Shown here piece by piece: positions 1 through 64,000 of a stretch of 64,000 nucleotides of DNA. This stretch comes from Bacteroidota bacterium (GTDB lineage: Bacteria; Bacteroidota; Bacteroidia; Palsa-965). How positions within the stretch are numbered: the stretch's first letter is position 1; each line of letters begins with the position of its first letter. Both the position numbers and the translations under genes were made by a program. The stretch covers positions 191,063 through 255,062 of the forward strand of contig VBWE01000001.1 of assembly GCA_006218065.1 (NCBI GenBank), given 5' to 3'. Below the pieces are notes generated by a model. That model saw only the letters and a program-made list of their open reading frames with translations. It ran no database searches and was not told the origin of the DNA.

Positions 1-143
1 TGCTGCTTTTCGGAATTTTAGAATTTGAACGGAAGAATTTCGATAATGCCTACATCGCACTGGAAAGCGTGATGCGCAACCGGCCGGGGGACGAAACAGC
101 GCGGACGATTTATAAGCGATATTATATTAAGAAACAGAATTGA
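1..143 (+). CDS. 3' end of an upstream CDS (partial; C-terminal ...ALESVMRNRPGDETARTIYKRYYIKKQN*); hypothetical, possibly TPR-like
   Basis: Open frame 3 runs from the window edge to TGA at 141-143. No start is visible in the window. Confidence 0.3.
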   Translation, partial: LLFGILEFERKNFDNAYIALESVMRNRPGDETARTIYKRYYIKKQN

Positions 144-215
144 TTTGCGATTTTGGATTGCCGATTTGCGATGTTTTATTGCAGATATTCAATCGCAAAT
201 CGGCAATCGCAAATC
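142..215. repeat. Inverted pair of the 30-bp 'U' element: RC copy at 142-171, and a direct copy lacking 'caaaa' at 193-215, separated by a 21-nt loop
   Basis: gatttgcgattttggattgccgatttgcga ... tcgcaaatcggcaatcgcaaatc, read directly from the sequence. Lies downstream of the YD-repeat gene. Confidence 0.7.
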
Positions 216-218
216 AGT

Positions 219-1094
219 TCACCGGTAGTATGTGTATGAAATTGCTTCGTGTTCTTCCCTGTCGCCAGATAGTGCACGATTGCAGTGTTCGCCGGAAAGC
301 AAACCTTGCTCATTGTAAGTAAAACTATACGTGCAGATTTCCCGCCGGCCATGGCGGGGCTGGTACGAAACGGAAACCAACCGGCCTGTTGAATCGTACG
401 CATTCGCCATCGTTTCATGGCGGACATCGTGATCATTCCTGCCCTCTCGACTGTTGTACTGCACACGGTAATAAACCGACCGGACGTTTCCACGCTCATC
501 ATACGTATATGATTCGAACGAAGGTGTGTTGGGCGAATTGTGGCTGATGCGGGTGAGCCGGCCCAGGCTGTCGTATTCTTCTTCCCTTTCCCGCCTCCCG
601 GTTTCAGGAGCATACGTGCTGATCCTTTTTCTTTCTCCGGAATTTGTTTCATACCAGTACAGTATCTTTTTCCCATCCAGCAAACGGGTCTTCACTGCCC
701 TTCCCAGCGAGTCGGTTGAATAGGTGTAGTTGAACACGCGACTTACTTTCCCTTGCGCATCGCTGTATGTTTCTTTGGTAAGCCGCCCTTGTTTATCGTA
801 AACGGAAGAAGCGATGTGACAATTGTTTTGGAGCCTGCAATGTTCCTCGCGGACCAGCAAACCGTTGCTATCCAGTTCATACACGGCCCAGCCTATTGTT
901 TTACCGGAAGAGTCGCTGCTGCTTACGCGGATTGTTTTTACTTTTTTGAGTGACTGGGCAAGCAAACGTGCTTTCAGATCGGAAGGATGGACTTGCGCGT
1001 CAGTGCGAAAAACGGGCAGGAGCAGCAAGCAAAATAGCAAACGGAAGATGTATCGATTTGGGGTCGTCGATTTTCGATGTTTTGATTGATGCAT
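219..1094 (-). CDS. Small secreted YD-repeat (RHS-family repeat) protein, 291 aa
   Basis: N-terminal signal peptide (LLFCLLLLPVF). Repeated YDxxGRL / YTYDERGN / YDSTGRLV YD-repeat motifs. Complete ORF. Confidence 0.6.
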   Translation of the reverse strand: MHQSKHRKSTTPNRYIFRLLFCLLLLPVFRTDAQVHPSDLKARLLAQSLKKVKTIRVSSSDSSGKTIGWAVYELDSNGLLVREEHCRLQNNCHIASSVYDKQGRLTKETYSDAQGKVSRVFNYTYSTDSLGRAVKTRLLDGKKILYWYETNSGERKRISTYAPETGRREREEEYDSLGRLTRISHNSPNTPSFESYTYDERGNVRSVYYRVQYNSREGRNDHDVRHETMANAYDSTGRLVSVSYQPRHGRREICTYSFTYNEQGLLSGEHCNRALSGDREEHEAISYTYYR

Positions 1095-1109
1095 GCTGTA
1101 CGTTTTTCA

Positions 1110-1139
1110 ATCGCAAATCGGCAATCCAAAATCGCAAAT
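1110..1139. repeat. Solo copy of the 30-bp U element (tcgcaaatcggcaatccaaaatcgcaaatc)
   Basis: Exact 30-mer that contains a 9-bp direct repeat tcgcaaatc spaced 21 bp centre to centre. Abuts the stop codon of the 1139-1822 gene. Confidence 0.7.
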
Positions 1140-1822
1140 CAGTTAACGGCTTTTTCTTTGGACATCGCCGCATCAAAAACTTTCTGCTGCGCTTCGAGTT
1201 CTGATTTCTTTTTTTCCTGGTCGGATTTGTTTTTGCTGATATCGCTTTCGGCTTTGGAAATTTTGGATTTGTATTCCTCGATCTTCGCCTTGTAGTCTTC
1301 GATGTCTTTCAGCAGGCTCGCCTGGTCTTTTTCGAGATCCTTCTGCTGGTCCTTGAGTTTTTCGAGTTTTTTCTCTTCCTCTTTGGTGATGCCGGCCAGG
1401 CCTTCCTTGGTCATTTTGATGGCGAAATCGTTCACGATGTTTTTCATTTCGCGGAACTGTTCCCCGTGCTGCGACGAAGTCATCCAGGCCCCGCCCATAT
1501 CCACACCCACGATCAGCTTCGATTCGCCCTCTTTTCCTTTTTCAACGCGCATGTAAATATCCACCGGGTTGTTCCCGTTACTTTTGAGCATGGCATTATC
1601 GGCGAAAATTCCGCCTTTGCTGCTCACTTTGCCGTCCATATCCTTCATTTTCGACCGCCACTTGCTTTCGATATCGTCTGCCGTAGCCTGGTAAATAGTA
1701 ACTACGAGCGCATTATGGCTGCCGTCGCCGATTTTCTCGTTGGTTTCACGAACGTCGATTTTCTGTGCATGTGCTGCAACCGCAAAAAGACCGATGGAGA
1801 GAAGAGTAAGTATCTTTTTCAT
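1139..1822 (-). CDS. Secreted hypothetical protein with a C-terminal coiled-coil (K/E-rich) region
   Basis: Signal peptide MKKILTLLSIGLFAVAAHAQ. The C-terminus is a low-complexity coiled-coil heptad-like KLEKLKDQQKDLEKDQ. Confidence 0.5.
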   Translation of the reverse strand: MKKILTLLSIGLFAVAAHAQKIDVRETNEKIGDGSHNALVVTIYQATADDIESKWRSKMKDMDGKVSSKGGIFADNAMLKSNGNNPVDIYMRVEKGKEGESKLIVGVDMGGAWMTSSQHGEQFREMKNIVNDFAIKMTKEGLAGITKEEEKKLEKLKDQQKDLEKDQASLLKDIEDYKAKIEEYKSKISKAESDISKNKSDQEKKKSELEAQQKVFDAAMSKEKAVN

Positions 1823-1875
1823 GATATGTTGTTTTGTGTGTGATCTTTATCAAGAACCTTGCCTAAAGATAGCAA

Positions 1876-2048
1876 ATCTATTTTCGATTTTGGATTGCCG
1901 ATTTGCGATTTTAAACATATGGACGTTAGTGTCTTTGCGCCTTAGCGGTGAAAAAACCGGGATACAAGTTTCACCGCGAAGACACGAAGGCACTAAAACT
2001 TTTGTGGCATCATTTCAATTGCAAATCGGCAATCCAAAATCGCAAATC
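1876..2048. repeat. MITE-like unit: RC(U) at about 1884-1908 and U at 2019-2048 as terminal inverted repeats, flanking a ~110-bp spacer with nested hairpins
   Basis: tcgattttggattgccgatttgcga ... ttgcaaatcggcaatccaaaatcgcaaatc. Internal inverted repeats gtgtctttgcg/cgcgaagacac and cggtgaaa/tttcaccg. Confidence 0.6.
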
Positions 2049-2053
2049 CGTTT

Positions 2054-2626
2054 TCAGTCCACATCCGCTACGCCGCCCGAAACAATAAACTTCATTGCAT
2101 CCGATGAAGGAATATCAAGCGGCTGCACACTGGCGGCGGGAACGATGACCAGGCGGCCGGAAATGGAATACGAAACCGGCAGGTACACCGCTACTTTATC
2201 GCGACCCAAACCGATTTTTGTGAGATCATCCTGCGTGATAAAACCCATTTCCTGGATATTGCTCTGCACGTTGGTAGTTACCAGTACCGGTTTGTTGAAT
2301 CGTTTTTTGTTCCCGATAAACGCCGAAAGGAAATCCTTGATCGAAGAATAAATGATCTTGACCAGCGGCGCTTTTTCGAAAATCCGTTCCATCTCGCGCC
2401 AGAAAAACCGGGCCAGGTAATTGGTCGCCAGCAGGCCCACAAGGAAAATGAGCAGGATCAGCAGCACGGTAAAAATGATCGGGTCGGCATACGGGTGCAC
2501 GATCATATCGAATCTGCCGAAAAGCATACCGATATATACTACCATCTTATAAAGTACCAGCCCCGTGATCGCTACCGGCACTACAACCAGTAAGCCCTGC
2601 AGGAAATAACGTGTAAACTTGCGCAT
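2054..2626 (-). CDS. DUF502-family membrane protein
   Basis: Two N-terminal TM helices and an LPVSYSISGRLVIVP-type motif typical of the DUF502/COG2928 family. Confidence 0.65.
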   Translation of the reverse strand: MRKFTRYFLQGLLVVVPVAITGLVLYKMVVYIGMLFGRFDMIVHPYADPIIFTVLLILLIFLVGLLATNYLARFFWREMERIFEKAPLVKIIYSSIKDFLSAFIGNKKRFNKPVLVTTNVQSNIQEMGFITQDDLTKIGLGRDKVAVYLPVSYSISGRLVIVPAASVQPLDIPSSDAMKFIVSGGVADVD

Positions 2627-2937
2627 GTTCGTCGGAAATAGATTTCTGCAAAATTAATGGTAATACCGTTAAACCTTCGGTCGGTCGCTGCGTCTTATCA
2701 GCATAAATACGGGAGAATAAGGCAGCGCCTCCGCTCGGAAAAGCTGCCGCGACAGCCGCATCGGGACAAGTGCGGCTGTTTTTTTATGCATTCGTTTCTT
2801 TTAGGGCCTTTAATTTCAAATGACAAACGCCGAATATCGAACGCCGGAGTTTTAATCTCTCCGCGTGCTACGGTGAAGAAAAGCATACCCGTTTTTTACC
2901 CCAAAAACCCAACCGATTGTTCGTATTTTGGCCGTGC

Positions 2938-3984
2938 ATGAACGTTTTGGAAATCATACGATACCGGCTCGCTGGTCAGCAACTGGCAGGAACAACATGC
3001 ACCGGCCCGCAGGAAATCGTGCGCCGGCTGGGAGCTGTGCAGGCGCAGGTTTTCAGCATGGCCAAATGGGCCATCGGTTTGCGCCTGCCCGGTTCACGGG
3101 AGAGCGACATCGACCGCGCATTCAACGAAGGAAAAATACTCCGCACGCACCTGCTCCGCCCGACCTGGCATTTCGTGAGCCCGCAGGATATCCGCTGGAT
3201 GCTCGCGCTCTCCGCTCCGCGCGTGCATGCCGCCAATGCGTTTATGTACCGGCAACTGGAATTGGACAAGGCCGTTTTCAAAAAAAGCAATGCGACGATC
3301 GTGAAAATGCTCCGCGACGGAAATCACCTGACCCGCGACGAACTGAATACCGGGCTGAAACGTGCGAAGATCATCGCCGGCGGCCCCCGGCTGAGTTATC
3401 TCATGATGTTCGCCGAACTGGAAGGTATTATTTGCAGCGGCCCGCGAAAAGGAAAACAATTTACCTACGCATTGATCGACGAACACGTTCCTGCAACAAA
3501 AAAAGAATCGCGCGAAGAATCGCTGGGCAGGCTTACCGAAATCTATTTCAGCAGCCGCGGACCAGCGACCATTGCCGATTACTGCTGGTGGTCGGGACTG
3601 ACGGTGAAGGACGCGAAAACCGGTATTGCGCTGCTGAGCAGTAAACTCACCTGCGAAAAAATCAACGACCGGGAACATTATTTCGTTCCTGCGGATTTGC
3701 CGGAAAACAAACTGTTGCAAACATTCCTGATGCCCGATTATGATGAATACGGAATCGGCTACAAGGACCGCAGCGCCATGTCAAACAAGCTGGCGAACCA
3801 GGGCACGCTTACCGTTTACAGTCACCTGCTGATCATCGACGGTATTTTCGGCGGGACCTGGGACCGCACGGAACAGGGAAAAAAAGTGGCTGCAAACGTT
3901 ACGCCTTTCTTTGACCTGGACAAAGCACAGCGGCAAAACGTTGCAGAGGCAGTAAAAAAGTATGATGCGTTTTTTGCAGGCTGA
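2938..3984 (+). CDS. Winged-helix DNA-binding domain protein, YcaQ/DUF1006-like (putative DNA crosslink-repair glycosylase family)
   Basis: About 350 aa with family-like segments (LLRPTWHFVSPQDIRWM, DYCWWSGL). ATG at 2938; the ORF track extends to a TTG at 2917. Confidence 0.6.
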   Translation: MNVLEIIRYRLAGQQLAGTTCTGPQEIVRRLGAVQAQVFSMAKWAIGLRLPGSRESDIDRAFNEGKILRTHLLRPTWHFVSPQDIRWMLALSAPRVHAANAFMYRQLELDKAVFKKSNATIVKMLRDGNHLTRDELNTGLKRAKIIAGGPRLSYLMMFAELEGIICSGPRKGKQFTYALIDEHVPATKKESREESLGRLTEIYFSSRGPATIADYCWWSGLTVKDAKTGIALLSSKLTCEKINDREHYFVPADLPENKLLQTFLMPDYDEYGIGYKDRSAMSNKLANQGTLTVYSHLLIIDGIFGGTWDRTEQGKKVAANVTPFFDLDKAQRQNVAEAVKKYDAFFAG

Positions 3985-4123
3985 TTTTTTTCACAACAGG
4001 AACGAATGAAAAACAATACACTGCGCGGTATTTAATTCCTCATCCGGAAAACACGGTTTTCCCCGTAGCTTTTGCCTGCATAGATTCCCTACCTTCGTTG
4101 CAATCAAACCTATACCAGCCAAC

Positions 4124-4534
4124 ATGAAAAAGCTCCCCGTTGTCCTTCTCTCCGTGATCGTTTTTCTTACTGCGTTTGCTCCGAAACTTTCCGCACAGGC
4201 CAAAGGCAAACTCAAAATCAGTTACGTCGCAGTCGGTACGATCGAAGGATATTCCTATCCTTCCAAAATGAAAGTCTATATCGACGGGAAAGAAGTGGGC
4301 GAAGGTCCGGTGAAAGAACAAACCGTAAAAAATACATTTACCGTCGAAGTTCCGCAGGGACAGCATGAAGTCCGCTGTGTGCTCTGGGCCCAGTGCAAAG
4401 GCGTTTGGGAAGAACGGCTGGTTTCGAACGACTACAGTTTCGACTGGTCTTATGCCGGCACGCTGAACTTCAAAAAGAAGAACAAGCTGAAGCTCGAGTT
4501 TAACGTAACCAAAACGGCGACGATTAAAAAGTAA
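4124..4534 (+). CDS. Secreted hypothetical protein (136 aa)
   Basis: Signal peptide MKKLPVVLLSVIVFLTAFAPKLSA. No recognisable domain. Confidence 0.5.
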   Translation: MKKLPVVLLSVIVFLTAFAPKLSAQAKGKLKISYVAVGTIEGYSYPSKMKVYIDGKEVGEGPVKEQTVKNTFTVEVPQGQHEVRCVLWAQCKGVWEERLVSNDYSFDWSYAGTLNFKKKNKLKLEFNVTKTATIKK

Positions 4535-4537
4535 GCC

Positions 4538-4888
4538 TCAGCGGAATTTTTCCTGCTCCTTTTTCGGCAGCGATGCGATGATCAGTCCGTAGGAATGATC
4601 GATCCACTCCTTTAATTTTTTCCCCGGCACCGATCCGTCGGCGATAATCGTATTCCAGTGTTTCTTGTTCATATGATAACCGGGCTTTACGCAGTCGTAT
4701 TGCTCGCGCAGTTCCACGGCCAGTTCCGGGTCGCATTTCACATTAAAACGTACAGGTTTGCTTTCGATCCCGGTCAATAAAAATGCTTTTCCGCCGGCTT
4801 TGAAAACAAGCGTTTCATGATCGAAAGGAAAACATTCTTCCGCTCCTTTTTTCGTGAGGCAGTACGCACGGAGTTCTTCGATGTTCAT
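4538..4888 (-). CDS. MmcQ/YjbR-family DNA-binding protein
   Basis: 116 aa with family-typical motifs (MNIEELRAYCL...KKHWNTI). Confidence 0.6.
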   Translation of the reverse strand: MNIEELRAYCLTKKGAEECFPFDHETLVFKAGGKAFLLTGIESKPVRFNVKCDPELAVELREQYDCVKPGYHMNKKHWNTIIADGSVPGKKLKEWIDHSYGLIIASLPKKEQEKFR

Positions 4889-4890
4889 GT

Positions 4891-5643
4891 TTAAACGATA
4901 ATGCGGTACAAAACCGGTTTGCTCGGCGAAGCGTCGTTCTCAAAAGGCGCGAACTGCAGGTTCAGCAGGTAAGGCCCGTCGTAAACAGTATTCGGCACAT
5001 AGATCATTTCGGTAATGGTACGATGCGCCTGCGTGTTTTCCGGGTATTCCCAGAACGTTTTATGCGCGGCCAGTTTTCCTCCATCCACTTCCTTGTCCAC
5101 CGAAGGCATATCGAGCAGCAGGTGATCAATACCGCTGCCGATGATAAACTGCATGGCTTCCGCGTTTATATACGGAGGATTGGTATTGGAATAATTGGCG
5201 GTAAGCTTGGCCGGCGAATTGGAAAGCGTACGGATAACCAGCGCTTCCGGCCGTTTTCCGTCGAGCACATTTTCGAGGATGGTTTTCGTGATCACGAAAT
5301 CGCCGTCATCGCGCTGCTCGGGCAAAACCGTAACGACTTCCGCGATAAAGAAAAACGTTTTCAGTTCCTGGTTGATGCTGTAGTCTTCGTTGCTGATATG
5401 TCCCACGCATTCCGTATGCGTTCCATGCCCGTGCGGGTTGAAAAAAATATTTCGGAAATTCACCGAGCCGCCCTGCTTCACTTCGCCCACCCAGTCGCCC
5501 ATCCGCACCGGCTCGATCCGCATCGGGTCGACGTACCAGGCGCGGACGCTTTGTTCGGAAGCCCGCATGGGAATGGAAATATCCAGCGGCTGACTGAGAT
5601 CGGTTTTGTAGGTTTTGCCTTTGTGGTTGATGGTCGCGAACAT
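4891..5643 (-). CDS. Cyclase-family protein (kynurenine formamidase-like metal-dependent hydrolase)
   Basis: HGHGTHTE metal-binding motif of the putative cyclase family. Start is the ATG at 5641-5643 (MFATINHKG). The longer ORF-track start would read into the upstream repeat element. Confidence 0.7.
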   Translation of the reverse strand: MFATINHKGKTYKTDLSQPLDISIPMRASEQSVRAWYVDPMRIEPVRMGDWVGEVKQGGSVNFRNIFFNPHGHGTHTECVGHISNEDYSINQELKTFFFIAEVVTVLPEQRDDGDFVITKTILENVLDGKRPEALVIRTLSNSPAKLTANYSNTNPPYINAEAMQFIIGSGIDHLLLDMPSVDKEVDGGKLAAHKTFWEYPENTQAHRTITEMIYVPNTVYDGPYLLNLQFAPFENDASPSKPVLYRIIV

Positions 5644-5753
5644 GATGACCAAATTACTAATTAATCGATGTACTGATTTGAAAATTCGACAATTGAGAAA
5701 ATTTGAAAATGACCCGCGCGCGTTGATTTGTGCGCATTTTCTCAATTTTCAAA
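5644..5753. repeat. Copy A of a ~110-bp intergenic module (R2) carrying a 10-bp-stem dyad
   Basis: Near-identical to 6498-6610 apart from about 6 substitutions. Begins immediately at the cyclase start codon. Contains ttgagaaaat...attttctcaa and gaaaatg...cattttc inverted repeats. Confidence 0.7.
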
Positions 5754-5794
5754 TTGAGTAATTTTCAAATCGGCTCAATTGTCCAATCGGCAAT

Positions 5795-6490
5795 TCAACA
5801 TCCCATAATATTATACGCAATCAACGGCTTATCGGCATCGCGCCACAAAATCCAGCCGGTTACTTTCCGCACTTTTCGTTCGCCGCCTTCGGAATACCAG
5901 TCTTCGATCTGTACCTGCATCCAGCGGCCTTTCACCTGGAGCGGGTTGATGTCGGTATTATCATGATCTTCACCGCCTCTTTGCCCCGAGATAATTTTAA
6001 ACGGCGATTTCGTATCCGGTTTTTCGTAGATTTTATTTTCCGTATCACGGGGAAGATCGATGCTCGCCATGCTTTGGTAAAAGCCGAGCCAGGACAGCAT
6101 CTGAACTTTTTCGTTTACGGATACCCAGGCGGTTTTCTTTTTTTGCGTATGAATGATCACGCGGCAGAATTTTTCTTTTTTCTCGAGGCAGTTCATGTAA
6201 ATGCGCGCCTTTTCAACCGACGTATTGAAATATTCGGGCTGCAGCCATTCGGCGATACTGTCTTTCGGTGAATCGGAAATCATCTTTACGCTGTACGGAC
6301 TTGCCGAATCGAACCGAAAGGTTACTTCGAACCAGGGTGTTTTATCCGTCGCCGGATTTTCCCAGAAACTCAGCGTGACCTGCTGATCAAGGGCGGCATG
6401 TACTACACCGATGCCGTAATTTTTTTCAAAATTTCCCGCGTGAAGCAGGGGAAAAAGAAAAAGCGCGCAAACGAAGAAAACGTGTTTCAT
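5795..6490 (-). CDS. Secreted hypothetical protein (about 231 aa)
   Basis: Signal peptide MKHVFFVCALFLFPLLHA, using the ATG at 6488-6490. No recognisable domain. Bracketed by the two R2 copies. Confidence 0.5.
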   Translation of the reverse strand: MKHVFFVCALFLFPLLHAGNFEKNYGIGVVHAALDQQVTLSFWENPATDKTPWFEVTFRFDSASPYSVKMISDSPKDSIAEWLQPEYFNTSVEKARIYMNCLEKKEKFCRVIIHTQKKKTAWVSVNEKVQMLSWLGFYQSMASIDLPRDTENKIYEKPDTKSPFKIISGQRGGEDHDNTDINPLQVKGRWMQVQIEDWYSEGGERKVRKVTGWILWRDADKPLIAYNIMGC

Positions 6491-6497
6491 GGACAGG

Positions 6498-6610
6498 ATG
6501 ACCAAATTACTAATTTATCAATGTACCGATTTGAAAATTCGACGATTGAGAAAATTTGAAAATGACCCGCGCGTGTTGATTTGTGCGCATTTTCTCAATT
6601 TTCAAATCGG
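6498..6610. repeat. Copy B of the ~110-bp R2 module
   Basis: Fills the whole spacer between the hemW stop (6613) and the start of the 5795-6490 gene. Confidence 0.7.
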
Positions 6611-6612
6611 GA

Positions 6613-7740
6613 CTAAACAATAAACAAATCGGACGCGATCCGGTCGGCCAGCAGTTTTCCCTGTTCGCTCAGCCGGAGGATATTTTCCTCGCGCAGCAAA
6701 TCGCCGGAGAGCAGGTACGGCGCAGCTTCCCCGAGCAGGTAGTCACGTTTCTCAGCGCCGAAGTTTTTTTCGATCTGCTGCAGGTCGCAGCCCCGGGACG
6801 TGCGCAGGCTGATCATCACGTATTCATTATACCGCTGCGCGGGGGTCAGCGTTTCTTCTTCCCAGTATGTTTCGCCGGACTGGATCTTCGCCGCATACTG
6901 TGCATTATTCGCCAGGTTCCAGCGCCGTTTCTTCCCGTCGAACGAATGCGCCGAAGGACCGATGCCGATGTATTTTTCACCGCTCCAGTAACTGCTGTTG
7001 TGCCGGGACAAAAAACCGGGTTTGGCGAAATTGGAAATCTCGTAATGTGCAAAACCGTTTTCGTTCATGCGCTGCATGAGGATGCGGAACTGCTGCGAAG
7101 CAAGCTGCTCGTCAACCGGTTTTACTTTACCGGTTTGTACAAAATGCGCGAGGGCCGTGCGCGGTTCCACGGTGAGGCAATACGATGAAATATGCGGAAC
7201 CTGCAGACCGAATGCCGTTTCCAGGTTTTTTTTCCAGTCTGCATTTTCAAGTCCCGGTATCCCGTAAATCAGGTCGATGGTGATGTTTCCGAAACCGGCG
7301 GCCTGCGCACGTTTTACACAGTCGAGCGCTTCACCTGCAGTATGTACGCGGTTCATCAGCGCAAGGTCCTGTTCCCGGAAAGACTGTATGCCGATGCTCA
7401 GCCTGTTGATGCCGATCTCTTTCAGGCGGCGCAGGTAAACGTCGTTCAGATCATCCGGGTTGGCTTCCAGCGTGATCTCCGCATCTTCCTGCACACGGTA
7501 ATTTTCGCGGAGCAGGCCGAGCATCCGCGCCAGTTCATCCGGGGGAACCAGCGAAGGCGTTCCGCCGCCGAAATAAACAGTTGCCGTTTCTTCGTTCGCA
7601 GATTCCTGCAGCCTGCCGGTGATTTCTTTCTGCATGGCGCGCAGCATGGGCACGACCATTTTCTGCGACGTGGAAAAATGAAAATCGCAATAATGACAGG
7701 CTTGTTTGCAAAAGGGAATATGGATATAAATCCCGGGCAT
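6613..7740 (-). CDS. hemW: Radical SAM haem chaperone HemW (oxygen-independent coproporphyrinogen-III oxidase-like)
   Basis: CxxxCxxC radical-SAM motif (CKQACHYCDF), GGGTPS motif, length about 375 aa. Confidence 0.85.
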   Translation of the reverse strand: MPGIYIHIPFCKQACHYCDFHFSTSQKMVVPMLRAMQKEITGRLQESANEETATVYFGGGTPSLVPPDELARMLGLLRENYRVQEDAEITLEANPDDLNDVYLRRLKEIGINRLSIGIQSFREQDLALMNRVHTAGEALDCVKRAQAAGFGNITIDLIYGIPGLENADWKKNLETAFGLQVPHISSYCLTVEPRTALAHFVQTGKVKPVDEQLASQQFRILMQRMNENGFAHYEISNFAKPGFLSRHNSSYWSGEKYIGIGPSAHSFDGKKRRWNLANNAQYAAKIQSGETYWEEETLTPAQRYNEYVMISLRTSRGCDLQQIEKNFGAEKRDYLLGEAAPYLLSGDLLREENILRLSEQGKLLADRIASDLFIV

Positions 7741-7793
7741 ATTTTTATGTGAACAAAGAAGCTATAAAGTAAGGGCAAGACAGTGTCTTGCCC

Positions 7794-10427
7794 TTACTTT
7801 ATAGCTTCCAGTTCCTTTTTCTTATCGGCGATCATCTTCTCCATCTCTTTCGCTTTCGCCATTTTGTCTTTTAATGCCTGGATGCCGGTAGCTTCTTTGT
7901 TCACGGAAGCAAGTTCATCGATGCGGCGCTGGTATTCTTTCTGTTTTTCAACGTAGCCTTTGCGGACGGTTTCCATGCTGTTGCCAGTGAAGCTGCGGAA
8001 GAACGGTGATTTATATTTCGTGTACATTTTTTCGTACACCGCGAGTCCTTTCGTAACCGTTTCGTCGCTGCAGCGCGTGAGGTACTGCCCGTAAAAACCG
8101 ATATAGCCGATCAGTGTGTACCCGGTGATATCATCGCAGCAGCGCACCATGAAATCGAAATTGGCGTCGCTGCCGGCTTTGCCGTAGAGTTCACAAAGTG
8201 AGACTTTGACCGATTCACTTTCTTCGTTTTCATACTGTGCGGCCACCTTCATGCCTTCTTCGGTGCTCACGGCCGTAATGGCGCCGATGGCCGTACCGAG
8301 TACATAATAAGAACGATCGTTCAAAGCGTTTTTGTAAACCCCGAGCAGATCGGCATCGCCCACTTTATCGGCGAGTGCGGCAAGCGCTTCTGCGCGCACA
8401 TCCGACTTTTCATCCTGCTTTGCCATGGCGATGAGCTTCTCTTTATACGGCTTCACGTCCTTACCCAGTTTGCGGATAGCGATCATGCGCAGGTACCAGA
8501 ATTTGTCGTCGAGCGCTTTCCCGAGCACAACCAAAGCGAGGGAATCTTTCTGTGCTTTTTCCGTTTTTTCGCGCGGGGCCAAACCGTAAATCGCTTCGTA
8601 ACGATCCACGTAAAGCGGTGCGTTGCTATACTGGAAAGCCCATTCTTTTTTCGTTTTGTGATCTTCTTTTTCGCAGAGTATGCGTTTCGCCGCATCCACA
8701 TTCACCAGGTCGGGTTTTGACGAAACGTCGAACGTAAAAGTTTGTTCCCGTTCGTTCATCACGATCCGGTGACGTGTTTTTGTTCCGTTCGCATACACAT
8801 CCACATCCATCGGCAAACGGTAAACGGCAGGCACACCGCCCTTGGAACTTTGTGTCTGGCGAAGCGTCAGTTTTTCCTGTTTTTTCGTTTCGTCGTAGCT
8901 GTACGAAATATCCAGCACGGGATGGCCCGGCGATAAAAACCACTGGTTGAAATACCAGCTGAGGTCTTCCCCGGTTACCTGTTCAAAAGCCATGCGCAGG
9001 TTGTGAATTTCCACCGATTTGTACCGGTTCGATTCCAGGTACAGTTTCAGCGATGCGAAAAACGCTTCGTCGCCCACGTACCAGCGCAGCATACGCAGCA
9101 CCTGCCCGCCTTTGTTGTAGGAATGACTGTCGAACATGTCTTCCTTGTCCTCATAAAAGTAGCGGATCAGCGCTTCTTTTTTCCCCTGCCCGGCTTCGCG
9201 GAAATACCCGTCGCGCGAGTGCTGGCTGTGGTATTCTTCGGCTTCGCTGCCGTGCGCGAATTCTTCCCAGAGGTCTTCCCCGTACGTAGCGAACGATTCG
9301 TTCAGCGGCAGGTTGCTCCACGATTCGCAGGTAACCAGGTCGCCGAACCACTGGTGGAAAAGCTCGTGCGAAATATAATCTTCGTAATTCCCGTCGAGCA
9401 TTTCGCGCTCGGTTTGCTGCAGCTTTTCGCCATGCAGTGTGGCCGTGGTATTTTCCATCGCACCCGAAACGTAATCGCGGGCGCAAATCTGCGCGTACTT
9501 GCCCCAGGGATAATCCACGCCGAGTTTTTTGGAAAAGTATTCCATCATTTCCGGGGTGCGCCCGAAAATGGCGCGGGCATACTGTTCGTATTTTTTCTCG
9601 ACATAGTAACTCACTTCTTTGTCGCGCCACTTGTCTTTGACTACGGCGAAATCGCCCACGGCCATCATCACCAGGTAAGGCGCGTGCGGCAGGTTCATCA
9701 CCCAGCGATCGGTGCGGGTTCCGTCGGTGTTTTTCACCGATTCCGTCATCACGCCATTGGAAAGCGTAACGTATTTATCCTCCACCGTCATGTAAATTTC
9801 CTGTGTCATCCGTTCGTTCGGGCGATCCACGGTGGGGAACCAGGCGGAACTGGCCTGCGTTTCACCCTGCGTCCAGATCTGCATCGGCTTGTTCGGTTCT
9901 TTCCCGTCGGGATTGATGAAGTACAATCCTTTGTCGGAATTGATCGCTGCGCTGCCGCCGGCTTTCAGCTCATCGGGCTTCGCGACGTAATCGATAAAAA
10001 TGGTGTACGACTGGTCGCGTGTGTACTCGCGGCCGAGCTGGATCGAAATCACATCGGCGGCATACTTGTACTCCAGCGCTTTTTTCCCGGAAGCATCTAT
10101 CATGGATACTTCTTTGATCTCCATGCCGCGTGCATCGAGGTCGAGCGTTTTCACCGGGTAGAAATACGGCCGTGCGCTGATCGTCGCTTTTCCGTAGAGG
10201 TAACGCTTCTGCCAGTCGAAAGAAACTTCCAGCTTCGTATGCAGCAAATCGTTCACACGCGTTTCGGCATACTGGTGCACCCGCGGGGCACGCGGCGTAA
10301 TGTCGAGCGTGTCCACGTTGACCTGGACTAAAGTATCATGATTATGGCGGCGGGCTCTTTTTGCCGGGTCACATCCGGCGGTAAAAAAAATACCGGCAGC
10401 AGCCAGCAGGGAAAAAATGCTTCTCAC
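7794..10427 (-). CDS. M1-family zinc aminopeptidase with a C-terminal HEAT/ARM-like repeat region, probable lipoprotein
   Basis: GAMEN (VSGAMENT) and HELFHQWFGDLVT...E zinc motifs. A candidate GTG start at 10427 gives a lipoprotein signal MRSIFSLLAAAGIFFTAGC. The ORF track extends to 10502. Confidence 0.8.
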   Translation of the reverse strand: MRSIFSLLAAAGIFFTAGCDPAKRARRHNHDTLVQVNVDTLDITPRAPRVHQYAETRVNDLLHTKLEVSFDWQKRYLYGKATISARPYFYPVKTLDLDARGMEIKEVSMIDASGKKALEYKYAADVISIQLGREYTRDQSYTIFIDYVAKPDELKAGGSAAINSDKGLYFINPDGKEPNKPMQIWTQGETQASSAWFPTVDRPNERMTQEIYMTVEDKYVTLSNGVMTESVKNTDGTRTDRWVMNLPHAPYLVMMAVGDFAVVKDKWRDKEVSYYVEKKYEQYARAIFGRTPEMMEYFSKKLGVDYPWGKYAQICARDYVSGAMENTTATLHGEKLQQTEREMLDGNYEDYISHELFHQWFGDLVTCESWSNLPLNESFATYGEDLWEEFAHGSEAEEYHSQHSRDGYFREAGQGKKEALIRYFYEDKEDMFDSHSYNKGGQVLRMLRWYVGDEAFFASLKLYLESNRYKSVEIHNLRMAFEQVTGEDLSWYFNQWFLSPGHPVLDISYSYDETKKQEKLTLRQTQSSKGGVPAVYRLPMDVDVYANGTKTRHRIVMNEREQTFTFDVSSKPDLVNVDAAKRILCEKEDHKTKKEWAFQYSNAPLYVDRYEAIYGLAPREKTEKAQKDSLALVVLGKALDDKFWYLRMIAIRKLGKDVKPYKEKLIAMAKQDEKSDVRAEALAALADKVGDADLLGVYKNALNDRSYYVLGTAIGAITAVSTEEGMKVAAQYENEESESVKVSLCELYGKAGSDANFDFMVRCCDDITGYTLIGYIGFYGQYLTRCSDETVTKGLAVYEKMYTKYKSPFFRSFTGNSMETVRKGYVEKQKEYQRRIDELASVNKEATGIQALKDKMAKAKEMEKMIADKKKELEAIK

Positions 10428-10729
10428 GGAATCGTAGCTTGTTTGTTTGGTCAAGAGATGGTCTGTAGCTTCAAAAGTCCGCCTTTTCAGGCGAATATTC
10501 AAAACTGGCCTAAAGTTCCGGTTTTACCGGCAAATACGGTCTTTTTTTTTACCGGCGGCCCTTGGTGCTTGCGAGCGGAACGATGGAACTGACTTCAGAG
10601 GCATATATGCACGAATCCCGGGAACATATCTTTTCATTTGCGGCCATAAAGACGTACGGGCGGTAAGTACACATTGACCAATAAACGGTATTTTTGCTGA
10701 CGCGGATGTTTGAATCCGCAGGCAGAGCA

Positions 10730-11251
10730 ATGGAAAAACCAGCTTACAGCATTACTGTTAACGGAACAGGTAAGCATAAGATCGAAGTGGATAAACCGGG
10801 CGCTTTTGCGGGCCTGCTCAACGGTGTCGCTTTTGCGTGTGACGTGATCGAACAGAAGCCGGGCAGTTTTCATGTGCTGCGCAACAACCGCTCCTACCTG
10901 GTCGAAGTGCTGGAAACCGAAGCGGGCGGAAAATCCGTGCTGCTGAAAGTGAACGGGCGCAAGTACCGGGTCGATCTCAGCGACAAATACGACGACCTGC
11001 TTCGTTCGCTGGGCATGGATAACCTGGGCGGACATAAAGTAAATGAACTCAAAGCGCCCATGCCGGGATTAGTGCTGGATGTACTCGTAAAAGAAGGATC
11101 TGTAGTGAACAAAGGCGACGCGCTCGTCGTGCTCGAAGCTATGAAAATGGAAAATATCCTCAAATCGCCTACTGACGGTTCTGTAAAACGGGTTAGTGTA
11201 AAAAAAGGCACCGCCGTAGAGAAGAACCAGTTGCTGATGGAGTTCGCGTAA
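10730..11251 (+). CDS. Biotin carboxyl carrier-type biotin/lipoyl attachment protein
   Basis: EAMKMEN biotinyl-lysine motif near the C-terminus. ATG at 10730 (MEKPAYSI); alternative upstream starts at 10694 and 10706. Confidence 0.75.
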   Translation: MEKPAYSITVNGTGKHKIEVDKPGAFAGLLNGVAFACDVIEQKPGSFHVLRNNRSYLVEVLETEAGGKSVLLKVNGRKYRVDLSDKYDDLLRSLGMDNLGGHKVNELKAPMPGLVLDVLVKEGSVVNKGDALVVLEAMKMENILKSPTDGSVKRVSVKKGTAVEKNQLLMEFA

Positions 11252-11290
11252 ATAGTTCCCTCTGTTCAAACGCATAAAAAAATACCGTTC

Positions 11291-12055
11291 ATGGATAACG
11301 AAAATAATTCCCGCCGCGATTTCCTGAAAAAAACAGCCCTGCTCACCGCAGGCGGAATCGGTCTTTCCCTGCTGGGCAGCAACATGGCCGAAGCTGCCGG
11401 CGGAATTGAAAAAGAATCGAAAGCGCTGGCCGGCGACAGCCCGTTCACACTGCCCGCATTGCCCTACAGTTTCGATGCGCTGGAACCGGCGATCGACCGG
11501 CAGACGATGGAGATCCATCACGGCAAACATCACCAGGCATACGTTACCAACCTGAACAAGGCGGTTGCGGATATTAAAGACGCGCCCGGCGACATCGAAG
11601 CGCTGCTGAAGAAATACGCGAAACTTTCCCCGGCAGTTCGCAACAATGGCGGCGGACATTACAACCACAGCCTGTTCTGGAAGATGATGCGTCCTTCGTA
11701 TGCCGCAACGGCAGCAAACGCACCTTCGGGTTCGCTTTCCGACGCGATCGTTTCGGCATTCGGTTCGTTCGATGCATTCAAAGAAAAATTCACGGCTGCG
11801 GGCAAAGACCGTTTCGGGTCGGGCTGGGTATGGTTAGTTTCACAGAACGGGAAACTGGCTATCGGATCGACGCCCAACCAGGACAACCCGCTGATGGAAA
11901 TGAGCGAGATCAAAGGATCGCCGGTACTGGCCCTCGACGTGTGGGAACATGCCTATTACCTGAAATACCAGAACAAACGCCCCGATTATATGAACGCCTG
12001 GTGGAGCGTGGTGAACTGGGAAGAAGCCGCGAGGTTGTACAGCGGGGGGAAATAG
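11291..12055 (+). CDS. sodA: Fe/Mn-family superoxide dismutase with a twin-arginine (Tat) signal peptide
   Basis: [16 protein letters not shown] Tat motif. SOD motifs [10 protein letters not shown] and DVWEHAYYL. Confidence 0.9.
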
Positions 12056-12110
12056 CTCGTTCTTTCCGAAGAAAAAACCGTACATTTGCACTGATCTAAA
12101 GTCAAAAAAC

Positions 12111-12314
12111 ATGACACTTGCAGTGATTCTTGGTCCGTTTGGACTCGGTATGGGAGAGATGATCGTCATCCTCGTCATCGTTCTGCTTCTTTTCGGAGGC
12201 CGTAAAATTCCCGAATTGATGAAAGGTCTCGGCAGAGGCGTGAAAGAGTTCAAAGACGCTTCCAAAGGCAATGACAGCAATAACGCCAATGCCGGCAGCG
12301 AGAAGAAAGACTAA
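12111..12314 (+). CDS. tatA: Twin-arginine translocase TatA/E subunit
   Basis: 67 aa, one TM helix followed by an amphipathic helix, [14 protein letters not shown] TatA signature. Confidence 0.85.
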
Positions 12315-12383
12315 TCTTAAAAAGCCAGTATTTTCAACCGTTTCGGCCAGCCCGGGACGGTTTCGTTTTTCAATATCCATCAC

Positions 12384-13808
12384 TTGAAAATCTATCTTTC
12401 ACTTGCCGATATTCAGCGCGACCTCGGTTCGGGGGAACTGTCCTGCGAAGCGCTGGTGAAATCCTACCTCGAACGGATCGCCGCAAACGAACACCTGAAC
12501 GCGTTCCGCGAAGTTTTTTCGGAAAGCGCCCTGGCCAAAGCTTCCGAAGTGGACCAGAAACGCAGCGCCGGCAAAGCCGGGAAACTGGCCGGCATGGTCA
12601 TCGCGCTGAAAGACAATATCTGTTACAAAGGCCATAAAGTGGCCGTTTCTTCCAAAATCCTCGAAGGTTTCATTTCCGTTTTCAGTTCCACGGTAGTCGA
12701 AAGACTGCTCGCGGAAGACGCGATCATCATCGGCCGCACCAACTGCGATGAATTCGCCATGGGCAGCTCGAACGAAAATTCCGCTTTCGGTAATGTGGCC
12801 AACCCGCACGATATTAAACGCGTGCCCGGCGGATCTTCGGGCGGATCGACTGCTGCCGTGGCCGCAAACCTTTGCCTGGCTGCGCTTGGAACGGATACCG
12901 GCGGATCGATACGGCAGCCTGCTTCCTTTTGCGGGGTGGCCGGACTGAAACCCACCTACGGCCGCGTTTCGCGCTGGGGCATCATCGCGTATGCTTCTTC
13001 GTTCGACCAGGTTGGACCGATTACGCATACTATCGAAGACATGGCGGCGATCCTGGAAGTGATCAGCGGCATGGACGAATACGATGCGACGCTTTCTTCC
13101 AAACCGGTTCCGGCATACAGCAAACAGCTGGAAGTGACCGGGAAAAAACGCATCGCGTATCTCGAAGACTGTCTCAATAAAGACGGTCTCGACCCGGAAA
13201 TCAAACAGCATGTGCTCGGCTTTGTAGAAAAACTGCGTGCCGAAGGACATACCGTGGAGCCGGTGAGTTTCCCATATCTCGATTACCTCGTTCCGACCTA
13301 TTACGTACTCACTACCGCCGAAGCGTCTTCGAATCTTTCGCGATACGACGGTGTGCATTATGGTTACCGCAGCAAAAACGCATACGATCTCGAATCGACA
13401 TACAAGAAATCGCGCAGCGAAGGTTTCGGGCCGGAGGTGCAGCGCCGTATCATGCTCGGCACATTCGTACTGAGCGCAGGATATTACGATGCCTACTATT
13501 CGAAAGGACAGAAAGTGCGCCGGCTGCTCCGCGATAAAACGCAGGCTATCCTGGATAATTACGATTTCATCCTGCTGCCCACAACGCCCGGAACAGCGTT
13601 CGAATTCGGCGCCAATTCGGCCGATCCGATCAAAATGTACCTCGAAGATATTTTCACCGTACAGGCCAACCTGACCGGGATGCCGGCCATTTCGATTCCT
13701 ACGGGAAAGCACTCGAACGGATTGCCTTTCGGTATCCAGCTGATGGGCCGCCGTTTCGAAGAAGGAGAATTGCTGGCCATGAGCAAACATTTGCTCGCTG
13801 CGCGATGA
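12384..13808 (+). CDS. gatA: Glutamyl-tRNA(Gln)/aspartyl-tRNA(Asn) amidotransferase subunit A
   Basis: Amidase signature GGSSGGSTAAVAA, about 474 aa. Confidence 0.9.
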   Translation: MKIYLSLADIQRDLGSGELSCEALVKSYLERIAANEHLNAFREVFSESALAKASEVDQKRSAGKAGKLAGMVIALKDNICYKGHKVAVSSKILEGFISVFSSTVVERLLAEDAIIIGRTNCDEFAMGSSNENSAFGNVANPHDIKRVPGGSSGGSTAAVAANLCLAALGTDTGGSIRQPASFCGVAGLKPTYGRVSRWGIIAYASSFDQVGPITHTIEDMAAILEVISGMDEYDATLSSKPVPAYSKQLEVTGKKRIAYLEDCLNKDGLDPEIKQHVLGFVEKLRAEGHTVEPVSFPYLDYLVPTYYVLTTAEASSNLSRYDGVHYGYRSKNAYDLESTYKKSRSEGFGPEVQRRIMLGTFVLSAGYYDAYYSKGQKVRRLLRDKTQAILDNYDFILLPTTPGTAFEFGANSADPIKMYLEDIFTVQANLTGMPAISIPTGKHSNGLPFGIQLMGRRFEEGELLAMSKHLLAAR

Positions 13809-13871
13809 TCCTTTGATTTTTCCAGGCGATCGGCCGAATAGAGTAAAACACATTTTTTGTTCATCCGCCGC

Positions 13872-14171
13872 ATGATCACATCCGCCAAATTTCATCTCCG
13901 CGTTTCAGGCATCACCGAAGGCATTTCCTACCTGCTTTTGCTCGGTATCGCCATGCCGCTGAAATATTACTACGACACCCCCGGCCCGGTGCGATATATC
14001 GGCATGGCGCACGGCGTTCTTTTCATCTGGTTCGTGCTTTCCGTCTTCTGGGCGAAATCCGCGCTGAATATGAACATAAAGAATATGTTGGCCGCCCTGG
14101 TTGCCTCGTTGGTGCCTTTCGGGACGTTTTATGCCGACCGCAAGATCTTCCGTTCGCTGCATAAAAGCTGA
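13872..14171 (+). CDS. DUF3817-family small integral membrane protein
   Basis: About 99 aa, 3 TM helices. ATG at 13872. Confidence 0.5.
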   Translation: MITSAKFHLRVSGITEGISYLLLLGIAMPLKYYYDTPGPVRYIGMAHGVLFIWFVLSVFWAKSALNMNIKNMLAALVASLVPFGTFYADRKIFRSLHKS

Positions 14172-14326
14172 TTTCCAACTGTTTATTAAAAATTGCCCGT
14201 GTATAAGTCCGGGCTGTTCATCCCTTAAAAACTTGCAAAATTCACGATCATTGCGATATTTGTGATCCTTTCATACAACTTGACAGGCCCAAATAACGTA
14301 TTATATAAAAGCATCTCCCGGCGCCC

Positions 14327-15859
14327 ATGCGCTTGCTGAAAACACATATCATCCTCTTCCTGCTGCTGATCTGCGGCAGTAGTGTGCAGGCCCAGGCGCC
14401 CGACACGCTGTTTGCCGACGATCCGGTGGCAGCCATGCTCGACAGCCTCGCGCACAATAAATACATCAGTTCCCTTCCGAAAGTTCCCGTACAGCGCAAC
14501 AACAAGTTCAATTTTGCAGCCGATTCCGTTCCCCGTTACGATGATATCGTGATCGAGTCGCGGCTGGCGAAGATGAACAACCTGTCGCCTTTCGACATGG
14601 TTTACAATAAGGAAGTACGCGCCTATATCGACATGTACAGCCTGCGGAAACGCAAGTCGGTGGAACGTATGCTCGGCCTGGCCCAGTTGTACTACCCGAT
14701 CTTCGAAGAGAAACTGGACAAATACAACCTGCCGCTGGAACTCAAACATCTCGCGGTAATTGAAAGCGCTTTGAATCCTGTGGCGACTTCACGTTCGGGA
14801 GCGCGCGGCCTCTGGCAATTCATGTACCCTACGGGAAAAATGTACGGGCTTGAAGTTTCCTCCTATGTGGATGAACGCTGCGACCCATACCAGGCCACGG
14901 AAGCTGCTTGCCAGTACCTGCAGTTCCTGTACTCGCTTTTCGGTGACTGGCAGATGGTGCTGGCCGCATACAACAGCGGTCCGGGCACGGTAAACAAGGC
15001 TATCCGCCGCGCGGGCGGAGGTAAAAAAACATACTGGGAAATCCGCCCTTTCCTGCCCAAGGAAACACAGGGCTATGTTCCCGCCTTTATTGGTGCGGCA
15101 TATACGATGACCTACGCCGCCGAACATAATCTTTACGCCGCCATGCCCCGCAAAACGTATTACGATGTGGACACGGTGACCGTAAAGCAGCAGGTGAATT
15201 TCGCGCAGATCGAAGCCGTACTGGGCGTTCCGCGCGAAGAGCTCGCATTCCTGAACCCGATGTACAAACTCGGCGTGATTCCTTATTCTCCTGCGGGAAC
15301 AATGACGCTGATTCTTCCGGCGAACAAAAGCGGGAATTTTGTCACGAACGAAAAAGCGATTTACGATTACCTGCAGAAAGACACGACTTCGTCGGCATAC
15401 CTCGCTTCACAGCAGGTGATGAAAATACATACCGTGAAAAAAGGCGAGAACATCAATACCATCGCGAAGCGTTACAAATGCACCATCGCCGATGTGCGCA
15501 CCTGGAACAACCTGAAGAGCAATTACATCAAGCCGGGACAGAAACTCACCGTATATGGTCCCGCACGTGTTGAACAACCGGCAACGGCTGCGGTGGCTTC
15601 CAATACACCTGCAAACAACGGCGCTGCTTCAACAGGCGGAACTGCCACGGCAAATACAAAACCAAAAACCGGGACAACCAGCACCAACGCGGCCACCATC
15701 AAACCCGGCGGATATTACACCATCCAGCGCGGCGATACGCTGTGGAAAATTTCACAGGAAACCGGCCATACCGTCGACGCTATCAAAAAAGTGAACGGCT
15801 TCGGCAGCAAATTCAGCCTGATGCCCGGGCAGAAGATCAAGCTGCCGACCAAGGCGTAA
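14327..15859 (+). CDS. mltD: MltD-like lytic transglycosylase with C-terminal LysM domains
   Basis: SLT catalytic motif ESALNPVATSRSGARGLWQFM and AYNSGPG. Two LysM-like repeats (YTVKKGENINTIAKRY...; YTIQRGDTLWKISQETG). Signal peptide. Confidence 0.8.
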   Translation: MRLLKTHIILFLLLICGSSVQAQAPDTLFADDPVAAMLDSLAHNKYISSLPKVPVQRNNKFNFAADSVPRYDDIVIESRLAKMNNLSPFDMVYNKEVRAYIDMYSLRKRKSVERMLGLAQLYYPIFEEKLDKYNLPLELKHLAVIESALNPVATSRSGARGLWQFMYPTGKMYGLEVSSYVDERCDPYQATEAACQYLQFLYSLFGDWQMVLAAYNSGPGTVNKAIRRAGGGKKTYWEIRPFLPKETQGYVPAFIGAAYTMTYAAEHNLYAAMPRKTYYDVDTVTVKQQVNFAQIEAVLGVPREELAFLNPMYKLGVIPYSPAGTMTLILPANKSGNFVTNEKAIYDYLQKDTTSSAYLASQQVMKIHTVKKGENINTIAKRYKCTIADVRTWNNLKSNYIKPGQKLTVYGPARVEQPATAAVASNTPANNGAASTGGTATANTKPKTGTTSTNAATIKPGGYYTIQRGDTLWKISQETGHTVDAIKKVNGFGSKFSLMPGQKIKLPTKA

Positions 15860-15886
15860 ACGATCGCTTCGCAGAATCCGCTCTTC

Positions 15887-16483
15887 ATGCGCGCGCATTA
15901 CCTGAAAATTCTCGGACTCGGCGAAAACAGCAGTACGGATGATATCCGGAAAGCGTACCGCAGGCTCGCGAAAAAATTCCATCCCGATGTAAATAAAGAT
16001 CCCGGCGCACATGCGAAGTTCATCGCTATTGCCGAAGCGTACGATTACCTGGTGAATACGCCGGTACATCCGAAAACAAATTTTTCCGCGAAGTCTTCTG
16101 CTTATTCCTCCTCCGCTTCTTCCGCGCAATCGAAAAAAAACGAGCAGCAAACGGCACAGGAAAAAATGCGCAGGCAGTACCAAGCGCAGATGCACGAAGA
16201 AGAGGAACGCCGCCGGCAGCAGCAGAGATCGCGCATACGTGCGGAACAGTATGCGAAAATGTCGTTCCAGGAATACCGGCAATCCGAATATTTCCGCAAT
16301 ACCCTGCGCACGATACTGCACGCTTTTCTCTGGTGGAAATTTTATATCATATTCATTCCGTACTGTTTCCTCGTTTTTACTTTTTTCAATAATAAAAACT
16401 ACGGCCCGGCTATCGTCCTGCTGGCGATACCGGTTGCTTTCGTGGCCTGGGCATTGCTCAGCAGGCCGGGGAAGAATGACTGA
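15887..16483 (+). CDS. J-domain (DnaJ-like) protein with a C-terminal membrane anchor
   Basis: J-domain with an HPD motif (KKFHPDVNKD). C-terminal TM helices. Confidence 0.7.
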   Translation: MRAHYLKILGLGENSSTDDIRKAYRRLAKKFHPDVNKDPGAHAKFIAIAEAYDYLVNTPVHPKTNFSAKSSAYSSSASSAQSKKNEQQTAQEKMRRQYQAQMHEEEERRRQQQRSRIRAEQYAKMSFQEYRQSEYFRNTLRTILHAFLWWKFYIIFIPYCFLVFTFFNNKNYGPAIVLLAIPVAFVAWALLSRPGKND

Positions 16484-16486
16484 TTT

Positions 16487-17743
16487 TTATTTTTTCTCCT
16501 GCGGCTTCGCAGAATATTTTCGCACGATGCTTTTCGTATCCGCATGCGCCTCTTTCATCTTCACTTTGGAAGCCGCATCGATCCATGCCGGCAGCGAATC
16601 TTTCTCCGACCAGCTGGACGGAAGCACAACGTAGTTCTTATTCGTCGCGCTCGTTCCCCGGTACACCCAGGTGGGAACAAAACTCATTTTCGAAATCCAG
16701 GCGCTGTCTTTCTTCACGTTTTTCGTCAGCTCCACGTTCAGGATCAGGCCGGCGTCCGTGTACCGTTTACTTTGATTTGAAATAAAATTGCCCAGCGTCC
16801 AGGCCACGAGCCCGCTGTCCAGCTTCGCGCCGCCGGTTCCTTTGTAATACGTAACCGGTCCGACCACGTGCGGATGCGCCCCGATAATCATATCCGATCC
16901 GGCGGCAATCGCCGTGCGCATCATCGTATCCTGCTTGGGCCACATCGGGTCGGGGCGATACTCCGCACCCCAGTGATACAGCGTAACCACGAGCTGCGCA
17001 CCTTTTTCCCGCGCCTTTTTCACCTCGTTTTTCACCTGCGTGCTGTCGTAAACGTTCAGCATGTATTTATGATCGGCCGAAGGATAAGCCCCGTTTGTTC
17101 CGTACGTATAATTCAGGATCGCGATCTTCAGTCCTTTCACATCCAGGATGCGGATGGAATCGTGATCGGCCTGCGAAGTGAAAGTGCCCGTGTAGCCGAG
17201 ACTACTCTTCTTTATAATATCGATAGTGCGCAGCAGGCCGCTTTCACCCATATCCATGCTGTGGTTATTCGAGGTGACCAAAAAATCGAAGCCGGCGTTT
17301 TTCAGTGCGGGTACGTATTCATCCGGCGTATTGAAATTCGGGTAGCCGGCGAAACCGCGGTTCGCGCCCGAGCAGGTTGTTTCCAGGTTGCCGATGGTAA
17401 TATCCGCTTCCGAAAGAAAACCTTTCACTTCGGCCCAGGCGGGATTGAAATCGTAACTGCCGTCGGCCTGGCGGGCGGCGTTGAACTGCGGACTGTGGCA
17501 CATCAGGTCGCCGACGAAGGTCATCGTTACCGTGATCAGCGAATCCGCCGAAGTATCCGCAACCGGCGCAGCGAATGCCGTTTTCCGTGGACTTCCGAAA
17601 CCTGTAATGCTGTCGATCACCGTGAGCCAGAGCGCGAGCGCCGGAACAATCAGGAATATGCCGATTTTACGGGCGCTGCTTAACAAGACTGTTATTTCCG
17701 GCTTGCGGATAATGGCGGGCATGGACAGGTTTATACTTTTCAC
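16487..17743 (-). CDS. CapA-family protein (poly-gamma-glutamate biosynthesis / metallophosphatase-like)
   Basis: Signal or TM N-terminus. CapA-family metallophosphoesterase motifs (GNLETT, SNNHSMD). Confidence 0.7.
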   Translation of the reverse strand: MKSINLSMPAIIRKPEITVLLSSARKIGIFLIVPALALWLTVIDSITGFGSPRKTAFAAPVADTSADSLITVTMTFVGDLMCHSPQFNAARQADGSYDFNPAWAEVKGFLSEADITIGNLETTCSGANRGFAGYPNFNTPDEYVPALKNAGFDFLVTSNNHSMDMGESGLLRTIDIIKKSSLGYTGTFTSQADHDSIRILDVKGLKIAILNYTYGTNGAYPSADHKYMLNVYDSTQVKNEVKKAREKGAQLVVTLYHWGAEYRPDPMWPKQDTMMRTAIAAGSDMIIGAHPHVVGPVTYYKGTGGAKLDSGLVAWTLGNFISNQSKRYTDAGLILNVELTKNVKKDSAWISKMSFVPTWVYRGTSATNKNYVVLPSSWSEKDSLPAWIDAASKVKMKEAHADTKSIVRKYSAKPQEKK

Positions 17744-17782
17744 GGGAGGGCAAAGTTACACCGTTCGGGGAAATGGCGGTTT

Positions 17783-18304
17783 TTACCTGCTGCGCGGGTC
17801 TTTTTCCCGGCGGCGTTTCTGTGCGGCGGCTACCTGTTCGCCGGCCGGATTGTCAAGCGGTAACCGGAGTGAATCGGCGATGAGTTGCGCGGTTTTCTTC
17901 GCCGCATCATAATTCTGGTATTCGATTACTTCGAAACGGTTTCCACCGGCAGCGACAAGAAAAACAAAAAAGCGTGAAACGTCGCGACGACTTCTTGCAC
18001 TATATGCTCCCCGACCCACATATTTATCCACTTCTAATTCCAGTAATACCGATTGAACTTTTCCCAGGGATTGCCATTCTCCCACCCGCAGCACGTGCAA
18101 ATTCGTTTCCAGTCGGTAACGTTTGTTTTGCGGATCAATAATCATTTCTTCTTTCGATGCAGCCAATAATACGCCAGCTGCCATCAGTGGTATTCCAACG
18201 AGAAATGAAAAAGCAAAGCCGGCAATAAGTCCGACGAGAAATACGATCAGGCCGGGAATAATCAGCGGAATCTTCAGACCACGATCAATGCGGATATTTT
18301 TCAT
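17783..18304 (-). CDS. Small membrane protein, bacterial PH-domain (YdbS/bPH_2-like) architecture
   Basis: Two N-terminal TM helices followed by a ~100-aa soluble domain. The assignment rests on architecture only. Confidence 0.35.
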   Translation of the reverse strand: MKNIRIDRGLKIPLIIPGLIVFLVGLIAGFAFSFLVGIPLMAAGVLLAASKEEMIIDPQNKRYRLETNLHVLRVGEWQSLGKVQSVLLELEVDKYVGRGAYSARSRRDVSRFFVFLVAAGGNRFEVIEYQNYDAAKKTAQLIADSLRLPLDNPAGEQVAAAQKRRREKDPRSR

Positions 18305-18404
18305 GTAAGATAAATAACACGGCCAGGGTAGTTTTGTTCAACCGAGCCCAACAAAAAACCCTCCTGTTTCCAGGAAGGTTTTTCTATTCATTTATTGCGC
18401 TCCT

Positions 18405-21400
18405 TTAATTCTGCGTTTGCAAAGCGCTGATGTATTCCTCCAACGTTTCGCTGATCTTGTCCATACTGAACTGGGCCAGCGGCGTCGGGTTGATGTTATA
18501 GTATTCCGGGTTGTTGTTTTTGCGCAGCGTATAAATATGCTGCTTCCCTTCTTCGAAACGCCCGATCGGGTCGATGGTCATCGTCAGGATCTGGTAATCG
18601 AAATTCTTCGCCAGTTCGTACAGCATGTCGAAGTTTTCGCCCAGGCCGGCCACTTCGTCGATGGTCATGAAGCGGATTCCTTTTTTCACCTTCCTGTTCT
18701 TTCCGCTCAGGCGGTCGCTGTCGATGATCGAGAGTCGCGCGATACAAAGCAGGGCGAGCATGGTGTAGTTCTGCCCGTTCGATCCCGGCGCATCCTCGCC
18801 CCGCGGTGTTTTGAGGCTCATCATCAGGTCGAAATACGATTTCGGGTTCGTCAGTTTTTTCACATCCGGCCGTACGTTCTTACCGTCGCTGTGCTCGAGG
18901 AAGGCTTTCAGGATGATCGCGTCGGCTCCTTCGTTTTCTGTTTCGAACATTTTGAACAGGCCCACGTTCTGCGCTTTCGCACTGATCTGCTTGTTCAGGC
19001 TGCGGATCCAGCTGATCGGGTAACCTTTCGAGGGTTCGAAATTGATTTCCACGTAGTGTCCGCCGGAGATTTTATTCTGCTTGAAGAACTCGCGCATATC
19101 TTCCACGCGGTCGCGGTATTCGCTGTACACTTCTTCGATGCGCGAGAAAATACCCGAGATGATCTTCAGCTTGTGGTCGTTGATCTCGTTCATCTTCTGG
19201 TTGATGATGCGCAGGTGTTCTTCCACATCGCTGGCCAGGTCGCTTTCCACGTTGTCCGGGTTCTTGATGATTTTCGGAAGCATGCACTCGGCGAGCGTGA
19301 GGAAATCGTACAGGTGATTGTACTTGAGTCTTTCCTCGTCCACCAGGTTGAAATTCGGATCACGCATGATCTGGTCGAAATTCGACTCGTAGGTTTTCTG
19401 CGTGGTGATCACGGAAACTTTGGCTTTGTTCACCACGCTTTCCTCGATCTGTTCCGTGATATCCGCCGGGTTGAACTCGCCTACTTTTTCCGTGTACTGT
19501 TTATGCGATTCGCGGTAGCGCGCTTCGAGCATCGGCGCCTGTTCCATCAGGCCCACCAGGCGTGCATCGAGCCCGCCCTGCTTGCGCGAGATTTCCTGCA
19601 GGCGCTGCGTAAAGCCGTTCCAGAGCATCTTGCTGCTGCTGCCGTGTTCTTTTTCTATCGCCTTGATTTCGCTGTTCACTTTCACCTGGAACTGCTCACC
19701 TTCCGAAGGACGCATGTAATTGGCTACGTCTTTCAGCCAGTCGGCAAAACGTTCGTCGAGCGACTTGCGCTCCTGCTGGAAATTTTTCAGTTCGCGTTCT
19801 CTTTCTGGAAGGTCGGCGGTGTTGATCTGCTTGATCAGGCTTTCGATCGCCTGTTCGTTGCCCTGCGAGTTGGTGATGATGTCGTCGGCCTCTTTCAGTT
19901 TCTGCAAAGCGTCTTCCCACGACTTTTTCGCTTCCTCGTACTGCAGGCGCAGGTTGTTCTGCGGATTCACATAAAGATCGATCGTATTTTCGAATTCTTC
20001 TTTTGTGAACAGCAGCGTTTCATCCGGGTTGAATGACGCGTATTCCTTGCGGTGCATCCACACGTCGGCCACCTGCTGGTTGTAACCGAATTCGTACAGC
20101 AGGTCGCGGAGATGACGAACGTTGTTCCGTTCCGCCGTGAGTTTTTCCAGTTCCTTTTCGATCGTGTCCCCGTATTTTTTCAATTCGGATTCGATCGTTT
20201 TCGGGTTATTGAATATCTGTTTGGGCACCAGCGAAACGAATTCGCGCACGCCGCCCATATCGATCCAGATTCCTTTGTCTTCTTTTTCCGCGACTTTGAT
20301 GTTGAAGATTTCTTCCGGCTTCGGGATGTACCGGGCAAACTCGCGGTAATCTTCCGGCTTGCTCGTGGTCAGTCCCTTGAAATGCATCAGGATCGATTCC
20401 TCTTCGCGCGTCAGTTTTCCCGCGTTGCTGATCGCCCACTGCACAACCGAATCCGTGCTTTCGCTGTCGAAAAGTGGCAGGATCTGTTCGAGGCGAAGAA
20501 TATCCGTATCGAGTTGGTCCGTCAGCCCGTCATACTCGGCCTGCGCCAGCCGGTAATCCTGCGACCAGGTTGAATTCATGAACTCGTCGTAAATCGCTTT
20601 ATCGACCAGGTACTGTTCGAGTTCTTCGAATTTCTGTTTATCGCGGGCGGTTTTTTCCTGGCTGTAAAACTGGGCGCGGATGCCGTCCACTGTTTTGTAG
20701 GTGCGCAGCCAGCTTTCCACCACTTTCACTTTCGTCCATTTCGCGCTGGCTTCGTCGTAATCGGCCTGCGAGATCTGGCAGCCTTTTTCGTACGAGGCGC
20801 GATTCTTCTCGGCGAATTCGCGTTGTTTCTTTTTGTTCTCGAGATCGCGTTCGAGGCGTTCGTGTTCGCCGGTGATTTCATCCAGCTCGCGTTCGATCGA
20901 TTCGATGTTCAATTCGTTCACGCGTTTCTCGAACATGATCTGCTGCAGGTTCACATACGCTACTTCTTTCTGCGTGCGGACCAGGTCGCGGCTTACCACG
21001 TCCTTATGCTGGAACGCGTAGCCCGTTTCGAGGAACAACGAACGCTGCAAAGCCTTGTCTCTTTTCTTCTTGTCTTCGAGCAGGGCCAGCAGGCGATCCT
21101 TCTTCAGTTTGACGAGTTCGTACACGCGCGCGCGGCGCTTGTATTCTTCGTGCGCATCTTCGATTTCCTTTTTGCGCTTTTCGTATTCCTTGTTCTGATC
21201 GTCGTCGTTGGCGAAAAGGAAATTTTTCAGGTCATCGCTTTTCGAACCGATGCCTTTGCCGCGTGAAAACGACTGGAGGATCTGCGAAAAGGTTTTGAGT
21301 TTCTTTTCGTCCTGGCTCAGGTCGATACCGAGAATCTCGTTCCCGTAAAGCAGCCGGTGAAATTCGGCCGTACGGTTGTAAAAATGTTTCAGCTGGTAGC

Positions 21401-21890
21401 CGCGTTTCTCCACCACTTCCTTCATCTGGTCGATCGGCAGGATCTGTTTGTTGTACAGGAAATCCCGGTACAGCAGGAAACCGTCCATCGGTTCAAGACA
21501 GAGATCGGTGTCCGGGTTGAAATCGCCGCCCTTCTGGATGATGAACGGGTAAACGGCGCGGCTGTTCGTCTGGATATGAATGCCGACCAGGATGAATTTG
21601 CCTTTGTCCACTTCCACGTTCGCGAACGTATAGCCGAGCCCGGCCACCGCATCGTGCTTGAGCACCATGCCTTCGATGGTTCGTTTTTCGCTCGTCATAA
21701 CTTCGGTTGACGATTCCCAGTATTCTTTCTTCGCCACGAAGATGAGCTGGAGCAGGTCGGCGATGACCGATTTCCCCGATCCGGAACCGCCTGTGAAGTC
21801 GGTACGCAGCGGGTGCAGCAGGTAGTCGCAGTTGTTGTGGTAGATGATGCCTACCGTGGAAAGGGAGAAGATGCGCGGATATTGTTTCAT
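18405..21890 (-). CDS. SMC-like ATPase of MukB/MksB/JetC type (condensin / Wadjet large subunit)
   Basis: 1161 aa. The N-terminal Walker A, FSLSTVGIIYHNNCDYLLHPLRTDFTGGSGSGKSVIADLLQLIF, follows the MukB N-terminus pattern (FRSLTLINWNGFF...TTLSGGNGAGKSTTMAAF). Long coiled-coil middle section. C-terminal Walker B FMTIDEVAGL and a signature-like SNGQN. Confidence 0.7.
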   Translation of the reverse strand: MKQYPRIFSLSTVGIIYHNNCDYLLHPLRTDFTGGSGSGKSVIADLLQLIFVAKKEYWESSTEVMTSEKRTIEGMVLKHDAVAGLGYTFANVEVDKGKFILVGIHIQTNSRAVYPFIIQKGGDFNPDTDLCLEPMDGFLLYRDFLYNKQILPIDQMKEVVEKRGYQLKHFYNRTAEFHRLLYGNEILGIDLSQDEKKLKTFSQILQSFSRGKGIGSKSDDLKNFLFANDDDQNKEYEKRKKEIEDAHEEYKRRARVYELVKLKKDRLLALLEDKKKRDKALQRSLFLETGYAFQHKDVVSRDLVRTQKEVAYVNLQQIMFEKRVNELNIESIERELDEITGEHERLERDLENKKKQREFAEKNRASYEKGCQISQADYDEASAKWTKVKVVESWLRTYKTVDGIRAQFYSQEKTARDKQKFEELEQYLVDKAIYDEFMNSTWSQDYRLAQAEYDGLTDQLDTDILRLEQILPLFDSESTDSVVQWAISNAGKLTREEESILMHFKGLTTSKPEDYREFARYIPKPEEIFNIKVAEKEDKGIWIDMGGVREFVSLVPKQIFNNPKTIESELKKYGDTIEKELEKLTAERNNVRHLRDLLYEFGYNQQVADVWMHRKEYASFNPDETLLFTKEEFENTIDLYVNPQNNLRLQYEEAKKSWEDALQKLKEADDIITNSQGNEQAIESLIKQINTADLPERERELKNFQQERKSLDERFADWLKDVANYMRPSEGEQFQVKVNSEIKAIEKEHGSSSKMLWNGFTQRLQEISRKQGGLDARLVGLMEQAPMLEARYRESHKQYTEKVGEFNPADITEQIEESVVNKAKVSVITTQKTYESNFDQIMRDPNFNLVDEERLKYNHLYDFLTLAECMLPKIIKNPDNVESDLASDVEEHLRIINQKMNEINDHKLKIISGIFSRIEEVYSEYRDRVEDMREFFKQNKISGGHYVEINFEPSKGYPISWIRSLNKQISAKAQNVGLFKMFETENEGADAIILKAFLEHSDGKNVRPDVKKLTNPKSYFDLMMSLKTPRGEDAPGSNGQNYTMLALLCIARLSIIDSDRLSGKNRKVKKGIRFMTIDEVAGLGENFDMLYELAKNFDYQILTMTIDPIGRFEEGKQHIYTLRKNNNPEYYNINPTPLAQFSMDKISETLEEYISALQTQN

Positions 21891-22034
21891 CGTAGTGTAC
21901 TTCGTAAGTATGTGTTACTTCGGGCGATGCAGTGCATCGCCCTTACTTTTTGGTTCATCCTGTGAGGTGGATCACCCTTATTCTGGTTCCAGAGTAGGGG
22001 CGATCTGCCTCCGGCGGATCGCCCTATGTACTCC

Positions 22035-22724
22035 TTAGTCTTCTTCTATCGTAGTCAGGCCGCCGGTGCGTTCTTCCATCATGTTGCTTTCGTCGATCAG
22101 GCGGTCGATGTGGTGGATTTCGTACGAGTACATGGTGAACAGGCGCTCGATGGAGGGCATGATTTCGAACAGTTCCTTGTTGCGGTGATCGAAGTGAATC
22201 CAGCCGAGGCGTTCGAATTCCTTCAGCGAGTTGCGGATCCATTCATCGATTGTGTTTTCATCGATCTCCGTCGCTTCTTTCTCGCGGCGTTTGGCGAAGA
22301 GGTTGTAGATATAGCTCTTGTACTCTTCGTTGCTCTTCACCAGCTGGATAAGATCCGGCACGTAGATGTCGTTAATGAAGTATTTATCGATGCGGTGTAT
22401 CTTCAGCAGCAGGATGCCCATGAGCGTATGTTCGGGCGACAGTTTTTTGGACCGCGTTTTCACGATACCGCGGCTCTCGTCGTCCAGCTCGAGGTAGAAG
22501 TACCGCGTATAGTCCGTGCCTTTGGTTACCAGCGCGACCTTGAACAGGTTTTTGTAATACATCCGCAGCTCGTCTTCGAACTTCTCGAGGAAATTGAACA
22601 GGTCGGTCTGGTGCGGAAAGTTCTGGACATGCTGCCCGCTTTTCAGCAGGAAGTCGAGCTCCGCAAAAAGATTTTCAGCTTCGTCCGTTTCTAGGAAGCT
22701 GTATTTTTTATTTGCATTTTCCAT
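22035..22724 (-). CDS. MksE/JetB-like (MukE-family kleisin-associated) subunit candidate
   Basis: 229 aa, acidic and helical. Sits between the F-like and B-like genes in the canonical F-E-B order. Start overlaps the upstream gene by 34 nt. Confidence 0.45.
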   Translation of the reverse strand: MENANKKYSFLETDEAENLFAELDFLLKSGQHVQNFPHQTDLFNFLEKFEDELRMYYKNLFKVALVTKGTDYTRYFYLELDDESRGIVKTRSKKLSPEHTLMGILLLKIHRIDKYFINDIYVPDLIQLVKSNEEYKSYIYNLFAKRREKEATEIDENTIDEWIRNSLKEFERLGWIHFDHRNKELFEIMPSIERLFTMYSYEIHHIDRLIDESNMMEERTGGLTTIEED

Positions 22725-24088
22725 ATACCTACGTTCGGTTGTTTGGGATCGAGTTGAAATTCTTCTTTGACGGTTACTTCAAACCCGGGTTTGGATGAAA
22801 ATTCTTTGAGTACCTGCGTGGCTTCCTTGATCGCGGTTTCGAGATCGTTTTCCTTGTGCAGGATTTTGTAGAAGTATGATCCGAAATCTACTTTTTTCTT
22901 TTTCTCCAGGTCGTCTGAAATGACTTTGAACCAATGGTCGATGCGCTTTTCGCGTTCGAGCTGCGCGCGACGGTCATCCGCCTGGCGTTTCAGATCCGCT
23001 TCGTCCCAGATCATGTCGCGGACTTCCACTGCCGGCGGCTCGAGCAGGGCCAGGTAGTCCACCATAGTCAGGCGCGAACGGTCGCTGTACACATCTTTCT
23101 GCGTGATGTTGTCCGGCAGGAAAACGTCCAGCTCATGCACTTTACGGTCTTTCAGTTTCTTGGTGCGGTAGAATTTACTCTTGCTGTTTTTCAGCAGGTA
23201 GATCAGGAAGGACTCGATCTTGCGGTCGAATTCGCGTTTCTCGAAATCGTTGTACAGCTTGTTGATCTTCGGCTTGATGCGGTCGATCGTATGGCTGACG
23301 TTGATCAGGCGCTGCTCGATGTCCTTGAAGAAATTCCGCACATCGCGTTTCATCTCGCGGTATTCGAACTGTTCGGTCAGCGCAGCATCGTCGAGCAGTT
23401 GCTTGATATCGTCCTTGGAAGAAAACGCGCTCGAAAGTTTGTCGGCCTGCTCTTTGATCTTGTCCAGCAGCGCTTCGCAGCCGATCAGCAGTTCGCGGAA
23501 ATTATCCGATTCGTTCTTCACCAGGTCGTTCAGCTGCTCGATGGTATCCTCGATCTGCGAATGCAGTGCGCGGAGCTGGCTGCTGATATCATTTTTGTTC
23601 TTGAAGAACTGCGTATGGTACCAGTGGCGGAAATCGTCGATGGTCTCGAGTTTGTGCCCGAGCAGGAGGACCAGGTCGTTGAAGGTTTTCTGGATCTGCG
23701 AGGGATTGATCGCAGTGTGAACTTCTTTCTCGAGCAGGTCGCAGAAATTTTCGGCATAGGTACTCAGCTGGTACGACTTTTCCTCGATGTTCTTGTCGAG
23801 GAAGTGGCGCAGCAGGCGGTGCAGCGTTTCATCGTACTTCTGGCTTTCCTCCCCGCGGCCCGAAACCTGGCCCAGTTCGGCGAAAACCTGCTTGATCGTT
23901 TCCACGATGATACGCTCGGGAAATGCCCGGGGAATAGTGCCGGCGCGGACTTTCTGGAAAAGCGTAAGGACGATGAGTCCGTCTTCCTGCCTGGGAACCA
24001 GCAGGTTGTATCGTTCGCGCAGCAGCCTTGGAAAGTGGAGCGGGCGTCCGCCCCGCACGGCCGGCGGAATCAGTGAAAGTTGTTCCAT
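22691..24088 (-). CDS. MksF/JetA-like (MukF-family kleisin) subunit candidate
   Basis: 465 aa, largely helical. First gene of the three-gene operon ending in the MukB-like ATPase. Assignment is by size, order and context. Confidence 0.45.
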   Translation of the reverse strand: MEQLSLIPPAVRGGRPLHFPRLLRERYNLLVPRQEDGLIVLTLFQKVRAGTIPRAFPERIIVETIKQVFAELGQVSGRGEESQKYDETLHRLLRHFLDKNIEEKSYQLSTYAENFCDLLEKEVHTAINPSQIQKTFNDLVLLLGHKLETIDDFRHWYHTQFFKNKNDISSQLRALHSQIEDTIEQLNDLVKNESDNFRELLIGCEALLDKIKEQADKLSSAFSSKDDIKQLLDDAALTEQFEYREMKRDVRNFFKDIEQRLINVSHTIDRIKPKINKLYNDFEKREFDRKIESFLIYLLKNSKSKFYRTKKLKDRKVHELDVFLPDNITQKDVYSDRSRLTMVDYLALLEPPAVEVRDMIWDEADLKRQADDRRAQLEREKRIDHWFKVISDDLEKKKKVDFGSYFYKILHKENDLETAIKEATQVLKEFSSKPGFEVTVKEEFQLDPKQPNVGIWKMQIKNTAS

Positions 24089-24248
24089 AGATGTACAAAT
24101 TTATTCGCTGGAACCCTTGTATTTAGCGGTGTTGATAGATTGTTAATAGTATTCCGCCGAACGCATTTTGGTGTGGATAACTCGCAGTTTTGTTGAAATC
24201 TTTAGGGTGCGGAAACTTGTGCGGGTGCAGGAGTTTTTTATGCTGAAA

Positions 24249-24306
24249 AAGCAAACGCGGGAACAGGAAGTTTTCAATGAAAATTTCCTGCTCCCGCGTT
24301 TTTCCC
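24249..24306 (-). terminator. Hairpin terminator (bidirectional-looking) downstream of the OMP gene and upstream of the Mks-like operon
   Basis: gcaaacgcgggaacaggaa...ttcctgctcccgcgttttt. A 13-bp stem with one mismatch, flanked by A/T runs. Confidence 0.5.
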
Positions 24307-24319
24307 GGGTCGCTGTTTT

Positions 24320-25192
24320 TTAAAACACCACGCCCAGTTTCAGCGACCGGCTGGCCATCCCGTCACCGAACATGAGTTCGCACCCGGCATTCACGAAACG
24401 CCAGCGAAAGTCGATGCCGGCCAATCCCCTGGCTGCCAGGCTGTTTTCCGCTGCAAGGCTGACTTCGTCCGTTACTTCACGGCCATGGTTCCAGTTCAGT
24501 CCGAAGCCGGCATAGGGTGTAAAATACCGGAACAGTTTTTTGCCCGCCGTTACATCCGCGCCGGCGGAAAAAATATTAAAATCCCGGATGTTCGCATCCT
24601 TCACAAAACTTCCGCGCGCCGCCGCCGACCAGCCGCGAACAGTATCATGCAAAAAAGCATACCGGGTCTCCAGTCCCAAAAATCCATAGTTGGCGCCGAA
24701 GGGTTTTGCGGTTGTATAATAAATCCCGGCATCCCAGTTTTCCGTAAGCCCCATCCTGAAACGCAGCGCGGGAACCGAAAGCCGTCCGTTTTCGCCAGCG
24801 AGATAATGCACCGAATCCGGGTGATGAAACGTATTGTTCCAGGCGCCGCTTTCCTGATCAACCCGGGCGGAATTGCGCTCCAGCTGCAGGGACCAGTTCC
24901 CGCGGCCCAGCGGAGCGGGCGAAGCAAGCGGATCGAGGTAAAGAATATTTCCCGCTTCCTTTACCGCTCTTGCCCATTCGGATTGAGACAGGTTCGGGGC
25001 GATATCGAAATCACACACGCCCAGTTCGGGATTAACATGCAGGGAAACTTGGGAGGAGCCGTCGTGGCTGTGCTGTGCTTTCGCCGCGGGCAGGAAGCCG
25101 GCCAGGCAGAACGCTAAAACGAAAATTTTGCCGGCAGGACGGGCGAAAGTCCGGATCGTGTCCGTTAATGCAAGGGAGTAAATCAGTGTCAT
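24320..25192 (-). CDS. Outer-membrane beta-barrel hypothetical protein
   Basis: Signal peptide. Alternating amphipathic strands and a C-terminal aromatic residue (…LKLGVVF). Confidence 0.5.
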   Translation of the reverse strand: MTLIYSLALTDTIRTFARPAGKIFVLAFCLAGFLPAAKAQHSHDGSSQVSLHVNPELGVCDFDIAPNLSQSEWARAVKEAGNILYLDPLASPAPLGRGNWSLQLERNSARVDQESGAWNNTFHHPDSVHYLAGENGRLSVPALRFRMGLTENWDAGIYYTTAKPFGANYGFLGLETRYAFLHDTVRGWSAAARGSFVKDANIRDFNIFSAGADVTAGKKLFRYFTPYAGFGLNWNHGREVTDEVSLAAENSLAARGLAGIDFRWRFVNAGCELMFGDGMASRSLKLGVVF

Positions 25193-25289
25193 GGTATTTC
25201 AGTTTGTTTATCCCGTGACAACTGAAATAACACTGACCCCTATGCTTTGGAAAAAGATGATGGTTCGCCGGCAGGTGGCGCGGAAGTAA

Positions 25290-25709
25290 TTACAGTCCCG
25301 GTTTATTTCCCGGCAAAAACTGCTTCAGCCAGGCTTTGGCCTTTTCCTCGCTTGTAAAAATGCGCGTGGGCCGCGTGGGCTTGTGGAAATTGATGAAGAA
25401 ATTGGCGAGCAGGCGCGTAGAAGTATTTTCAACCAGGATGGCCACCGCTTCGTGCAGCCGTTCGGATTCACGCCCGGCGAGATAATGCCGCGCTTCGTTG
25501 CTCATGGATTTCAGCTTGCGGATATCGGCAAGGACTACGTACTTCTCCCCGACAAAAGTCTGCGCCCCGGTTTTGATGATATCGACCGCATCTTCTTCTT
25601 CCACTTCGGCGTCTTCGAAAAAGACGAGATAGCAATAGTCGTACTCATCTGACCAGAGTTCGGCCAGTCGGGTTGTACGGTAGTTTATTTTCTCTGTGAT
25701 TAGGGTCAT
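25290..25709 (-). CDS. Hypothetical cytoplasmic protein (about 139 aa)
   Basis: ATG at 25707-25709 (MTLITEK). The longer ORF-track version has a hydrophobic, low-complexity N-terminus. Confidence 0.4.
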   Translation of the reverse strand: MTLITEKINYRTTRLAELWSDEYDYCYLVFFEDAEVEEEDAVDIIKTGAQTFVGEKYVVLADIRKLKSMSNEARHYLAGRESERLHEAVAILVENTSTRLLANFFINFHKPTRPTRIFTSEEKAKAWLKQFLPGNKPGL

Positions 25710-25857
25710 GATGATGGATTCGCCAAGACGAACATAGCGATAAAAAATAAGAATTCCAAGACGAAGACTTAGTTTCCTTCGACTAACCGTCAACCCTGCA
25801 AAGTTTAAGAAATTGTTTCGGCTGTGTTTCCAAATCGGTTTAGGAAATGGCGGTTGC

Positions 25858-25992
25858 ACGCCTCACCTCTTTCCTCCCCAAAGGGGAGGATGCTGGAATA
25901 TTTTAAGTGACGTTTCTTTCGTTGGAACGAAAGAAACGTCACTTCCCCGGTAATACCATCCTCTCCGAAGGAGAGGAAAGAGGTGAGGCGAT
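25858..25992. repeat. 135-bp nested palindromic element (structured MITE-like element or ncRNA candidate)
   Basis: Outer 18-bp inverted repeat cgcctcacctctttcctc / gaggaaagaggtgaggcg. Inner hairpins tcctcccc-aaa-ggggagga and tcctctcc-gaa-ggagagga. Central perfect palindrome gtgacgtttctttcgttggaacgaaagaaacgtcac. Confidence 0.6.
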
Positions 25993-26019
25993 CCATTCGG
26001 AAATCCTTTTCTTTGTTCC

Positions 26020-26481
26020 GTGCGTTTTACGATCAAAACATTTATCCCGGGAAAATCGCCGCAGGAAGTTTTCGCTCATTTCGGCGAACCGCTTTTTCGT
26101 GTGCTTTCTCCCGGCTTTCCGCGCATCACGATTATCCGTTTCGACGGCTGCCGGCTGAACGACGAGACACATATTGACATGCAGTTTTTCGGAAAACGGC
26201 GCTGGGTTTCGGTGAATACGGCTTTCTCGGAAAAGGAACAGGAGATTTATTTTATCGACGAAGGGAAAACGCTGCCGCTGGGACTGAAACGCTGGAAACA
26301 CTGTCACCGCGTGGTGGCCGCGCCGGGCGGAAGCATCATCCGCGACGAAGTGGAATTCGATTACGGGAATTTTGTGCTGAATGTTTTCTGGAAAATACCG
26401 CTCTGGATTCCTTTCGCCATGCGCCCGGTGAAGTACCGGCGTTTTTTCGAACAGCTTACCGCAGGCAATACACTCCGATAA
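26020..26481 (+). CDS. Hypothetical protein, possibly SRPBCC/START-like
   Basis: 153 aa. No strong motif; the fold guess is speculative. Confidence 0.3.
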   Translation: MRFTIKTFIPGKSPQEVFAHFGEPLFRVLSPGFPRITIIRFDGCRLNDETHIDMQFFGKRRWVSVNTAFSEKEQEIYFIDEGKTLPLGLKRWKHCHRVVAAPGGSIIRDEVEFDYGNFVLNVFWKIPLWIPFAMRPVKYRRFFEQLTAGNTLR

Positions 26482-26512
26482 ACGCAGCGGTCGCCGGCAA
26501 AGCGGCCGATAT

Positions 26513-26872
26513 TCACTTTTTCATTTTCGTCGTCTTCTTCTTTTTCGCCGGGTTTGTTTTTACAAAATCAACGGCGAAAGCGATCCAGTCGCAGAGCGCT
26601 TTTTCCGACGGAAAGGCTTTTTGATTTACATACAGGAATCCTTTCATCGGCTTGCCGGTAAAATCCATCGGGCGGACGTTCGGCTTTTTCAGCAGCAGTT
26701 CGTATTGTTCATGCGAAACACGCAGCATGAGGTCTTCTTTTACAATGCCGCAGCACATTTTATCCTGTATCATGTAGCAGATTCCACCGAACATTTTTTT
26801 CTCTTCGGTTTTCACCCGCATGGTTTTGAATGCGCTACTGATGCGTTTGGCAAGAAGTTCGTCGTAGGCCAT
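26513..26872 (-). CDS. TfoX/Sxy N-terminal-domain family protein
   Basis: About 119 aa with a TfoX_N-like core (KKMFGGICYMIQDKMCCGIVKEDLMLRV) and a K-rich tail. Confidence 0.55.
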   Translation of the reverse strand: MAYDELLAKRISSAFKTMRVKTEEKKMFGGICYMIQDKMCCGIVKEDLMLRVSHEQYELLLKKPNVRPMDFTGKPMKGFLYVNQKAFPSEKALCDWIAFAVDFVKTNPAKKKKTTKMKK

Positions 26873-27026
26873 ACCGGTTCTGTTTTCCCGGCAAATTAAA
26901 AATAATCCGTTAACCGTTTCAACTTATTAATCCGGCATTTTGCCTGCCCGAATTGTAATTTGGCCGGGGATTTGCAACTCCTTTTCATATTATTCGTTTA
27001 ACCAGGAGAAAGAAAAGGAGGGCCCG

Positions 27027-27218
27027 ATGATTCGTTTCGCCAAAGTATTCTCTACTGTTCTTTTCCTGGTTTTCATCATCATTACGCCGGGATGTTCAAG
27101 GACTGTCGTCGTTAAAACCAACAACAGCGGCAATGTTCCGCCCGGGCAAATGAAAAAGGCAACCGGGGAAAAGAGCGCTAAAAAGTATGCCCCCGGGCAA
27201 CAGAAGAAAAATAAGTGA
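27027..27218 (+). CDS. Small lipoprotein (about 63 aa)
   Basis: Signal peptide with lipobox ITPGC. ATG at 27027. Confidence 0.4.
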   Translation: MIRFAKVFSTVLFLVFIIITPGCSRTVVVKTNNSGNVPPGQMKKATGEKSAKKYAPGQQKKNK

Positions 27219-27295
27219 TTCCTTTGTCACAACTATGCTATGTATGGACGATCCGCCTGAGGTGAATCGCCCATACATAGTTTATTTTTTACCCC

Positions 27296-27685
27296 ATGAC
27301 CTGTACCAATTGCGGAAACCAGAGCCACCCCGGCGCAAGCCATTGCACACGCTGCGGCATGCCCCAGGCACCGGTGCCTTTGCCGGTAACGAAACAAAAT
27401 ACCGGCGACCAATCCGGCGGGCTCGGATTTATGCTGCTGGCCCTGCTTTTTGTTTTTGATGCTCTTGTCTATAAAATTCTCGCATGGGTCGAAATCCGGG
27501 ACTGGGACAACCCGCTGATCACCATATACTCCTGGCTGGTCGCGCTGAGCATGTGGGCCATCATGATCATCTTCACACGAAAAACGGCGTACCGGGTTGT
27601 CGTGATCGTTGTTGCCGCCATCCTGCTCGGCATGCGGCTCTGGAACCAGTTTTCCGCAGTTGATTATACTTATTTCGAATTCTGA
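27296..27685 (+). CDS. Zinc-ribbon membrane protein, paralog 1
   Basis: N-terminal CTNCGN...C(T/N)RCGMP zinc ribbon followed by three TM helices. Paralogous to 27763-28176. Confidence 0.5.
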   Translation: MTCTNCGNQSHPGASHCTRCGMPQAPVPLPVTKQNTGDQSGGLGFMLLALLFVFDALVYKILAWVEIRDWDNPLITIYSWLVALSMWAIMIIFTRKTAYRVVVIVVAAILLGMRLWNQFSAVDYTYFEF

Positions 27686-27762
27686 TCACTGAAAATCTGC
27701 GGGATAAAAGCATATCGAACGATCTGCTCAAGAAACTTTATATTTGAAAAAAGACCGTTCCT

Positions 27763-28176
27763 ATGATTTGCACCAACTGCGGAAATAATATTCATGCCGG
27801 CGCATCGAGCTGCAACCGCTGCGGCATGCCCGTTTACCAGCAACAGCAGCAGCAAAACCAGTACCAGCAAAATCCCACGCAGAACTGGGGACAACAGCCT
27901 TCGCAGCAAACGGGCTGGGGAGCGCCGCCGGACAACCGGCCTTCGCAGGACACGGGTTTTTTGCTGCTGGCTTGTCTTTTTGCCGGGTATGCGCTCATCG
28001 GGTTTTTACTTAACATGGCCGGGCTCGGATGGGAAATCAGCCGGATAATTTACCTGCTGCTTTTCGTGGCGGAATGGGCGGTGCTGATCATGTTCACGCG
28101 CAATGCTTCGTACCGGATCATCATGATCGTGCTCGGTTCCGTCATGCTTTTATACAGGATCTCGGAATTTTTCTGA
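27763..28176 (+). CDS. Zinc-ribbon membrane protein, paralog 2, with a Q-rich linker
   Basis: MICTNCGNNIHAGASSCNRCGMP, then a Q/N-rich low-complexity stretch, then a TM region aligning with paralog 1 (…IMFTRNASYRIIMIVLG vs …IIFTRKTAYRVVVIVVA). Confidence 0.5.
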   Translation: MICTNCGNNIHAGASSCNRCGMPVYQQQQQQNQYQQNPTQNWGQQPSQQTGWGAPPDNRPSQDTGFLLLACLFAGYALIGFLLNMAGLGWEISRIIYLLLFVAEWAVLIMFTRNASYRIIMIVLGSVMLLYRISEFF

Positions 28177-28417
28177 CGAACGAAAATCCGCCGGGTGATT
28201 GATCCGTGCGCAACCCGGCTGGCCCGGATTTTGTAAATTGATACAAAAATTGTTTTATGAAAAATCCCCCGTTCGTTCTTGTTAAAGTCGCGGCATTGCT
28301 GCTCTTCGCGATCGTTTCGCTCCCTTCCTGCTGCGGCCGCGGATGCCTGGTGCGTAAATCCGCTCCCGCCGATGCAGCAAAAACAGCTGCAGTAATTACA
28401 CCTGTTCACCTTCATTC

Positions 28418-28939
28418 TTGAATACCCGGAACAACATACAATTCGAATACAATTGCCCGGCGGACAGGAAATTTTTTATTCCCCGCGGCAATCATGATTT
28501 CTGTACCAAATGCCAGGAACGCGTTTTCGATTTGACGAATATGAGTCGTTCGGAAATCAGCAGCCTGATGAAAGCACACGAAGGAAAAATCTGCGGTTCT
28601 TTTTATTCGTACCAATTGGAAGATCCGGACTCTTCTTTTAAGAAAGGCTGGGCGGCGGCAGGCCTGTTTGCTTTGCTGGGAGGCGTTTCGCCGCAGGTTT
28701 CCGCGCAGGAACAACCAGCGACAGTCCAGGCTCCGCAACCGGGAAATGAAAACAGAACCGACTCGGCGGCCGTTGAACAATTAGCCACCGACGAAGGGCA
28801 GGGGTATTATAAGGATGAGCCTCCGGCAGAAAATAAAAAACGTAAAAGGCTCCGCATCGGGCGACGTTTTTTTTATGCAGACAAGCGGTTTCCCTTTATT
28901 CATTCGTACTATTTTTTTATGGGGAGATTGAAATTCTGA
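28418..28939 (+). CDS. Hypothetical protein with one TM helix
   Basis: TTG-initiated ORF; the start is uncertain. Confidence 0.3.
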   Translation: MNTRNNIQFEYNCPADRKFFIPRGNHDFCTKCQERVFDLTNMSRSEISSLMKAHEGKICGSFYSYQLEDPDSSFKKGWAAAGLFALLGGVSPQVSAQEQPATVQAPQPGNENRTDSAAVEQLATDEGQGYYKDEPPAENKKRKRLRIGRRFFYADKRFPFIHSYYFFMGRLKF

Positions 28940-28962
28940 AACGCTTCTCCGCATTTTTCTTC

Positions 28963-30537
28963 TTGTTTTTCGCGCTGGCTGATCTGCCGGCGCAAAACCT
29001 GCAACGCTATTCCTGTCTTTCCGATCATTATGATGCGGACAAATGGATGAAGCAATTCGATCGCGAATTCGACCCCCGGGGAATCGTGCTGCAGAAAAAA
29101 GAATACCAGCCCTTGTCGATCGCCTTTTATGGCATTATGAATTACGATCTGTACAAGGAAACCGGCGACCGGGTGTATTATAACCATATCATCAACCAGT
29201 ACAAATTTTTCTGCGATACTTCCGGGTTTGATCTGATCGACGGGGGAAAAGGCATGGGACTTCCTTATAATAAAGACTTCAAAGACATTAAGGCGCCCTG
29301 GTATTCGGGCATGACGCAGGGTGTCGCCATTTCATTCCTGCTCCGGTATTACGATCTGAAAAAGGACAAATCCGCACTGCAGAAGGCGAAACAACTGGCT
29401 TATTTTATGCTTCGCCCGGTCGCTGAAGGAGGAACCATCGGCAAAACTCCGGAAGGACATCCGTGGATTGAAGAATATCCCGGGTCCAAAAGTTCGCCGC
29501 AGGTACTCAACGGGTTCATCAATGCGCTGATCGGGTTGAAAGAGTATTGTATGTTTTTTCCGAAAGACAGCCTGGCAAGCCGGTTGCACGATACCTGTTA
29601 TAAAGCGATGATCAAATCGTTTGAAAAATACGACGTGCATGACTGGACGCGCTACAACCGGGCCTATATGCCTTGCTCCAACCAGTATATCCGGTACCAG
29701 ATAACACAATTGGAGCATCTCTATAAAATTTACGGCGACGAAACGTTGCTCAAACAAATGATGCTCTGGTCGATGTTTACATACAACAAACCGGATCCCG
29801 TTTTAAAATTCTACAAAAACACCATGTATAATTTTGCAATTCCCATGAGCACCACGGGAGACCCGGGTATGCATTACGGGCCGGCATCTTTCGACAGTAC
29901 CTTTTCCCCGCTGCCGGATGTGCGCGTTTCGTCTTCGGAAAAACGCAGCGGCGGAAAACAAATCCCGGCGGTGCTGATGCCGCAGAAAAAAACGATTTTA
30001 TCCCTGGGCCGCGAGATGCATTTTGTCCGGCTGGTATTCGACAGCCTGCCGGCGCCGGGCGAACTGGTTTTCGAATTGCCTGGCGCGAACGGAAAAACAG
30101 TTGCCGCAGAAACCAGGATCCATGCAAACGGTGTGGATATTTACGCTGTTTCGAAATTCAGCCGCGTGCATATTTCATACAACAACGATCACGCGACGCC
30201 GGTGCGATTGAAGGAGGTTCAGTTCAATGATCCCGACCGGCATGAACAGGCGATGTTTTTATTTTCCAAACACAAGCTGATCGTTAAACTGGATAAAGGC
30301 AAAAAGTATGCGGTGCGTTTCAAAAGTAAAAATGCTCCCGCACCGGTTGTTTTTTACCGGCACCTCGATAATAAATTTGGTTTGTACAGGGCTGTCTGGA
30401 AGGCAAGCCAGACCATCAGCAACCCGGAAATGATATTTACCGCGCCGGCTAACGGGCATTACGAGTTTTTTGTCAGCCTTCCCTTGCTCCTGCCGGGAGC
30501 CGGGATCAGCGAACTGGAACTTGTTCCGGTCGAGTAA
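28963..30537 (+). CDS. D-glucuronyl C5-epimerase C-terminal-domain family protein
   Basis: (alpha/alpha)6-barrel-like region with family-like segments (YNKDFKDIKAPWYSGMTQGVAISFLLRYY; GFINALIGLKEY). The true start may lie upstream, because an in-frame hydrophobic stretch LKRFSAFFFLFFALA precedes it. Confidence 0.55.
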   Translation: MFFALADLPAQNLQRYSCLSDHYDADKWMKQFDREFDPRGIVLQKKEYQPLSIAFYGIMNYDLYKETGDRVYYNHIINQYKFFCDTSGFDLIDGGKGMGLPYNKDFKDIKAPWYSGMTQGVAISFLLRYYDLKKDKSALQKAKQLAYFMLRPVAEGGTIGKTPEGHPWIEEYPGSKSSPQVLNGFINALIGLKEYCMFFPKDSLASRLHDTCYKAMIKSFEKYDVHDWTRYNRAYMPCSNQYIRYQITQLEHLYKIYGDETLLKQMMLWSMFTYNKPDPVLKFYKNTMYNFAIPMSTTGDPGMHYGPASFDSTFSPLPDVRVSSSEKRSGGKQIPAVLMPQKKTILSLGREMHFVRLVFDSLPAPGELVFELPGANGKTVAAETRIHANGVDIYAVSKFSRVHISYNNDHATPVRLKEVQFNDPDRHEQAMFLFSKHKLIVKLDKGKKYAVRFKSKNAPAPVVFYRHLDNKFGLYRAVWKASQTISNPEMIFTAPANGHYEFFVSLPLLLPGAGISELELVPVE

Positions 30538-30583
30538 TTTTCTCCGCCGTTTTTTTGCAAATTGCAGTCAGCAAAACAAACCG

Positions 30584-31213
30584 ATGTCGTTTTTCTCAAC
30601 CTTCTTCACCCGGAAAATCACGTATCTCGATTCGCTTTATAAAGACAAGCGGAATACGGACCTGCTGCATGTATTCGGTGCGATACGCGTGATGCCCGAC
30701 GAAGGTGATTCCTTCGACATCTGGCGGCATGCGGTGATCAATACGCAGACATACGCTGTTACCAACGGAATTCAGCAGCGCGGAAACGATTTCGAAATCG
30801 AGAGCCCTTTTGCACAGCGCGCAGTAAACGAGATGTCAACCAAACTGAACCGGATGCTGGATGTTGACCCGGCGAAAATCGAAAAGCAATACGAACTGCA
30901 TTTTACGGATACGAACGAAAGCGATACCGTCCGGAAAAAAAAGCTTCCGCCGGAGCGGCTGCATTTTGTAAAGGATACTTCTTTCGAAAACGAGCGGTAT
31001 CGCATGACGCTTTACAAAAACGATCAGCCGTTTGAAACGCACCGGGTTTACGGCGACCCGGAGTATTTCAACCACGCTGTCCTGCTCGACGAAGGGAAAC
31101 GGTTACTTTATACTTACCGGAAGACCGGCTACTGGGGCATGAGCGGCGGCATGGCTTTTCTTGCGCTCGATCTCGCTTCAGGGAAAATTCTGCACGATGC
31201 GTATATTAAGTAG
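30584..31213 (+). CDS. Hypothetical protein
   Basis: ATG at 30584 (MSFFSTFF). No recognisable domain. Confidence 0.4.
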   Translation: MSFFSTFFTRKITYLDSLYKDKRNTDLLHVFGAIRVMPDEGDSFDIWRHAVINTQTYAVTNGIQQRGNDFEIESPFAQRAVNEMSTKLNRMLDVDPAKIEKQYELHFTDTNESDTVRKKKLPPERLHFVKDTSFENERYRMTLYKNDQPFETHRVYGDPEYFNHAVLLDEGKRLLYTYRKTGYWGMSGGMAFLALDLASGKILHDAYIK

Positions 31214-31353
31214 CCGGCAGACGATAAAAACGCTCAATGAACAATAATCATCGGACAAATTCATGGAGCGTTTGGCGTTGAGCGTTTGATATTGTGCATC
31301 GTCCTGAAGGGATGCGTACCTTTCATTATCTTTGCCCCGCTTCAAAATTTTCC

Positions 31354-32145
31354 ATGCACGACCGCCACATCAACCGCGAACGGTATTTTAACGAACAGGT
31401 AGAAACCACCGAAAAGCACGTGGTGCCTTACATCGAACTGGTGTATGGTACGATCGGTGAAGATAAATCCGTGCTGGAAATCGGTTGCGGCGAAGGCGGG
31501 AACCTGAAGCCTTTTCTCGACCGCGGCTGCCCGTCGATGGGAATCGACCTGTCGGAATCGAAGATCGAGAACGGGAAAAAATATTTCGCAGGCCATCCGC
31601 ACGAAAAAAAGATCACGCTGATCGCGCAGGATATTTACCTGATCGATCCGAACGAAGACTGGAAATTCGACGTGATTTTCCTGCGCGATACGATCGAGCA
31701 TATTCCGGACCAGGAACGTTTTATGGGCTACATGAAACGTTTCATGAAAAAAGACTCCGTTGTTTTCTTCGGCTTTCCGCCCTGGCAGAGTCCGTTCGGC
31801 GGACACCAGCAGGTTTGCCGGAGCAGGTTCCTGAGCAAGCTGCCCTATTTTCACCTGCTGCCGAAATTCATGTTCAAAGGCCTGATGAAGATGTGCGGCG
31901 AATCGGATGCCACGCTGCAAAACCTGCTCGAAGTACGCTCCACGGGAATTTCACTCGAACGTTTCGAACGCATCCTGGAAAAGCAAGGATATAAAATCGA
32001 CAAACGCACCATCTGGTTCATCCAGCCGAATTACGAAGTAAAGTTCAAGCTGAAGAAAAAAACGCTGGTGCAGCCTTTCGCGTCCATTCCCTGGCTGCGC
32101 AATTTCTGGTCCACCGCCGGGTACTACGTGGTTTCCCTGAAGTAA
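31354..32145 (+). CDS. Class I SAM-dependent methyltransferase
   Basis: Motif I VLEIGCGEGGN, post-I acidic D (GIDLSE), motif II-like DVIFLRDTIEHI. Confidence 0.7.
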   Translation: MHDRHINRERYFNEQVETTEKHVVPYIELVYGTIGEDKSVLEIGCGEGGNLKPFLDRGCPSMGIDLSESKIENGKKYFAGHPHEKKITLIAQDIYLIDPNEDWKFDVIFLRDTIEHIPDQERFMGYMKRFMKKDSVVFFGFPPWQSPFGGHQQVCRSRFLSKLPYFHLLPKFMFKGLMKMCGESDATLQNLLEVRSTGISLERFERILEKQGYKIDKRTIWFIQPNYEVKFKLKKKTLVQPFASIPWLRNFWSTAGYYVVSLK

Positions 32146-32157
32146 CCGCTCCCGGCG

Positions 32158-32670
32158 ATGCGCATCATTTCCGTTGTTCCGTATAATCCCGTATGGCCGG
32201 AACTTTTCGAAAAAGAAAAGACTTCCCTCGAATCCGTTTTCGGAAACACCGTCGCCTGGCATCATATCGGCAGCACGTCCGTTGCGGGCCTGGCTGCAAA
32301 ACCGGTGATCGATATCCTCGGCGAAGCAAACGACCTTGAAAAAATCGATTCGTATAATACGCTGATGGCCGGCACCGGTTACGTGGCCATGGGCGAATAC
32401 GGTATGGCACATCGCCGTTTTTTCTATCGGGATGTGAACGGCGAACGGACACATCACCTGCATATTTTTCCACGCGCGCATGATGAAGTGCATCGTCACC
32501 TGCGCTTCCGCGATTACCTGCGTGCGCACCCGGAAGATGCGGCAGCATACGGGCAGTTGAAACTGAAACTCGCCGCCCTTCACGCGCAGGACCCGGAAGC
32601 ATACATCGCAGGAAAAGATCCAATGATCAGGCTGCTCGAACGGAAAGCTTTGCAGGAAGGGAATCCGTAA
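32158..32670 (+). CDS. GrpB-family (UPF0157) protein
   Basis: 170 aa, with a nucleotidyltransferase-like HHIGSTSV...KPVIDIL region typical of the GrpB family. Confidence 0.65.
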   Translation: MRIISVVPYNPVWPELFEKEKTSLESVFGNTVAWHHIGSTSVAGLAAKPVIDILGEANDLEKIDSYNTLMAGTGYVAMGEYGMAHRRFFYRDVNGERTHHLHIFPRAHDEVHRHLRFRDYLRAHPEDAAAYGQLKLKLAALHAQDPEAYIAGKDPMIRLLERKALQEGNP

Positions 32671-32731
32671 GATTCGTACCTGTGCGTTATTTCGTAATTG
32701 TTTCAGTTGTACCTTTGTGCTGCTTTAACGC

Positions 32732-33739
32732 ATGAAGATTTCCGCCTCTATTTATTCCAATAAAAACGATTCGCTCGAACAGATCGTGAAAACGCTCGAT
32801 GCGCATTACATCGACTATTTTCATGTCGACTGTAACGACGATCCTGCCGTGTTCGGTGATATTGCGAAAATCCGCACACTGAGTAAAACGCCGGTCGACC
32901 TGCACATCATCAGCCGCACGCCCGAAAAATATTTCGACCTGCTGCGCCGCACGCCGGTGGAGTTCGTTACGTTTCAGTACGAAGAGCTCCCGGGAAAACT
33001 GGACGTTCCTGCCGATATCAGCGGGCGTCTTGGACTGGCCATCAGTTCGGATACGGAGATCGATGTTTTCGAACCGTACGCCGATCGTTTCGATTTCCTG
33101 CTGGTGATGGCCACCACGCCGGGTAAAAGCGGCGGCACCTTCAACAAAGAAAATTTCCGCAAGATCCGCCAGTTCAAAAACCGTTTTCCCGGCAAGCGCG
33201 TGCATGTGGACGGCGGCGTGAACGGCGAGGTTTCATTCATCCTGCGCAACATGGGCGTGTATGCTTCGGTTTCCGGTTCGTATCTTTTTAACGCGGAAAC
33301 CATCGGCCTGGCACTGCTCAACCTGAAAATGATCGAAAGCGAATCGCATTTCCAGGTGAAGGATTTTATGATGAGCCGGGAAGAAAGTCCGCTGCTGCCG
33401 CCATCAAAACGCGCGCTGGCCGACGTACTGCAAAGCATCGAAGATTACCGCGTAGGATTTACGATACTCACCGGCGAGTCGGGGAAACTCGAAGGACTGA
33501 TCAGCAATGCCGACGTGCGTCGCGGGCTGATCAAAAATCTCGGCAATCCTTCCGGCATCAGCGTGAGCGACATGACCAACCGCAACCCGGTTACCGTAAA
33601 TGAAAATGCGACCGTGCGCGAAATGCTGCGGCTGATCAAATCAAAACAATTCCCGATCACCTATCTCCCGGTGATCAATACCGATAACGAAGTTACCGGG
33701 ACCGTAACGTTCCTGAATCTTATCAAAGGCGAAGCATGA
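32732..33739 (+). CDS. Ribulose-phosphate-3-epimerase-fold sugar-phosphate enzyme fused to a C-terminal CBS pair
   Basis: RPE-barrel landmarks in order: ISASIYS (PSILSAD-like), HVDCND, DLHIIS, VTFQYE, GLAISSDT, DFLLVMATTPGKSGGTF (VNPGFGGQ-like), VHVDGGV. Two CBS motifs follow in the C-terminal 130 aa. Confidence 0.6.
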   Translation: MKISASIYSNKNDSLEQIVKTLDAHYIDYFHVDCNDDPAVFGDIAKIRTLSKTPVDLHIISRTPEKYFDLLRRTPVEFVTFQYEELPGKLDVPADISGRLGLAISSDTEIDVFEPYADRFDFLLVMATTPGKSGGTFNKENFRKIRQFKNRFPGKRVHVDGGVNGEVSFILRNMGVYASVSGSYLFNAETIGLALLNLKMIESESHFQVKDFMMSREESPLLPPSKRALADVLQSIEDYRVGFTILTGESGKLEGLISNADVRRGLIKNLGNPSGISVSDMTNRNPVTVNENATVREMLRLIKSKQFPITYLPVINTDNEVTGTVTFLNLIKGEA

Positions 33740-34734
33740 TTATTGAATTAAAGAATTCCGTGGCCGAAACACGCGCGCAGGAAATTGCACGCGAAGTAAA
33801 AGCATTCTGTATCCGCCACAACGGCCGGTTCGTGCTGATCACTTCTTCTTCCGACAAAGAAGCCGACAAACGTTTCGAAAGTGAATACGAACGCATCACC
33901 GTGCTTGCCGACGACATGCAGCTGAGCAGCCGGAAGTACATGAACGAAACGCGCGAGGTGAAAATCAACAACGTCACCATCGGCGGAAAAACGAATCATA
34001 CGCTGCTTATCGCCGGACCCTGCTCGGTAGAATCGGAAGAACAGATCGAACAGAGCGCCGCTTTGCTGAAAGAACTGGGTATTTCCACGCTCCGCGCCGG
34101 GGCTTTCAAACCGCGCACGTCGCCGTACACGTTCCAGGGCATGGGCATCGAAGGACTGAAACTGCTCGCCAAAATGCGCGAGAAACACGGACTGAATATC
34201 ATTTCCGAAGTGCGCGACGCCACGCAGGTGGAAGACGTGATCGAGTATGCCGACATCATCCAGATCGGCGCAAAATCCATGTACGATCACGGCATCCTGC
34301 GCCGCTGCGGAAAAACGAACAAGCCCGTGCTGCTCAAACGCGGTTTCGGCACCACGCTGCAGGAATTCGTGCAATGCGCGGAGTTTATTCTCGCCGGCGG
34401 AAATGAAAACGTAATTCTCTGCGAGCGCGGCATCCGCACGTTTGAAACCAAAACACGTTTTACGCTCGACCTTTGCGGTGCGGCGTACCTGAAAGAATAT
34501 ACGAACCTGCCGCTGATCCTCGATCCGAGTCATGCCATCGGGTATGCGTACGGCGTTCCGGATCTCGCGCGCGCCTGCACGGCCATGGGCTGCGACGGGC
34601 TGCTGATCGAAGTGCACCCGAACCCGGCGGTGGCCAAGTCGGACGCTTCGCAGCAACTGAACCACGACCAGTTCCGCACGCTGTCCAAATCGCTGAAAGC
34701 GGTGGCGGAATCGATCGGAAGAAAAATAATCTGA
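33736..34734 (+). CDS. DAHP synthase class I-beta / KDO8P synthase-family aldolase with an N-terminal ~65-aa ferredoxin-like extension
   Basis: LIAGPCSVESEEQ, KPRTSPY, ILCERGIRTFET, DPSHA family motifs. Overlaps the upstream gene by 4 nt. Confidence 0.75.
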   Translation: MIIELKNSVAETRAQEIAREVKAFCIRHNGRFVLITSSSDKEADKRFESEYERITVLADDMQLSSRKYMNETREVKINNVTIGGKTNHTLLIAGPCSVESEEQIEQSAALLKELGISTLRAGAFKPRTSPYTFQGMGIEGLKLLAKMREKHGLNIISEVRDATQVEDVIEYADIIQIGAKSMYDHGILRRCGKTNKPVLLKRGFGTTLQEFVQCAEFILAGGNENVILCERGIRTFETKTRFTLDLCGAAYLKEYTNLPLILDPSHAIGYAYGVPDLARACTAMGCDGLLIEVHPNPAVAKSDASQQLNHDQFRTLSKSLKAVAESIGRKII

Positions 34735-34933
34735 GCTGAAAGTATCTTTTAAATTCCTCCTGGTTATTTTTACAGGACGGTCGTCGGAATAGTTTTTTGT
34801 ACCAGTTCGGAGTTGGGAGCTTTGAGTTCGGAGTTTTTGCCCGGATAGTTACCGGAATAAAACTCCGAACTCAAGCGAAGCGCACTCCCAACTCCGAACT
34901 GGTAAACCAGCTTAGCTTTTACACATTACACTA

Positions 34934-35590
34934 ATGACCTTGTACCAGAAAAACATTTCTTTTTTGCTCAAAAGCCGCGGCATCCGCATCGAGGAAATCG
35001 GCGGCGTATTTCCTTCGGCGGCCAAAGAACCTTCGCTGGGCGAACTGATCATGATTGCCGATCATTTCGGCCTGCCGCTCGATCTTTTGCTCCGCAGCGA
35101 TCTGAAAGCGCGGGCGGCAGCGCGAAGCAAAAAAATACGACTGCTGGTCATGGACATCGACGGCGTGCTTACCGATGCCGGCATGTATTATACGGAAAAC
35201 GGCGACGAGCTGAAAAAGTTCAACGCCAAGGACGGCCTGGCCATCCGCGATATCAAAAAGAAAAAGATCAAAACAGGCATCATCACGCATGGGTTTAATA
35301 TGAACCTGATCAGGCGCCGTTCCGAACGTTTGCATATCGACCTGCTCGAGGTTTCGCAGAAACCGAAACTCGCCACGCTGAACGCCTGGTGCAAAAAACT
35401 GAAAATCTCGATTGACAACGTAGCCTATATCGGCGACGACATCAACGACAGCGATGTGCTGCGGGCCGTGGGTTTCAGCGCCTGCCCGGCCGATGCGGTG
35501 GATGCCGTGAAAAACATGTGCCACGTGGTACTTACAAAAAAAGGCGGCGAAGGTTGCGTGCGGGAAATGATCGATCATTATCTCTCATGA
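34934..35590 (+). CDS. kdsC: KdsC-family HAD phosphatase (3-deoxy-D-manno-octulosonate-8-phosphate phosphatase-like) with a ~50-aa N-terminal extension
   Basis: LVMDIDGVLTDAGMYY, VAYIGDDINDSDVLRAVGFSACPADA; similar to E. coli KdsC motifs. Confidence 0.7.
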   Translation: MTLYQKNISFLLKSRGIRIEEIGGVFPSAAKEPSLGELIMIADHFGLPLDLLLRSDLKARAAARSKKIRLLVMDIDGVLTDAGMYYTENGDELKKFNAKDGLAIRDIKKKKIKTGIITHGFNMNLIRRRSERLHIDLLEVSQKPKLATLNAWCKKLKISIDNVAYIGDDINDSDVLRAVGFSACPADAVDAVKNMCHVVLTKKGGEGCVREMIDHYLS

Positions 35591-36381
35591 CCCCCCGCAT
35601 ATTTTTCCTGCTGCTGTTTTTCCTGTTCTCTGCAATCACATTTGCACAGAAGCGGCCCAACCTTATTCCCTACCGTAAAGGCGATCTCTGGGGTTATGCC
35701 GACTCCACGAAAAAAATCATCATCACGCCGAAATATGATCGTTGCTTCCCGTTCGTCAACGGGAAAGCGCTCGCAGAAACCAAAGACAGTAAGTTTATCC
35801 AGATCGACAGTACGGGGAAAATCGTGAAGACTTTTACTTACAAGCTGCACGAATACATGCGTGACGGAATGCTCAAAATAAGCGTCAACTATTCCGAAGA
35901 AGGAATCATAGATATTTCGGGTGCAATTGTAATGCCTCCGAAATATCTTTCCATTGAAATACTCGGCCCGGATTCTTTTGAAGTAACCTTACCCGGGAAA
36001 AAAGGGACAATAAACCGTGCAGGAAAAGAACTGGTAAAATTCATTCCGTTCGAAACGGATATGATGGATACGCCGCTTACGATAATGCCTTCAGGTGATT
36101 GTGATAAACCGTGTTTCTGGTCTTCTTTCAGCGAAGGCATGGCCGTTGTGGCGCATAAAGGAACTTTCGGTTACGCCGATACCAGCCGGCGCGTTAAAAT
36201 TTCCTGCAAATACCAGATGGCCGAATCTTTTTTACACGGGCTGGGTCGCGTGGTTTTCGAAAAGCCGGGACAGGTAATTACAAAACCGTACAAAGATGCA
36301 AACGGAGAGCAGGTCGTAACGGCGGTTATAATGCTCGACGGTTACGTGGACCGTTTCGGAAATGAATACTGGGAAGAATAA
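35587..36381 (+). CDS. WG-repeat (KWG) secreted protein
   Basis: Signal peptide. Repeated DLWGYAD / TFGYAD motifs. ATGA overlap with the kdsC stop. Confidence 0.55.
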   Translation: MTPRIFFLLLFFLFSAITFAQKRPNLIPYRKGDLWGYADSTKKIIITPKYDRCFPFVNGKALAETKDSKFIQIDSTGKIVKTFTYKLHEYMRDGMLKISVNYSEEGIIDISGAIVMPPKYLSIEILGPDSFEVTLPGKKGTINRAGKELVKFIPFETDMMDTPLTIMPSGDCDKPCFWSSFSEGMAVVAHKGTFGYADTSRRVKISCKYQMAESFLHGLGRVVFEKPGQVITKPYKDANGEQVVTAVIMLDGYVDRFGNEYWEE

Positions 36382-36383
36382 AA

Positions 36384-37592
36384 TTATTCCACCGCGCAAA
36401 CAAAAACTTTACTCTCCCGATTTCCTTTCAGTGCGTAAAGCGATTTGAATCCGACTTCGGCGATGATGAAATTCACCCCGGGCGAACGGTATTCTTCCAC
36501 CACGTTGCGGATATCCAGCGCGTCCAGTTCTTTTTTATCGGTGTACCGGATATATACTTTGATCGCAAAATCCGTGTCGAGCAGGTTTTCCGCATTGTAG
36601 TTTCCGTTGAGCCGGGCCCGTTGTTTTTTCAGTTTTTTGTAGGCGTACTTATAACGGTACGTCAGCGCTGAAATATCGGACAACACGGCGCTTCCGGTCG
36701 GGTGGCTGCCGGCACCTTTACCGGTGAATGTTTGCTTGCAGGAAAACGCGCCTTCCACTTCCACGCCGTTGTATTCGTACAGGATTTTGTACAGTTCATC
36801 TTCTTTGTTCACAAAACGCGGCATGACGAATACGCGGTACTTGTCGCCCTGCTTGGCGGCACTTCCGATCAGCTTGATGCGTAACCCTTTCTCGCGCGCG
36901 TAACGGATATCGTCGAAGGAAATATTCTGGATACCGAGATTGAGCACCTGGTCGGGCTTCAGTACTACGCCGAAGGCGTGAACCGCGAGCAGGCAGGTTT
37001 TATACAGCGTATCGAAACCGGCCACATCCAGCCAGGGATCGATCTCGGCGAAGCCGCTTTCCTGCGCGTCTTTCAGCACGTCGCCGTAATCCTTGCTTTC
37101 GAGTTCCATCCGCGTCAGGATATAATTCGTGGTTCCGTTCAGGATGCCGCGGATGCTGCTGAGCAACTCGTTATCGTAATATTCCTCCAGCGTGCGGATG
37201 ATCGGGATACTGCCGCCGGCGGAACCTTCGTAAATCAGCGCTACTTTATTTTCTTCCTGGAGTTTGTAGAGTTCTTCGAAATATTCCGCGAGCATTTTTT
37301 TACTGGCGCTCACCACGTTGATCCCGTTTTTCATCGCGGTGCTTACGATTTCGAATGCTTCTTTCGTATCGTTGATCATTTCCACCACCACGTCGAGGTC
37401 TTTGCGGTTGAGTATATCGTTCTTCTCGAAAGTGAAATTCTCCGCGCCGATCTTCCGTTCCTTGTTTCTATCCTTCACGCAGATCTTCGCGATATTGGCC
37501 TGCAGCACTTCCGAATGGTTCAGTACATCGTAAAGCCCTTGTCCCACACATCCGAATCCGAAAAGCGCTACTGAAATTTTGTCGTTTGACAT
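36384..37592 (-). CDS. hom: Homoserine dehydrogenase
   Basis: N-terminal Rossmann motif VALFGFGCVGQG and a catalytic-domain region; about 402 aa. Confidence 0.85.
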   Translation of the reverse strand: MSNDKISVALFGFGCVGQGLYDVLNHSEVLQANIAKICVKDRNKERKIGAENFTFEKNDILNRKDLDVVVEMINDTKEAFEIVSTAMKNGINVVSASKKMLAEYFEELYKLQEENKVALIYEGSAGGSIPIIRTLEEYYDNELLSSIRGILNGTTNYILTRMELESKDYGDVLKDAQESGFAEIDPWLDVAGFDTLYKTCLLAVHAFGVVLKPDQVLNLGIQNISFDDIRYAREKGLRIKLIGSAAKQGDKYRVFVMPRFVNKEDELYKILYEYNGVEVEGAFSCKQTFTGKGAGSHPTGSAVLSDISALTYRYKYAYKKLKKQRARLNGNYNAENLLDTDFAIKVYIRYTDKKELDALDIRNVVEEYRSPGVNFIIAEVGFKSLYALKGNRESKVFVCAVE

Positions 37593-37806
37593 TCTTAAGT
37601 TGGTTTAAATCTTTGGTCTGTTCTTCAAAAAGCAAAAGCAAAGGGCAAAAAGCAAATAAAGTTCAGGTGTTCAATTTGTTTGCCTCTTGCATATTGCCTT
37701 TTGCTTTTAATTGTACTGACTTTTTTATTCTACTTGCTTTAAGAGTTCGCAAAGATCGTTTTCATCCGATTGCATTCCTTCGCGTTCCTGTATTTAAATC
37801 ATATTT

Positions 37807-38460
37807 CTACAAATGCAGCCCGCATTCGCTTTTTGATTTGTTTGCCCATCGCCCCGAACGGCCCTTGCCTTTGGTGGTGCAGTGAAAGCAGCCCACCGAA
37901 TTATAGCCATGCGCCTGCAGCGGGTGCGCGGGTAATTTGTGTTTTTCAATATACTCCTTCGCCTGCTCTTCCGTCCAGTCGATGATCGGGAAGAATTTTA
38001 CGATCCCGTCGCGTTCTTCAAAAACATGGAGCGCGTCGCGATACGTGTTCTGTGTGCGCATCAGGCCGGAAACCCATACATCGAATTGCGTTTTTATCCG
38101 TTCGAGCGGCTCGACTTTATTGATGGAGCAGCAGAGATCGGGATCTTTCTGCCAGGTATGATCTTCGCGTGTGAACGTGTTTTTCCATTCTTCCGGTTTG
38201 ATATCGATCACCTGCAGGCCGAGTTGTTTGGTAAGCTGTTCCTTATACGCAATCGTCTCGGCAAAATGATAAGTTGTGTCCAGGAAATAAACCGGCAGGT
38301 CGGGCATGACTTCATGAAAAAGATGCAGGAGCACTGCGGAAGTCGTTCCGAACGAAGAGGTGAACAATACGCGCGGAAAATCCGAACGCAACTGCCGGAT
38401 ACGTTCTTCGGCAGAAAGCGCGCGGTATTTTTCGTTCAATATGTCCAATGCTTTCTTCAC
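37807..38460 (-). CDS. cysH: Phosphoadenylyl-sulfate (PAPS/APS) reductase, thioredoxin-dependent
   Basis: PAPS-reductase fold motifs (SSFGTTSAVLLHL, ECGLH C-terminus). Confidence 0.8.
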   Translation of the reverse strand: MKKALDILNEKYRALSAEERIRQLRSDFPRVLFTSSFGTTSAVLLHLFHEVMPDLPVYFLDTTYHFAETIAYKEQLTKQLGLQVIDIKPEEWKNTFTREDHTWQKDPDLCCSINKVEPLERIKTQFDVWVSGLMRTQNTYRDALHVFEERDGIVKFFPIIDWTEEQAKEYIEKHKLPAHPLQAHGYNSVGCFHCTTKGKGRSGRWANKSKSECGLHL

Positions 38461-40017
38461 TCAGAAAAATGATTTATACATGATTCGCAGGCTGATGATG
38501 ATGACCACCACGCCGACCAGCAGCATAGCCGTGCGTACATTCAGTTTTTTAGCCAAAAACGCGGCGAAAGGAGCTGCAATCGTTCCACCGATCACAAGAC
38601 CGATGATCACCTGCCAGTGACTGAGCCCGATGATCGTGGCAAAAGTAAAAGAACTTGCCAGCGCCACGAAAAATTCTGCGAGGTTGACCGACCCGATCGT
38701 GTAACGCGGATTTTTTCCCCAGGCAATCAGCGTGGAAGAAACGATCGGTCCCCAGCCGCCGCCGCCTATGGAGTCGAGGAATCCGCCCGTGGCGGCAAGC
38801 GGGATGAGTCTTTTTATTTTTTTCCGGACGCGGTCTTTGCGCAGGGCTTTCGCGATGATCACCACCCCGAGAAACAGCGTATAGGCCGCCACAAAAGGTT
38901 TAATGTAGCCGTTGTACTCTTCGAACGAGGAAAGCACGTAGGCACCGACGATCGCGCCGACGACACCGGGGATAAGCAGGTTGCGGAAAAGTTTGGTGTT
39001 CACGTTCCCGAATTTCAGGTGCATCAAACCGGAAACGCCGCTTGTAAAAACTTCGGAAGCATGTACGCTCATACTCGCCACGGCCGGTGAAATACCGAAT
39101 GACATGAGGAATGTCGTAGCGCTCACGCCGTAGGCCATACCGAGCGCACCGTCGATCATGCCCGCGATAAATCCGCCGAGAATCCAAAGCAGGATGGTCC
39201 GATCGAACGACGACCATACGCTCACGGCCGCGTCACCGATACTTCGCAGCGGGATGTACGACAGCAGCAGGTGGCCGGTAATCATCAAAGCCAGCGCCGC
39301 CAGGCCGTTTATCGCGACTTTTTTCAGCAGCTTGTTCCGTTTCTGCGCAGACGTTTGCGGCAACACGAGCGTGGCGGTTACCTGGTTCAGCCGTTCCACC
39401 TTCTGTTTGAAATCGCCGCGCAGCCTTTCGCGCAGCGCGTTCAGGTTGGCGATCAGGTCGTGCGTACCGTCGGGCAGGTCTTCCTGCAGCAGTTCACGGA
39501 TGCGTTTGGCCAGCGTCGGTGATTTGCCGTTGGTGGAGATCGCGATTTTGAGATCGCCTTTTTTGACAACGGACGAAAGATAAAAATCGCAGAGTTCCGG
39601 TTTGTCGGCTACGTTCACGAGCAGGCCTTTTTCGTTGGCGGCTTTTTTTATTTTTTCGGCCAGGGGAATATCATTCACGGCAACAATCACCAGGTCGGCG
39701 GTATCGAGATCTTCTTCGCGGAAAACCCGGTTATGAATATGCAGGTTGAACAGGTGCCGGCTGATCTGCACGATCTCTTCATGGATGCCGGGCGCCACCA
39801 GCGTGATTTCGGCAGCGGGACTGTTGTTCAGCACCGCGTTCAGTTTTTCGAGCGCCACATTTCCGCCGCCTACAATGAGCAAACGCAGCTGTTCCAGTTT
39901 CAGGAAAACCGGGAACAGCGTATTGCCGGCGGAAGCCGGAGTGATTTCCGTCTCCACCTGCTCGTTCTGCACATGATTTCCCGGTGTGTTGCTCATGGTT
40001 TGCAATTCGCGCAGCAA
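38461..40017 (-). CDS. Fusion protein: sirohaem-synthase N-domain (precorrin-2 dehydrogenase / sirohydrochlorin ferrochelatase, CysG-N/Met8-like) joined to a TauE/SafE (DUF81, TSUP) sulfite-exporter-family membrane domain
   Basis: N-terminal Rossmann motif LLIVGGGNVALEKL, similar to the CysG N-terminus. The C-terminal ~300 aa are polytopic with the glycine-rich TSUP repeats (GGGGWGPIVSS…). Confidence 0.7.
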   Translation of the reverse strand: MLRELQTMSNTPGNHVQNEQVETEITPASAGNTLFPVFLKLEQLRLLIVGGGNVALEKLNAVLNNSPAAEITLVAPGIHEEIVQISRHLFNLHIHNRVFREEDLDTADLVIVAVNDIPLAEKIKKAANEKGLLVNVADKPELCDFYLSSVVKKGDLKIAISTNGKSPTLAKRIRELLQEDLPDGTHDLIANLNALRERLRGDFKQKVERLNQVTATLVLPQTSAQKRNKLLKKVAINGLAALALMITGHLLLSYIPLRSIGDAAVSVWSSFDRTILLWILGGFIAGMIDGALGMAYGVSATTFLMSFGISPAVASMSVHASEVFTSGVSGLMHLKFGNVNTKLFRNLLIPGVVGAIVGAYVLSSFEEYNGYIKPFVAAYTLFLGVVIIAKALRKDRVRKKIKRLIPLAATGGFLDSIGGGGWGPIVSSTLIAWGKNPRYTIGSVNLAEFFVALASSFTFATIIGLSHWQVIIGLVIGGTIAAPFAAFLAKKLNVRTAMLLVGVVVIIISLRIMYKSFF

Positions 40018-40027
40018 AGGTACTGTA

Positions 40028-40753
40028 TCATTCGCTGACCTTCTTTCTGAAATCCAGTTGTACCCGGTATAAAATTCTTAAAATGTGATGGCGTTCGTAA
40101 AGTTTGTATCCGCGACGCTGGTACTGCATGATATAATGCAACGCGATGTCCGACCGGTTGCGGAATTTCCAGCCGGCTCCCGCATATCCCCGCCACTGGT
40201 CAAAAACCAGGCTGCGGAAATCGTGACGCACCATGTATTCCCCGGCGAAATTCAAAAACAAACCGTTTTCTTTTCGCAGGGATAAAACATAATCTGCGCG
40301 TCCCCGCGAACGAAAAATTAATTCGTTCTTCAAAGGCGGGGTAATATCTTTCGTCGCCATCATCAGGCGCTGTTCTTCGCGGAAGCGCAACGCAAACTCC
40401 GATTTGTTCACTTGTTTCTTCCATGCTATTTCCTCCCAGCTTCTCCATTCGCGACGGAACAGGTGCGGCCCGGAATCGTTGAGCCGGTGCACGAAAAAAG
40501 CGCCTCCGGCAGAAACCGCCAGGTTGTCCGCAAAATGGAAAGACGCTCCGGCACGGGCCAGCGACTGCAAACGATATGCTCCCCAGTCATCGCGGCGGGT
40601 CTGCAGATCGAGCGAAACCGACCAGCGGTCCGACAGTTTTGCCTGTCCTTGTCCTGCAAACCAGGTCACGTGGCGTTGCAACACGGTCTGTGCTTCTGCG
40701 GGACGCGGAGCAGGCAATGCTGTCAGTAAAAAGAAATAATGTATCCGTTTCAC
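40028..40753 (-). CDS. DUF2490-family outer-membrane protein
   Basis: Signal peptide; about 240 aa with alternating beta-strand character. Confidence 0.55.
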   Translation of the reverse strand: MKRIHYFFLLTALPAPRPAEAQTVLQRHVTWFAGQGQAKLSDRWSVSLDLQTRRDDWGAYRLQSLARAGASFHFADNLAVSAGGAFFVHRLNDSGPHLFRREWRSWEEIAWKKQVNKSEFALRFREEQRLMMATKDITPPLKNELIFRSRGRADYVLSLRKENGLFLNFAGEYMVRHDFRSLVFDQWRGYAGAGWKFRNRSDIALHYIMQYQRRGYKLYERHHILRILYRVQLDFRKKVSE

Positions 40754-40760
40754 TTTTCGC

Positions 40761-41537
40761 TCAGTTGAACAGGTAGTTTTCGAGTTTCAGTTGCTGTTCG
40801 GCATAGGTGTTTTTGCGCACCACTTCACCGATGATGATGATGGCCGGCGAAGCGATTTTTTCACGGGCTACTTCTTCCGCGATCGTATCGATCGATCCCA
40901 CGGCGATGTTTTCCGTCGGGAGCGAACCGTCCTGGATCACGGCTACCGGCAGGTCGCCTTTACCGGCTGCACGGTAAATTCCCGCGATCTCTTTCAGTTT
41001 GGCCAGGCCCATGAGCACGACCACCGTAGCATTCGTCTGCGCGGCGATCTGCAGGTTACGTGATAGTTTTCCGCTGCTCGTTGTCCCGGCGATGACCCAG
41101 AAACTTTCGCTGGATCCGCGATGCGTAACCGGTATCCGCTGCAAAGCGGGCACAGCCACCGAACTGGAAATGCCGGGAACAATCTGCGTTTCGATATTGA
41201 ACGAGTCGGCGAATTCCAGTTCCTCGTAGCCGCGTCCGAAAACAAACGGATCGCCGCCTTTGAGCCGGACCACATGCCCGTGCGAAAATGCATAGTCAAC
41301 GATGAGTGTATTGATCTGGTCCTGCGTGAAACTGTGCTGTCCTTTTCTTTTGCCGACGAAAATTTTCCTGGCATGAATGGGAACATACTTCAGCAGTTCG
41401 GTATTGACCAGCGCATCGTAAAGCACCACGTCGGCGTTGCTCAGCGCGTTGATGCCTTTCAGGCTGATGAGTTCGGGATCGCCGGGACCTGCGCCGACGA
41501 GGGTGAGCTTGGGATGTATTTCGTATTTGGTTTTCAT
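40761..41537 (-). CDS. cobA: Uroporphyrinogen-III C-methyltransferase (SUMT)
   Basis: LVGAGPGDPELISLKG, VVRLKGGDPFVFGRG motifs. Confidence 0.85.
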   Translation of the reverse strand: MKTKYEIHPKLTLVGAGPGDPELISLKGINALSNADVVLYDALVNTELLKYVPIHARKIFVGKRKGQHSFTQDQINTLIVDYAFSHGHVVRLKGGDPFVFGRGYEELEFADSFNIETQIVPGISSSVAVPALQRIPVTHRGSSESFWVIAGTTSSGKLSRNLQIAAQTNATVVVLMGLAKLKEIAGIYRAAGKGDLPVAVIQDGSLPTENIAVGSIDTIAEEVAREKIASPAIIIIGEVVRKNTYAEQQLKLENYLFN

Positions 41538-41555
41538 GAGTTTGTGTTTTTTTAT

Positions 41556-41608
41556 GTGGTTCGGACCTCACCCCAACCCCTCTCCGGCAGAGAGGGGAAT
41601 TGGTTCGG
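41556..41608. repeat. Palindromic element, copy B (cctcaccccaacccctctc-cggcag-agagggg core), 18 nt upstream of the cobA start
   Basis: 53-nt stretch near-identical to 43853-43904. Contains a cccctctc/gagagggg stem. Confidence 0.65.
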
Positions 41609-41712
41609 GCCGGGTTTTTATCTTTTCTTTTTTCTGAAATCTCCTTACGGAGATTTCGATAGTCGACGTCTGCGACGTCGACTAATTGGTACTTATTTTT
41701 TGCGTAGCTCTT

Positions 41713-43842
41713 TCAACAGACTTCTTCCCTTTCCGTTTGTTTTTCGCGGTAGCGGATTATTTCCGCAAGCAGTTCGGCGGCACGCATGAGGTAGCTGCGT
41801 GCAAATTTTTCAGTGGGTTCATTTTTATTGATCTGCAGTACGAGTTCGCGGAAACCTCCGGGAACAGCGAGATCGCCGTTGTCCACGAAATGTTTGTCGA
41901 AATCGCCGAGAATGCCGTGATGCGTATTGCAGTTCACTTCTTTGGAAAGCAACAATCCCTTGGCGGCGTTCACGAAAACGCTGTAACTGTAGTAAACCGA
42001 ATCGGCAAAACGTTTTTCGGCAAATGCTTCTTCGGCGCGATCCAGTTTTTCTTCCGCTTCGAAAAAAAGCGTCTGCACCAGGTCGATCAGTACGCCCGCG
42101 CACTCGCCCACCCCGATGGCCGTCTGGAACTGTTCGGTTTGTCCCCAGTCGGTAAACTCATCGGGCGTGATATTTTTATTGTCGGCCAGCGGTTTCAGCA
42201 ACTGGTAGAAATACTCTTTGCCGCGGCGATCGTAATAGCTGTTGAAATACTCCCCCTCCACGGCGTTCGTTTCAAAATCATGCAGGAGCGATTTCAAAAC
42301 GGCGGGACCTCTTTTGCTCGGCACCTTGATAATCTTTTCGGAAATACGTCCTTCGCCGTTCCCGGTGGGGCCGCCGCCGAGCAATACCTGCAGGGCAGGA
42401 ACAACGGCTGTTCCCGCTTTAAATGAACTGCCGTGAAAACCGATCTGCGCCAGCGAATGTTGTCCGCAACTGTTCATGCAGCCGCTGATTTTGATTTTGA
42501 TATCGTGGTTGTAAACCAGTTCCGGGAACTCTTCCGTGATCACCTGTTCCAGCGCTTTCGCGATACCGGTGCTGCTGGAAATGCCGAGGTTGCAGGTATC
42601 CGTTCCCGGGCAGGCGGTGATGTGCGCCGTACTTTCCGCGCCCGCCCCGGCAAAACCGATGGCCTGCAGGGCCCTGTACAAAGCCGGCAGCGCATGCTGC
42701 GGGACGAAGCGCAGCAAAAATCCCTGCGCCGGCGTAATGTGGATTTCTTCTTTCGAAAATTGTTCCGCGATTCCTGCGAAAATCCGCGCGGTCCTGGTGT
42801 CCAGGTTTCCGAGCTGTACTTTCACGCGGACAGCATACCAATCGTCCTGCTTCTGCGGGATCACGTTGGTATCGAACCAGTCGCGGTAATTTTCATCGTC
42901 GCTGATGCGGAAAGTGGTGAATACTTCCTGCGTGGCACCCGGGATGCGGCGCGCCGGCACATCGACCGGGAACGATTTTACTTTCAGTGCAACCCGTTCT
43001 TCTTCCACCAGCTTTTTCAATTCCGCGATGCCGGTTTTCTGCACCAGGTATTTGATGCGCGCTTTGTGGCGACTGGTCCGTTCACCGTGCCGGTCGAATA
43101 CGCGCAGCACCGCTTCGATGAACGGGATGAGCTGGTCGGATGCGAGGAATTCATCGGCCACCTGCGCGAGAAACGGCTGCGCACCCAGTCCGCCGCCCAC
43201 GAACGCCCGGAAGCCCCGCTGCAGTTGCCCGTCCACGATCCGCACTTTGGGAATAAAACCCAGGTCGTGCATAAACACGTAAGCGGTGTCTTCGTCGTTC
43301 GATGAAAAAGCGATTTTGATTTTTCGCCCGAGCTCCTGGCAAACCGGGTTGCGCAGGAAGTACTGGAATACCGCTTCCGCATAAGGCGTCACATCAAACG
43401 GTTCCAGCGGATCGATCCCGGCTTCGGGCGAAGCGGTAACGTTGCGCACGGTATTTCCGCAGGCTTCGCGGAGCGTGATATCGTCTTCTTCGAGTTCGGC
43501 CCAGAGTTGCGGCGTACGGTCGAGGCTCACGAAATGGATTTGAATATCCTGCCGCGTGGTGAGGTGTAATTTGCCGTTCGAATACGTATCGCTTACATCG
43601 GCGATGCGTAATAATTGTTTCGGCGTAAGTTTTCCATAAGGCAGTTTGATGCGGATCATCTGCACACCGGGCTGGCGTTGTCCGTATACCCCGCGGGCCA
43701 GGCGCAGGCTGCGGAATTTCTCCGGGTCGATCTTTCCTTCGCGGAAGAGCTGGATTTTCTCCCCGAGCTCGACGATGTCTTTTTCTACGAGCGCTTTTCT
43801 TCCGCCGGCGGCCTGTTCTATTTCTGTCTGGAAACTTTGCAT
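41713..43842 (-). CDS. sir: Sulfite reductase hemoprotein (ferredoxin-type nitrite/sulfite reductase) with a ~150-aa C-terminal helical extension
   Basis: Sirohaem/4Fe-4S Cys cluster motifs (ACPGTDTCNLG…GCMNSCGQH). 709 aa. Confidence 0.85.
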   Translation of the reverse strand: MQSFQTEIEQAAGGRKALVEKDIVELGEKIQLFREGKIDPEKFRSLRLARGVYGQRQPGVQMIRIKLPYGKLTPKQLLRIADVSDTYSNGKLHLTTRQDIQIHFVSLDRTPQLWAELEEDDITLREACGNTVRNVTASPEAGIDPLEPFDVTPYAEAVFQYFLRNPVCQELGRKIKIAFSSNDEDTAYVFMHDLGFIPKVRIVDGQLQRGFRAFVGGGLGAQPFLAQVADEFLASDQLIPFIEAVLRVFDRHGERTSRHKARIKYLVQKTGIAELKKLVEEERVALKVKSFPVDVPARRIPGATQEVFTTFRISDDENYRDWFDTNVIPQKQDDWYAVRVKVQLGNLDTRTARIFAGIAEQFSKEEIHITPAQGFLLRFVPQHALPALYRALQAIGFAGAGAESTAHITACPGTDTCNLGISSSTGIAKALEQVITEEFPELVYNHDIKIKISGCMNSCGQHSLAQIGFHGSSFKAGTAVVPALQVLLGGGPTGNGEGRISEKIIKVPSKRGPAVLKSLLHDFETNAVEGEYFNSYYDRRGKEYFYQLLKPLADNKNITPDEFTDWGQTEQFQTAIGVGECAGVLIDLVQTLFFEAEEKLDRAEEAFAEKRFADSVYYSYSVFVNAAKGLLLSKEVNCNTHHGILGDFDKHFVDNGDLAVPGGFRELVLQINKNEPTEKFARSYLMRAAELLAEIIRYREKQTEREEVC

Positions 43843-43852
43843 GGTTTTTTTT

Positions 43853-43904
43853 GTGGTTGGGCCTCACCCCAACCCCTCTCCGGCAGAGAGGGGAATTGGT
43901 TCGG
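43853..43904. repeat. Palindromic element, copy A, 10 nt upstream of the sir start
   Basis: gtggttgggcctcaccccaacccctctccggcagagaggggaattggttcgg. Confidence 0.65.
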
Positions 43905-43930
43905 CACATTTTCTTTGTTTACATTCTCTT

Positions 43931-44011
43931 GTCTCGCTTCGCTCGACTTTACTGTTTCTTCCGTCTCGCTTTGCTCGACTTTTCATTTTCTTTCGTCTCG
44001 CTTTGCTCGAC
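43931..44011. repeat. Three tandem direct repeats, period 32 bp, with core cgtctcgctt(t/c)gctcgac
   Basis: Cores at 43931-43947, 43962-43979 and 43994-44011. A partial inverted copy cgtcgagc sits at 44036-44043. Confidence 0.65.
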
Positions 44012-44075
44012 GTGCTTTACTTGTTTTTGTTCTTTTCGTCGAGCTGCGCCCGACTTTCAACACTTTCCTTTTTTG

Positions 44076-44147
44076 AGGCTCCTGGCAGAATTGAACTGCC
44101 GTCTCCGGTTTTGCAGACCAGCGCTTGGACCACTCAGCTATGGAGCC
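44076..44147 (-). tRNA. tRNA-Cys (anticodon GCA)
   Basis: Manual fold. Acceptor GGCTCCA/GGAGCC. T-arm GGCAG-TTCAATT-CTGCC. Anticodon arm CTGGT-CTGCAAA-ACCGG with U33 and A37. 72 nt. CCA is not encoded. Confidence 0.8.
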
Positions 44148-44692
44148 AAAAATCAAAAAGCCCTCCCGGCATTGCTTCCGGAAGGGCTTTTCTTTAAACA
44201 CACATTAAACCAACCTAGCCATTTTCCAAAGCGTTTCCGGACCGTATGATACACATACAGCACATACACATGGTGAACATGTATGCCGGTTTCGCGTTGG
44301 TTGTTTTCTGAATATTCATTTTATGTTTTTCCTGTTTTATTAAAAGCGAAGAGGGCTTTCCGGTTACCCTGGAAAGCCCTCTTGCTTGATTGTTATGGTT
44401 TCAGCAAAGCCCTTCCAGCGCGTCAGCGACACATCATACCGCACATGCAGCATGTTGTTTGGAAGATATTGGCCTTGTTGTTCATGATCGTGATTTGTGA
44501 AGGCAAAGATAAAGGCAAAAAAACACGCCGGGCAAATTTTTCTGAATAATTTTTTTGGAATCCTATTTACAATGAGGGCGCGGGCCGTGATTTTGCGAGC
44601 GGGAATGCGGTGGGGAATTGTTATTTTTAGCTTTCGCAGATTAATATGCGGGAAAGAAAAACAACCTGCAGATTTTCAAAATCCCTGTAAAC

Positions 44693-45253
44693 ATGATCGA
44701 CCAAAAAGAATTTGCATTGAATTTTAACGGGCTTGAAGTGCCTGCGGCCCTGGTGAAACTGCTGGATTTTGAAAACGCGCAAGGCAACGCATATTATTCC
44801 GCGGGATTTGAGCTGGGCTGTTTTGACAAGGTCGGATTACGTTCGTATTCGGAAAACGAATTGTTCCTGGACTCCATCATCGAATTCGCCCGGGCTGACG
44901 GAACCGGTTCCACGTACGGATTCTGGCTGCGGAATAATACGCGGGATCTCCGGGAAGCGCCGGTAATCGTTTCGGGCGGCGAAGGCGGAATGCATATTGT
45001 TGCGGAAAATATACAGGGCTTGCTGCATATCCTGGCGTATGATGCAGAACCGATGGTCAGCTGGAAAAAAGTGTATTACTATAAAAACGAAACAGACCAC
45101 GAAGCAAGTCCGAAAGCTGATGCCTATAAAAAATGGATGTCCGATTATTTCAACGCGGAGCCGGCTGCCGACGCTGACAGTATCGTTAAATCAGCACAGG
45201 AGAAGTACGAGTACGAATTTCAACACTGGCTGAAAGGTTATTACGCAGGATAA
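44693..45253 (+). CDS. Hypothetical cytoplasmic protein (186 aa), possibly SMI1/KNR4-like
   Basis: No firm motif. The family guess is weak. Confidence 0.35.
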   Translation: MIDQKEFALNFNGLEVPAALVKLLDFENAQGNAYYSAGFELGCFDKVGLRSYSENELFLDSIIEFARADGTGSTYGFWLRNNTRDLREAPVIVSGGEGGMHIVAENIQGLLHILAYDAEPMVSWKKVYYYKNETDHEASPKADAYKKWMSDYFNAEPAADADSIVKSAQEKYEYEFQHWLKGYYAG

Positions 45254-45261
45254 AAACAAAA

Positions 45262-45822
45262 TCATACTGCCTTTTCCACAGCTTCTGCAAAATGCGCATG
45301 CTCCAGTTCCTGCACACGGGCTGCAAGTATTTCGGGCGTATCGCCGGGAAGAACCGGGCAGCGGAATTGCGCGATTTGTTCTCCATCGTCGAAATGTTCG
45401 TTCACGTAATGAATCGTGATGCCGCTTTCTTTTTCACCGGCGTCAATTACCGCTTTGTGCACGTGCGCGCCGTACATGCCTTTACCACCGAATTTCGGAA
45501 GCAGGGCCGGGTGAATATTTATAATCCGTTTCGGAAAAGCGCGTACTAGGTTTCCAGGAACCAGCCATAAAAATCCGGCAAGTACGATGAGACCGATGTT
45601 TTTCTTTTGCAGCAGCCGGATGGTTTCGTCGCTGTTATAAAAAGAATCGCGCGAAAGAATAACCGTTTCCACGCCCGCTGCTTTCGCAATTTCCAGCACC
45701 CCCGCCTCCGCTTTGTTGCAGAGCACCAGGCTCACGCGCGCTTTGTCGCTGTGCTGAAAAAAATCGATCAGCCTGCGCGCGTTGGTTCCTTTTCCGGAAG
45801 CAAAAACAGCGATGTTTTTCAT
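45262..45822 (-). CDS. purN: Phosphoribosylglycinamide formyltransferase
   Basis: MKNIAVFASGKGTN, formyltransferase motifs (IINIHPALLP…HYVNEHFDDG). Confidence 0.85.
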   Translation of the reverse strand: MKNIAVFASGKGTNARRLIDFFQHSDKARVSLVLCNKAEAGVLEIAKAAGVETVILSRDSFYNSDETIRLLQKKNIGLIVLAGFLWLVPGNLVRAFPKRIINIHPALLPKFGGKGMYGAHVHKAVIDAGEKESGITIHYVNEHFDDGEQIAQFRCPVLPGDTPEILAARVQELEHAHFAEAVEKAV

Positions 45823-46002
45823 CGTGCGCAAAGGTATTGTTTCCTACTTGTTATCCGTAGTCGGCGACTACGGATAACGAGAGACTATGGATAACATCCT
45901 ATAAACCCGCCGCTACCGGTTATAAACCCCGGAACATCAATTATAAACCACCCCGGCTTTTGAACATGGGATGCGCTTATTTTATATGAAAAACCACCTG
46001 TC

Positions 46003-47661
46003 ATGAAAAAATTAACCCTGATTCTTGCCGGCTCCTGCTTTATGATGAGCCTGTCGGCGCAGATAACCTATCTGCGCGACAACCAATTAACCACCTCGGG
46101 ATACCATTACACTGTTCCGAAAGACCTGATCGTTGATAATACCGCCAGCCTGGCCGTCGGTGTCGTTGAAATGAAAAACAGCAGCAACTACGAATCCGCT
46201 GCCGCCATAACAAAAAGCGACCTCGGCAGCGGCGCCAGTTTTTCCGGGAAAATGTACAGCAGTATCACAGGGCACCCGATGACCGGGGAACGCGTGCTGG
46301 CCGTGGGCGGGAATTACTATATGCTCACAACATATTGGTCAAACGTCAATACGATGGCACTCGTTAAAGTCAATGGCACTACCGGCGCTGTTATGTTTTC
46401 GAATAACCTGACCAACTCACTCAGCGGTATGTCGCCGGAAGTTACCGTAGTTGATTTTGCTTACGACGGTTCAGCCTATTTCTACATTGTGGGGCATCAC
46501 ATGGTAAATAACCAATCCGATCTCTGGGTAGCTAAGATCGATTTGAATGGCGTGCTGCAGTGGCGAAAATCATACGCCAGCACAGGTACAGAAGAAGAAG
46601 CACATAATATTTTCTTCTACCAGAACAACGGGATTTATGTCGGGGCTATTACGGCTCCCACCGCTACTCCGCTCTGGAGAAAAGGCCTGATCATGCAGAT
46701 AGATAATAACGGCGCTGTTATATTTTCGAAAGATCTTGCATGGTACTCTTTCCCGAGTCCGCACACCCAGCGCATGTTCGGCTTTACTGTTAAACGCCTG
46801 CAGGATAACGTATATGTAGTCGCTCATACCTTACTGGGTGCAGATGGCCCCGGACCCCTGCTTGTCGCAAAACTCAGCCACTTGCTGGTCCCGGTTTCAT
46901 ATACTGTTTACGACACGGGAAGCTTTGTTTATATGACGCCTTACAACGGGGAGTTTTTGTTTGCCAATAATATGCTTGTGGTTCCGGGCATCGCCAGCCC
47001 GATGAATGCAGCTATCCCCGGTTATGTGAATGCTTTTTTCAATCTCAGCAGCAGTTTTCTGAATGCCAATGACGTGGCGCTGAACACGCAGATGTTTGGC
47101 AATATTATCACGGCTACCGATGCTGCGCATACTGTTTTTTCCCTGGCGGATAATAGCAATGACGATTACCATCTTTATCGCCTGAAAGGTTCGCCGGGAA
47201 CTGCTACAATCAGTTGCGACAATCCTTATCCGTTTTACCCGATTGGCGATCTTCTTTCGCTCAATACTTTCCCGGTAAGTGTGCTGGGTCTGAAGCAGCA
47301 AACCATGGTCAGCTTCATCTGCAATATGTCGACGCTTTCGTTCTCCGAAACAGCTCCCTGCTATTATGATCCCTGGGCGCAGCGCCTCGATGGTTCCGGC
47401 CAGGGGATTGCTGCCGCACCCGAAGGTCTTTCTCTTTACCCGAACCCGGCCTCGGGCAGTTTGCAGGTACAGGTTGGCGGGATCGCAGGAAATTACCGTA
47501 TAACCGTTATGGATGCTTCAGGCAGGCTCGTGATGGAATCCGAATATAATTCCGGCGAAAAAACAACGCTCGACATCACCGCACTGGCCGAAGGCATTTA
47601 TGTGCTCCGCGTGACCGGCGATAACGGGCAATCGTTCACAAAGAAGTTTTTAAAACACTGA
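46003..47661 (+). CDS. T9SS C-terminal-sorting-domain secreted protein (beta-propeller-like)
   Basis: Signal peptide. C-terminal ~80-aa Por/T9SS sorting domain (LSLYPNPASGSL…YVLRVTGDNGQSFTKKFLKH). Confidence 0.65.
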   Translation: MKKLTLILAGSCFMMSLSAQITYLRDNQLTTSGYHYTVPKDLIVDNTASLAVGVVEMKNSSNYESAAAITKSDLGSGASFSGKMYSSITGHPMTGERVLAVGGNYYMLTTYWSNVNTMALVKVNGTTGAVMFSNNLTNSLSGMSPEVTVVDFAYDGSAYFYIVGHHMVNNQSDLWVAKIDLNGVLQWRKSYASTGTEEEAHNIFFYQNNGIYVGAITAPTATPLWRKGLIMQIDNNGAVIFSKDLAWYSFPSPHTQRMFGFTVKRLQDNVYVVAHTLLGADGPGPLLVAKLSHLLVPVSYTVYDTGSFVYMTPYNGEFLFANNMLVVPGIASPMNAAIPGYVNAFFNLSSSFLNANDVALNTQMFGNIITATDAAHTVFSLADNSNDDYHLYRLKGSPGTATISCDNPYPFYPIGDLLSLNTFPVSVLGLKQQTMVSFICNMSTLSFSETAPCYYDPWAQRLDGSGQGIAAAPEGLSLYPNPASGSLQVQVGGIAGNYRITVMDASGRLVMESEYNSGEKTTLDITALAEGIYVLRVTGDNGQSFTKKFLKH

Positions 47662-47679
47662 TTCGCTTTTGTTTTTGAC

Positions 47680-47712
47680 AAAGCCCCCGGAAAAATCCGG
47701 GGGCTTTTTTGT
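47680..47712 (+). terminator. Rho-independent terminator
   Basis: aaagcccccgg-aaaaat-ccgggggcttttttgttt. Confidence 0.7.
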
Positions 47713-47769
47713 TTGGCAAAATCCGCAGCCCCGCTTTTCCGTAACTTTCCACACACTAAATCTCTTCCG

Positions 47770-48453
47770 ATGTCCGAAAAAACGTACCCGTATATCCGCT
47801 ACTCCAAAGAAACCTACTCCGAAACGGAAATGATCGCACGCAGCCGTTCCTTTTTCGAATGGATGGACCAACGACGCACGGTTCGCGAATTTTCGGATAA
47901 ACCTGTTCCGGAAGAAGTATTGGAAAATATAATCCGTGCCGCATCCACCGCACCATCCGGCGCGCACAAACAACCGTGGACGTTCTGCCTGGTCACAAAC
48001 CCGGAAATAAAAACGAAAATCCGCGAAGCGGCAGAAAAAGAAGAATACGACAGCTACAACGGCCGCATGACCCAGGAATGGCTTGACGACCTGGCCCCGC
48101 TCGGAACCGACTGGCAAAAGCCTTTCCTGGAAACCGCCCCGGCCCTGATCGTTGTTTTTAAACGCATTTATGAAGAGAAAAACGGGAAGAAAAAAAACAA
48201 TTATTACGTAGCCGAATCCGTCGGGCTGGCCTGCGGGTTTTTACTGGCTGCCATTCATCACGCCGGGCTGGCCGCACTTACACATACTCCCAGCCCGATG
48301 AACTTTTTATGTAAAGTCCTCGAACGGCCCGACAATGAAAGGCCTTTCCTGCTCATCCCCGTAGGCTATGCGGCCGAAAACGTTACCGTTCCCGACCTGC
48401 AGCGAAAACCGGCAGAACAGGTGATCGTAAAATATGAAAGATCCTTTATTTGA
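47770..48453 (+). CDS. Nitroreductase-family flavoprotein (iodotyrosine-deiodinase/BluB-like subgroup)
   Basis: RRTVREFSDKPVP…ASTAPSGAHKQPW motifs. ATG at 47770. Confidence 0.7.
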   Translation: MSEKTYPYIRYSKETYSETEMIARSRSFFEWMDQRRTVREFSDKPVPEEVLENIIRAASTAPSGAHKQPWTFCLVTNPEIKTKIREAAEKEEYDSYNGRMTQEWLDDLAPLGTDWQKPFLETAPALIVVFKRIYEEKNGKKKNNYYVAESVGLACGFLLAAIHHAGLAALTHTPSPMNFLCKVLERPDNERPFLLIPVGYAAENVTVPDLQRKPAEQVIVKYERSFI

Positions 48454-48505
48454 AGTATTTTTGTTTTGCAAAACACAAGACCCTCTCTTCTTAAAAACAC
48501 ACGAC

Positions 48506-50944
48506 ATGAAAAAAATTTTACTCCTGCTGTCCTTATTTCCTGTCCTGGAAATAAACGCACAATGCTCCGGCTTTTATGACGGATTCGAATCCGGGACCTT
48601 TGGTTCGCCGTGGACTATGGGATCGGGAACGTACACGATGACCGTACCGAATACGAGCCCGGCTGTGGGAACTTATAACCTGAGTATGTCCTGCTCCACG
48701 ACTAATTCTTTTTACCAGGGGCCCCAGGCCTTATTCACCGCAGGCCAGCCTGCGTACATCTCCTGGTGGGCGAAAACCAATACCACCACTGCAGCAAACG
48801 GGTATTTCGTTGTCGGTGACGCGAATACTGCGAGCAATAACGGGATACTGTTTGCTTATTTCAATGCGACTTCCGGCCTGCGCTTTTTTGCCAGCACCGG
48901 TTACAATCACCCGATCGTAGCCAATACCTGGTACCATGTTGAAGCGATGAACCTGAACTGGACAAGCCGTACAATGGACATTTACGTGAACGGTGTGCTT
49001 ATTCTTTCCGCCTGGCCGTTCCGTTCGACCACCACCACGGCTGTCGATCGCGTATTGATGCACAGCCTGAGCCCGGCGACTGTGGAATATGATGAGATTA
49101 TTATCGGCACCCCGCCGGTTACAGCCAGTGCAGTGCAAAGCAATATTTCCTGCTTCGGCGGCAGCAACGGATCGGCAACGGTTACGGCCAGCGGCGGAAA
49201 CGGTGTTTACACCTACAGCTGGGCCCCTTCGGGAGGAACAGCCGCTACGGCTTCCGGGCTGACAGCAGGCACGTATACCTGCACCATCAGCGATGGAGCC
49301 GGCTGCACGGGAACGCAGACCGTAACGATTACCGAACCTTCGGCGCTGACTGCCTCTGCCACACAAACAGACGTATCCTGCAACGGCGGAACGAACGGGC
49401 AGGCTGTAACAACAGCCGGCGGCGGAACAGGTTTTTATACCTATGCCTGGTCACCTTCCGGCGGAGTTGCCGATACGGCCTCCGGGTTGTCTGCGGGGAC
49501 ATACACGTGCACCGTTACAGATGGTAACGGATGTACCGTACAGCAATCCGTTACTATCACAGAACCTTCCGCATTACAAACCGCTTCCGCCGCTTCCGGA
49601 ACGAGCTGCAACGCATCATCCGACGGATCGGCCGTAGTTACCGTCATGGGCGGAACTCCCGTTTATACTTACAGCTGGGCTCCCGCAGGCGGAACCGGTT
49701 CAACAGCAACCGGGCTTTCCGCAGGAACATATACCTGTACCATTACCGACGGAAACGGCTGCACAGCGACAGAAACCGTTACGATAATCGCACCGCCCGC
49801 ATTAACCATACAGAACAGCGGCGGCTCTACGATCTGCATCGGGAACAATTCATACATCAGCGCATTCACTTCCGGCGGAACGGGTTCTGTAACGTACAGC
49901 TGGCAACCGGGAAATATGACGGGACCAACAGTCGTAATTTCGCCGACTTCCACTACGATGTATTACGTAACGGCCACCGACAGTAACGGTTGCTCCGTAT
50001 CCGACAGTGCTCTGGTAACCGTAGTTCCGCTTCCCGTAGTAAATCTCGGCGCGGATATCGTGCAGTGCGGAGGAACTGTAACACTGGATGCGCAGAACAG
50101 CGGTTCGGGTTATATATGGAGCACCGGCGGTAACGGTCAAACGGAAATTGTAACGACAAGCGGAACTGTTTCCGTATCCGTTATTGATGGTTTCGGCTGC
50201 AGCTCATCCGATACGATCAGCGTTACCATAAACAGCAACCCGGTCGTAGCATTTCCCGGCGATGTAACGCAGTGCGGCGGAACGGTAATCCTGGATGCAC
50301 AGAACAGCGGGGCGAGCTATTTATGGAATGATAGCACCACGGCACAAACACTTACCGTAACCAGTTCGGGAACATATTATGTAACCGTAACCGACAGCAA
50401 CGGATGCTCGGGCAGCGACACCGCGAACGTAACCATCAACACCGTCCCGGTTGTAATCGGTACGGCTTCGGCAACTACCGTTTGTACGGATGATGCAAAC
50501 GTTTCGCTTGCGGGAACTCCTGCGGGAGGCACGTGGGCGGGTACCGGCGTTTCCGGAAGCTCGTTCGATCCTTCAGCAGGAACCGGGAGTATGGCGGTCA
50601 TTTATACTTATACGGATCTGAACGGCTGTTCGGGAAGCGATACGATCAATATCCTGGTGAATGCCTGCGTGGGCGTAATTGAAAATACGGCATCCGCAGG
50701 CGTGTATGTTTACCCGAACCCAAACAACGGGAACTTTATCCTCGCGGTAAATGAAAATGCGGACGACCTGTTGATTGAAGTTCTGGATGCACAGGGCCGC
50801 AGGATTTATCTTGCAAATGAGAAACAGGTTCCGGCAGGTTCCGCCAGGACGATTGCACTTGACGATGCTGCCAGCGGATTTTATATCCTGCGGGCTTCCG
50901 CAAACGGAAAACAGCAGCTGATCCGGCTCGCCATTCAACGATAA
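48506..50944 (+). CDS. Large T9SS-secreted adhesin-like protein with tandem SprB-type repeats
   Basis: Signal peptide. At least 4 copies of a ~78-aa repeat (…CxGGxNGxA…YTYxWxPxGGT…TxTGLxAGTYTCTxTDxNGC…). C-terminal T9SS sorting domain. Confidence 0.7.
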   Translation: MKKILLLLSLFPVLEINAQCSGFYDGFESGTFGSPWTMGSGTYTMTVPNTSPAVGTYNLSMSCSTTNSFYQGPQALFTAGQPAYISWWAKTNTTTAANGYFVVGDANTASNNGILFAYFNATSGLRFFASTGYNHPIVANTWYHVEAMNLNWTSRTMDIYVNGVLILSAWPFRSTTTTAVDRVLMHSLSPATVEYDEIIIGTPPVTASAVQSNISCFGGSNGSATVTASGGNGVYTYSWAPSGGTAATASGLTAGTYTCTISDGAGCTGTQTVTITEPSALTASATQTDVSCNGGTNGQAVTTAGGGTGFYTYAWSPSGGVADTASGLSAGTYTCTVTDGNGCTVQQSVTITEPSALQTASAASGTSCNASSDGSAVVTVMGGTPVYTYSWAPAGGTGSTATGLSAGTYTCTITDGNGCTATETVTIIAPPALTIQNSGGSTICIGNNSYISAFTSGGTGSVTYSWQPGNMTGPTVVISPTSTTMYYVTATDSNGCSVSDSALVTVVPLPVVNLGADIVQCGGTVTLDAQNSGSGYIWSTGGNGQTEIVTTSGTVSVSVIDGFGCSSSDTISVTINSNPVVAFPGDVTQCGGTVILDAQNSGASYLWNDSTTAQTLTVTSSGTYYVTVTDSNGCSGSDTANVTINTVPVVIGTASATTVCTDDANVSLAGTPAGGTWAGTGVSGSSFDPSAGTGSMAVIYTYTDLNGCSGSDTINILVNACVGVIENTASAGVYVYPNPNNGNFILAVNENADDLLIEVLDAQGRRIYLANEKQVPAGSARTIALDDAASGFYILRASANGKQQLIRLAIQR

Positions 50945-51013
50945 TCAAGAACTCCGGCGAAAAAACGACGCCCAAAGGGGCCTAAAACCGGGAATTCTTG
51001 TTAAAAACTCATC

Positions 51014-51049
51014 GAAACCGATTGATAATCAGTCGGTTTCGTTTTTTTT
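51014..51049 (+). terminator. Rho-independent terminator
   Basis: gaaaccgattga-taa-tcagtcggtttc followed by gtttttttt. Confidence 0.65.
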
Positions 51050-51109
51050 GGGATTCACCCCTATACCATTATCTTTGCAGGCGAAATTTTTAACCAAAAA
51101 CGCACTAAA

Positions 51110-51349
51110 ATGTCTGACATCGCAACCAAAGTGAAGGCCATAATCGTTGACAAGCTCGGCGTAGACGAGAAAGAAGTAACTGAAGCGGCCAGCTTTACCA
51201 ACGACCTCGGAGCCGATTCGCTCGACACCGTGGAGCTGATCATGGAGTTCGAGAAGGAGTTTAACATTGCTATTCCTGACGATCAAGCCGAAAAGATCAA
51301 CACCGTAGGCGAGGCTATCAAGTATATCGAAGAGAACGCCAACAAATAA
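51110..51349 (+). CDS. acpP: Acyl carrier protein
   Basis: [12 protein letters not shown] phosphopantetheine attachment motif; 79 aa. Confidence 0.95.
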
Positions 51350-51398
51350 TCGGCTGATCTGTTATAAAGCCGCATTTATTCCTTAAAGCTATTTACGG

Positions 51399-52655
51399 AT
51401 GCAGTTGAAACGGGTAGTCGTTACGGGCCTCGGTGCTATTTCGCCATTAGGTAATTCTGTTGAAGAATTCTGGAAAAACCTGACTGGCGGGCAAAGCGGT
51501 GCTGCTATGATTACACGTTTCGACGCAGCCAAGTTCAAAACGCAGTTCGCCTGCGAAGTCAAGGGCTTCAATCCCGAAGAATACTTCGAGAACAGAAAAG
51601 AAGTCCGCAAGCTCGATCCCTTTTGCCATTTCGGAATTGCCGCCGCAACGCAGGCCGTAAAAGATTCGGGGCTTGACGGCCCGGGGTTTGATACCGACCG
51701 CATCGGGGTGATCTGGGGTTCGGGCATCGGCGGATTGCAGACTTTCCAGGAAGAATGTTTTGCCTTTGCCAAAGGCGACGGTACGCCGCGTTTCAACCCG
51801 TTCTTCATTCCGAAGATGATCGCCGACATCTGCAGCGGTCATATTTCGATGCGTTACGGTTTCCGCGGGCCCAATTTTACCACGGTTTCAGCCTGCGCTT
51901 CTTCTACCAATGCGCTGGTGGATGCATTCAACTACATCCGGCTCGGCAAAGCGATCGCTATTGTGAGCGGAGGTTCGGAAGCAGCCATCAACCCGGCGGG
52001 AATCGGCGGATTCAATGCCTGCCAGGCGATGAGCACCCGCAACGACGATCCGCAAACCGCCTCGCGTCCTTTCGATAAAGACCGCGACGGTTTTGTACTC
52101 GGCGAAGGCGGCGGCGCGATCATCCTCGAAGAATACGAACACGCGAAAGCGCGCGGGGCAAAAATTTATGCCGAAATGGTCGGCGGAGGCCTCAGTGCCG
52201 ACGCGCACCACATCACCGCACCGCACCCGGAAGGACTCGGCGCGAAAAACGTGATGAACTACGCGCTGCAGGATGCCGAAATGAGTGCCGGCGAAATCGA
52301 TTATATCAACGTGCACGGCACATCCACGCCGCTCGGCGATGTGGCTGAACTGAAAGCCATCAAAGCGGTATTCGGCGAACACGCATACAGCATGAACATC
52401 AGCTCCACCAAATCGATGACGGGCCACCTGCTCGGAGCTGCCGGCGCCATTGAGGCGATGGCCACGATCCTCGCCGTGAAACACGATCTTGTTCCGCCAA
52501 CCATCAACCACTTTACCGACGATCCGGACATCGATCCGAAGCTGAACCTCACTTTCCACAAGGCACAGCAGCGCACCGTCCGCGCCGGGCTCAGCAATAC
52601 CTTCGGCTTTGGCGGGCACAATGCTTCCGTTATTTTCCGCAAGTACAACGGGTAA
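51399..52655 (+). CDS. fabF: Beta-ketoacyl-ACP synthase II
   Basis: Active-site Cys (SACASS), His-His (HGTSTP…GHLLGAAG) motifs; 418 aa. Confidence 0.95.
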   Translation: MQLKRVVVTGLGAISPLGNSVEEFWKNLTGGQSGAAMITRFDAAKFKTQFACEVKGFNPEEYFENRKEVRKLDPFCHFGIAAATQAVKDSGLDGPGFDTDRIGVIWGSGIGGLQTFQEECFAFAKGDGTPRFNPFFIPKMIADICSGHISMRYGFRGPNFTTVSACASSTNALVDAFNYIRLGKAIAIVSGGSEAAINPAGIGGFNACQAMSTRNDDPQTASRPFDKDRDGFVLGEGGGAIILEEYEHAKARGAKIYAEMVGGGLSADAHHITAPHPEGLGAKNVMNYALQDAEMSAGEIDYINVHGTSTPLGDVAELKAIKAVFGEHAYSMNISSTKSMTGHLLGAAGAIEAMATILAVKHDLVPPTINHFTDDPDIDPKLNLTFHKAQQRTVRAGLSNTFGFGGHNASVIFRKYNG

Positions 52656-52826
52656 CCCACTTAAAATTCCTTCGGAATAGTTCGAACCGGTAGCGGCAAC
52701 CGGTAGCGGCAAAGTCTGCCTGCTCCTGTTTAAATAAACCTGCCGCTGTCAACTGGTTTTATTCCGACGCATTAAGAAAAACTTTTCTGTAAACCGGTTC
52801 TCCGGAGGAATTTTAACTTTGAGCAG

Positions 52827-53555
52827 ATGTTCAGGCTGCTGAAAATTTACCTCATACCCGGGTCCGACCAAAAGTTGCGGACTTCGCTGCGCAATGTGCT
52901 AGGATTTACGCCGCTCAACATTTCACTGTACCGGAAAGCATTTACACACAGTTCGGCCGCCAACCAGGTGAAAGACGGCTCACGCGAAAGCTACGAACGA
53001 CTCGAGTTTCTCGGTGACGCGATTCTCAGCTCCATCATCGCGGATTATCTTTTCAAGAAATTCCCGTACAAGGATGAAGGCTTTCTCACCAAGATGCGTT
53101 CGCGGATCGTAAGCCGGAATCAGCTCGGGAAACTGGCCGTAAAATTCGGTATTGATAAATTCATCGAAGCGGAATCCGGGCTGGCGGGACGCAGCAATTC
53201 CATTACCGGCGACGTGTTCGAAGCGCTGATCGGCGCTATTTTCCTCGATCGCGGATATGTGTTCACCAACCGGTTCATCAACGAAAAAATCATCCGCTAT
53301 CATCTCGACATGGATGATATCGAAGCAAACGATACCGATCACAAAAGCCGGCTCATCGAATGGGCGCAGAAAAACAAAAAGGAACTGCGTTTCAACCTGG
53401 TGGAAGAATCCGGAACAGGCCAGAACAAATTGTACGTTATCGAAGCGACGCTCGACGGTGAAGTAATGGGTAAAAGCAGCAACCAGTCGAAGAAAAAAGC
53501 CGAGCAGTCCGCCGCCGAACTTTGCGTGCAGGCACTGGGAATCGGGCAGTCGTAA
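52827..53555 (+). CDS. rnc: Ribonuclease III
   Basis: ERLEFLGDAIL catalytic signature, C-terminal dsRBD. Confidence 0.9.
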   Translation: MFRLLKIYLIPGSDQKLRTSLRNVLGFTPLNISLYRKAFTHSSAANQVKDGSRESYERLEFLGDAILSSIIADYLFKKFPYKDEGFLTKMRSRIVSRNQLGKLAVKFGIDKFIEAESGLAGRSNSITGDVFEALIGAIFLDRGYVFTNRFINEKIIRYHLDMDDIEANDTDHKSRLIEWAQKNKKELRFNLVEESGTGQNKLYVIEATLDGEVMGKSSNQSKKKAEQSAAELCVQALGIGQS

Positions 53556-53561
53556 AGCAGG

Positions 53562-53990
53562 TTATTCTTTTTTTCCTCCGCAGGCAAAATGCTGTTCCAT
53601 AATTTCGTCGATCACTTCCATCGTCAGCGGTTTCTGGCAGAATCCTGAAATACACGCCGTGGTTTTCGCCCGCATTTCATCATCCGGGTTCGCAGAAGTG
53701 GTCAGCATAATAATCACCGACTGATTTTTTTTACGCGCTTTCTTTTCCCGGTACGCTTCGATAAAATCCCATCCCGTCAAACCCGGCATATTGATATCCA
53801 GGAAAATCAGGTCGGGCACTTTGCAGTCCGCCTGCAACGGGCAGTCCAGCAAATCGAGCGCCTGGTTTACACTTTGTGCAGTTTCGATATTGCTCGTTAT
53901 TTCCGTTTGCTCCAGAATAAACCTGTTCAGGTAGTTTGTCGGCCCATCGTCGTCAACCAGCAAAACACATTTTAATTTGTTCGCCCTCAT
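53562..53990 (-). CDS. Stand-alone response-regulator receiver domain protein
   Basis: LLVDDD…DLIFLDINMPG…K receiver motifs; 142 aa. Confidence 0.8.
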   Translation of the reverse strand: MRANKLKCVLLVDDDGPTNYLNRFILEQTEITSNIETAQSVNQALDLLDCPLQADCKVPDLIFLDINMPGLTGWDFIEAYREKKARKKNQSVIIMLTTSANPDDEMRAKTTACISGFCQKPLTMEVIDEIMEQHFACGGKKE

Positions 53991-53995
53991 ACATT

Positions 53996-55204
53996 TCAGG
54001 TTTTGGTTATTGTGAAGTAGAACTTGCTTCCTTCTCCCGGGGCTGATTCAACCCAGATATGCCCGCCATGCAGTTCCGCAATTTTTTTGCAATGCGTCAG
54101 CCCGATTCCCGAACCGGGATATTCCTCGCGGGAATGAAGCCGCTGGTACAGTTTAAAAATGTTCTCATGAAATTTCGGATCGATCCCGATGCCGTTATCC
54201 TCCACGTAAAAAAGCCAGTCTTTCCGGCCGTCGCCGCCGCCGATATGGATGACGGGCTGACTGTTTTTCTTACTGAACTTGAGTGCATTTAAAATCAGGT
54301 TCTGGAACAAGGCGCTTAGTTCTACTTCGTACGCCCGGACAACCGGCAGTTTGGCAACGGTGACCTGCGCATTTTTTTCCCGGATCGCCGTATCGAGATC
54401 CCGGATCAGTTGCCCGACCAGCTTGTTGCAGTCCACTTCTTTTATCTGGCTCGACTTGCCGATGCGTGAATATTCGAGCAGGCCTGTGATCAGGCTGCGC
54501 ATACGGTTGACCGCATCGGTGATGTAGGCCATGTATTTCTCGCCGGTCTCGTCGAGACGGTTAGAATACTGTTTGCAGAACAGGTCCACAAAACCGGTCA
54601 GCGTGCGTAAAGGTTCCTGCAGATCGTGCGAAGCGATATAGGCGAACTGTTCCAGTTCGGCGTTCATATTTTTCTGCTGCCTGATCTGGTCGTCGATCAC
54701 CCGTTTTTTCTCGTAGATATACGCCTCCCCGGTAATGCACATAGCGACATCAATCAGCTTGTTTATCCCGTTGATGACGGCGAAGGCTTTTGCCGGGTTT
54801 TGTTTCAACTCTTTCATGATGTGCGGCAGCAGCATTTGCCGGGCCGCCTGGATGACTTCATACCAAAGTTTGAATTCCAGGCCCAGGCGGGCATAAAAAA
54901 AACCTTGCTGGACCGTATATTCCGTATAGGTCTTCCAGTCACCATGAAGAATGGCATTACGCTGCAGCGCAACGGAATATTCGTTTTGCTTATTCCGTTC
55001 TTCCCGCGGAACCTGCCGTATCATCTCGCCGAAAACGGGATGGCCTGCAAAAAGAATTTCCGCCTCTTCAGTCAGCTCTTTTCTGCAACCTTCATAAAAT
55101 TCAAAGTATTGCCTGAGATCAGCGTTTTCCTGTTCCGAAACGACCGGGACCAGTTTTTGAATCAGCTCAATATAGCCAGGCTCATTGTCGGGAGAATCCG
55201 TCAT
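53996..55204 (-). CDS. Sensor histidine kinase, cytoplasmic, with an N-terminal ~180-aa sensory domain of unknown type
   Basis: H-box ASHDLQEPLR, N/G boxes (LNALKFS, DNGIGID, GSGIGL). Confidence 0.8.
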   Translation of the reverse strand: MTDSPDNEPGYIELIQKLVPVVSEQENADLRQYFEFYEGCRKELTEEAEILFAGHPVFGEMIRQVPREERNKQNEYSVALQRNAILHGDWKTYTEYTVQQGFFYARLGLEFKLWYEVIQAARQMLLPHIMKELKQNPAKAFAVINGINKLIDVAMCITGEAYIYEKKRVIDDQIRQQKNMNAELEQFAYIASHDLQEPLRTLTGFVDLFCKQYSNRLDETGEKYMAYITDAVNRMRSLITGLLEYSRIGKSSQIKEVDCNKLVGQLIRDLDTAIREKNAQVTVAKLPVVRAYEVELSALFQNLILNALKFSKKNSQPVIHIGGGDGRKDWLFYVEDNGIGIDPKFHENIFKLYQRLHSREEYPGSGIGLTHCKKIAELHGGHIWVESAPGEGSKFYFTITKT

Positions 55205-55414
55205 TACGGCAGAAGGTTTAATTTTTTGTAATTACTCCTCTCTGCAGGACATCAACGGGGGTAAAATGTCCTTTTCTTCTCCCAGTGTAATGAAACTTCT
55301 ACGTAATTTTTAAAAATAAGTTCGGCTTTGGTTAATCTTTCCTGTGCAGGATTTAAATAAAACGTGCCGCCGGCAAACCGGTGACACGTTTCTACAGTAG
55401 CGGAAAAAAATAGC

Positions 55415-56152
55415 TTACTGTGTTTTTTTCATTTTGTCCTTAAAGTTCTTTTGGAACTTCTCCACTTTCGGGCGGACCACGAACTGGCAATACGGCTGAT
55501 CCCCGTTCTGATTAAAATAATCCTGGTGATAATCTTCCGCTTTATAAAAAACCGAAAAGGGCGATATCTCTGTCACAACCGGGTTCGGCCATGTTTTTGA
55601 ATCGTTGAGTTGTTTTTTGTACTGCTCGGCCGTTTGTTTTTGCGTCTCGTTATGATAAAAAATAGCAGAACGGTATTGCGTTCCCGCATCCGCACCCTGC
55701 CGGTTGAGCGTGGTCGGATCGTGTGTTCCCCAGAACACTTCGAGCAGTTCGGCGTAGCTTACCTGTTTCGGATCGTAAACGAGCTGGCAGACTTCGGCGT
55801 GACCGGTAGTTCCCATGCAGACTTCCTTGTACGAAGGATTTTTTACAGTACCGCCGGAATAACCGGAAGCCACGGATATCACGCCTTTCATTTGCTGGAA
55901 AACGGCTTCCACGCACCAGAAACATCCCGCGCCGAAAGTAGCCGTATCCGTAGTTTTTGCTGAATCGTTCATCGTTGTCGTCGTTACCTGCTGTTTGTTT
56001 TCATCCGAACCTTGTGCCCGCTTATCAGCCGCACCGTCGGTAATTGTCCCGCACGAGCCCATCCAGGAACTTGTGAGCATGACTATGGTATTGATTATCG
56101 CTTTCATGTTCGAAGATACGAACGGCTGCTGTTCGCTGGTTTTGTTTTCCAC
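55415..56152 (-). CDS. msrA: Peptide-methionine (S)-S-oxide reductase MsrA, lipoprotein-anchored or secreted
   Basis: GAGCFWCVEAVF catalytic motif. N-terminal signal or lipobox (…SSWMGSC). The start may be the internal Met at about 56107. Confidence 0.85.
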   Translation of the reverse strand: MENKTSEQQPFVSSNMKAIINTIVMLTSSWMGSCGTITDGAADKRAQGSDENKQQVTTTTMNDSAKTTDTATFGAGCFWCVEAVFQQMKGVISVASGYSGGTVKNPSYKEVCMGTTGHAEVCQLVYDPKQVSYAELLEVFWGTHDPTTLNRQGADAGTQYRSAIFYHNETQKQTAEQYKKQLNDSKTWPNPVVTEISPFSVFYKAEDYHQDYFNQNGDQPYCQFVVRPKVEKFQKNFKDKMKKTQ

Positions 56153-56181
56153 TGTTAAAAAAAGAAAAAAACGCGGGTCTT

Positions 56182-57660
56182 TTATTTTCTCCGCAACAGG
56201 ATGGCCCCGATATCATCATAGCGGGCAACCGTATCTACAGGTCCGTGATTCTCCGGCAACTTATCTGTCGGCTGCAGGTAAAGATACCTGAAGCTCGTAT
56301 CCGTAAAATGTTCCTGCACCTCAGGCGGTATCGGTTCGAAATCACCCCGGAAATGTTCCCAGCTGTGAAAACTCATGGAAGGATAATTCAGCCAGGAACA
56401 ATCTAAACGGATTCCTCCCGTTTCTCCGCGTTTTTTTGATTCATCTGTTAATTTCTGCATCACATCCAGGTTATGCTTATCGCAGGCCCATTCGCGGCAA
56501 TAGAGCAGGTCAAATTTGTCGATAAAGTTCCCCAGCAGGAAAAAGGCAGGCAGCAGCACAAGCGACCATTGCAGTACGCGCCGGTTTTTATTTTGCCCGC
56601 TGAATAACGAATGCAGGCCGAAAACAAGCGGCAGTAACAGCGACAGGTGCACAGGAAGCGCCCCGCGGTAATATGGATATAACACTCCCGCAAAATAATG
56701 CAGGCCAAAAATCAGCAGGTAATAAACTGCGAAAACCAGGAGCAGGACATGCGTGTATGTAAACCGTTTGCTGATTACATCGCGCAGCGCGCCGGCCAGC
56801 ACAAGCAACAACAACAATAGTATTCCTGCTTTTAACGCCAGCTTCAGTCCTTCGGGCAAATACGTGTATTGCGGATCATAATACGCGCTGGTGATTGATT
56901 TTTCAATCGTATCGTGCATGAATCCTACTCTTCCTCCAAAATACAGTTCGTTGCGGGTGGCCAGCAGATCGCTGAATATTTTCAGCCGCATTATCCAGAA
57001 AGTCTGCGGCAGGAAAAGCAGCAGGAGCAAAAGCCAGGGACGAGAATTTTTCCATTGCCCGCGCCACCTGCTCAGCCAGATCGTACCGGTGGCAAGCAGT
57101 ATGCCCGCATGCATCGGGATGAAAGTCAGGTTGGACGTTGATGCAAGACCTCCCGCAGTGACCGAAAGCAGAAGAAACAGGATGTTTTTCGTATTCGTTT
57201 TCGCATCCATTGCCGCTGCGAGCGCCCAGCACGCAAGCATAACGAACCCAAGCGAAAGCCCGTACCCGCGCGCCAGGAAGAAAAAATCATTAAGGTACGG
57301 ATCCGCATTTAAGAATATAAATCCTGCAAGGATGAAAACCGCATTCCGCAAACGAAATAAAAGCAGCGTACCGAAAACCAGCCAGAGTATGTGCGCAAAC
57401 AGGCTGTGCAGGCGCAGGTAAAAAAGATTTCCCGTCCCGAAAACCCTGACTTCCTGCCGCAAAAACCAGGTATTCAGCAGGTGGTTGTTAGCGGTCTCCT
57501 CCAGCACTTTGTTTCCCCCGGCTATTTCGATGCTCGATACTTCATCAAAGGTTACCGGGTAATACGCAGCGCGGTATACGGAAATCGAAAACAGGAGCAA
57601 ACCGAAAACCGCTGAAAAAAAAATTATCCATCGTTTGGTTTTCTGATCCTGCTCCATCAT
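56182..57660 (-). CDS. Polytopic membrane protein, probably a GT-C-type glycosyltransferase (ArnT/PMT-like)
   Basis: About 12 TM helices with large loops. The call rests on architecture only. Confidence 0.4.
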   Translation of the reverse strand: MMEQDQKTKRWIIFFSAVFGLLLFSISVYRAAYYPVTFDEVSSIEIAGGNKVLEETANNHLLNTWFLRQEVRVFGTGNLFYLRLHSLFAHILWLVFGTLLLFRLRNAVFILAGFIFLNADPYLNDFFFLARGYGLSLGFVMLACWALAAAMDAKTNTKNILFLLLSVTAGGLASTSNLTFIPMHAGILLATGTIWLSRWRGQWKNSRPWLLLLLLFLPQTFWIMRLKIFSDLLATRNELYFGGRVGFMHDTIEKSITSAYYDPQYTYLPEGLKLALKAGILLLLLLVLAGALRDVISKRFTYTHVLLLVFAVYYLLIFGLHYFAGVLYPYYRGALPVHLSLLLPLVFGLHSLFSGQNKNRRVLQWSLVLLPAFFLLGNFIDKFDLLYCREWACDKHNLDVMQKLTDESKKRGETGGIRLDCSWLNYPSMSFHSWEHFRGDFEPIPPEVQEHFTDTSFRYLYLQPTDKLPENHGPVDTVARYDDIGAILLRRK

Positions 57661-57792
57661 TATTCCTGCCGGGTTATTTACTGACTACGAATATATCAGG
57701 AAGAACGTAAACTACCGCAGGCCGGAAACCAGGGTCGGCGCGGCATGGTCGAGTGCGGGGTCGTATAAGCAGATTATTCCGGGGAGTCAGTA

Positions 57793-58045
57793 GTCCGGGG
57801 ACTCACCCCCCGGCCCCCTCTCTCCGACGTTGTATGTTTTGTATAAACGAAAGTCGGGGTTGCGACAACGTCGCAAAGAGGGGGAGCCACAACTTATAGT
57901 AAATGGAACTACTGTAATACCTGCGTCAAAGACGCAGGTATTACAGTTTTACGACACCCCCTCCTTTGCGGCTTTGTTTTAAAAGAGCTTTTCTTGTAAA
58001 ACAGAACAAAGCCGGAGAGAGGGGGCCGGGGGGTGAGTCCCCGGA
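57793..58045. mobile_element. 253-bp MITE-like element with perfect 33-bp terminal inverted repeats
   Basis: Left TIR tccggggactcaccccccggccccctctctccg (57793-57825). The right end, cggagagagggggccggggggtgagtccccgga (58013-58045), is its exact reverse complement. Internal hairpins include gtaatacctgcgtcaaagacgcaggtattac. Confidence 0.65.
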
Positions 58046-58065
58046 AAACTATCTATTTTTACCTC

Positions 58066-60360
58066 ATGCCGCGATTTGCCTGGTTTCTGTTTTTCTCCTT
58101 TTTACCCCCACTGCTCGGGGCGCAGCAGAATTTTACCATCAGCGGAACTGTTTTGGATTCCACGAACGGGGAATCGGTGATCGGCGGCGTGGTTTACGTG
58201 AAGGGAACGTCGAAAGGAGTGCAGACAAACGTGTACGGCTTTTATTCGCTCACGCTGGCCGAAGGCAGTTATGATATTATCGTGAATTATGTCACCTACC
58301 GTTCACGTACCCTGCACGTCGATCTGAAAAGTAACGTTACGCTGAACATCCGCCTGGCCCCGGAAGGAACAGCGATCGATGAAGTCGTGATTACTGCGGA
58401 CAAGGACAAAGAGAAAGAACAACTGCGTTCCACACAAATGAGCGCGATCAATATCCCGATCGACCAGATCAAACATATTCCCACCATCGGCGGCGAAACC
58501 GACGTGATCAAAGTGATGCAGCTGATGCCGGGAGTAAAACGCGGAGGTGAAGGTCAGAATACGATGCTCGTGCGCGGCGGTTCGGGAGACGATAACCTGA
58601 TCCTGCTCGATGAAGCGGTAGTGTACAACGTCTCGCATCTTTTCGGTTTTTTCTCCGTCTTCAATAACGATGCGCTGAAAGACGTAACGCTGATCAAAGG
58701 CGGTTTTCCTTCGCAATACGGCGGACGGCTTTCGAGCGTGATGGATATCCGCATGAAGGACGGCGATATGCAGAAATATCACGTGGACGGCGGAATCGGT
58801 TTGCTGTCGTCGCATTTAACCGTGCAGGGCCCGATCAAAAAAGATACCTGTTCGTTTATTCTTTCCGGCCGCCGTTCATATATCGACCAGCTTTTCCGGC
58901 TCGTGTATAAAGAAGACCTGCTTCCGTATTATTTCTACGATGCGACGCTGAAAGTGAATTACATTCTTTCCGACAAGAACCGCCTTTTCCTGAGCACATA
59001 CTACGGCGATGATGTGCTTCGTCCCCCGAAATCCGACAGCGCACTTTTCGACGGCGGTTTCCGGCTCGGGAATTTCACCACCACGCTTCGCTGGAACCAC
59101 GTGTATAATTCGAAACTGTTTTCGAATCTTTCGTTCATCCACACGCGTTTCCGTTACGACGTGGAAGCCAGCGTGCCGGGAAATTCTTTTCTCGCCAAAT
59201 CGCGCATTGCGGATTACGGCGTGAAGCTCGATTACAGCTATTACAAAAACCCGGAAAACCTGGTTCGTTACGGCGGACTGGTTACCCTGCACGGATTCCG
59301 CCCGAACGTGGTGAACACTGCCGGCGTTATTTCCGACGTAATCCGTTCGCGCGAAGGCGCGCTCAAGTCGAACGTCGAAGCCGGTTTATATATCCAGCAC
59401 GAATGGGAAATCCACCCGCTGCTGAAACTCGGCTACGGTTTCCGCGAATCGTTTCTTATCGATTCCGATACGTTTTACACTTCGCCTGAACCGCGCGCCG
59501 CGCTCACGTATAATTTCCACGAAAAACAATCGCTTAAACTGAGCTACGCGCGCATGACGCAATACGTACATCTCGTATCGAGTTCGGCCGTTGCGCTGCC
59601 TACCGATCTCTGGTACCCGGTGACCAAAAATGTAAAACCGCTGTATTCCGACCAGGTGGCGGCAGGTTACAATTACAATTTTGAAAAACTGAAAACGCTC
59701 GCCTCGTTCGAAGTGTATTACAAGCACATGAAAAACCTGATCGAATACCGGGAAGGCGCCGTACTGCTGCTGAACGACAATTACGAAAACGAACTGGTGA
59801 GCGGCAACGGCGATTCTTACGGATGCGAATTGTTTGCGCAGCGTTCTTCAGGCCGTTTTACCGGCTGGATCGGGTACACGCTTTCGTGGACCACGCGTAA
59901 GTTCGATGCGCTCAACGGCGGAAAACGGTACTACGCGAAATTCGACCGGCGTCATGACGTGTCCGTGGTCGGCGCGTATGAAATCACGAAACGCTTTCTG
60001 ATCTCCGCCGTCTGGGTATATTCCACCGGCCAGCGGTTCACGCCGGTGATCGGGTATTACCTGATGCCGAATTCTTCGCTGACCGACGTGGATATCCTGC
60101 CGATATACGGCGACCGCAACAGTACCGAACTTCCGCCCGCGCACCGCCTCGACCTCAGCCTCGTGCTGAAATCGCGCGAGAAAGAAAAACGCAAATGGAT
60201 GAAATGGGAAAGTGAATGGAGCGCGGGTGCGTATAACGTTTATAACCGCGCACAACCGTATCGCATCGAAGTAGTAGACAACGGGCAGGGCGGGCTGAAA
60301 TACGTAGCCAAAGGTTTATTCGGCATGATTCCTTTCATCGCATATAATTTCCGGTTCTGA
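58066..60360 (+). CDS. TonB-dependent outer-membrane receptor with an N-terminal carboxypeptidase-regulatory-like domain
   Basis: Signal peptide. CarbopepD_reg-like region (ISGTVLDSTNGESVIGGVVYV). Plug and barrel. Terminal F (…YNFRF). Confidence 0.8.
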   Translation: MPRFAWFLFFSFLPPLLGAQQNFTISGTVLDSTNGESVIGGVVYVKGTSKGVQTNVYGFYSLTLAEGSYDIIVNYVTYRSRTLHVDLKSNVTLNIRLAPEGTAIDEVVITADKDKEKEQLRSTQMSAINIPIDQIKHIPTIGGETDVIKVMQLMPGVKRGGEGQNTMLVRGGSGDDNLILLDEAVVYNVSHLFGFFSVFNNDALKDVTLIKGGFPSQYGGRLSSVMDIRMKDGDMQKYHVDGGIGLLSSHLTVQGPIKKDTCSFILSGRRSYIDQLFRLVYKEDLLPYYFYDATLKVNYILSDKNRLFLSTYYGDDVLRPPKSDSALFDGGFRLGNFTTTLRWNHVYNSKLFSNLSFIHTRFRYDVEASVPGNSFLAKSRIADYGVKLDYSYYKNPENLVRYGGLVTLHGFRPNVVNTAGVISDVIRSREGALKSNVEAGLYIQHEWEIHPLLKLGYGFRESFLIDSDTFYTSPEPRAALTYNFHEKQSLKLSYARMTQYVHLVSSSAVALPTDLWYPVTKNVKPLYSDQVAAGYNYNFEKLKTLASFEVYYKHMKNLIEYREGAVLLLNDNYENELVSGNGDSYGCELFAQRSSGRFTGWIGYTLSWTTRKFDALNGGKRYYAKFDRRHDVSVVGAYEITKRFLISAVWVYSTGQRFTPVIGYYLMPNSSLTDVDILPIYGDRNSTELPPAHRLDLSLVLKSREKEKRKWMKWESEWSAGAYNVYNRAQPYRIEVVDNGQGGLKYVAKGLFGMIPFIAYNFRF

Positions 60361-60362
60361 TC

Positions 60363-61244
60363 ATGAAAAAAATACCGCTATACGTTTTTCTTTTTGTCCT
60401 CGCCTGCAGCGCCTGGTCCTGCCTGCCGCCGCCGATTGACATCGATGTAAAACCCGCCGATCCGAAAATGGTGATCGCTTCACAGGTGCTCGGGAACCAG
60501 GGACTGATCGTGGGACTCACGCGCAGCTACAGTCCGCTCGACACGTCGGGCAGCAACGACAGCGTTTCCAGCAACCTGCTGAACAGCATCCTGGTGAGTA
60601 ATGCCATTGTTACAGTTTCGTATCTCAGCAGCGTCGATACGTTGTACATGGCTTCGCCCGGATTGTACATTAATCTTTTCGTGCAGTTGTATGATGATGT
60701 TACGTACACGCTCCACGCAAAAGATCCTGCAACCGGGGAAGAAGTCTCGGCGGTAACCACGCTGGAACCGCAGATCACCTTCGATACGGTTTACCCGTTC
60801 ATCGAACGGCTGGCTTCGGATACTTTCGTGCATTTTCATTATACGCTCACCGATTTTCCGAACGACGAAAATTATTATGTCGTCAACTTCGTGAAAAAAG
60901 TGCAGGGCGACAGCACCTTTGATATCGGGACTGTTTTCGCGCAGGGGAATAATCAGCTGCTGACGGAATTCGACCTGCTCGACGACCAGGCTTTCGATGC
61001 GAACGGCAGGCTGACGAAAGATACCTGGGTACGCTCACTGGGGCAGACGGACACTTCCGCCGCAGTTGTTTCGCATATTTCGAAAGGTTATTATGAATTC
61101 CTTACGGCATACAAACGTTCGGGAAGCGTGTTCAACCAGCTCACCGGCGAACCGATCAATTATCCCACCAATGTAAACGGAGGTCACGGCTATTTCACCA
61201 TGCACCGGCAACAGGCTTTTATTTTTGATCTGAACCTGTATTGA
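60363..61244 (+). CDS. DUF4249-family lipoprotein (TonB-dependent-receptor-associated)
   Basis: Lipobox LACSAWSC. Sits immediately downstream of the TonB receptor, as is typical for DUF4249. Confidence 0.6.
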   Translation: MKKIPLYVFLFVLACSAWSCLPPPIDIDVKPADPKMVIASQVLGNQGLIVGLTRSYSPLDTSGSNDSVSSNLLNSILVSNAIVTVSYLSSVDTLYMASPGLYINLFVQLYDDVTYTLHAKDPATGEEVSAVTTLEPQITFDTVYPFIERLASDTFVHFHYTLTDFPNDENYYVVNFVKKVQGDSTFDIGTVFAQGNNQLLTEFDLLDDQAFDANGRLTKDTWVRSLGQTDTSAAVVSHISKGYYEFLTAYKRSGSVFNQLTGEPINYPTNVNGGHGYFTMHRQQAFIFDLNLY

Positions 61245-62148
61245 TCCTGCTGATCCGGAACTTCAGCGTAAGCAGCGGGATATTCCACCAGGAAAAACTG
61301 TGCTCGGCATCGATGGTAAAATCATCCACCGGTTTCAGGTGGAGCGTTTCGCGCAGCGGCAGCATCAGTATTTTGAGTTTCCCGGTTTTCAGCCGGTGAA
61401 CACGATAGTATCCCGGCCCGCCGAATTTACTCCCGCGCGAAACAAAACGGAATGATCCGTCGGGCAAGGCCTGCGGACATAAAATCACGGTAACGCTTCC
61501 CTGCGGCAAAGGGAAAACCGTTTTCACGATTCCGCCGGCATATTGCGGAACTTCTGCCGGCGTATAAAATCCCGCATAAATCACGCGACCCGTCGAAGGC
61601 AACCGCCGCAGCCAGCAGGTGTACAGTTTTTCTCCGCCGGCATCCAGTACCGGGAACAACTCACTGCTCATGCCCTGTTCCGTTTCTTTTTTATCGAGCG
61701 GGAAGCTGAGCTGTTCCACTTTCCGGCTCACGCTTTTCATCAGCAGGGAAACGAATGGCTTGGTGAACGGGTTCCATTTTACAGAAATATCAAATTCGTA
61801 TTGCGCAGTATGTTCGTAAAAATGGTGAATGACCCGGTGTACGCGATTGTCGTCGAAATGCGGTCCGTTCATCAGCGAAAATTTTTTCATCAGCCCGTTG
61901 TCGGGATTTTGCGGAGCGATCTGAAGCGCATTCGCAGCAGCATACCGTTCATGAAAATCGGCGCCGATGCGGTCGCTTGTCCCCACCGGCCCGCTGATCC
62001 AGCCCGCCTGTGCAGGGTCGACCGAACGGCCAAATAAACGTACAAAACCCTGGAGAAAACTGTATGCGATGTTCACGCGGAGGTTGTTATTGTCACTATA
62101 TGCAACAACGGGAATGATCGTTTTGTTTTCGCAGCCCTTGAAATTCAT
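61219..62148 (-). CDS. Hypothetical protein (309 aa)
   Basis: Long ORF convergent with DUF4249. No recognised motif. Confidence 0.4.
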   Translation of the reverse strand: MNFKGCENKTIIPVVAYSDNNNLRVNIAYSFLQGFVRLFGRSVDPAQAGWISGPVGTSDRIGADFHERYAAANALQIAPQNPDNGLMKKFSLMNGPHFDDNRVHRVIHHFYEHTAQYEFDISVKWNPFTKPFVSLLMKSVSRKVEQLSFPLDKKETEQGMSSELFPVLDAGGEKLYTCWLRRLPSTGRVIYAGFYTPAEVPQYAGGIVKTVFPLPQGSVTVILCPQALPDGSFRFVSRGSKFGGPGYYRVHRLKTGKLKILMLPLRETLHLKPVDDFTIDAEHSFSWWNIPLLTLKFRISRINTGSDQK

Positions 62149-62237
62149 TCACAGGAATTAACAAATCGGGCGTGTTTCATTTTGTTCCCGTATATGATCC
62201 TGCTGTATCTTGCCGCAATCAAACCAAAGCACGAATC

Positions 62238-62969
62238 ATGAAAAACATCGCTATCGCCCTGCTGCTTACCTGCAGCACCGGCACAACCTACGCGCAAATA
62301 ACAACGCCACTGCCGCACAGCATTTCGGTCATCGGTACCGCCGAAATGGAAATAATCCCGGATGAAATATACGTTTCCATCTCGATCACGGAATTCACGA
62401 AAGACAAAAAGAAATACCTGGTCGAAGAACTCGAAAAAAGCATGGTGAATTTTATCGAAACCGTGACTGCCACCCCGCGCAAGGAAATCAGCATGGATGA
62501 CCTGGATGCCGACCTGATCGCGCTGAAGCGCAAATCCAAAAAAGACGCCGTGATCACCAAAAGTTACGAAGTGAAATTCAAGGAGCAGAAACAGGTGAGC
62601 AAACTTTTCGCAGCCATGGATTCCCTGAATATTTCATCTGCCTACGTAGTACGTTATTCACACAGCAAGATGGATGAATTCAAAAAACAGATCAAGATCG
62701 ACGCCATCAAAGCTGCCAAAACGAAAGCCGAATACCTGCTCACCGCCATCGGCTCAAGAGCCGGCAAACCATTGAGCGTTGTGGAGCCGAGCGGATTTGT
62801 AACGATTGACGATGGCACGTACAGGCCCTTCCGCGGAAATACTTTTCAGTACAACGGCAGCTACCTGGAAAATAATTCCGATAAAGAAGATATCGGGGGC
62901 GAAAGCAGCATCGGCGGTAAAAAAATCAAGCTGCATTATTCGATCAATGCGGAATTCGAAATCCTTTAG
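62238..62969 (+). CDS. SIMPL-domain (DUF541) periplasmic protein
   Basis: Signal peptide. The SIMPL-family core motif SISVIGTAEMEIIPDEIYVSISI is present. Confidence 0.65.
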   Translation: MKNIAIALLLTCSTGTTYAQITTPLPHSISVIGTAEMEIIPDEIYVSISITEFTKDKKKYLVEELEKSMVNFIETVTATPRKEISMDDLDADLIALKRKSKKDAVITKSYEVKFKEQKQVSKLFAAMDSLNISSAYVVRYSHSKMDEFKKQIKIDAIKAAKTKAEYLLTAIGSRAGKPLSVVEPSGFVTIDDGTYRPFRGNTFQYNGSYLENNSDKEDIGGESSIGGKKIKLHYSINAEFEIL

Positions 62970-62999
62970 GTATCGTATTCCAGAAAATGTTAGTTTTCA

Positions 63000-63044
63000 A
63001 GCAGCAGCGGCAGTCGGCAGCAGCAGGCGACTGCCGCTGCTGCT
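63000..63044 (+). terminator. Stem-loop terminator candidate after the SIMPL gene
   Basis: agcagcagcggcagtcg-gcagcagcag-cgactgccgctgctgct, a perfect 17-bp stem followed by gaatttatt. Confidence 0.45.
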
Positions 63045-63101
63045 GAATTTATTCCGCAGGAATTTTAAACCTCGCTTTCCTTACATTTGCAGGCAACCGC
63101 T

Positions 63102-64000
63102 ATGGTTTTCCTGTACTTTATCCTCGTCCTGATCCTGGGTATGATCGGCTACTTTCTTTACATCCAGGTAAAGGAGAGCCGGCAGAAAGGCTTGCCGTTC
63201 TGGCATTTCGGCGATTATACCGTACTGGCCTGGTCGCTGATCACACTCACGCTGGCATATATTTTTTTTAACGTCGTTTCTTTCGCTCCTTCTTTCAGCG
63301 ATACGGAAAGCGCGATCCGTTACGGCGAAAAAACCGCCCAGCCCTGGATCACCAGCCAGGCTTTCCGCGAAAAGCTGGAACGTGATCCGAACAATATCGA
63401 CAACCATTTCGGCTGGATCAAGGCGCATTTCACGGAGAATTACGAAACGCAGGTAGCCGATGTGCGCACCTTCAACCGCGAAGGCACGGCCATTTTTAAT
63501 TTTTACACCGCGCTTTCGGAAAACGGCATGACGCAGGAAGACCGCGACATGGGCAATCTCGGCCTCGGCCTGTATTACATGTTCCGTGAAAACGAACAAT
63601 TGTACGTCCGCGATTACGGCAATGCCCGGAAATATCTTCTCGCGGTTTCAGATACCAGCCTGAAGTACCTCAACTACGGCCTGGGTGTTTGTCTCTTTTA
63701 TGATTTCGGCTACGAACTGGCCATGCCGCATTTCGAAACCGAACTGAAAAAGAACGGCTACAAAGCAGGCGCCTGGTATTATTTAGGCTGGATTTATTTC
63801 CGCGAAAACCAGGACAATGAACTGCGTAAGCTGGTTTACAACCCGGAAAGCCGCCCCGCACTCGACTTCCACATGAAGCGGGAATATTTTTACCGGCAGG
63901 GCGATTTACTTTCTTTTTACCAGCTTTATTTCACCGAGTATTACCATACGCTGAGTTTTTTCGGCCTGCTGGGCGCGTTTCTCGTGCTGCTCATCTGGCT
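63102..64000 (+). CDS. Membrane protein (partial; runs off the window end) with an N-terminal TM pair and a periplasmic TPR-like region
   Basis: Open frame with no stop from the ATG at 63102 to the window end. Not in the ORF track because it is unterminated. Confidence 0.45.
   Translation, partial: MVFLYFILVLILGMIGYFLYIQVKESRQKGLPFWHFGDYTVLAWSLITLTLAYIFFNVVSFAPSFSDTESAIRYGEKTAQPWITSQAFREKLERDPNNIDNHFGWIKAHFTENYETQVADVRTFNREGTAIFNFYTALSENGMTQEDRDMGNLGLGLYYMFRENEQLYVRDYGNARKYLLAVSDTSLKYLNYGLGVCLFYDFGYELAMPHFETELKKNGYKAGAWYYLGWIYFRENQDNELRKLVYNPESRPALDFHMKREYFYRQGDLLSFYQLYFTEYYHTLSFFGLLGAFLVLLIW

What the first reader, a model, noticed from the sequence alone, without database searches (positions are those of the whole stretch)
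32732..35590. Unusual sugar-phosphate trio: RPE-fold::CBS fusion, DAHPS/KDO8PS-family aldolase, and KdsC-like phosphatase
Three overlapping or adjacent plus-strand genes. The first combines a ribulose-phosphate-3-epimerase TIM barrel (all RPE landmark segments present, with diverged residues) with a CBS pair. Canonical KDO pathway isomerases (KdsD/KpsF) instead use SIS plus CBS. The aldolase has a class I-beta DAHPS-like core with an N-terminal ferredoxin-like extension. The third gene is a clear KdsC homolog. An RPE-fold enzyme supplying a pentulose or hexulose phosphate to a PEP-aldolase and a KdsC phosphatase would be a non-canonical 3-deoxy-ulosonic acid route (KDO-like or heptulosonate-like). 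Alternatively the aldolase is simply the aromatic-pathway DAHPS and the co-localisation is a coincidence.
Basis: partly seen in the sequence, partly recalled or inferred. Interest (0 to 1): 0.5.

Follow-up and report, generated by a model that had tools for sequence, protein, structure and literature searches.

The report
Non-canonical Kdo-like sugar-acid gene trio
Three adjacent genes, kept together across many Bacteroidota and rebuilt next to sugar-activating enzymes in surface-polysaccharide clusters of other phyla, most likely encode an undescribed route to a Kdo-like sugar acid; its aldolase is annotated everywhere as the first enzyme of aromatic amino-acid synthesis.

Summary
Three plus-strand genes encode an RPE-fold barrel fused to a KdsD-type CBS pair, a type I-beta DAH7PS-family aldolase with a ferredoxin-like N-domain, and a KdsC-family phosphatase.

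The co-localisation is not a coincidence. The RPE::CBS gene is followed by the aldolase in 45 of 45 Bacteroidota loci and 13 of 13 distant loci where sequence continues. The two proteins co-evolve (r = 0.90). A phosphatase follows in most loci, but its type changes between clades (KdsC-type or HAD-IA).

In Acidobacteriota, Elusimicrobiota and unassigned contigs, the pair sits with a CMP-sugar cytidylyltransferase and an RraA-like protein inside O-antigen or capsule clusters. One cytidylyltransferase is a bona fide KdsB and one is fused to a KdsC domain.

All pair-linked aldolases pass DAH7PS models. All replace the invariant PEP-binding Arg with Lys, and none keeps the GRR loop.

Best reading: a dedicated isomerase/epimerase, aldolase, phosphatase route to a Kdo-like 3-deoxy-2-ulosonic acid. 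The product (8-carbon Kdo or a 7-carbon homologue) is unknown. I could not check whether these genomes also hold a separate aroG, kdsA or kdsD. No literature on the family was found.

The parts
32732..33739 (+). RPE-fold::CBS-pair protein (335 aa). The barrel covers about aa 1-200 (32732-33331). The CBS pair covers aa 207-332 (33350-33727). Predicted metal/catalytic tetrad: His31, Asp33, His58, Asp160. Phosphate loops: PGKSGG 130-135, DGG 160-162, SGS 181-183.
33736..34734 (+). DAH7PS-family (type I-beta) aldolase, 332 aa, start overlapping the upstream stop (ATGA). Ferredoxin-like N-domain aa 1-~60 (33736-33915). Barrel aa ~63-326 (33922-34713). Metal ligands by homology: Cys96, His266, Glu292, Asp303. 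The KPRTS motif (125-129) is kept. Subfamily signature: QIGAKSMYD 176-184 (Lys180, Tyr183) and DPSHAIGYAYG 263-273 (no GRR).
34800..34904 (.). 105-nt near-perfect palindrome in the aldolase-kdsC spacer. It is an insertion specific to this genome's operon. Its role is unknown (attenuator, processing site or repeat element).
   Evidence: the repeat finder found 20-nt arms at 100% and 23-nt arms at 87%. RNA MFE is -83.4 kcal/mol, z = -9.2. It is unique in the window. Most of the other Bacteroidota loci have only 2-70 nt at this junction.
34934..35590 (+). KdsC/YrbI-family HAD phosphatase (218 aa). N-terminal extension aa 1-65 (34934-35128), poorly conserved, with a helix-turn-helix-like pattern. 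HAD core aa 66-217 (35129-35584) with DIDGVLTD 74-81 and GDDIND 167-172.
   Evidence: NCBIfam TIGR01670 scores 140.8 against a cut-off of 107. PDB best hit is the B. thetaiotaomicron KDN9P phosphatase at 118 bits; E. coli KdsC scores 95 bits. Alignment of 39 orthologues. No Pfam hit for the extension.

Best explanation
The three genes form one operon-like module that makes a free Kdo-like 3-deoxy-2-ulosonic acid in three steps that follow the gene order.

1. The RPE-fold::CBS enzyme uses RPE-type chemistry (a metal-stabilised enediolate) to convert a pentose-phosphate-pathway sugar phosphate into the aldose phosphate the aldolase needs. It stands in for the SIS::CBS isomerase KdsD, whose type of CBS pair it carries. 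The most likely product is arabinose 5-phosphate, made from ribulose 5-P or ribose 5-P.
2. A DAH7PS-lineage aldolase condenses that aldose phosphate with PEP.
3. The KdsC-type phosphatase removes the phosphate.

CMP activation is done by a cytidylyltransferase. It is encoded elsewhere in Bacteroidota and inside the cassette in other phyla.

Shown here: gene order, tight coupling, domain identities, conserved catalytic residues, co-evolution, the association with phosphatases, cytidylyltransferases and glycan clusters, and a distinct aldolase subfamily signature.

Inferred: the substrates, the product, and whether the CBS pair senses the CMP-sugar end product.
For: - Synteny in Bacteroidota. 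RPE::CBS is followed by the aldolase in 45 of 48 genome loci. The other three contigs end there. A KdsC-type gene follows in 39 of 43 loci with sequence available. No flanking gene is conserved.
- Synteny in distant family members (23-34% identity). The aldolase is adjacent in 13 of 13 loci.
- Co-evolution. Pairwise identities of the two proteins correlate over 51 loci (r = 0.90, Mantel p = 0.001).
- Non-orthologous displacement of the phosphatase. It is HAD-IA in L051, L052, L054 and L061. It is KdsC-type in L062 and in Bacteroidota. It is fused to the cytidylyltransferase in L063.
- Cytidylyltransferases. A CTP_transf_3 enzyme lies in the cassette in L052, L060, L061, L062 and L063. The L052 enzyme passes the KdsB equivalog model (195.6 against a cut-off of 155.2).
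- Glycan context. The cassettes lie among Wzt/Wzm, Wzx/Wzy, glycosyltransferase, rml and dideoxyhexose genes.
- Aldolase signature. Lys replaces the PEP-binding Arg of the G-A-R motif in 51 of 51 linked aldolases and in the 120 closest database homologues. Tyr or Phe replaces Gln183. GRR is never intact. That Arg and the GRR loop are present in every solved I-beta DAH7PS whose sequence over these motifs I examined. The Arg was seen in Ape, Pfu, Geobacillus and Listeria, and GRR in Ape, Pfu and Tma. GRR is also present in KDO8PS (role of the Arg from PMC6362186).
- No shikimate gene lies next to the pair in any locus.
Against: - The aldolase passes curated DAH7PS models, keeps KPRTS, lacks the long KDO8PS beta7-alpha7 loop, and keeps the ferredoxin-like domain that carries Tyr/Phe feedback in T. 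maritima. On sequence alone it looks like an E4P enzyme.
- In Bacteroidota the context is housekeeping, with no cytidylyltransferase nearby. The aldolase is very conserved (60-90% identity), as expected for a central enzyme.
- Known RPE-family enzymes epimerise ketoses. None is known to make an aldose phosphate.
- I could not establish whether these genomes also carry a canonical kdsA/kdsD or a second DAH7PS.
- There is no experimental datum for any family member.
Confidence: 0.68

Rival explanations
1. Same pathway logic but a 7-carbon product. The RPE-like enzyme is an aldose-phosphate 2-epimerase acting on erythrose 4-phosphate, which is ribulose 5-phosphate without its C1 hydroxymethyl. 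It would give D-threose 4-phosphate. The DAH7PS-type aldolase would convert that to 3-deoxy-D-lyxo-heptulosonate 7-phosphate, the one-carbon-shorter homologue of Kdo8P with the same ring stereochemistry. Dephosphorylation and CMP activation would follow.
For: - The aldolase keeps the tetrose-phosphate motif KPRTS and the short beta7-alpha7 loop of DAH7PS, not the KDO8PS features.
- The RPE-like domain keeps both Asp residues that RPE uses for a 1,1-proton transfer.
- The stereochemical analogy (E4P to Ru5P, D-threose-4-P to Xu5P and A5P) follows from the structures of these sugars.
- From memory, not verified here: DAH7PS enzymes accept threose 4-phosphates in vitro.
- A KdsB-like cytidylyltransferase could plausibly take a Kdo homologue.
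Against: - I know of no 3-deoxy-lyxo-heptulosonate in Bacteroidota glycans.
- The L052 cytidylyltransferase scores as a true KdsB, which fits Kdo itself more simply.
- The KdsD-type CBS pair suggests functional replacement of an A5P isomerase.
- This reading rests purely on chemical inference.
Confidence: 0.2
2. The aldolase is simply the housekeeping shikimate DAH7PS. RPE::CBS is a CBS-regulated ribulose-phosphate 3-epimerase paralogue co-expressed to balance erythrose-4-phosphate supply. The phosphatase is an unrelated LPS (Kdo8P) or repair phosphatase. E. coli has a precedent in the aroK-aroB-...-rpe-gph operon (from memory).
For: - The aldolase exceeds the DAH7PS model cut-offs, is 51-53% identical to the solved archaeal DAH7PS (42-57% across the solved I-beta structures), and has a T. 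maritima-like FL domain.
- RPE's catalytic tetrad and phosphate loops are intact.
- The context in the window is housekeeping: homoserine dehydrogenase and sulfate assimilation.
- All public annotations call the aldolase DAH7PS.
Against: - The same pair sits with cytidylyltransferases and phosphatases inside O-antigen or capsule clusters in other phyla.
- The phosphatase is displaced non-orthologously, and once fused to the cytidylyltransferase. That shows the phosphatase acts in the same pathway.
- The aldolase subfamily alters an otherwise invariant PEP-site Arg and the GRR loop.
- RPE::CBS fails the rpe equivalog model by a wide margin (71 against 212.6).
- No shikimate gene is linked in about 60 loci.
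- The characterised Bacteroidales DAH7PS are C-terminal chorismate-mutase fusions (PMC8408635).
Confidence: 0.1

Closest known systems
Canonical CMP-Kdo pathway KdsD (KpsF/GutQ) - KdsA - KdsC - KdsB, including the kdsD-kdsC adjacency and the capsule paralogues KpsF/KpsU of E. coli
   Same: The same logic and order of steps: make an aldose phosphate, condense it with PEP, dephosphorylate, CMP-activate. The first enzyme has a C-terminal CBS pair of the KdsD type. The phosphatase is of the KdsC family. In L052 a true KdsB lies next door. As with KpsF/KpsU, copies lie in polysaccharide clusters.
   Different: The catalytic domain of the first enzyme is an RPE-fold barrel, not a SIS domain. The aldolase belongs to the DAH7PS I-beta lineage (KPRTS, short loop 7, often an FL domain), not to KdsA. 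In several clades the phosphatase is HAD-IA, and an RraA-like protein is added.
Thermotoga maritima-type DAH7PS (type I-beta with an N-terminal ferredoxin-like regulatory domain; PDB 1RZM)
   Same: Same two-domain architecture (TM-score 0.86). The metal ligands Cys/His/Glu/Asp, the KPRTS motif and most PEP-site residues are kept. It passes NCBIfam PRK08673.
   Different: Lys replaces the invariant PEP-binding Arg (QIGAR to QIGAK). Gln becomes Tyr three residues later. The GRR loop after DPSH is never intact. It is never linked to shikimate genes and is always linked to RPE::CBS.
Ribulose-phosphate 3-epimerase and D-allulose-6-phosphate 3-epimerase (PF00834)
   Different: Only about 23% identical. 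The MDGHFVPN loop after strand 2 is absent. A CBS pair is fused. It scores far below the equivalog cut-offs. Its genomic partner is a PEP aldolase, which implies an aldose-phosphate product.
Bacteroides thetaiotaomicron KDN pathway (KDN-9-P synthase BT1714 and KDN-9-P phosphatase BT1713)
   Same: A Bacteroidota ulosonic-acid route with a synthase followed by a C0-type HAD phosphatase. BT1713 is the closest solved relative of the window's phosphatase (118 bits).
   Different: That synthase is a NeuB-family enzyme using mannose 6-phosphate, and no RPE-like enzyme is involved. The window's phosphatase misses the KDN9PP equivalog cut-off (156.6 against 180) and has Phe where BT1713 has Glu56.

Membership tests
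Ribulose-phosphate 3-epimerase (RPE, TIGR01163 / PF00834) | (beta/alpha)8 ribulose-phosphate-binding barrel of RPE type | tested here: met
Ribulose-phosphate 3-epimerase (RPE, TIGR01163 / PF00834) | His-Asp-His-Asp metal and acid/base tetrad, plus Gly-rich phosphate loops | tested here: met
   His31, Asp33, His58, Asp160, PG-SGG and DGG are invariant or nearly so in 88 family representatives down to 23% identity. The residue roles are taken from knowledge of RPE structures, not tested here.
Ribulose-phosphate 3-epimerase (RPE, TIGR01163 / PF00834) | Curated equivalog score and the RPE-specific MDGHFVPN loop / Met cushion | tested here: not met
   TIGR01163 scores 71.4 bits against a cut-off of 212.6. 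NF004076 scores 93.4 against 165. After HVD the sequence is CNDDP, and no residue there is conserved in the family. Only one of the three cushion Met residues (Met126) is kept.
KdsD/KpsF/GutQ arabinose-5-phosphate isomerase | N-terminal SIS catalytic domain | tested here: not met
   No SIS hit in Pfam or NCBIfam. The N-terminal domain is an RPE barrel.
KdsD/KpsF/GutQ arabinose-5-phosphate isomerase | C-terminal CBS pair of the KdsD type | tested here: met
KdsD/KpsF/GutQ arabinose-5-phosphate isomerase | Ru5P to A5P isomerase activity | not testable with these tools
   Needs an enzyme assay or complementation of an E. coli kdsD gutQ mutant.
DAH7PS type I-beta | Curated model scores, metal ligands and the KPRTS motif | tested here: met
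   PRK08673 scores 375.3 against a cut-off of 335. TIGR01361 scores 326.8 against 267.75. Cys96, His266, Glu292, Asp303 and KPRTS 125-129 are present. The PDB best hits are DAH7PS at 238-276 bits, against at most 96 bits for KDO8PS.
DAH7PS type I-beta | Invariant PEP-binding Arg of the Q-I-G-A-R motif, and the G-R-R loop after DPSH | tested here: not met
   Lys180 occurs in 51 of 51 RPE::CBS-linked aldolases and in the 120 closest homologues. GRR is intact in 0 of 51. The Arg is present in Ape, Pfu, Geobacillus and Listeria, and GRR in Ape, Pfu and Tma. The Arg's role is taken from PMC6362186.
DAH7PS type I-beta | Function in the shikimate pathway (linkage to aro genes; sole DAH7PS of the genome) | tested here: inconclusive
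   No aro gene is adjacent in about 60 loci.
KDO8P synthase (KdsA) | Curated model scores, the KANRS motif and the extended beta7-alpha7 loop | tested here: not met
   NF003543 scores 126.4 against a cut-off of 242. TIGR01362 scores 118.1 against 314. The protein has KPRTS, not KANRS. The loop after DPSH has DAH7PS length.
KDO8P synthase (KdsA) | Genomic association with KdsC, KdsB and an A5P-supplying enzyme | tested here: met
   A KdsC-type phosphatase lies downstream in 39 of 43 Bacteroidota loci. KdsB or other CTP_transf_3 enzymes are in the cassettes of L052 and L060-L063.
KdsC / YrbI C0-type HAD phosphatase | Subfamily model score and HAD motifs (DxDG nucleophile, GDDxND) | tested here: met
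   TIGR01670 scores 140.8 against a cut-off of 106.95. The motifs DIDGVLTD and GDDIND are conserved in 39 orthologues.
KdsC / YrbI C0-type HAD phosphatase | Equivalog-level identity as a Kdo8P phosphatase (or KDN9P phosphatase) | tested here: not met
   NF007019 KdsC scores 134.1 against a cut-off of 208. NF058599 KDN9PP scores 156.6 against 180. The substrate is therefore undetermined.

The most novel reading that the evidence does not exclude
The RPE-fold::CBS proteins may be a new enzyme activity: an aldose-phosphate 2-epimerase working by RPE-type proton transfer. With their dedicated DAH7PS-lineage aldolase they would make 3-deoxy-D-lyxo-heptulosonate from erythrose 4-phosphate via D-threose 4-phosphate. 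That compound is the precursor skeleton of Dha, a sugar acid whose biosynthetic enzymes and activated form are still listed as unknown (PMC3355719, PMC12168206). If so, a large set of Bacteroidota and other bacteria would carry a previously unseen 7-carbon Kdo homologue on their surface, and thousands of '3-deoxy-7-phosphoheptulonate synthase' annotations would be wrong in substrate stereochemistry.
Probability: 0.18. Interest if true: 0.85.

Novelty: new variant of a known kind. Interest (0 to 1): 0.62.

Why it matters
- **A second solution to Kdo-type synthesis.** If the reading is right, the first committed steps have a second evolutionary solution. An epimerase-fold enzyme stands in for the SIS isomerase, and a recruited DAH7PS-lineage aldolase stands in for KdsA.
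- **Breadth.** The arrangement is widespread in Bacteroidota, and it is a mobile cassette in O-antigen or capsule loci of Acidobacteriota, Elusimicrobiota and others.
- **Annotation.** All 37 of the 120 closest aldolase homologues that carry a source name are labelled '3-deoxy-7-phosphoheptulonate synthase', and the RPE::CBS partner is labelled 'CBS domain-containing protein' or 'ribulose-phosphate 3-epimerase'. Metabolic reconstructions would wrongly credit aromatic biosynthesis and miss a surface-sugar pathway.
- **Enzymology.** The family is a natural experiment on how DAH7PS and KDO8PS specificity is set (Arg to Lys in the PEP site, a rebuilt loop 7). It is also a candidate new reaction for the RPE fold.
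- **Testability.** Every claim can be tested directly with three recombinant proteins and existing E. coli mutants.

Tried and rejected
- **Literature.** Ten full-text searches for an RPE::CBS protein, DAHPS-KdsC linkage, alternative A5P isomerases and DAHPS in polysaccharide clusters found nothing on this family.
- **Paralogues.** I searched the window and all fetched loci for kdsA, a second DAH7PS, rpe, CBS/SIS proteins and kdsB by tblastn. None was found. That covers only about 0.6 Mb, not whole genomes.
- **Whole-genome check.** Testing for separate aroG, kdsA or kdsD was not possible.
- **Metagenome scan.** A 7-sequence alignment worked.
- **'Second Arg of GRR is always lost.'** I first held this. 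The count showed Arg271 present in 6 of 51, so the claim was narrowed to 'GRR never intact'.
- **Role of the QIGAR Arg.** From memory I had this Arg binding the E4P phosphate of the neighbouring subunit. PMC6362186 lists it as a PEP-binding residue, and I corrected this.
- **AIRS-family gene.** The gene that follows the pair in L058, L064 and the P0174 contig looked like a possible pathway kinase. Its sequence looks to me (from memory of Bacteroides purM; not run against any profile library) like the Bacteroidetes-type PurM, so I treat it as a neighbour only.
- **NTP_transferase gene.** The gene downstream in two Cytophagales loci belongs to the sugar-1-phosphate nucleotidyltransferase family, not to a CMP-ulosonate synthetase.
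- **Wider window annotation.** One look-up was not on record and one hit only a short contig.
Full report
**What is there.** The window holds three plus-strand ORFs: 32732-33739 (335 aa), 33736-34734 (332 aa) and 34934-35590 (218 aa). The first two overlap by ATGA. The third is followed, again with an ATGA overlap, by a WG-repeat gene. The source is an uncultured Bacteroidota MAG. The identical protein P0001 is on a 417,702-bp NCBI contig. The neighbours are housekeeping genes: GrpB, a methyltransferase, homoserine dehydrogenase and a sulfate-assimilation/siroheme cluster.

**Gene 1.** Pfam finds the ribulose-phosphate 3-epimerase family over residues 2-186, covering the whole profile (E 1.4e-22), plus a CBS domain.
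- NCBIfam's rpe equivalog scores only 71 bits against a cut-off of 212.6.
- The C-terminal 125 residues match the CBS region of KpsF/KdsD better than any other CBS protein (E 1.6e-10, against 5.8e-5 for IMPDH).
- An AlphaFold model built on 65 family members has pLDDT 91.5.
- Across 88 full-length representatives of 50%-identity clusters, down to 23% identity, the following stay invariant or nearly so: Ser6, His31, Asp33, Asp56, His58, Glu84, Met126, PG-SGG-F and DGG. The SGS motif is less strictly conserved.

From knowledge of RPE structures, these residues are the metal/acid-base tetrad and the phosphate loops. The RPE-specific MDGHFVPN loop is missing and nothing conserved replaces it. The protein is therefore an active RPE-fold enzyme, but not an RPE orthologue.

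**Gene 2.** It passes the curated DAH7PS models (PRK08673 375 against 335; TIGR01361 327 against 268) and fails the KDO8PS models (at most 126 bits).
- Solved DAH7PS of A. pernix, P. furiosus and T. maritima score 248-276 bits. KDO8PS score at most 96 bits.
- The model has a beta-alpha-beta-beta-alpha-beta N-domain and superposes full-length on T. maritima DAH7PS (TM 0.86).
- The metal ligands (Cys96, His266, Glu292, Asp303) and KPRTS are present.

**Gene 3.** It is a YrbI/KdsC-family HAD phosphatase (TIGR01670 140.8 against 107). It misses both the KdsC and the KDN-9-P phosphatase equivalog cut-offs. Its closest solved relative is B. thetaiotaomicron BT1713. It carries a ~65-aa N-terminal extension with no Pfam match. 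The extension is poorly conserved and is absent in Marinoscillum.

**Is the co-localisation meaningful?** A scan of one genome per GTDB species with the RPE::CBS protein gave 48 loci. They come from Crocinitomicaceae, Vicingaceae, other Flavobacteriales, Cytophagales (Reichenbachiella, Marinoscillum, Cyclobacteriaceae), Bacteroidales, Marinilabiliales, Chitinophagales, Saprospiraceae and Sphingobacteriales.
- The aldolase follows in 45 loci, usually with overlapping or nearly abutting genes. In the other three the contig ends.
- A KdsC-type gene follows the aldolase in 39 of the 43 loci with sequence available.
- Clustering all flanking ORFs shows that nothing else is conserved.

I then looked at distant family members (23-34% identity) through a metagenome scan and context look-ups. 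In 13 of 13 loci where sequence continues, the aldolase is adjacent. In L062 it is separated from RPE::CBS by a cytidylyltransferase and a small 42-aa ORF. Over 51 loci the pairwise identities of the two proteins correlate (r = 0.90, Mantel p = 0.001). The pair is a co-inherited unit.

**What the distant loci reveal.** Outside Bacteroidota the pair sits in a recurrent cassette of cytidylyltransferase (CTP_transf_3), RraA-like protein, RPE::CBS, aldolase and HAD phosphatase. The cassette lies inside O-antigen or capsule clusters.
- L061 has Wzt/Wzm, a GT1 and sugar epimerases.
- L062 has GT4s, Wzy, Wzx and an MptE-like protein.
- L063 has rml genes and giant glycosyltransferases.
- L057 has CDP-dideoxyhexose genes.
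- L052 has methyl- and sulfotransferases.
- L060 is from an Acidobacteriota MAG.

The phosphatase changes family. It is HAD-IA (beta-PGM-like) in L051, L052, L054 and L061. It is KdsC-type in L062. In L063 a KdsC domain is fused to the cytidylyltransferase. Keeping the step while swapping the enzyme is the classic mark of a real pathway step. A phosphatase and a CMP-transferase have no place after DAHP in the shikimate pathway.

In L052, which lacks the RraA-like gene, the cytidylyltransferase passes the KdsB equivalog model (195.6 against 155.2). The CBS pair of the adjacent RPE::CBS scores 74 bits on the KdsD model.

**The aldolase subfamily.** All 51 RPE::CBS-linked aldolases, and the 120 closest database homologues, read QIG(A/T/S)K(S/A)M(Y/F). 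Solved I-beta DAH7PS read QIGARN.QN (A. pernix, P. furiosus, Geobacillus, Listeria). None has the GRR that follows DPSH in A. pernix, P. furiosus and T. maritima DAH7PS and in E. coli, Haemophilus, Burkholderia and Vibrio KDO8PS. The replaced Arg is described as a PEP-binding residue conserved in all five reference DAH7PS (PMC6362186). These changes mark a distinct functional subfamily. They do not by themselves identify the substrate.

**Mechanism proposed.** Gene order equals step order.
1. The RPE-fold enzyme supplies an aldose phosphate.
2. The aldolase condenses it with PEP.
3. The phosphatase frees the ulosonic acid.
4. A cytidylyltransferase activates it.

The RPE chemistry (deprotonation next to a metal-bound carbonyl, reprotonation from the other face) could yield an aldose phosphate in two ways. 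These are inference only.
- 2-epimerisation of ribose 5-P to arabinose 5-P. These are the des-hydroxymethyl analogues of the allulose-6-P/fructose-6-P pair handled by AlsE.
- 2-epimerisation of erythrose 4-P to D-threose 4-P. These are the analogues of Ru5P/Xu5P.

A KdsD-like Ru5P to A5P isomerisation is also conceivable. I favour Kdo (A5P) because of the KdsD-type CBS pair, the true KdsB in L052 and the KdsC-type phosphatases. The DAH7PS-like tetrose pocket keeps the 7-carbon homologue, 3-deoxy-D-lyxo-heptulosonate, alive as an alternative. The biosynthesis of its diacid Dha is still unassigned in plants (PMC3355719; PMC12168206).

**What remains open.** I could not test whether pair-bearing Bacteroidota also have a canonical kdsA/kdsD or a second DAH7PS. 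The characterised Bacteroidales enzymes are C-terminal chorismate-mutase fusions (PMC8408635). No cytidylyltransferase lies near the trio in Bacteroidota. The role of the RraA-like protein is unknown. Its family comprises 4-hydroxy-2-keto-acid aldolases, and ulosonic acids are 4-hydroxy-2-keto acids, so a retro-aldol epimerisation is one possibility. No paper on this family was found in ten searches.

**Verdict.** The trio is best read as a new variant of the Kdo-type ulosonic-acid pathway, built from non-orthologous parts. It is widespread and systematically mis-annotated, and its product is undetermined.

Noticed in passing
window 34800-34904: A 105-nt near-perfect palindrome lies in the spacer between the aldolase and the phosphatase gene. 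RNA MFE is -83 kcal/mol (z = -9.2). It has no T-run and is unique in the window. Most other Bacteroidota loci have only 2-70 nt at this junction, so it looks like an insertion (repeat element, or a processing or attenuation hairpin).
   Followed up: partly
window 34934-35128: The KdsC-family phosphatase has a ~65-aa N-terminal extension with a helix-turn-helix-like pattern and no Pfam match. It is present but poorly conserved in most Bacteroidota orthologues and absent in Marinoscillum.
   Followed up: partly
window 35587-36381: A WG-repeat (PF14903) gene starts with an ATGA overlap on the phosphatase stop codon. It is probably co-translated with the trio in this genome. It is not a conserved neighbour elsewhere.
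   Followed up: partly
L051 617-1255; L054 473-1105; L057 5361-5999; L060 10813-11436; L061 2891-3517; L062 10647-11282; L063 12029-12655: An RraA-like (PF03737) protein of about 210 aa is a recurrent member of the cassette outside Bacteroidota. In four of those loci (L060-L063) a divergent cytidylyltransferase lies beside it (PseF model 48-65 bits in L060-L062). It is absent from the window's trio and from L052, where the cytidylyltransferase is a true KdsB. It may modify the ulosonic acid.
   Followed up: partly
L063 10845-12032: A single 395-aa protein fuses a CTP_transf_3 cytidylyltransferase to a KdsC-type phosphatase domain, directly after the aldolase.
   Followed up: no
window 38461-40017 (minus strand): A 511-518-aa protein combines siroheme-synthase N-terminal domains (NAD_binding_7, Sirohm_synth_M) with a TauE/SafE-type membrane domain. 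It sits inside a sulfate-assimilation cluster with PAPS reductase, a uroporphyrin methyltransferase and sulfite reductase. This is an unusual fusion.
   Followed up: no
window 18405-24088 (minus strand): A MukB-like protein of 1161 aa is followed by MksE-like and further ORFs. This is an MksBEF-type condensin-like cluster.
   Followed up: no
L024 8050-8955 and L031 8028-8933: In two Cytophagales loci the phosphatase is missing. A 301-aa NTP_transferase-family protein, a peroxiredoxin and an SDR follow the aldolase instead.
   Followed up: partly

What the first reader, a model, noticed from the sequence alone, without database searches (positions are those of the whole stretch)
41556..43904. 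Identical palindromic element placed 10-18 nt upstream of the start codons of both cobA and sir
The element g[t/c]ggtt[c/g]gg-cctcaccccaacccctctc-cggcag-agaggggaattggttcgg forms an 8-bp GC stem (cccctctc/gagagggg) within longer dyad symmetry. Two two-hairpin structures (gaaatctcc-ttac-ggagatttc and tagtcgacgtc-tgc-gacgtcgacta, 41640-41690) also follow the sir stop. Bacteroidota initiate translation on unstructured A-rich leaders. A stable hairpin this close to two start codons in the same sulfur/sirohaem operon is therefore likely regulatory, through translational occlusion or a protein or small-RNA binding site. Alternatively it is a REP-like insertion related to the 57793 MITE, whose TIRs share the …cacccc…cccctctctccg motif.
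Basis: seen in the sequence. Interest (0 to 1): 0.5.

Follow-up and report, generated by a model that had tools for sequence, protein, structure and literature searches.

The report
Dispersed BoxC-like triplex-motif repeat
The identical palindrome in front of the sulfite reductase and cobA genes is two copies of a widespread intergenic repeat of the BoxC / 'intrastrand triplex motif' kind, and it is not a conserved sulfur-specific control element; the operon's real control appears to be two Cys/Met-rich leader peptides further upstream.

Summary
An identical 43-nt core, inside a 52/53-nt unit, lies 10 nt upstream of the sir ATG and 18 nt upstream of the cobA ATG, where chance predicts none.

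Each copy has three blocks on the sense (G-rich) strand: CCCCTCTCT-gcc-GGAGAGGGG-tt-GGGGTGAGG. The third block mirrors the purine arm (9 of 9 purine-motif triads). This is the design of BoxC / PIT / 'TM' intrastrand-triplex repeats (Holder 2015, PMC4666352), with the register shifted by one base.

The core pattern occurs in more than 118 genome stretches across Bacteroidota and beyond, in 9 viral contigs and in proteobacterial replicons. It shows no strand bias and no recurrent neighbouring gene.

Four of six orthologous sir loci have nothing between the upstream region and the sir ATG. Two carry different copies of the same kind, at other positions or in the other orientation. None has one in the sir-cobA spacer.

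The element is therefore a dispersed repeat and not a conserved regulator. The hairpin leaves the A-rich ribosome-binding stretch free.

The likely real control lies upstream: a promoter, two Cys/Met-rich leader ORFs each followed by a terminator, and then tRNA-Cys.

This is ordinary: a new member of a known kind.

The parts
43853..43904 (-). Repeat copy 1 (52-nt unit) between tRNA-Cys and the sir ATG. On the minus strand block 1 is CCCCTCTCT at 43893-43885, block 2 is GGAGAGGGG at 43881-43873 and block 3 is GGGGTGAGG at 43870-43862. It is flanked by CCGAACCA...CCCAACCA.
41556..41608 (-). Repeat copy 2 (53-nt unit) in the sir-cobA spacer. Block 1 is at 41597-41589, block 2 at 41585-41577 and block 3 at 41574-41566. 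It is flanked by CCGAACCA...CCGAACCA.
41713..43842 (-). sir: sulfite reductase haemoprotein (NIR_SIR and NIR_SIR_ferr domains, twice each) with a C-terminal HEPN-like region.
40761..41537 (-). cobA-type uroporphyrinogen-III methyltransferase (TP_methylase).
41636..41684 (-). Two adjacent perfect hairpins after the sir stop codon (41684-41660 and 41657-41636). The second has a GUAA loop in the mRNA sense. An A-rich tract follows, not a U-run. They occur only once in the window.
43924..44019 (-). Three tandem 32-nt units, each containing GTCGAGCNAAGCGAGAC. They are inserted between tRNA-Cys and repeat copy 1 and are absent from the orthologous loci.
44075..44147 (-). tRNA-Cys (GCA), co-oriented with sir and directly upstream of it. 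It holds the same position in L132, L135 and L142, and a partial copy is present in L136.
44148..44539 (-). Probable real control region. It holds a Bacteroidota-type promoter (TTTG ... TATCTTTG, about 44536-44503), leader ORF1 at 44485-44423 (MNNKANIFQTTCCMCGMMCR), hairpin/terminator 1 at 44384-44342, leader ORF2 at 44319-44215 (..MFTMCMCCMC..) and terminator 2 at 44191-44148.
25859..25990 (.). Inverted doublet of two related three-block modules (tag CCTCACCT, stems TCCTCCCC and TCCTCTCC).
57789..58050 (.). 262-bp element with 45-nt inverted ends that begin with the same kind of tag (ACTCACCCCCC) and C-rich arm.

Best explanation
Both copies are members of a dispersed family of short intergenic repeats built as potential intrastrand triplex motifs: the BoxC / PIT / 'TM' kind, first described in E. 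coli.

Shown directly: each copy has a pyrimidine block, its Watson-Crick complement (a purine block) and a third block that mirrors the purine block. On the G-rich strand, which is the sense strand of sir and cobA, single-stranded DNA could therefore fold into a 9-triad purine-motif triplex.

Inferred:
- A 52-nt unit was copied into two non-coding gaps of the operon. The copying mechanism is unknown.
- In the mRNA only the hairpin would form, because published work cited in PMC4666352 reports that purine-motif triplexes exclude RNA.
- The element is neutral or nearly neutral for expression. Sulfur control of the operon is exerted upstream, by two Cys/Met-rich leader peptides with terminators.
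- At most the hairpin acts as an incidental RNA stability barrier.
For: - Architecture: 8 of 9 Watson-Crick pairs and 9 of 9 allowed third-strand triads (G.G:C, T.A:T, A.A:T), with loops of 3 and 2 nt, in both copies.
- Design match: the triad order is the same as in E. coli TMECO, CCCTCTCCC-N-GGGAGAGGG-N3-GGGTGAGGG (PMC4666352), shifted by one base.
- Mirror covariation: 217 of 253 all-pyrimidine-arm hairpins in the held sequences carry a mirror tag with at least 85% match, against none on the 3' side of the 504 strand-wise hairpin records. Among 55 variants with other stems, the tag matches its own stem's mirror at 0.80 against 0.65 for other variants' mirrors (p = 7e-10).
These span five Bacteroidota classes plus Ignavibacteria, Anaerolineae, Cyanobacteria and Xanthomonas, with several copies in single genomes. 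Similar sequences occur 5-17 times per replicon in Xanthomonas, Azospirillum and Sphingomonas.
- Context: orientation classes are (+,+) 39, (-,-) 29, (+,-) 17 and (-,+) 12. No neighbouring protein family recurs in more than 4 of 127 loci.
- Singlets and inverted doublets both occur.
- Orthologous sir loci: no element in L135, L136, L139 or L142; different copies in L132 and L141.
- Published properties of the kind: always intergenic, no strand bias, no functional class of neighbours, no promoter or terminator activity, variable between strains.
Against: - The literal TMECO consensus does not match the window or any held locus. Membership is by design, not by sequence identity.
- The source genome could not be scanned, so the copy number of this exact 52-nt unit is unknown. 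Only these two copies, plus one metagenome contig that breaks inside the cobA copy, were found. A pattern for its right flank gave only three unrelated metagenome hits.
- Two identical copies, in the same orientation and at similar distances before two consecutive start codons, is more order than a random scatter predicts.
- Across the superfamily the tag end lies closer to gene ends than the hairpin end. Some positional rule or selection therefore exists and is unexplained.
- Triplex formation was not and cannot be tested here.
Confidence: 0.8

Rival explanations
1. It is a sulfur-responsive cis-regulatory element. The hairpin occludes translation initiation or binds a protein or small RNA, co-regulating sir and cobA.
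For: Identical copies lie 10 and 18 nt before two start codons of one operon, in the same orientation. The RNA hairpin is stable.
Against: - It is not conserved in orthologous loci.
- There is no Rfam match.
- The fold leaves 15 and 24 nt of A-rich leader free before the AUG.
- The same core sits next to unrelated genes in many phyla.
- A separate, conserved Cys/Met leader-peptide attenuator already accounts for sulfur control.
- PIT elements showed no promoter or terminator activity in E. coli (cited in PMC4666352).
Confidence: 0.05
2. It is an incidental RNA-level effect of a repeat. The hairpin protects the 5' end of sir mRNA after tRNA-Cys is cut out, or it acts as a 3'-exonuclease barrier that stabilises the sir segment relative to cobA, as REP hairpins do in E. 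coli operons. This is compatible with the best explanation.
For: The element lies inside a probable leader-tRNA-sir-cobA transcript, with no promoter motif between. The G-U pair forms only in the sense RNA. Related repeats were inserted independently in the same leader in L132 and L141.
Against: There are no expression data. Four of six orthologues do without it. The window has about 4 such elements per 64 kb, which by a rough estimate that about a tenth of the window is non-coding gives about 0.5 expected in 0.9 kb of non-coding DNA, so recurrence needs no selection.
Confidence: 0.15
3. It is a classical REP/REPIN mobilised by a RAYT (IS200-like Y1 transposase). The CCTCACCCC tag would serve as the recognition or guide sequence, not as a triplex strand.
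For: The family has a short palindrome with a conserved unpaired tag at one end, occurs as singlets and inverted doublets, and often sits beside stop codons. These are all REP traits (PMC3733652).
Against: The tag is neither GTAG nor CGTC. The tag co-varies with the stem as a mirror repeat, which a fixed transposase recognition tag does not predict. No transposase-like family recurs near 127 loci. Holder et al. found no association with mobile elements.
Confidence: 0.1
4. It is an intrinsic transcription terminator, for the operon or for antisense transcription.
For: It has a GC-rich hairpin. 20 of 130 superfamily copies are followed by a T-run.
Against: In the window no T-run follows the hairpin on either strand. 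The family shows no orientation bias. PIT elements lacked terminator activity.
Confidence: 0.03

Closest known systems
BoxC / PIT elements / TMECO triplex motifs (Bergler 1992; Hoyne et al. 2000, 2002; Holder et al. 2015, PMC4666352)
   Same: It has three blocks of 9 nt: a pyrimidine block, its complement, and a G/T/A third block that mirrors the purine block, with short loops. The triad order is the same (G runs, then T.A, G.G, A.A). It is intergenic, shows no strand bias, has unrelated neighbours, occurs as singlets and inverted doublets, and is present or absent between relatives.
   Different: The register is shifted by one base (CCCCTCTCC/GGAGAGGGG/GGGGTGAGG instead of CCCTCTCCC/GGGAGAGGG/GGGTGAGGG). 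The second loop is 2 nt instead of 3, so the published consensus does not match. The host range here is mainly Bacteroidota, where the paper does not describe it. The window copies carry extra 8-nt direct terminal repeats.
REP / BIME / REPIN elements with RAYT transposases (Di Nocera 2013, PMC3733652)
   Same: Both are short extragenic palindromes with an unpaired conserved tag at one end. Both occur as singlets and inverted pairs, and their ends often supply stop codons.
   Different: The tag is not GTAG or CGTC and co-varies with the stem. No linked transposase was seen.
Rickettsia palindromic elements (RPE); compared from my own knowledge, with no tool test
   Same: Some copies of this family lie in frame inside genes, for example the MiaB-like ORFs in L013 and L121.
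   Different: The sequence and length are unrelated. The window copies are non-coding.
Cysteine-responsive leader-peptide attenuators (mycobacterial polycysteine short ORFs, bioRxiv 10.1101/834739; actinobacterial leaders, PMC1262725)
   Same: This applies to the upstream region, not to the palindrome. It has short ORFs with runs of Cys codons followed by terminator hairpins, ahead of cysteine and sulfur assimilation genes.
   Different: Here there are two tandem leaders with mixed Cys and Met runs, in Bacteroidota, with a tRNA-Cys gene between the attenuators and sir.

Membership tests
Potential intrastrand triplex motif repeats (BoxC/PIT/TM class) | Three consecutive blocks: a pyrimidine block, a complementary purine block, and a third block that mirrors the purine block through G.G:C, A.A:T or T.A:T triads. 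Stem of at least 8 and loops of 1-6 nt. | tested here: met
   8 of 9 Watson-Crick pairs and 9 of 9 allowed triads, with loops of 3 and 2 nt, in both copies.
Potential intrastrand triplex motif repeats (BoxC/PIT/TM class) | The third block co-varies with the stem across family variants, so the mirror symmetry is maintained. | tested here: met
   own-mirror match is 0.80 against 0.65 for other variants' mirrors, p = 7e-10, with more than 10 stem variants having matching tags. The set is biased because the loci were fetched with the core pattern.
Potential intrastrand triplex motif repeats (BoxC/PIT/TM class) | Many intergenic copies per genome, no strand bias, unrelated neighbours, and both singlets and inverted doublets. 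| tested here: met
   and doublets. This was shown for the superfamily. The source genome itself could not be scanned.
TMECO (E. coli-type consensus) | A match to CCCTCNCCC-N3-6-GGGNGAGGG-N3-GGGNGAGGG. | tested here: not met
   no match in the window or in any of 145 loci. The element is a register variant.
Potential intrastrand triplex motif repeats (BoxC/PIT/TM class) | The single strand folds into a stable triplex (CD or NMR). | not testable with these tools
   Only Watson-Crick folding can be predicted here.
REP/REPIN with RAYT | A GTAG or CGTC tag at one end. | tested here: not met
   the tag is CCTCACCCC with left flank W-R-R-C.
REP/REPIN with RAYT | A Y1-transposase (RAYT) gene flanked by the repeats in the same genome. 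| tested here: inconclusive
   no protein family recurs near 127 loci. A single-copy RAYT would rarely be sampled, and whole genomes were not available.
Intrinsic terminator | A GC-rich hairpin immediately followed by a U-run on the transcribed strand. | tested here: not met
   neither copy is flagged on either strand.
Known cis-regulatory RNA (Rfam 15) | A covariance-model match. | tested here: not met
   only tRNA matched in 37000-46500 at E <= 1.
Conserved regulatory site of the sir operon | Presence at the same position in orthologous loci. | tested here: not met
   absent in L135, L136, L139 and L142. L132 and L141 carry different copies. None of the loci has one in the sir-cobA spacer.
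MITE | Terminal inverted repeats plus a target-site duplication. | tested here: inconclusive
   the 52-nt unit has 8-nt direct terminal repeats (CCGAACCA / CC[G/C]AACCA) that are the same in both copies. They are either part of the unit or a copied duplication. No empty site is available for comparison.

The most novel reading that the evidence does not exclude
The repeat has been co-opted at this locus. Three lineages independently carry a triplex-motif repeat between the Cys attenuators and the sir start codon: the window, L132 and L141.

In the window the G-rich, triplex-capable strand is the non-template strand, and its third-block end faces the start codon. Folding of the displaced strand during transcription, or the 5'-proximal RNA hairpin left after tRNA-Cys processing, could tune sir and cobA output.

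More broadly, the tag-end-to-gene-end proximity seen across the family (p = 7e-8) could reflect a function or an insertion rule that has not been described for BoxC/PIT elements.
Probability: 0.07. Interest if true: 0.55.

Novelty: new member of a known kind. Interest (0 to 1): 0.25.

Why it matters
The main value is as a correction. A striking, perfectly duplicated palindrome next to two start codons is not a regulator. It is a copy of a repeat kind known since the 1990s, whose function is still unknown.

Three smaller points follow:
- This repeat kind, described for Proteobacteria and Cyanobacteria, is common across Bacteroidota in a register-shifted form. It also occurs in viral contigs.
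- Its mirror-plus-inverted design is maintained by covariation.
- Its tag end sits unusually close to gene ends.

The more useful biology nearby is the conserved double Cys/Met leader-peptide attenuator with an embedded tRNA-Cys gene ahead of the sulfate-assimilation operon.

Tried and rejected
- Rfam scan of 37000-46500 at E <= 1: only tRNA-Cys matched.
- Exact-protein look-ups of sir and of its 100% identical hit P0001: not on record. The source contig could not be fetched. The look-up of the cobA protein gave one 2.7-kb contig that breaks inside the element.
The source genome's own copy number therefore stays unknown.
- A metagenome scan for the window-specific right flank gave three unrelated copies.
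- Literature searches for the sequence itself found nothing. The family was recognised only through a search on E. coli repeat names.
- I considered Shine-Dalgarno mimicry by GGGGUGA, rut-like C-rich loading sites and G-quadruplex or i-motif folding. All were dropped. The spacing to the AUG is 19-28 nt, most of the C-rich tract is paired, and the mirror covariation points to the triplex design.
- The terminator reading was rejected because no T-run follows the hairpin and the family shows no orientation bias.
- All-against-all BLAST of 1296 ORFs from 127 loci found no linked transposase and no cys-gene enrichment.
Full report
**1. The observation**

The 43-nt string CCTCACCCCAACCCCTCTCCGGCAGAGAGGGGAATTGGTTCGG occurs twice in the window, at 41566-41608 and 43862-43904, with no mismatch. 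None of 100 shuffles produced a match. Similarity continues about 17 nt further left (60 nt, 88%). The shared unit is therefore 41556-41608 and 43853-43904.

The genes lie on the minus strand:
- sir, 43842..41713 (two NIR_SIR/ferredoxin-like halves plus a HEPN-like tail)
- cobA, 41537..40761 (TP_methylase)
- a DUF2490 protein
- a sirohaem-synthase/TauE fusion
- PAPS reductase

The unit ends 10 nt before the sir ATG and 18 nt before the cobA ATG, as reported. The stem has 8 Watson-Crick pairs with a 5-nt loop in DNA. As sense RNA it has 9 pairs, one of them G-U, with a 3-nt loop (dG about -28 to -30 kcal/mol, z -3.3). The two hairpins after the sir stop codon are also real (41684-41660 and 41657-41636; z -6.1).

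**2.

The CCTCACCCC that precedes the hairpin is not a random flank. On the minus (G-rich, sense) strand each copy reads CCCCTCTCT-gcc-GGAGAGGGG-tt-GGGGTGAGG. Blocks 1 and 2 form the hairpin (8 of 9 pairs). Block 3 is the mirror image of block 2. All nine positions would form the triads allowed in a purine-motif triple helix: seven G.G:C, one T.A:T and one A.A:T.

This is the three-block design of the E. coli BoxC repeat. BoxC was later called the PIT (potential intrastrand triplex) element and then TMECO, with consensus CCCTCNCCC-N3-6-GGGNGAGGG-N3-GGGNGAGGG (PMC4666352). The window element has the same order of triads but is shifted by one base (4G-TGA-2G instead of 3G-TGA-3G) and has a 2-nt second loop. 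The literal consensus therefore does not match the window or any locus I hold.

**3. It is a dispersed family**

The pattern CTCACCCC-NN-CCCCTCTCC-NNNN-GAGAGGGG has 25 fixed bases. My own estimate is about 0.001 chance matches in 596 Gb. It was found as follows:
- 9 stretches in viral contigs.
- The hosts include Chitinophagaceae, Sphingobacteriales, Mucilaginibacter, Flavobacterium, Chryseobacterium, Hymenobacter, Cytophagales, Prevotellaceae and Tannerella. They also include Ignavibacterium, an Anaerolineae MAG, a Synechococcales MAG and Xanthomonas.
- Single genomes hold several copies even in this truncated list: 5 in Hymenobacter humi, 6 in one Anaerolineae MAG and 4 in one Mucilaginibacter MAG.
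- A BLAST of the consensus against plasmids and chromids found 5-17 places per replicon in Xanthomonas sacchari, Azospirillum lipoferum and Sphingomonas parapaucimobilis. Almost all lie outside annotated genes.
- One copy lies in the mtlA-mtlD spacer of 1050 of 5426 E. coli genomes, beside a REP cluster.

Features of the 130 non-redundant copies:
- The consensus is W-R-R-C-CTCACCCC-AA-CCCCTCTCC-AAAG-GAGAGGGG-CT.
- Flanking-ORF orientation classes are (+,+) 39, (-,-) 29, (+,-) 17 and (-,+) 12. There is no strand bias, and the mix looks like what I would expect for intergenic regions generally. I ran no explicit control.
- Only 20 copies are followed by a T-run.
- No neighbouring protein family recurs in more than 4 of 127 loci. 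There is no linked transposase and no cys/met enrichment.
- Singlets and inverted doublets both occur: window 25859-25990, L132 and Xanthomonas.

All of this matches what Holder et al. report for the E. coli copies: always intergenic, no strand bias, unrelated neighbours, type A+B inverted pairs, and variable presence between strains.

**4. The design itself is what is conserved**

Of these, 217 carry an upstream tag that matches the mirror of the stem at 85% or better. On the other side, none of the 504 strand-wise hairpin records does.

Among 55 copies whose stems differ from the core, the tag matches the mirror of its own stem at 0.80, against 0.65 for other variants' stems (Wilcoxon p = 7e-10). 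Clean compensatory examples include CCTCCCCC/CCCCCTCC, CCCCTCT/TCTCCCC, CCCCCTT/TTCCCCC and CCTCATCCC/CCCTTCTCC.

One caveat applies. These loci were fetched with the core pattern, so the sample is biased towards genomes rich in the family.

**5. Comparison with orthologous loci**

sir homologues at 66-76% identity were traced to contigs. Gene order is conserved: purN or another gene, a long non-coding region, then sir, cobA, DUF2490, sirC/TauE, cysH and hom.

The non-coding region has a conserved plan:
- A Bacteroidota-type promoter (TTTG ... TATCTTTG in the window and in L135; read by eye, with coordinates).
- Leader ORF1, ending in a run such as TCCMCGMMC or MMCCMMC.
- A strong hairpin.
- Leader ORF2 with MCMCCM.
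- A hairpin with a T-run.
- tRNA-Cys(GCA), present in the window, L132, L135 and L142, and as a 3' fragment in L136.
- About 25 nt of A-rich leader and the sir ATG.

Presence of the repeat between the tRNA (or terminator 2) and the sir ATG:
- L135, L136, L139 and L142 have no repeat.
- L132 has an inverted doublet of a different subfamily (CCTCACTCCCTT-CCCCTCTCC...).
- L141 has two singlets of another subfamily. One lies between terminator 1 and ORF2 and the other after terminator 2, in the orientation opposite to the window's.
- None of the six loci has a repeat in the sir-cobA spacer.

The window has also gained three tandem 32-nt units at 43924-44019. The element is therefore not a conserved part of the operon's control region. 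Long non-coding leaders simply collect these repeats. The window holds about four such elements in 64 kb. By my rough estimate that about a tenth of the window is non-coding, about 0.5 are expected in the 0.9 kb of non-coding DNA around sir, so two is not remarkable.

**6. Mechanism**

Shown:
- The three-block architecture.
- The dispersal of the family.
- The lack of conservation at this locus.
- A predicted fold that leaves 15 nt (sir) and 24 nt (cobA) of A-rich leader unpaired before the AUG.

Taken from the literature, through PMC4666352:
- The E. coli elements form a stable triplex as isolated single strands, but this was not detected in vivo.
- They have no promoter or terminator activity.
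- Their loci are unusually variable between strains.
- Purine-motif triplexes do not form in RNA.

Inferred:
- In the sir/cobA transcript only the hairpin forms.
- It does not occlude initiation.
- Any effect is incidental, for example protecting a 5' end after tRNA-Cys processing or acting as an exonuclease barrier between sir and cobA.
- Sulfur control is exerted by the Cys/Met leader peptides upstream.

The mechanism by which the 52-nt unit was copied is unknown. Its 8-nt direct terminal repeats (CCGAACCA ... CC[G/C]AACCA) are the same in both copies. One copy therefore derives from the other, or both derive from a third.

**7. What remains odd**

- Two identical copies lie in the same orientation before consecutive start codons.
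- Across the family, the tag end is much closer to the neighbouring gene than the hairpin end. The medians are 11 and 59 nt for singlets, and p = 7e-8 over 63 scorable copies.
- When the left ORF is co-oriented with the C-rich strand, its stop codon lies within 1-8 nt in roughly 40 of 67 cases, by my count from the listing. The W-R-R-C flank partly explains this, because it often supplies TAG, TGA or TAA. The same is known for REP ends (PMC3733652).
- Holder et al. saw no distance trend in 23 E. coli copies.
- ORF calling here was crude (longest ORF of at least 100 aa), so this result is a lead and not a finding.

**8. Verdict**

The element is a new member, a register variant in a new phylum, of a known kind of repeat whose function remains unknown. 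Interest is low.

Noticed in passing
window 44148-44539 (minus strand); also L132 5480-5820, L135 2760-3120, L139 2600-2960, L141 2530-2930: There are two tandem short ORFs rich in Cys and Met codons: MNNKANIFQTTCCMCGMMCR (44485-44423) and ..YMFTMCMCCMCII.. (44319-44215). Each is followed by a strong hairpin, the second with a T-run, and a TTTG...TATCTTTG promoter lies upstream. The plan is conserved in five orthologous loci. It looks like a double leader-peptide attenuator that senses Cys and Met charging ahead of the sulfate-assimilation operon. It has no Rfam match. Cysteine leaders are known in Actinobacteria, but I found none described for Bacteroidota.
   Followed up: partly
window 44075-44147 (minus strand): A tRNA-Cys(GCA) gene sits between the second attenuator and sir. 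It is co-oriented with sir and has no promoter motif of its own. It holds the same position in L132, L135 and L142 but is missing in L139 and L141. It would be co-transcribed with the cysteine-synthesis operon under Cys-dependent attenuation.
   Followed up: partly
window 43924-44019: Three tandem 32-nt units each contain GTCGAGCNAAGCGAGAC. They are absent from all orthologous loci. A related GTCACGTCGAGCGTAGTCGAGC inverted pair sits in the sir-cobA spacer of L132.
   Followed up: partly
window 41636-41684: Two adjacent perfect hairpins follow the sir stop codon (11 and 9 bp). The second has a GUAA (GNRA) loop in the mRNA sense. An A-rich tract follows, not a U-run. They occur only once in the window. 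L141 and L142 have a smaller GTCGA-type hairpin at the corresponding place.
   Followed up: partly
window 41713-43842 (residues about 590-664 of Sir): Sulfite reductase carries a C-terminal HEPN-domain hit (E 5e-7). Most of the 120 listed homologues share the hit, and several are named 'HEPN domain-containing protein' by NCBI.
   Followed up: no
window 38461-40017: A single 518-aa ORF fuses a sirohaem synthase N-terminal part (NAD_binding_7 and Sirohm_synth_M) to a TauE/SafE sulfite-exporter-type membrane domain. The fusion is conserved in the orthologous loci.
   Followed up: no
loci L011-L128 (superfamily copies): The tag (third-block) end of the repeat lies much closer to the neighbouring gene than the hairpin end: medians of 11 and 59 nt for singlets, p = 7e-8. 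The neighbouring stop codon is often within 1-8 nt. This differs from the 'no trend' reported for E. coli.
   Followed up: partly
L013 2480-2510 and L121 3515-3545: Copies of the repeat lie in frame inside MiaB-like methylthiotransferase ORFs (UPF0004, Radical_SAM and TRAM domains) in a Chryseobacterium MAG and a Flavobacteriales MAG.
   Followed up: partly
L010 1-40: The Logan contig that carries the identical cobA ends inside the repeat hairpin, which looks like an assembly break at the repeat.
   Followed up: no
L136, L137 and L138, position 1: Three contigs from different runs all start inside the tRNA-Cys gene, 55 nt before the sir ATG.
   Followed up: no
L139 5112-5258, L141 5133-5279, L142 2397-2543: A conserved 48-aa ORF (MKTQFKHHIKFGSCWYD..) lies between sir and cobA and overlaps both gene ends. 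It is absent from the window's lineage.
   Followed up: no
window 129-2052 and 5640-6607: These are other local repeat families: ATCGCAAATCGGCAATCCAAAATCGCAAAT in direct and inverted copies spaced about 900 nt apart, and a 115-nt direct repeat at 5640 and 6493 (95% identical).
   Followed up: no
L144 1480-1540 (E. coli KE51, mtlA-mtlD spacer): A CCTCACCCAACCCCTCTCC-GTGA-GGAGAGGGG copy with a partial inverted partner lies next to a REP cluster. It is present in 1050 of 5426 complete E. coli genomes and is not annotated.
   Followed up: no

What the first reader, a model, noticed from the sequence alone, without database searches (positions are those of the whole stretch)
57793..58045. MITE with perfect 33-bp TIRs inserted immediately upstream of a TonB-dependent receptor gene
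The left and right 33-mers are exact reverse complements, so it is a textbook non-autonomous element, 253 bp long. The interior is densely hairpinned, including gtaatacctgcgtcaaagacgcaggtattac and gttgcgacaacgtcgcaa. The right TIR ends 20 bp before the receptor ATG at 58066. The element therefore probably supplies or disrupts the promoter of the TonB receptor/DUF4249 pair. The TIRs share cccctctc with the cobA and sir palindromes, which links them as one family.
Basis: seen in the sequence. Interest (0 to 1): 0.55.

Follow-up and report, generated by a model that had tools for sequence, protein, structure and literature searches.

The report
ORF-less DUF559-associated palindromic repeat element
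The 252-bp inverted-repeat insert upstream of the TonB receptor gene is real and is a gene-less copy of a repeat family found in more than a dozen bacterial phyla, whose full-length copies carry a small Vsr-like (DUF559) endonuclease gene rather than a known transposase.

Summary

It is not a textbook MITE. Each "TIR" is a modular unit: a head, ACTCACCCCCCGG, followed by a CCCCCTCTC...GAGAGGGGG hairpin. A 22-mer from it occurs exactly in more than 106 stretches of genomes from at least 13 phyla.

The only gene that recurs next to the motif is DUF559, a Vsr-like PD-(D/E)XK endonuclease. In full-length copies (444-655 bp) this gene sits between the two inverted units. ORF-less doublets are 73-210 bp.

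In 80 DUF559 loci chosen by protein similarity alone, units are about 200-fold enriched next to the gene.

Orthologous receptor loci (83-90% identity) lack the insert. One relative carries the same subfamily at three other sites.

No target-site duplication, transposase, RAYT or Rfam match was found.

Best reading: a non-autonomous member of an apparently undescribed, REPIN-like family that uses a DUF559 nuclease. The mobilisation mechanism and any effect on the receptor promoter are inferred, not shown.

The parts
57794..58045 (.). Whole ORF-less doublet, 252 bp
   Evidence: Perfect 33-bp inverted repeat at its ends. Folding z-scores -14.5 (RNA) and -15.3 (DNA). Absent from orthologous loci L108-L111.
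57794..57800 (+). Subfamily-specific terminal extension TCCGGGG. Its inverse, CCCCGGA, is at 58039-58045.
   Evidence: The same ...GGGGTGAGCCCCGGA terminus is found on an element at a different locus in relative L109, 9095-9175. It is therefore part of the element, not of the target site.
57801..57813 (+). Left head ACTCACCCCCCGG, the cross-phylum conserved core
   Evidence: With the first 9 nt of hairpin 1 it forms the 22-mer found exactly in more than 106 genome stretches from at least 13 phyla.
57814..57884 (+). Hairpin 1: arms 57814-57833 / 57865-57884 with a 31-nt loop
   Evidence: I3, 90% complementary. The arms are homologous to the long arms of the L109 elements.
57911..57947 (.). Central perfect 17-bp hairpin with a 3-nt loop. 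It scores as terminator-like on the minus strand.
   Evidence: (I4). The interior has no match in any fetched locus.
57958..58025 (-). Hairpin 2: arms 57958-57978 / 58005-58025, with an inner 12-bp hairpin at 57975-58003
   Evidence: I5, 81% complementary; I9.
58026..58038 (-). Right head CCGGGGGGTGAGT, the inverse of the left head
57777..57789 (+). Partial extra copy of the left terminus (TTCCGGGGAGTCA), lying outside the element
   Evidence: D2, 87% to 57791-57805; I8, 92% complementary to 58034-58046. There is no counterpart on the right flank, so it is not a target-site duplication.
58046..58065 (+). Start-proximal segment of the receptor gene, left intact by the insert
   Evidence: aaaactatctatttttacctcATG aligns with aaactgtcttatttttgcctgATG in L108.
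25862..25987 (.). Second doublet of the same architecture, with variant head CTCACCTC and a central 19-bp hairpin at 25905-25944
41567..41597 (+). Single unit CTCACCCCAACCCCTCTCCGGCAGAGAGGGG, 29 nt upstream of a TP_methylase gene on the minus strand
43863..43893 (+). Identical single unit, 20 nt upstream of the NIR_SIR reductase gene on the minus strand

Best explanation
What it is. The element is a non-autonomous, gene-less member of a widespread family of palindromic repeat elements. The family's building block is a unit made of a head, (A)CTCAC(C)n, a 2-5 nt linker, and a CCCCCTCTC-loop-GAGAGGGGG hairpin. Two units in inverted orientation bracket a variable middle.

Full-length copies. In the 444-655 bp copies the middle is a gene of about 120 aa for a DUF559 (Vsr-like PD-(D/E)XK) endonuclease. 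The window copy has only a 73-nt spacer with a 17-bp hairpin there.

What is shown:
- the architecture of the units and doublets;
- the two-way association between the units and DUF559 genes;
- the cross-phylum distribution;
- the absence of the insert from orthologous sites, and the presence of the same subfamily at other sites in a relative.

What is inferred about mobilisation. The DUF559 nuclease recognises the conserved head-plus-hairpin, probably when it is extruded or single-stranded. It nicks or cuts there. Host repair or replication then copies the element, so ORF-less doublets like this one are propagated in trans.

What is inferred about the local effect. The insert sits at position -20 of the receptor gene. 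Any promoter upstream of the conserved start-proximal 20 nt is therefore pushed 252 bp away, or must read through a very stable stem. The receptor/DUF4249 operon is likely to be expressed differently from its relatives, in an unknown direction.
For: Motif distribution and architecture:
The genomes are Chloroflexota, Bacteroidota, Balneolaceae/Rhodohalobacter, Ignavibacteriota, Calditrichota, KSB1, Latescibacterota, Planctomycetota, Myxococcota, Pseudomonadota, Spirochaetota, Armatimonadota, Cyanobacteriota and Bacillota.
- the motif is always followed by a hairpin and often by an inverse unit.
- 72% of 264 distinct hairpins extend the conserved core by at least 2 further Watson-Crick pairs, using all four pair types.

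Association with DUF559:
- the only recurrent neighbour is DUF559 (17 of 106 loci; Pfam E = 5e-28).
- the gene lies between the left unit and the right unit (L024, L093, L021, L039) or between complete doublets.
- in 80 DUF559 loci chosen by protein alone, there are 110 units within 350 nt upstream to 400 nt downstream of the gene (2.09 per kb) against 1 elsewhere (0.010 per kb). At least 58 of the 80 loci are flanked.
- doublet lengths are bimodal, 73-210 bp and 444-655 bp.
- the DUF559 profile matches PDB 3HRL (E = 1e-23) and the homing endonuclease I-Bth0305I, 3R3P (E = 2e-7).
- Pfam on 150 neighbouring ORFs gives DUF559 in 12 of them, and neither a Y1 nor a DDE transposase among the 25 most frequent families listed.

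Presence and absence in this lineage:
- the orthologous loci lack the insert.
- the same subfamily sits at three other sites in L109.
- 5 units detected in the 64-kb window by the scan, and the right-hand unit of the target element seen by eye makes 6, against about 0.03 in shuffles.
Against: - No DUF559 gene lies in the 64-kb window or in the relatives' 10-kb loci. A trans-acting partner in this genome is therefore assumed, not seen.
- The interior of this copy (57827-58012) has no second copy in anything fetched. Transposition of this exact 252-bp unit is not demonstrated.
- The left flank is a synteny breakpoint, so there is no clean empty site.
- A lone PD-(D/E)XK nuclease has no known strand-transfer activity, so the copying step has no precedent.
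- Some copy-number variation looks like tandem duplication rather than insertion.
- The association with DUF559 does not show who mobilises whom.
Confidence: 0.6

Rival explanations
1. The units are the target, not the ends. ORF-less doublets and simple palindromes would be pre-existing, possibly host-useful, structures. The DUF559 gene would be a free-standing homing-endonuclease gene that invades them by cleavage and gene conversion, using the conserved unit arms as homology. On this reading the window copy is an uninvaded target.
For: DUF559 is homologous to the homing endonuclease I-Bth0305I. The gene is found both inside doublets and between complete doublets. No target-site duplication is seen. 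The conserved arms give about 22-45 bp of homology on each side.
Against: - It does not explain how ORF-less doublets reach new, non-orthologous sites in close relatives.
- It does not explain why the same core recurs across at least 13 phyla.
- The middle of ORF-less doublets, which is the supposed insertion point, is not conserved in sequence or length, which is unusual for a homing site.
Confidence: 0.2
2. A host-selected structural element, such as a bidirectional terminator, insulator or mRNA-stabilising stem-loop (like REP/BIME functions), kept between the divergent genes. The association with DUF559 would be incidental to its function here.
For: The central hairpin scores as terminator-like. 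In other genomes many units lie 1-13 nt after stop codons. The stems are kept by compensatory changes.
Against: Here the element lies between two divergent gene starts, where a terminator has no obvious role. It is absent from all four orthologous loci. Units face both starts and stops, 44 against 62.
Confidence: 0.1
3. A classical MITE: a deletion derivative of a DDE-transposase insertion sequence with the same terminal inverted repeats, moved by cut-and-paste.
For: Perfect 33-bp inverted ends, small size and no ORF.
Against: There is no target-site duplication. No DDE or other transposase appears among the recurrent families (two or more members) of the 150 ORFs within 500 nt of the motif, nor among recurrent clusters. 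The ends are composite REP-like units shared across phyla.
Confidence: 0.05
4. A REPIN (doublet of REP sequences) mobilised by a RAYT, the IS200/IS605-like Y1 transposase.
For: The layout is the same: an unpaired tag plus a hairpin, inverted doublets, and a small gene flanked by the repeats.
Against: No Y1_Tnp family appears among the recurrent neighbouring families listed. The tag is CTCAC(C)n, not GTAG or CGTC (PMC3733652). REP sequences are lineage-specific, whereas this core is identical across phyla.
Confidence: 0.03
5. A cis-regulatory leader RNA or riboswitch of the TonB receptor operon.
For: The position is immediately 5' of the gene and the predicted fold is very strong.
Against: It is not present at this position in orthologues. 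There is no Rfam match. The same core lies next to unrelated genes in many phyla, in both orientations and after stop codons.
Confidence: 0.02

Closest known systems
REP / REPIN elements and their RAYT genes (BIMEs in E. coli)
   Same: Short units made of an unpaired tag plus a hairpin. Inverted doublets that fold into long hairpins. Many ORF-less copies per genome in intergenic DNA. A small nuclease-type gene flanked by the repeats. No target-site duplication.
   Different: The partner gene is a DUF559 Vsr-like PD-(D/E)XK endonuclease, not an HUH Y1 transposase. The tag is CTCAC(C)n rather than GTAG or CGTC. The core sequence is identical across at least 13 phyla. The gene can sit inside a doublet.
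Bacterial MITEs (for example Correia elements, Nezha, RUP)
   Same: Small, ORF-less, with inverted ends, intergenic, and able to land next to promoters.
   Different: No target-site duplication and no transposase-encoding parent. The ends are modular hairpin units rather than simple terminal inverted repeats.
Vsr-like (EDxHD) homing endonuclease genes such as I-Bth0305I
   Same: The nuclease of the full-length elements is homologous to it (3R3P, E = 2e-7). A small selfish nuclease gene is embedded in a structured host sequence.
   Different: It is not in a group I intron or an intein. The host sequence is itself a dispersed multi-copy repeat. Cleavage activity is untested.
PATEs and IS200/IS605 ends
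   Same: Function depends on subterminal hairpins rather than on target duplication. Non-autonomous palindromic derivatives exist.
   Different: No TnpA or TnpB is nearby. The two ends are inverted copies of one unit.

Membership tests
Classical MITE (derivative of a transposase-encoding IS) | Terminal inverted repeats | tested here: met
   33-bp perfect inverted repeat at 57794-57826 / 58013-58045.
Classical MITE (derivative of a transposase-encoding IS) | Small size and no coding capacity | tested here: met
   252 bp. The only ORF inside is a 50-aa TTG ORF.
Classical MITE (derivative of a transposase-encoding IS) | Target-site duplication flanking the element | tested here: not met
   The flanks are ...gtcagtag and aaaactat.... 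The upstream ccggggagtca is a partial copy of the terminus. 62 of 73 doublets elsewhere have no direct repeat.
Classical MITE (derivative of a transposase-encoding IS) | Autonomous partner with the same ends that encodes a transposase | tested here: not met
   Full-length elements with these ends encode DUF559. No DDE or other transposase family appears among the 25 most frequent families of the 150 neighbouring ORFs.
Classical MITE (derivative of a transposase-encoding IS) | Multiple near-identical copies in the same genome | tested here: inconclusive
   There are 6 units in the 64-kb window (5 by the scan, plus the right-hand unit of the target element seen by eye), but no second copy of this interior in anything fetched.
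REP/REPIN-RAYT | Unit = unpaired conserved tag plus a short hairpin; doublets in inverted orientation | tested here: met
   The layout is the same but the tag sequence differs (CTCAC(C)n against GTAG/CGTC; PMC3733652).
REP/REPIN-RAYT | Association with a RAYT (Y1_Tnp) gene flanked by the repeats | tested here: not met
   Pfam scan of 150 ORFs within 500 nt of the motif: DUF559 in 12; no Y1_Tnp among the 25 most frequent families listed. BLAST clustering gave no other recurrent family.
REP/REPIN-RAYT | Lineage-specific repeat sequence | tested here: not met
   An identical 22-mer is found in at least 13 phyla.
   57801-57884 and 57958-58038, compared.
   No DUF559 in the window by tblastn. This copy is therefore classed as the ORF-less form, like the 73-210 bp doublets.
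   Absent upstream of the receptor in L108-L111. The same subfamily is present at three other sites in L109.
Vsr-like homing endonuclease gene | Nuclease homologous to Vsr / I-Bth0305I | tested here: met
   The profile of 14 motif-adjacent DUF559 proteins hits 3HRL (E = 1.4e-23) and 3R3P (E = 2e-7). This applies to the full-length relatives, not to the window copy.
Vsr-like homing endonuclease gene | Cleaves the empty allele and is copied in by repair | not testable with these tools
   This needs biochemistry or genetic crosses.
Cis-regulatory leader RNA | Conserved at the same position upstream of orthologous genes, with a known RNA family match | tested here: not met
   Absent in the orthologues. 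No Rfam hit. No bias towards gene starts.

The most novel reading that the evidence does not exclude
DUF559 Vsr-like endonucleases would be the mobilising or maintaining enzymes of a cross-phylum family of REPIN-like replicators. That would be a second, independent REP/RAYT-type system built on a PD-(D/E)XK nuclease instead of an HUH transposase. Its recognition motif would be conserved almost base for base from Chloroflexota to Bacteroidota, Planctomycetota and Bacillota. It would also give a function to a large domain of unknown function.
Probability: 0.4. Interest if true: 0.75.

Novelty: new variant of a known kind. Interest (0 to 1): 0.6.

Why it matters
Small palindromic repeats such as REPs, REPINs and MITEs shape bacterial intergenic DNA. 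Only a few have a known partner enzyme.

Here one conserved DNA motif links thousands of intergenic hairpins in very distant phyla to DUF559, a common but uncharacterised nuclease family. That gives a directly testable hypothesis for what DUF559 does, and for how a nuclease without strand-transfer chemistry could propagate DNA.

It also matters for annotation. These units generate spurious ORFs (of the ...PPGPLSLQERG... type), interfere with MAG assembly, and can sit at -20 of genes such as this TonB receptor, where they may change expression.

I found no description of this association in the searchable literature. That library is incomplete, so the novelty claim is provisional.

Tried and rejected
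- Rfam, on the whole window, on the region at E up to 10, and on 12 full-length loci, gave only a tRNA and chance microRNA hits.
- The plasmid collection had no match, and viral contigs had a single hit with no DUF559 nearby. Phage or plasmid carriage is therefore not indicated.
- The exact-protein look-up of the receptor found nothing, so the source genome could not be retrieved.
- A MAFFT alignment of 47 units (A1) left the 3' arms out of register. I did not build a covariance model and used a regular-expression scan with shuffles instead.
- Mismatch-type asymmetry in the hairpins (48 C.A against 17 T.G) matches what base composition plus my selection of the head-proximal arm would produce. 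It says nothing about RNA versus DNA or about strand.
- The idea that units prefer gene starts (3 of 3 scorable in the window) did not hold in other genomes: 44 start-proximal against 62 stop-proximal.
- The search for filled/empty pairs among the fetched loci gave only one clear length difference (L039 against L139). It looks like tandem duplication of a 65-nt unit, not insertion.
- I first read the conserved AT-rich box before the ATG as a Bacteroidota -7 promoter element. It lies only 4 nt from the ATG, too close for that, so I treat it merely as a conserved start-proximal segment.
- Other recurrent neighbour clusters are ordinary genes, for example a glycine-cleavage-H-like protein and large repeat proteins.

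Full report
**Observation.** The sequence contains a perfect 33-bp inverted repeat at 57794-57826 / 58013-58045. The repeat continues imperfectly to 45 nt.

Inside it lie three hairpins:
- hairpin 1, arms 57814-57833 / 57865-57884;
- a perfect 17-bp central hairpin at 57911-57947;
- hairpin 2, arms 57958-57978 / 58005-58025.

Predicted folding is extreme for either nucleic acid: RNA -164.6 kcal/mol, z = -14.5, and DNA z = -15.3.

The element lies in a 405-bp divergent intergenic region. On one side is a 492-aa gene on the minus strand (start at 57660, no Pfam match). On the other is a CarbopepD_reg_2/Plug TonB-dependent receptor (ATG at 58066) followed by a DUF4249 gene.

**Anatomy.** The "TIR" is composite. 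From the outside in it consists of:
- a 7-nt extension, TCCGGGG;
- a head, ACTCACCCCCCGG;
- the 5' arm of a hairpin that begins CCCCCTCTC.

The right end is the mirror image. The element is therefore two inverted units (head plus hairpin) around a 73-nt middle that holds the central hairpin.

The window contains more units of this design:
- a second doublet at 25862-25987 with its own central hairpin;
- two identical single units at 41567 and 43863, just upstream of a TP_methylase (cobA-like) gene and a NIR_SIR reductase gene.

The scan found five units in the window, and the right-hand unit of the target element, seen by eye, makes six. Markov shuffles of the window gave about 0.03.

**The core is shared across phyla.** By chance about 0.07 would be expected.

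The genomes belong to Chloroflexota, several orders of Bacteroidota, Balneolaceae/Rhodohalobacter, Ignavibacteriota, Calditrichota, KSB1, Latescibacterota, Planctomycetota, Myxococcota, Pseudomonadota, Spirochaetota, Armatimonadota, Cyanobacteriota (Sericytochromatia) and Bacillota. They include one cultured isolate and complete long-read chromosomes.

In 94 of the matches the motif is followed by a complete hairpin. Often a second hairpin and the inverse head, GGGGG(G)TGAGT, follow at 70-600 bp. Beyond the conserved stem core, 72% of 264 distinct hairpins add two or more further Watson-Crick pairs using all four pair types. Hairpin formation itself is therefore selected. Several genomes carry many copies, sometimes inside larger ORF-less repeats.

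**The partner gene.** All-against-all comparison of ORFs in the 106 loci gave a single recurrent neighbour, a protein of about 120-140 aa in 17 loci. It is Pfam DUF559 (PF04480, E = 5e-28; NCBIfam "DUF559 domain-containing protein").

In L024, L093, L021 and L039 the gene lies exactly between a left unit and a right unit. This is the architecture of the window element with a gene in place of the spacer. In other loci the gene lies between complete ORF-less doublets.

A Pfam scan of 150 ORFs within 500 nt of the motif put DUF559 first (12 members). No Y1 (RAYT) or DDE transposase family appeared among the 25 most frequent families listed.

The reverse test used 80 metagenomic loci chosen only by similarity to DUF559:
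- 110 units lay within 350 nt upstream to 400 nt downstream of the gene (2.09 per kb), against 1 elsewhere in the same loci (0.010 per kb);
- at least 58 of the 80 genes are flanked by units;
- many of the apparent negatives carry variant units that my pattern missed.

Doublet lengths are bimodal: 73-210 bp without an ORF and 444-655 bp with DUF559. A profile of these proteins matches PDB 3HRL (E = 1e-23) and 3R3P, the Vsr-like homing endonuclease I-Bth0305I (E = 2e-7). The D...ExD...H catalytic pattern is invariant.

**Insertion rather than a conserved leader.** The receptor's closest homologues (90, 85 and 83% identity) were traced to their contigs. Their upstream intergenic regions are 88-199 bp and contain no unit.

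Similarity to the 90% relative resumes immediately after the element's right end: aaactgtcttatttttgcctgATG against aaaactatctatttttacctcATG. The insert therefore abuts a conserved start-proximal segment.

The left neighbour gene is missing from all the relatives' loci. The element thus sits at a synteny breakpoint, and a clean empty site is not available.

The 85% relative (L109) carries three elements of the same lineage-specific subfamily at sites where the window has none. They share the same long hairpin arms (...TTTGCGACGCGGC / GCCGCGTCGCAAAGAGGGG) and the same ...GGGGTGAGCCCCGGA terminus. This shows two things. The TCCGGGG/CCCCGGA extension belongs to the element. And elements of this subfamily are gained and lost within the lineage.

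No target-site duplication flanks this copy. In 62 of 73 other doublets there is none either, and the inverted repeat usually runs only 1-3 nt beyond CTCAC. The ccggggagtca upstream of the left end is a partial extra copy of the terminus.

**Interpretation.** The element is best described as the ORF-less form of a DUF559-associated palindromic element. Its layout and genomic behaviour resemble a REPIN with its RAYT, but with a different tag, a different enzyme class and a cross-phylum core.

The DNA core stays nearly invariant while the adjacent proteins are only 37-48% identical. This points to sequence-specific recognition of the head-plus-hairpin by the nuclease, together with horizontal spread.

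I infer, but have not shown, that the nuclease nicks or cuts at the units and that repair or replication copies the element, with ORF-less doublets riding in trans. The main alternative is that the doublets are targets into which the DUF559 gene homes. The data do not separate these two readings.

I found no orientation preference towards gene starts in other genomes: 44 start-proximal against 62 stop-proximal, with many units 1-13 nt after a stop codon. A general promoter or leader role is therefore unlikely.

Locally, the insert separates the receptor's conserved start-proximal 20 nt from everything upstream. It would place a stem of at least 33 bp in any read-through transcript. An effect on expression is plausible but untested.

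**Known or new.** Nothing in Rfam matches. Full-text searches for the sequence strings, DUF559, COG2852/PF04480, Vsr-like nucleases and REP surveys found no description of this association. The published REP super-families are GTAG- or CGTC-tagged.

I therefore rate the element as a new variant of a known kind (REP/REPIN/MITE-like non-autonomous repeats). The literature library is incomplete, which limits this claim.

**Limits.**
- The source genome beyond 64 kb could not be examined.
- No DUF559 gene lies in the window or in the relatives' loci.
- No second copy of this element's interior was found.
- Whether the functional form is RNA or single-stranded DNA could not be resolved.

Noticed in passing
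window 25859-25990: A second doublet with the same plan as the target: variant head CTCACCTC, CCTCCCC/GGGGAGG hairpins, and a central perfect 19-bp hairpin at 25905-25944. It lies beside a DUF7793 gene (25290-25859, minus strand).
   Followed up: partly
window 41565-41605 and 43861-43905: Two near-identical stretches of about 60 nt, each containing a single unit. They lie 29 and 20 nt upstream of the start codons of a TP_methylase (cobA-like) gene and a NIR_SIR reductase. The reductase also has a C-terminal HEPN match. A tRNA gene lies just upstream at 44076-44147.
   Followed up: partly
window 137-220, 1880-2047, 5675-5771: A different, AT-rich repeat family (GATTTGCGATTTTGGATTGCCGATT and relatives), arranged as inverted pairs with arms of 24-37 nt.
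   Followed up: no
window 34800-34904: Nested inverted repeats: an outer perfect 20-bp pair and an inner 23-bp pair built on TTCGGAGTT motifs. Unrelated in sequence to the target family.
   Followed up: no
window 7758-7808 and 63000-63044: A perfect 25-bp palindrome, and a 22-bp GC-rich palindrome downstream of the SIMPL gene. At the position matching the second one, relative L109 instead carries a unit of the target subfamily (L109 9095-9175).
   Followed up: partly
L039 500-800 versus L139 1040-1210: The flanks are 98-100% identical, but L039 has three hairpin+GGGGGGTGAG units in tandem where L139 has one. The period is 65 nt and each unit is followed by TTCATAA. They lie between the same DUF559 gene and a polA-like start. 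This looks like tandem duplication of a unit.
   Followed up: partly
L016, L055, L059, L060, L062, L064, L084, L098, L100, L101 (Chromatiales MAG CAYJMN01): The 22-mer lies inside an ORF-less repeat of about 300 bp that is present on at least ten contigs of one genome. The unit can therefore be part of larger lineage-specific repeats.
   Followed up: partly
doublets listed: About 15 of 58 ORF-less doublets pair a CTCAC head with a CTCAT head. A head-to-head stem would then hold a T.G or C.A opposition at one fixed position. This is intriguing because the partner enzyme family (Vsr) acts on T.G mismatches.
   Followed up: no
window 56182-57660 (minus strand): A 492-aa predicted membrane protein with no Pfam or NCBIfam match. 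It is absent from the loci of all four relatives and lies between the msrA-like gene and the receptor, so the element sits at a rearrangement junction.
   Followed up: partly
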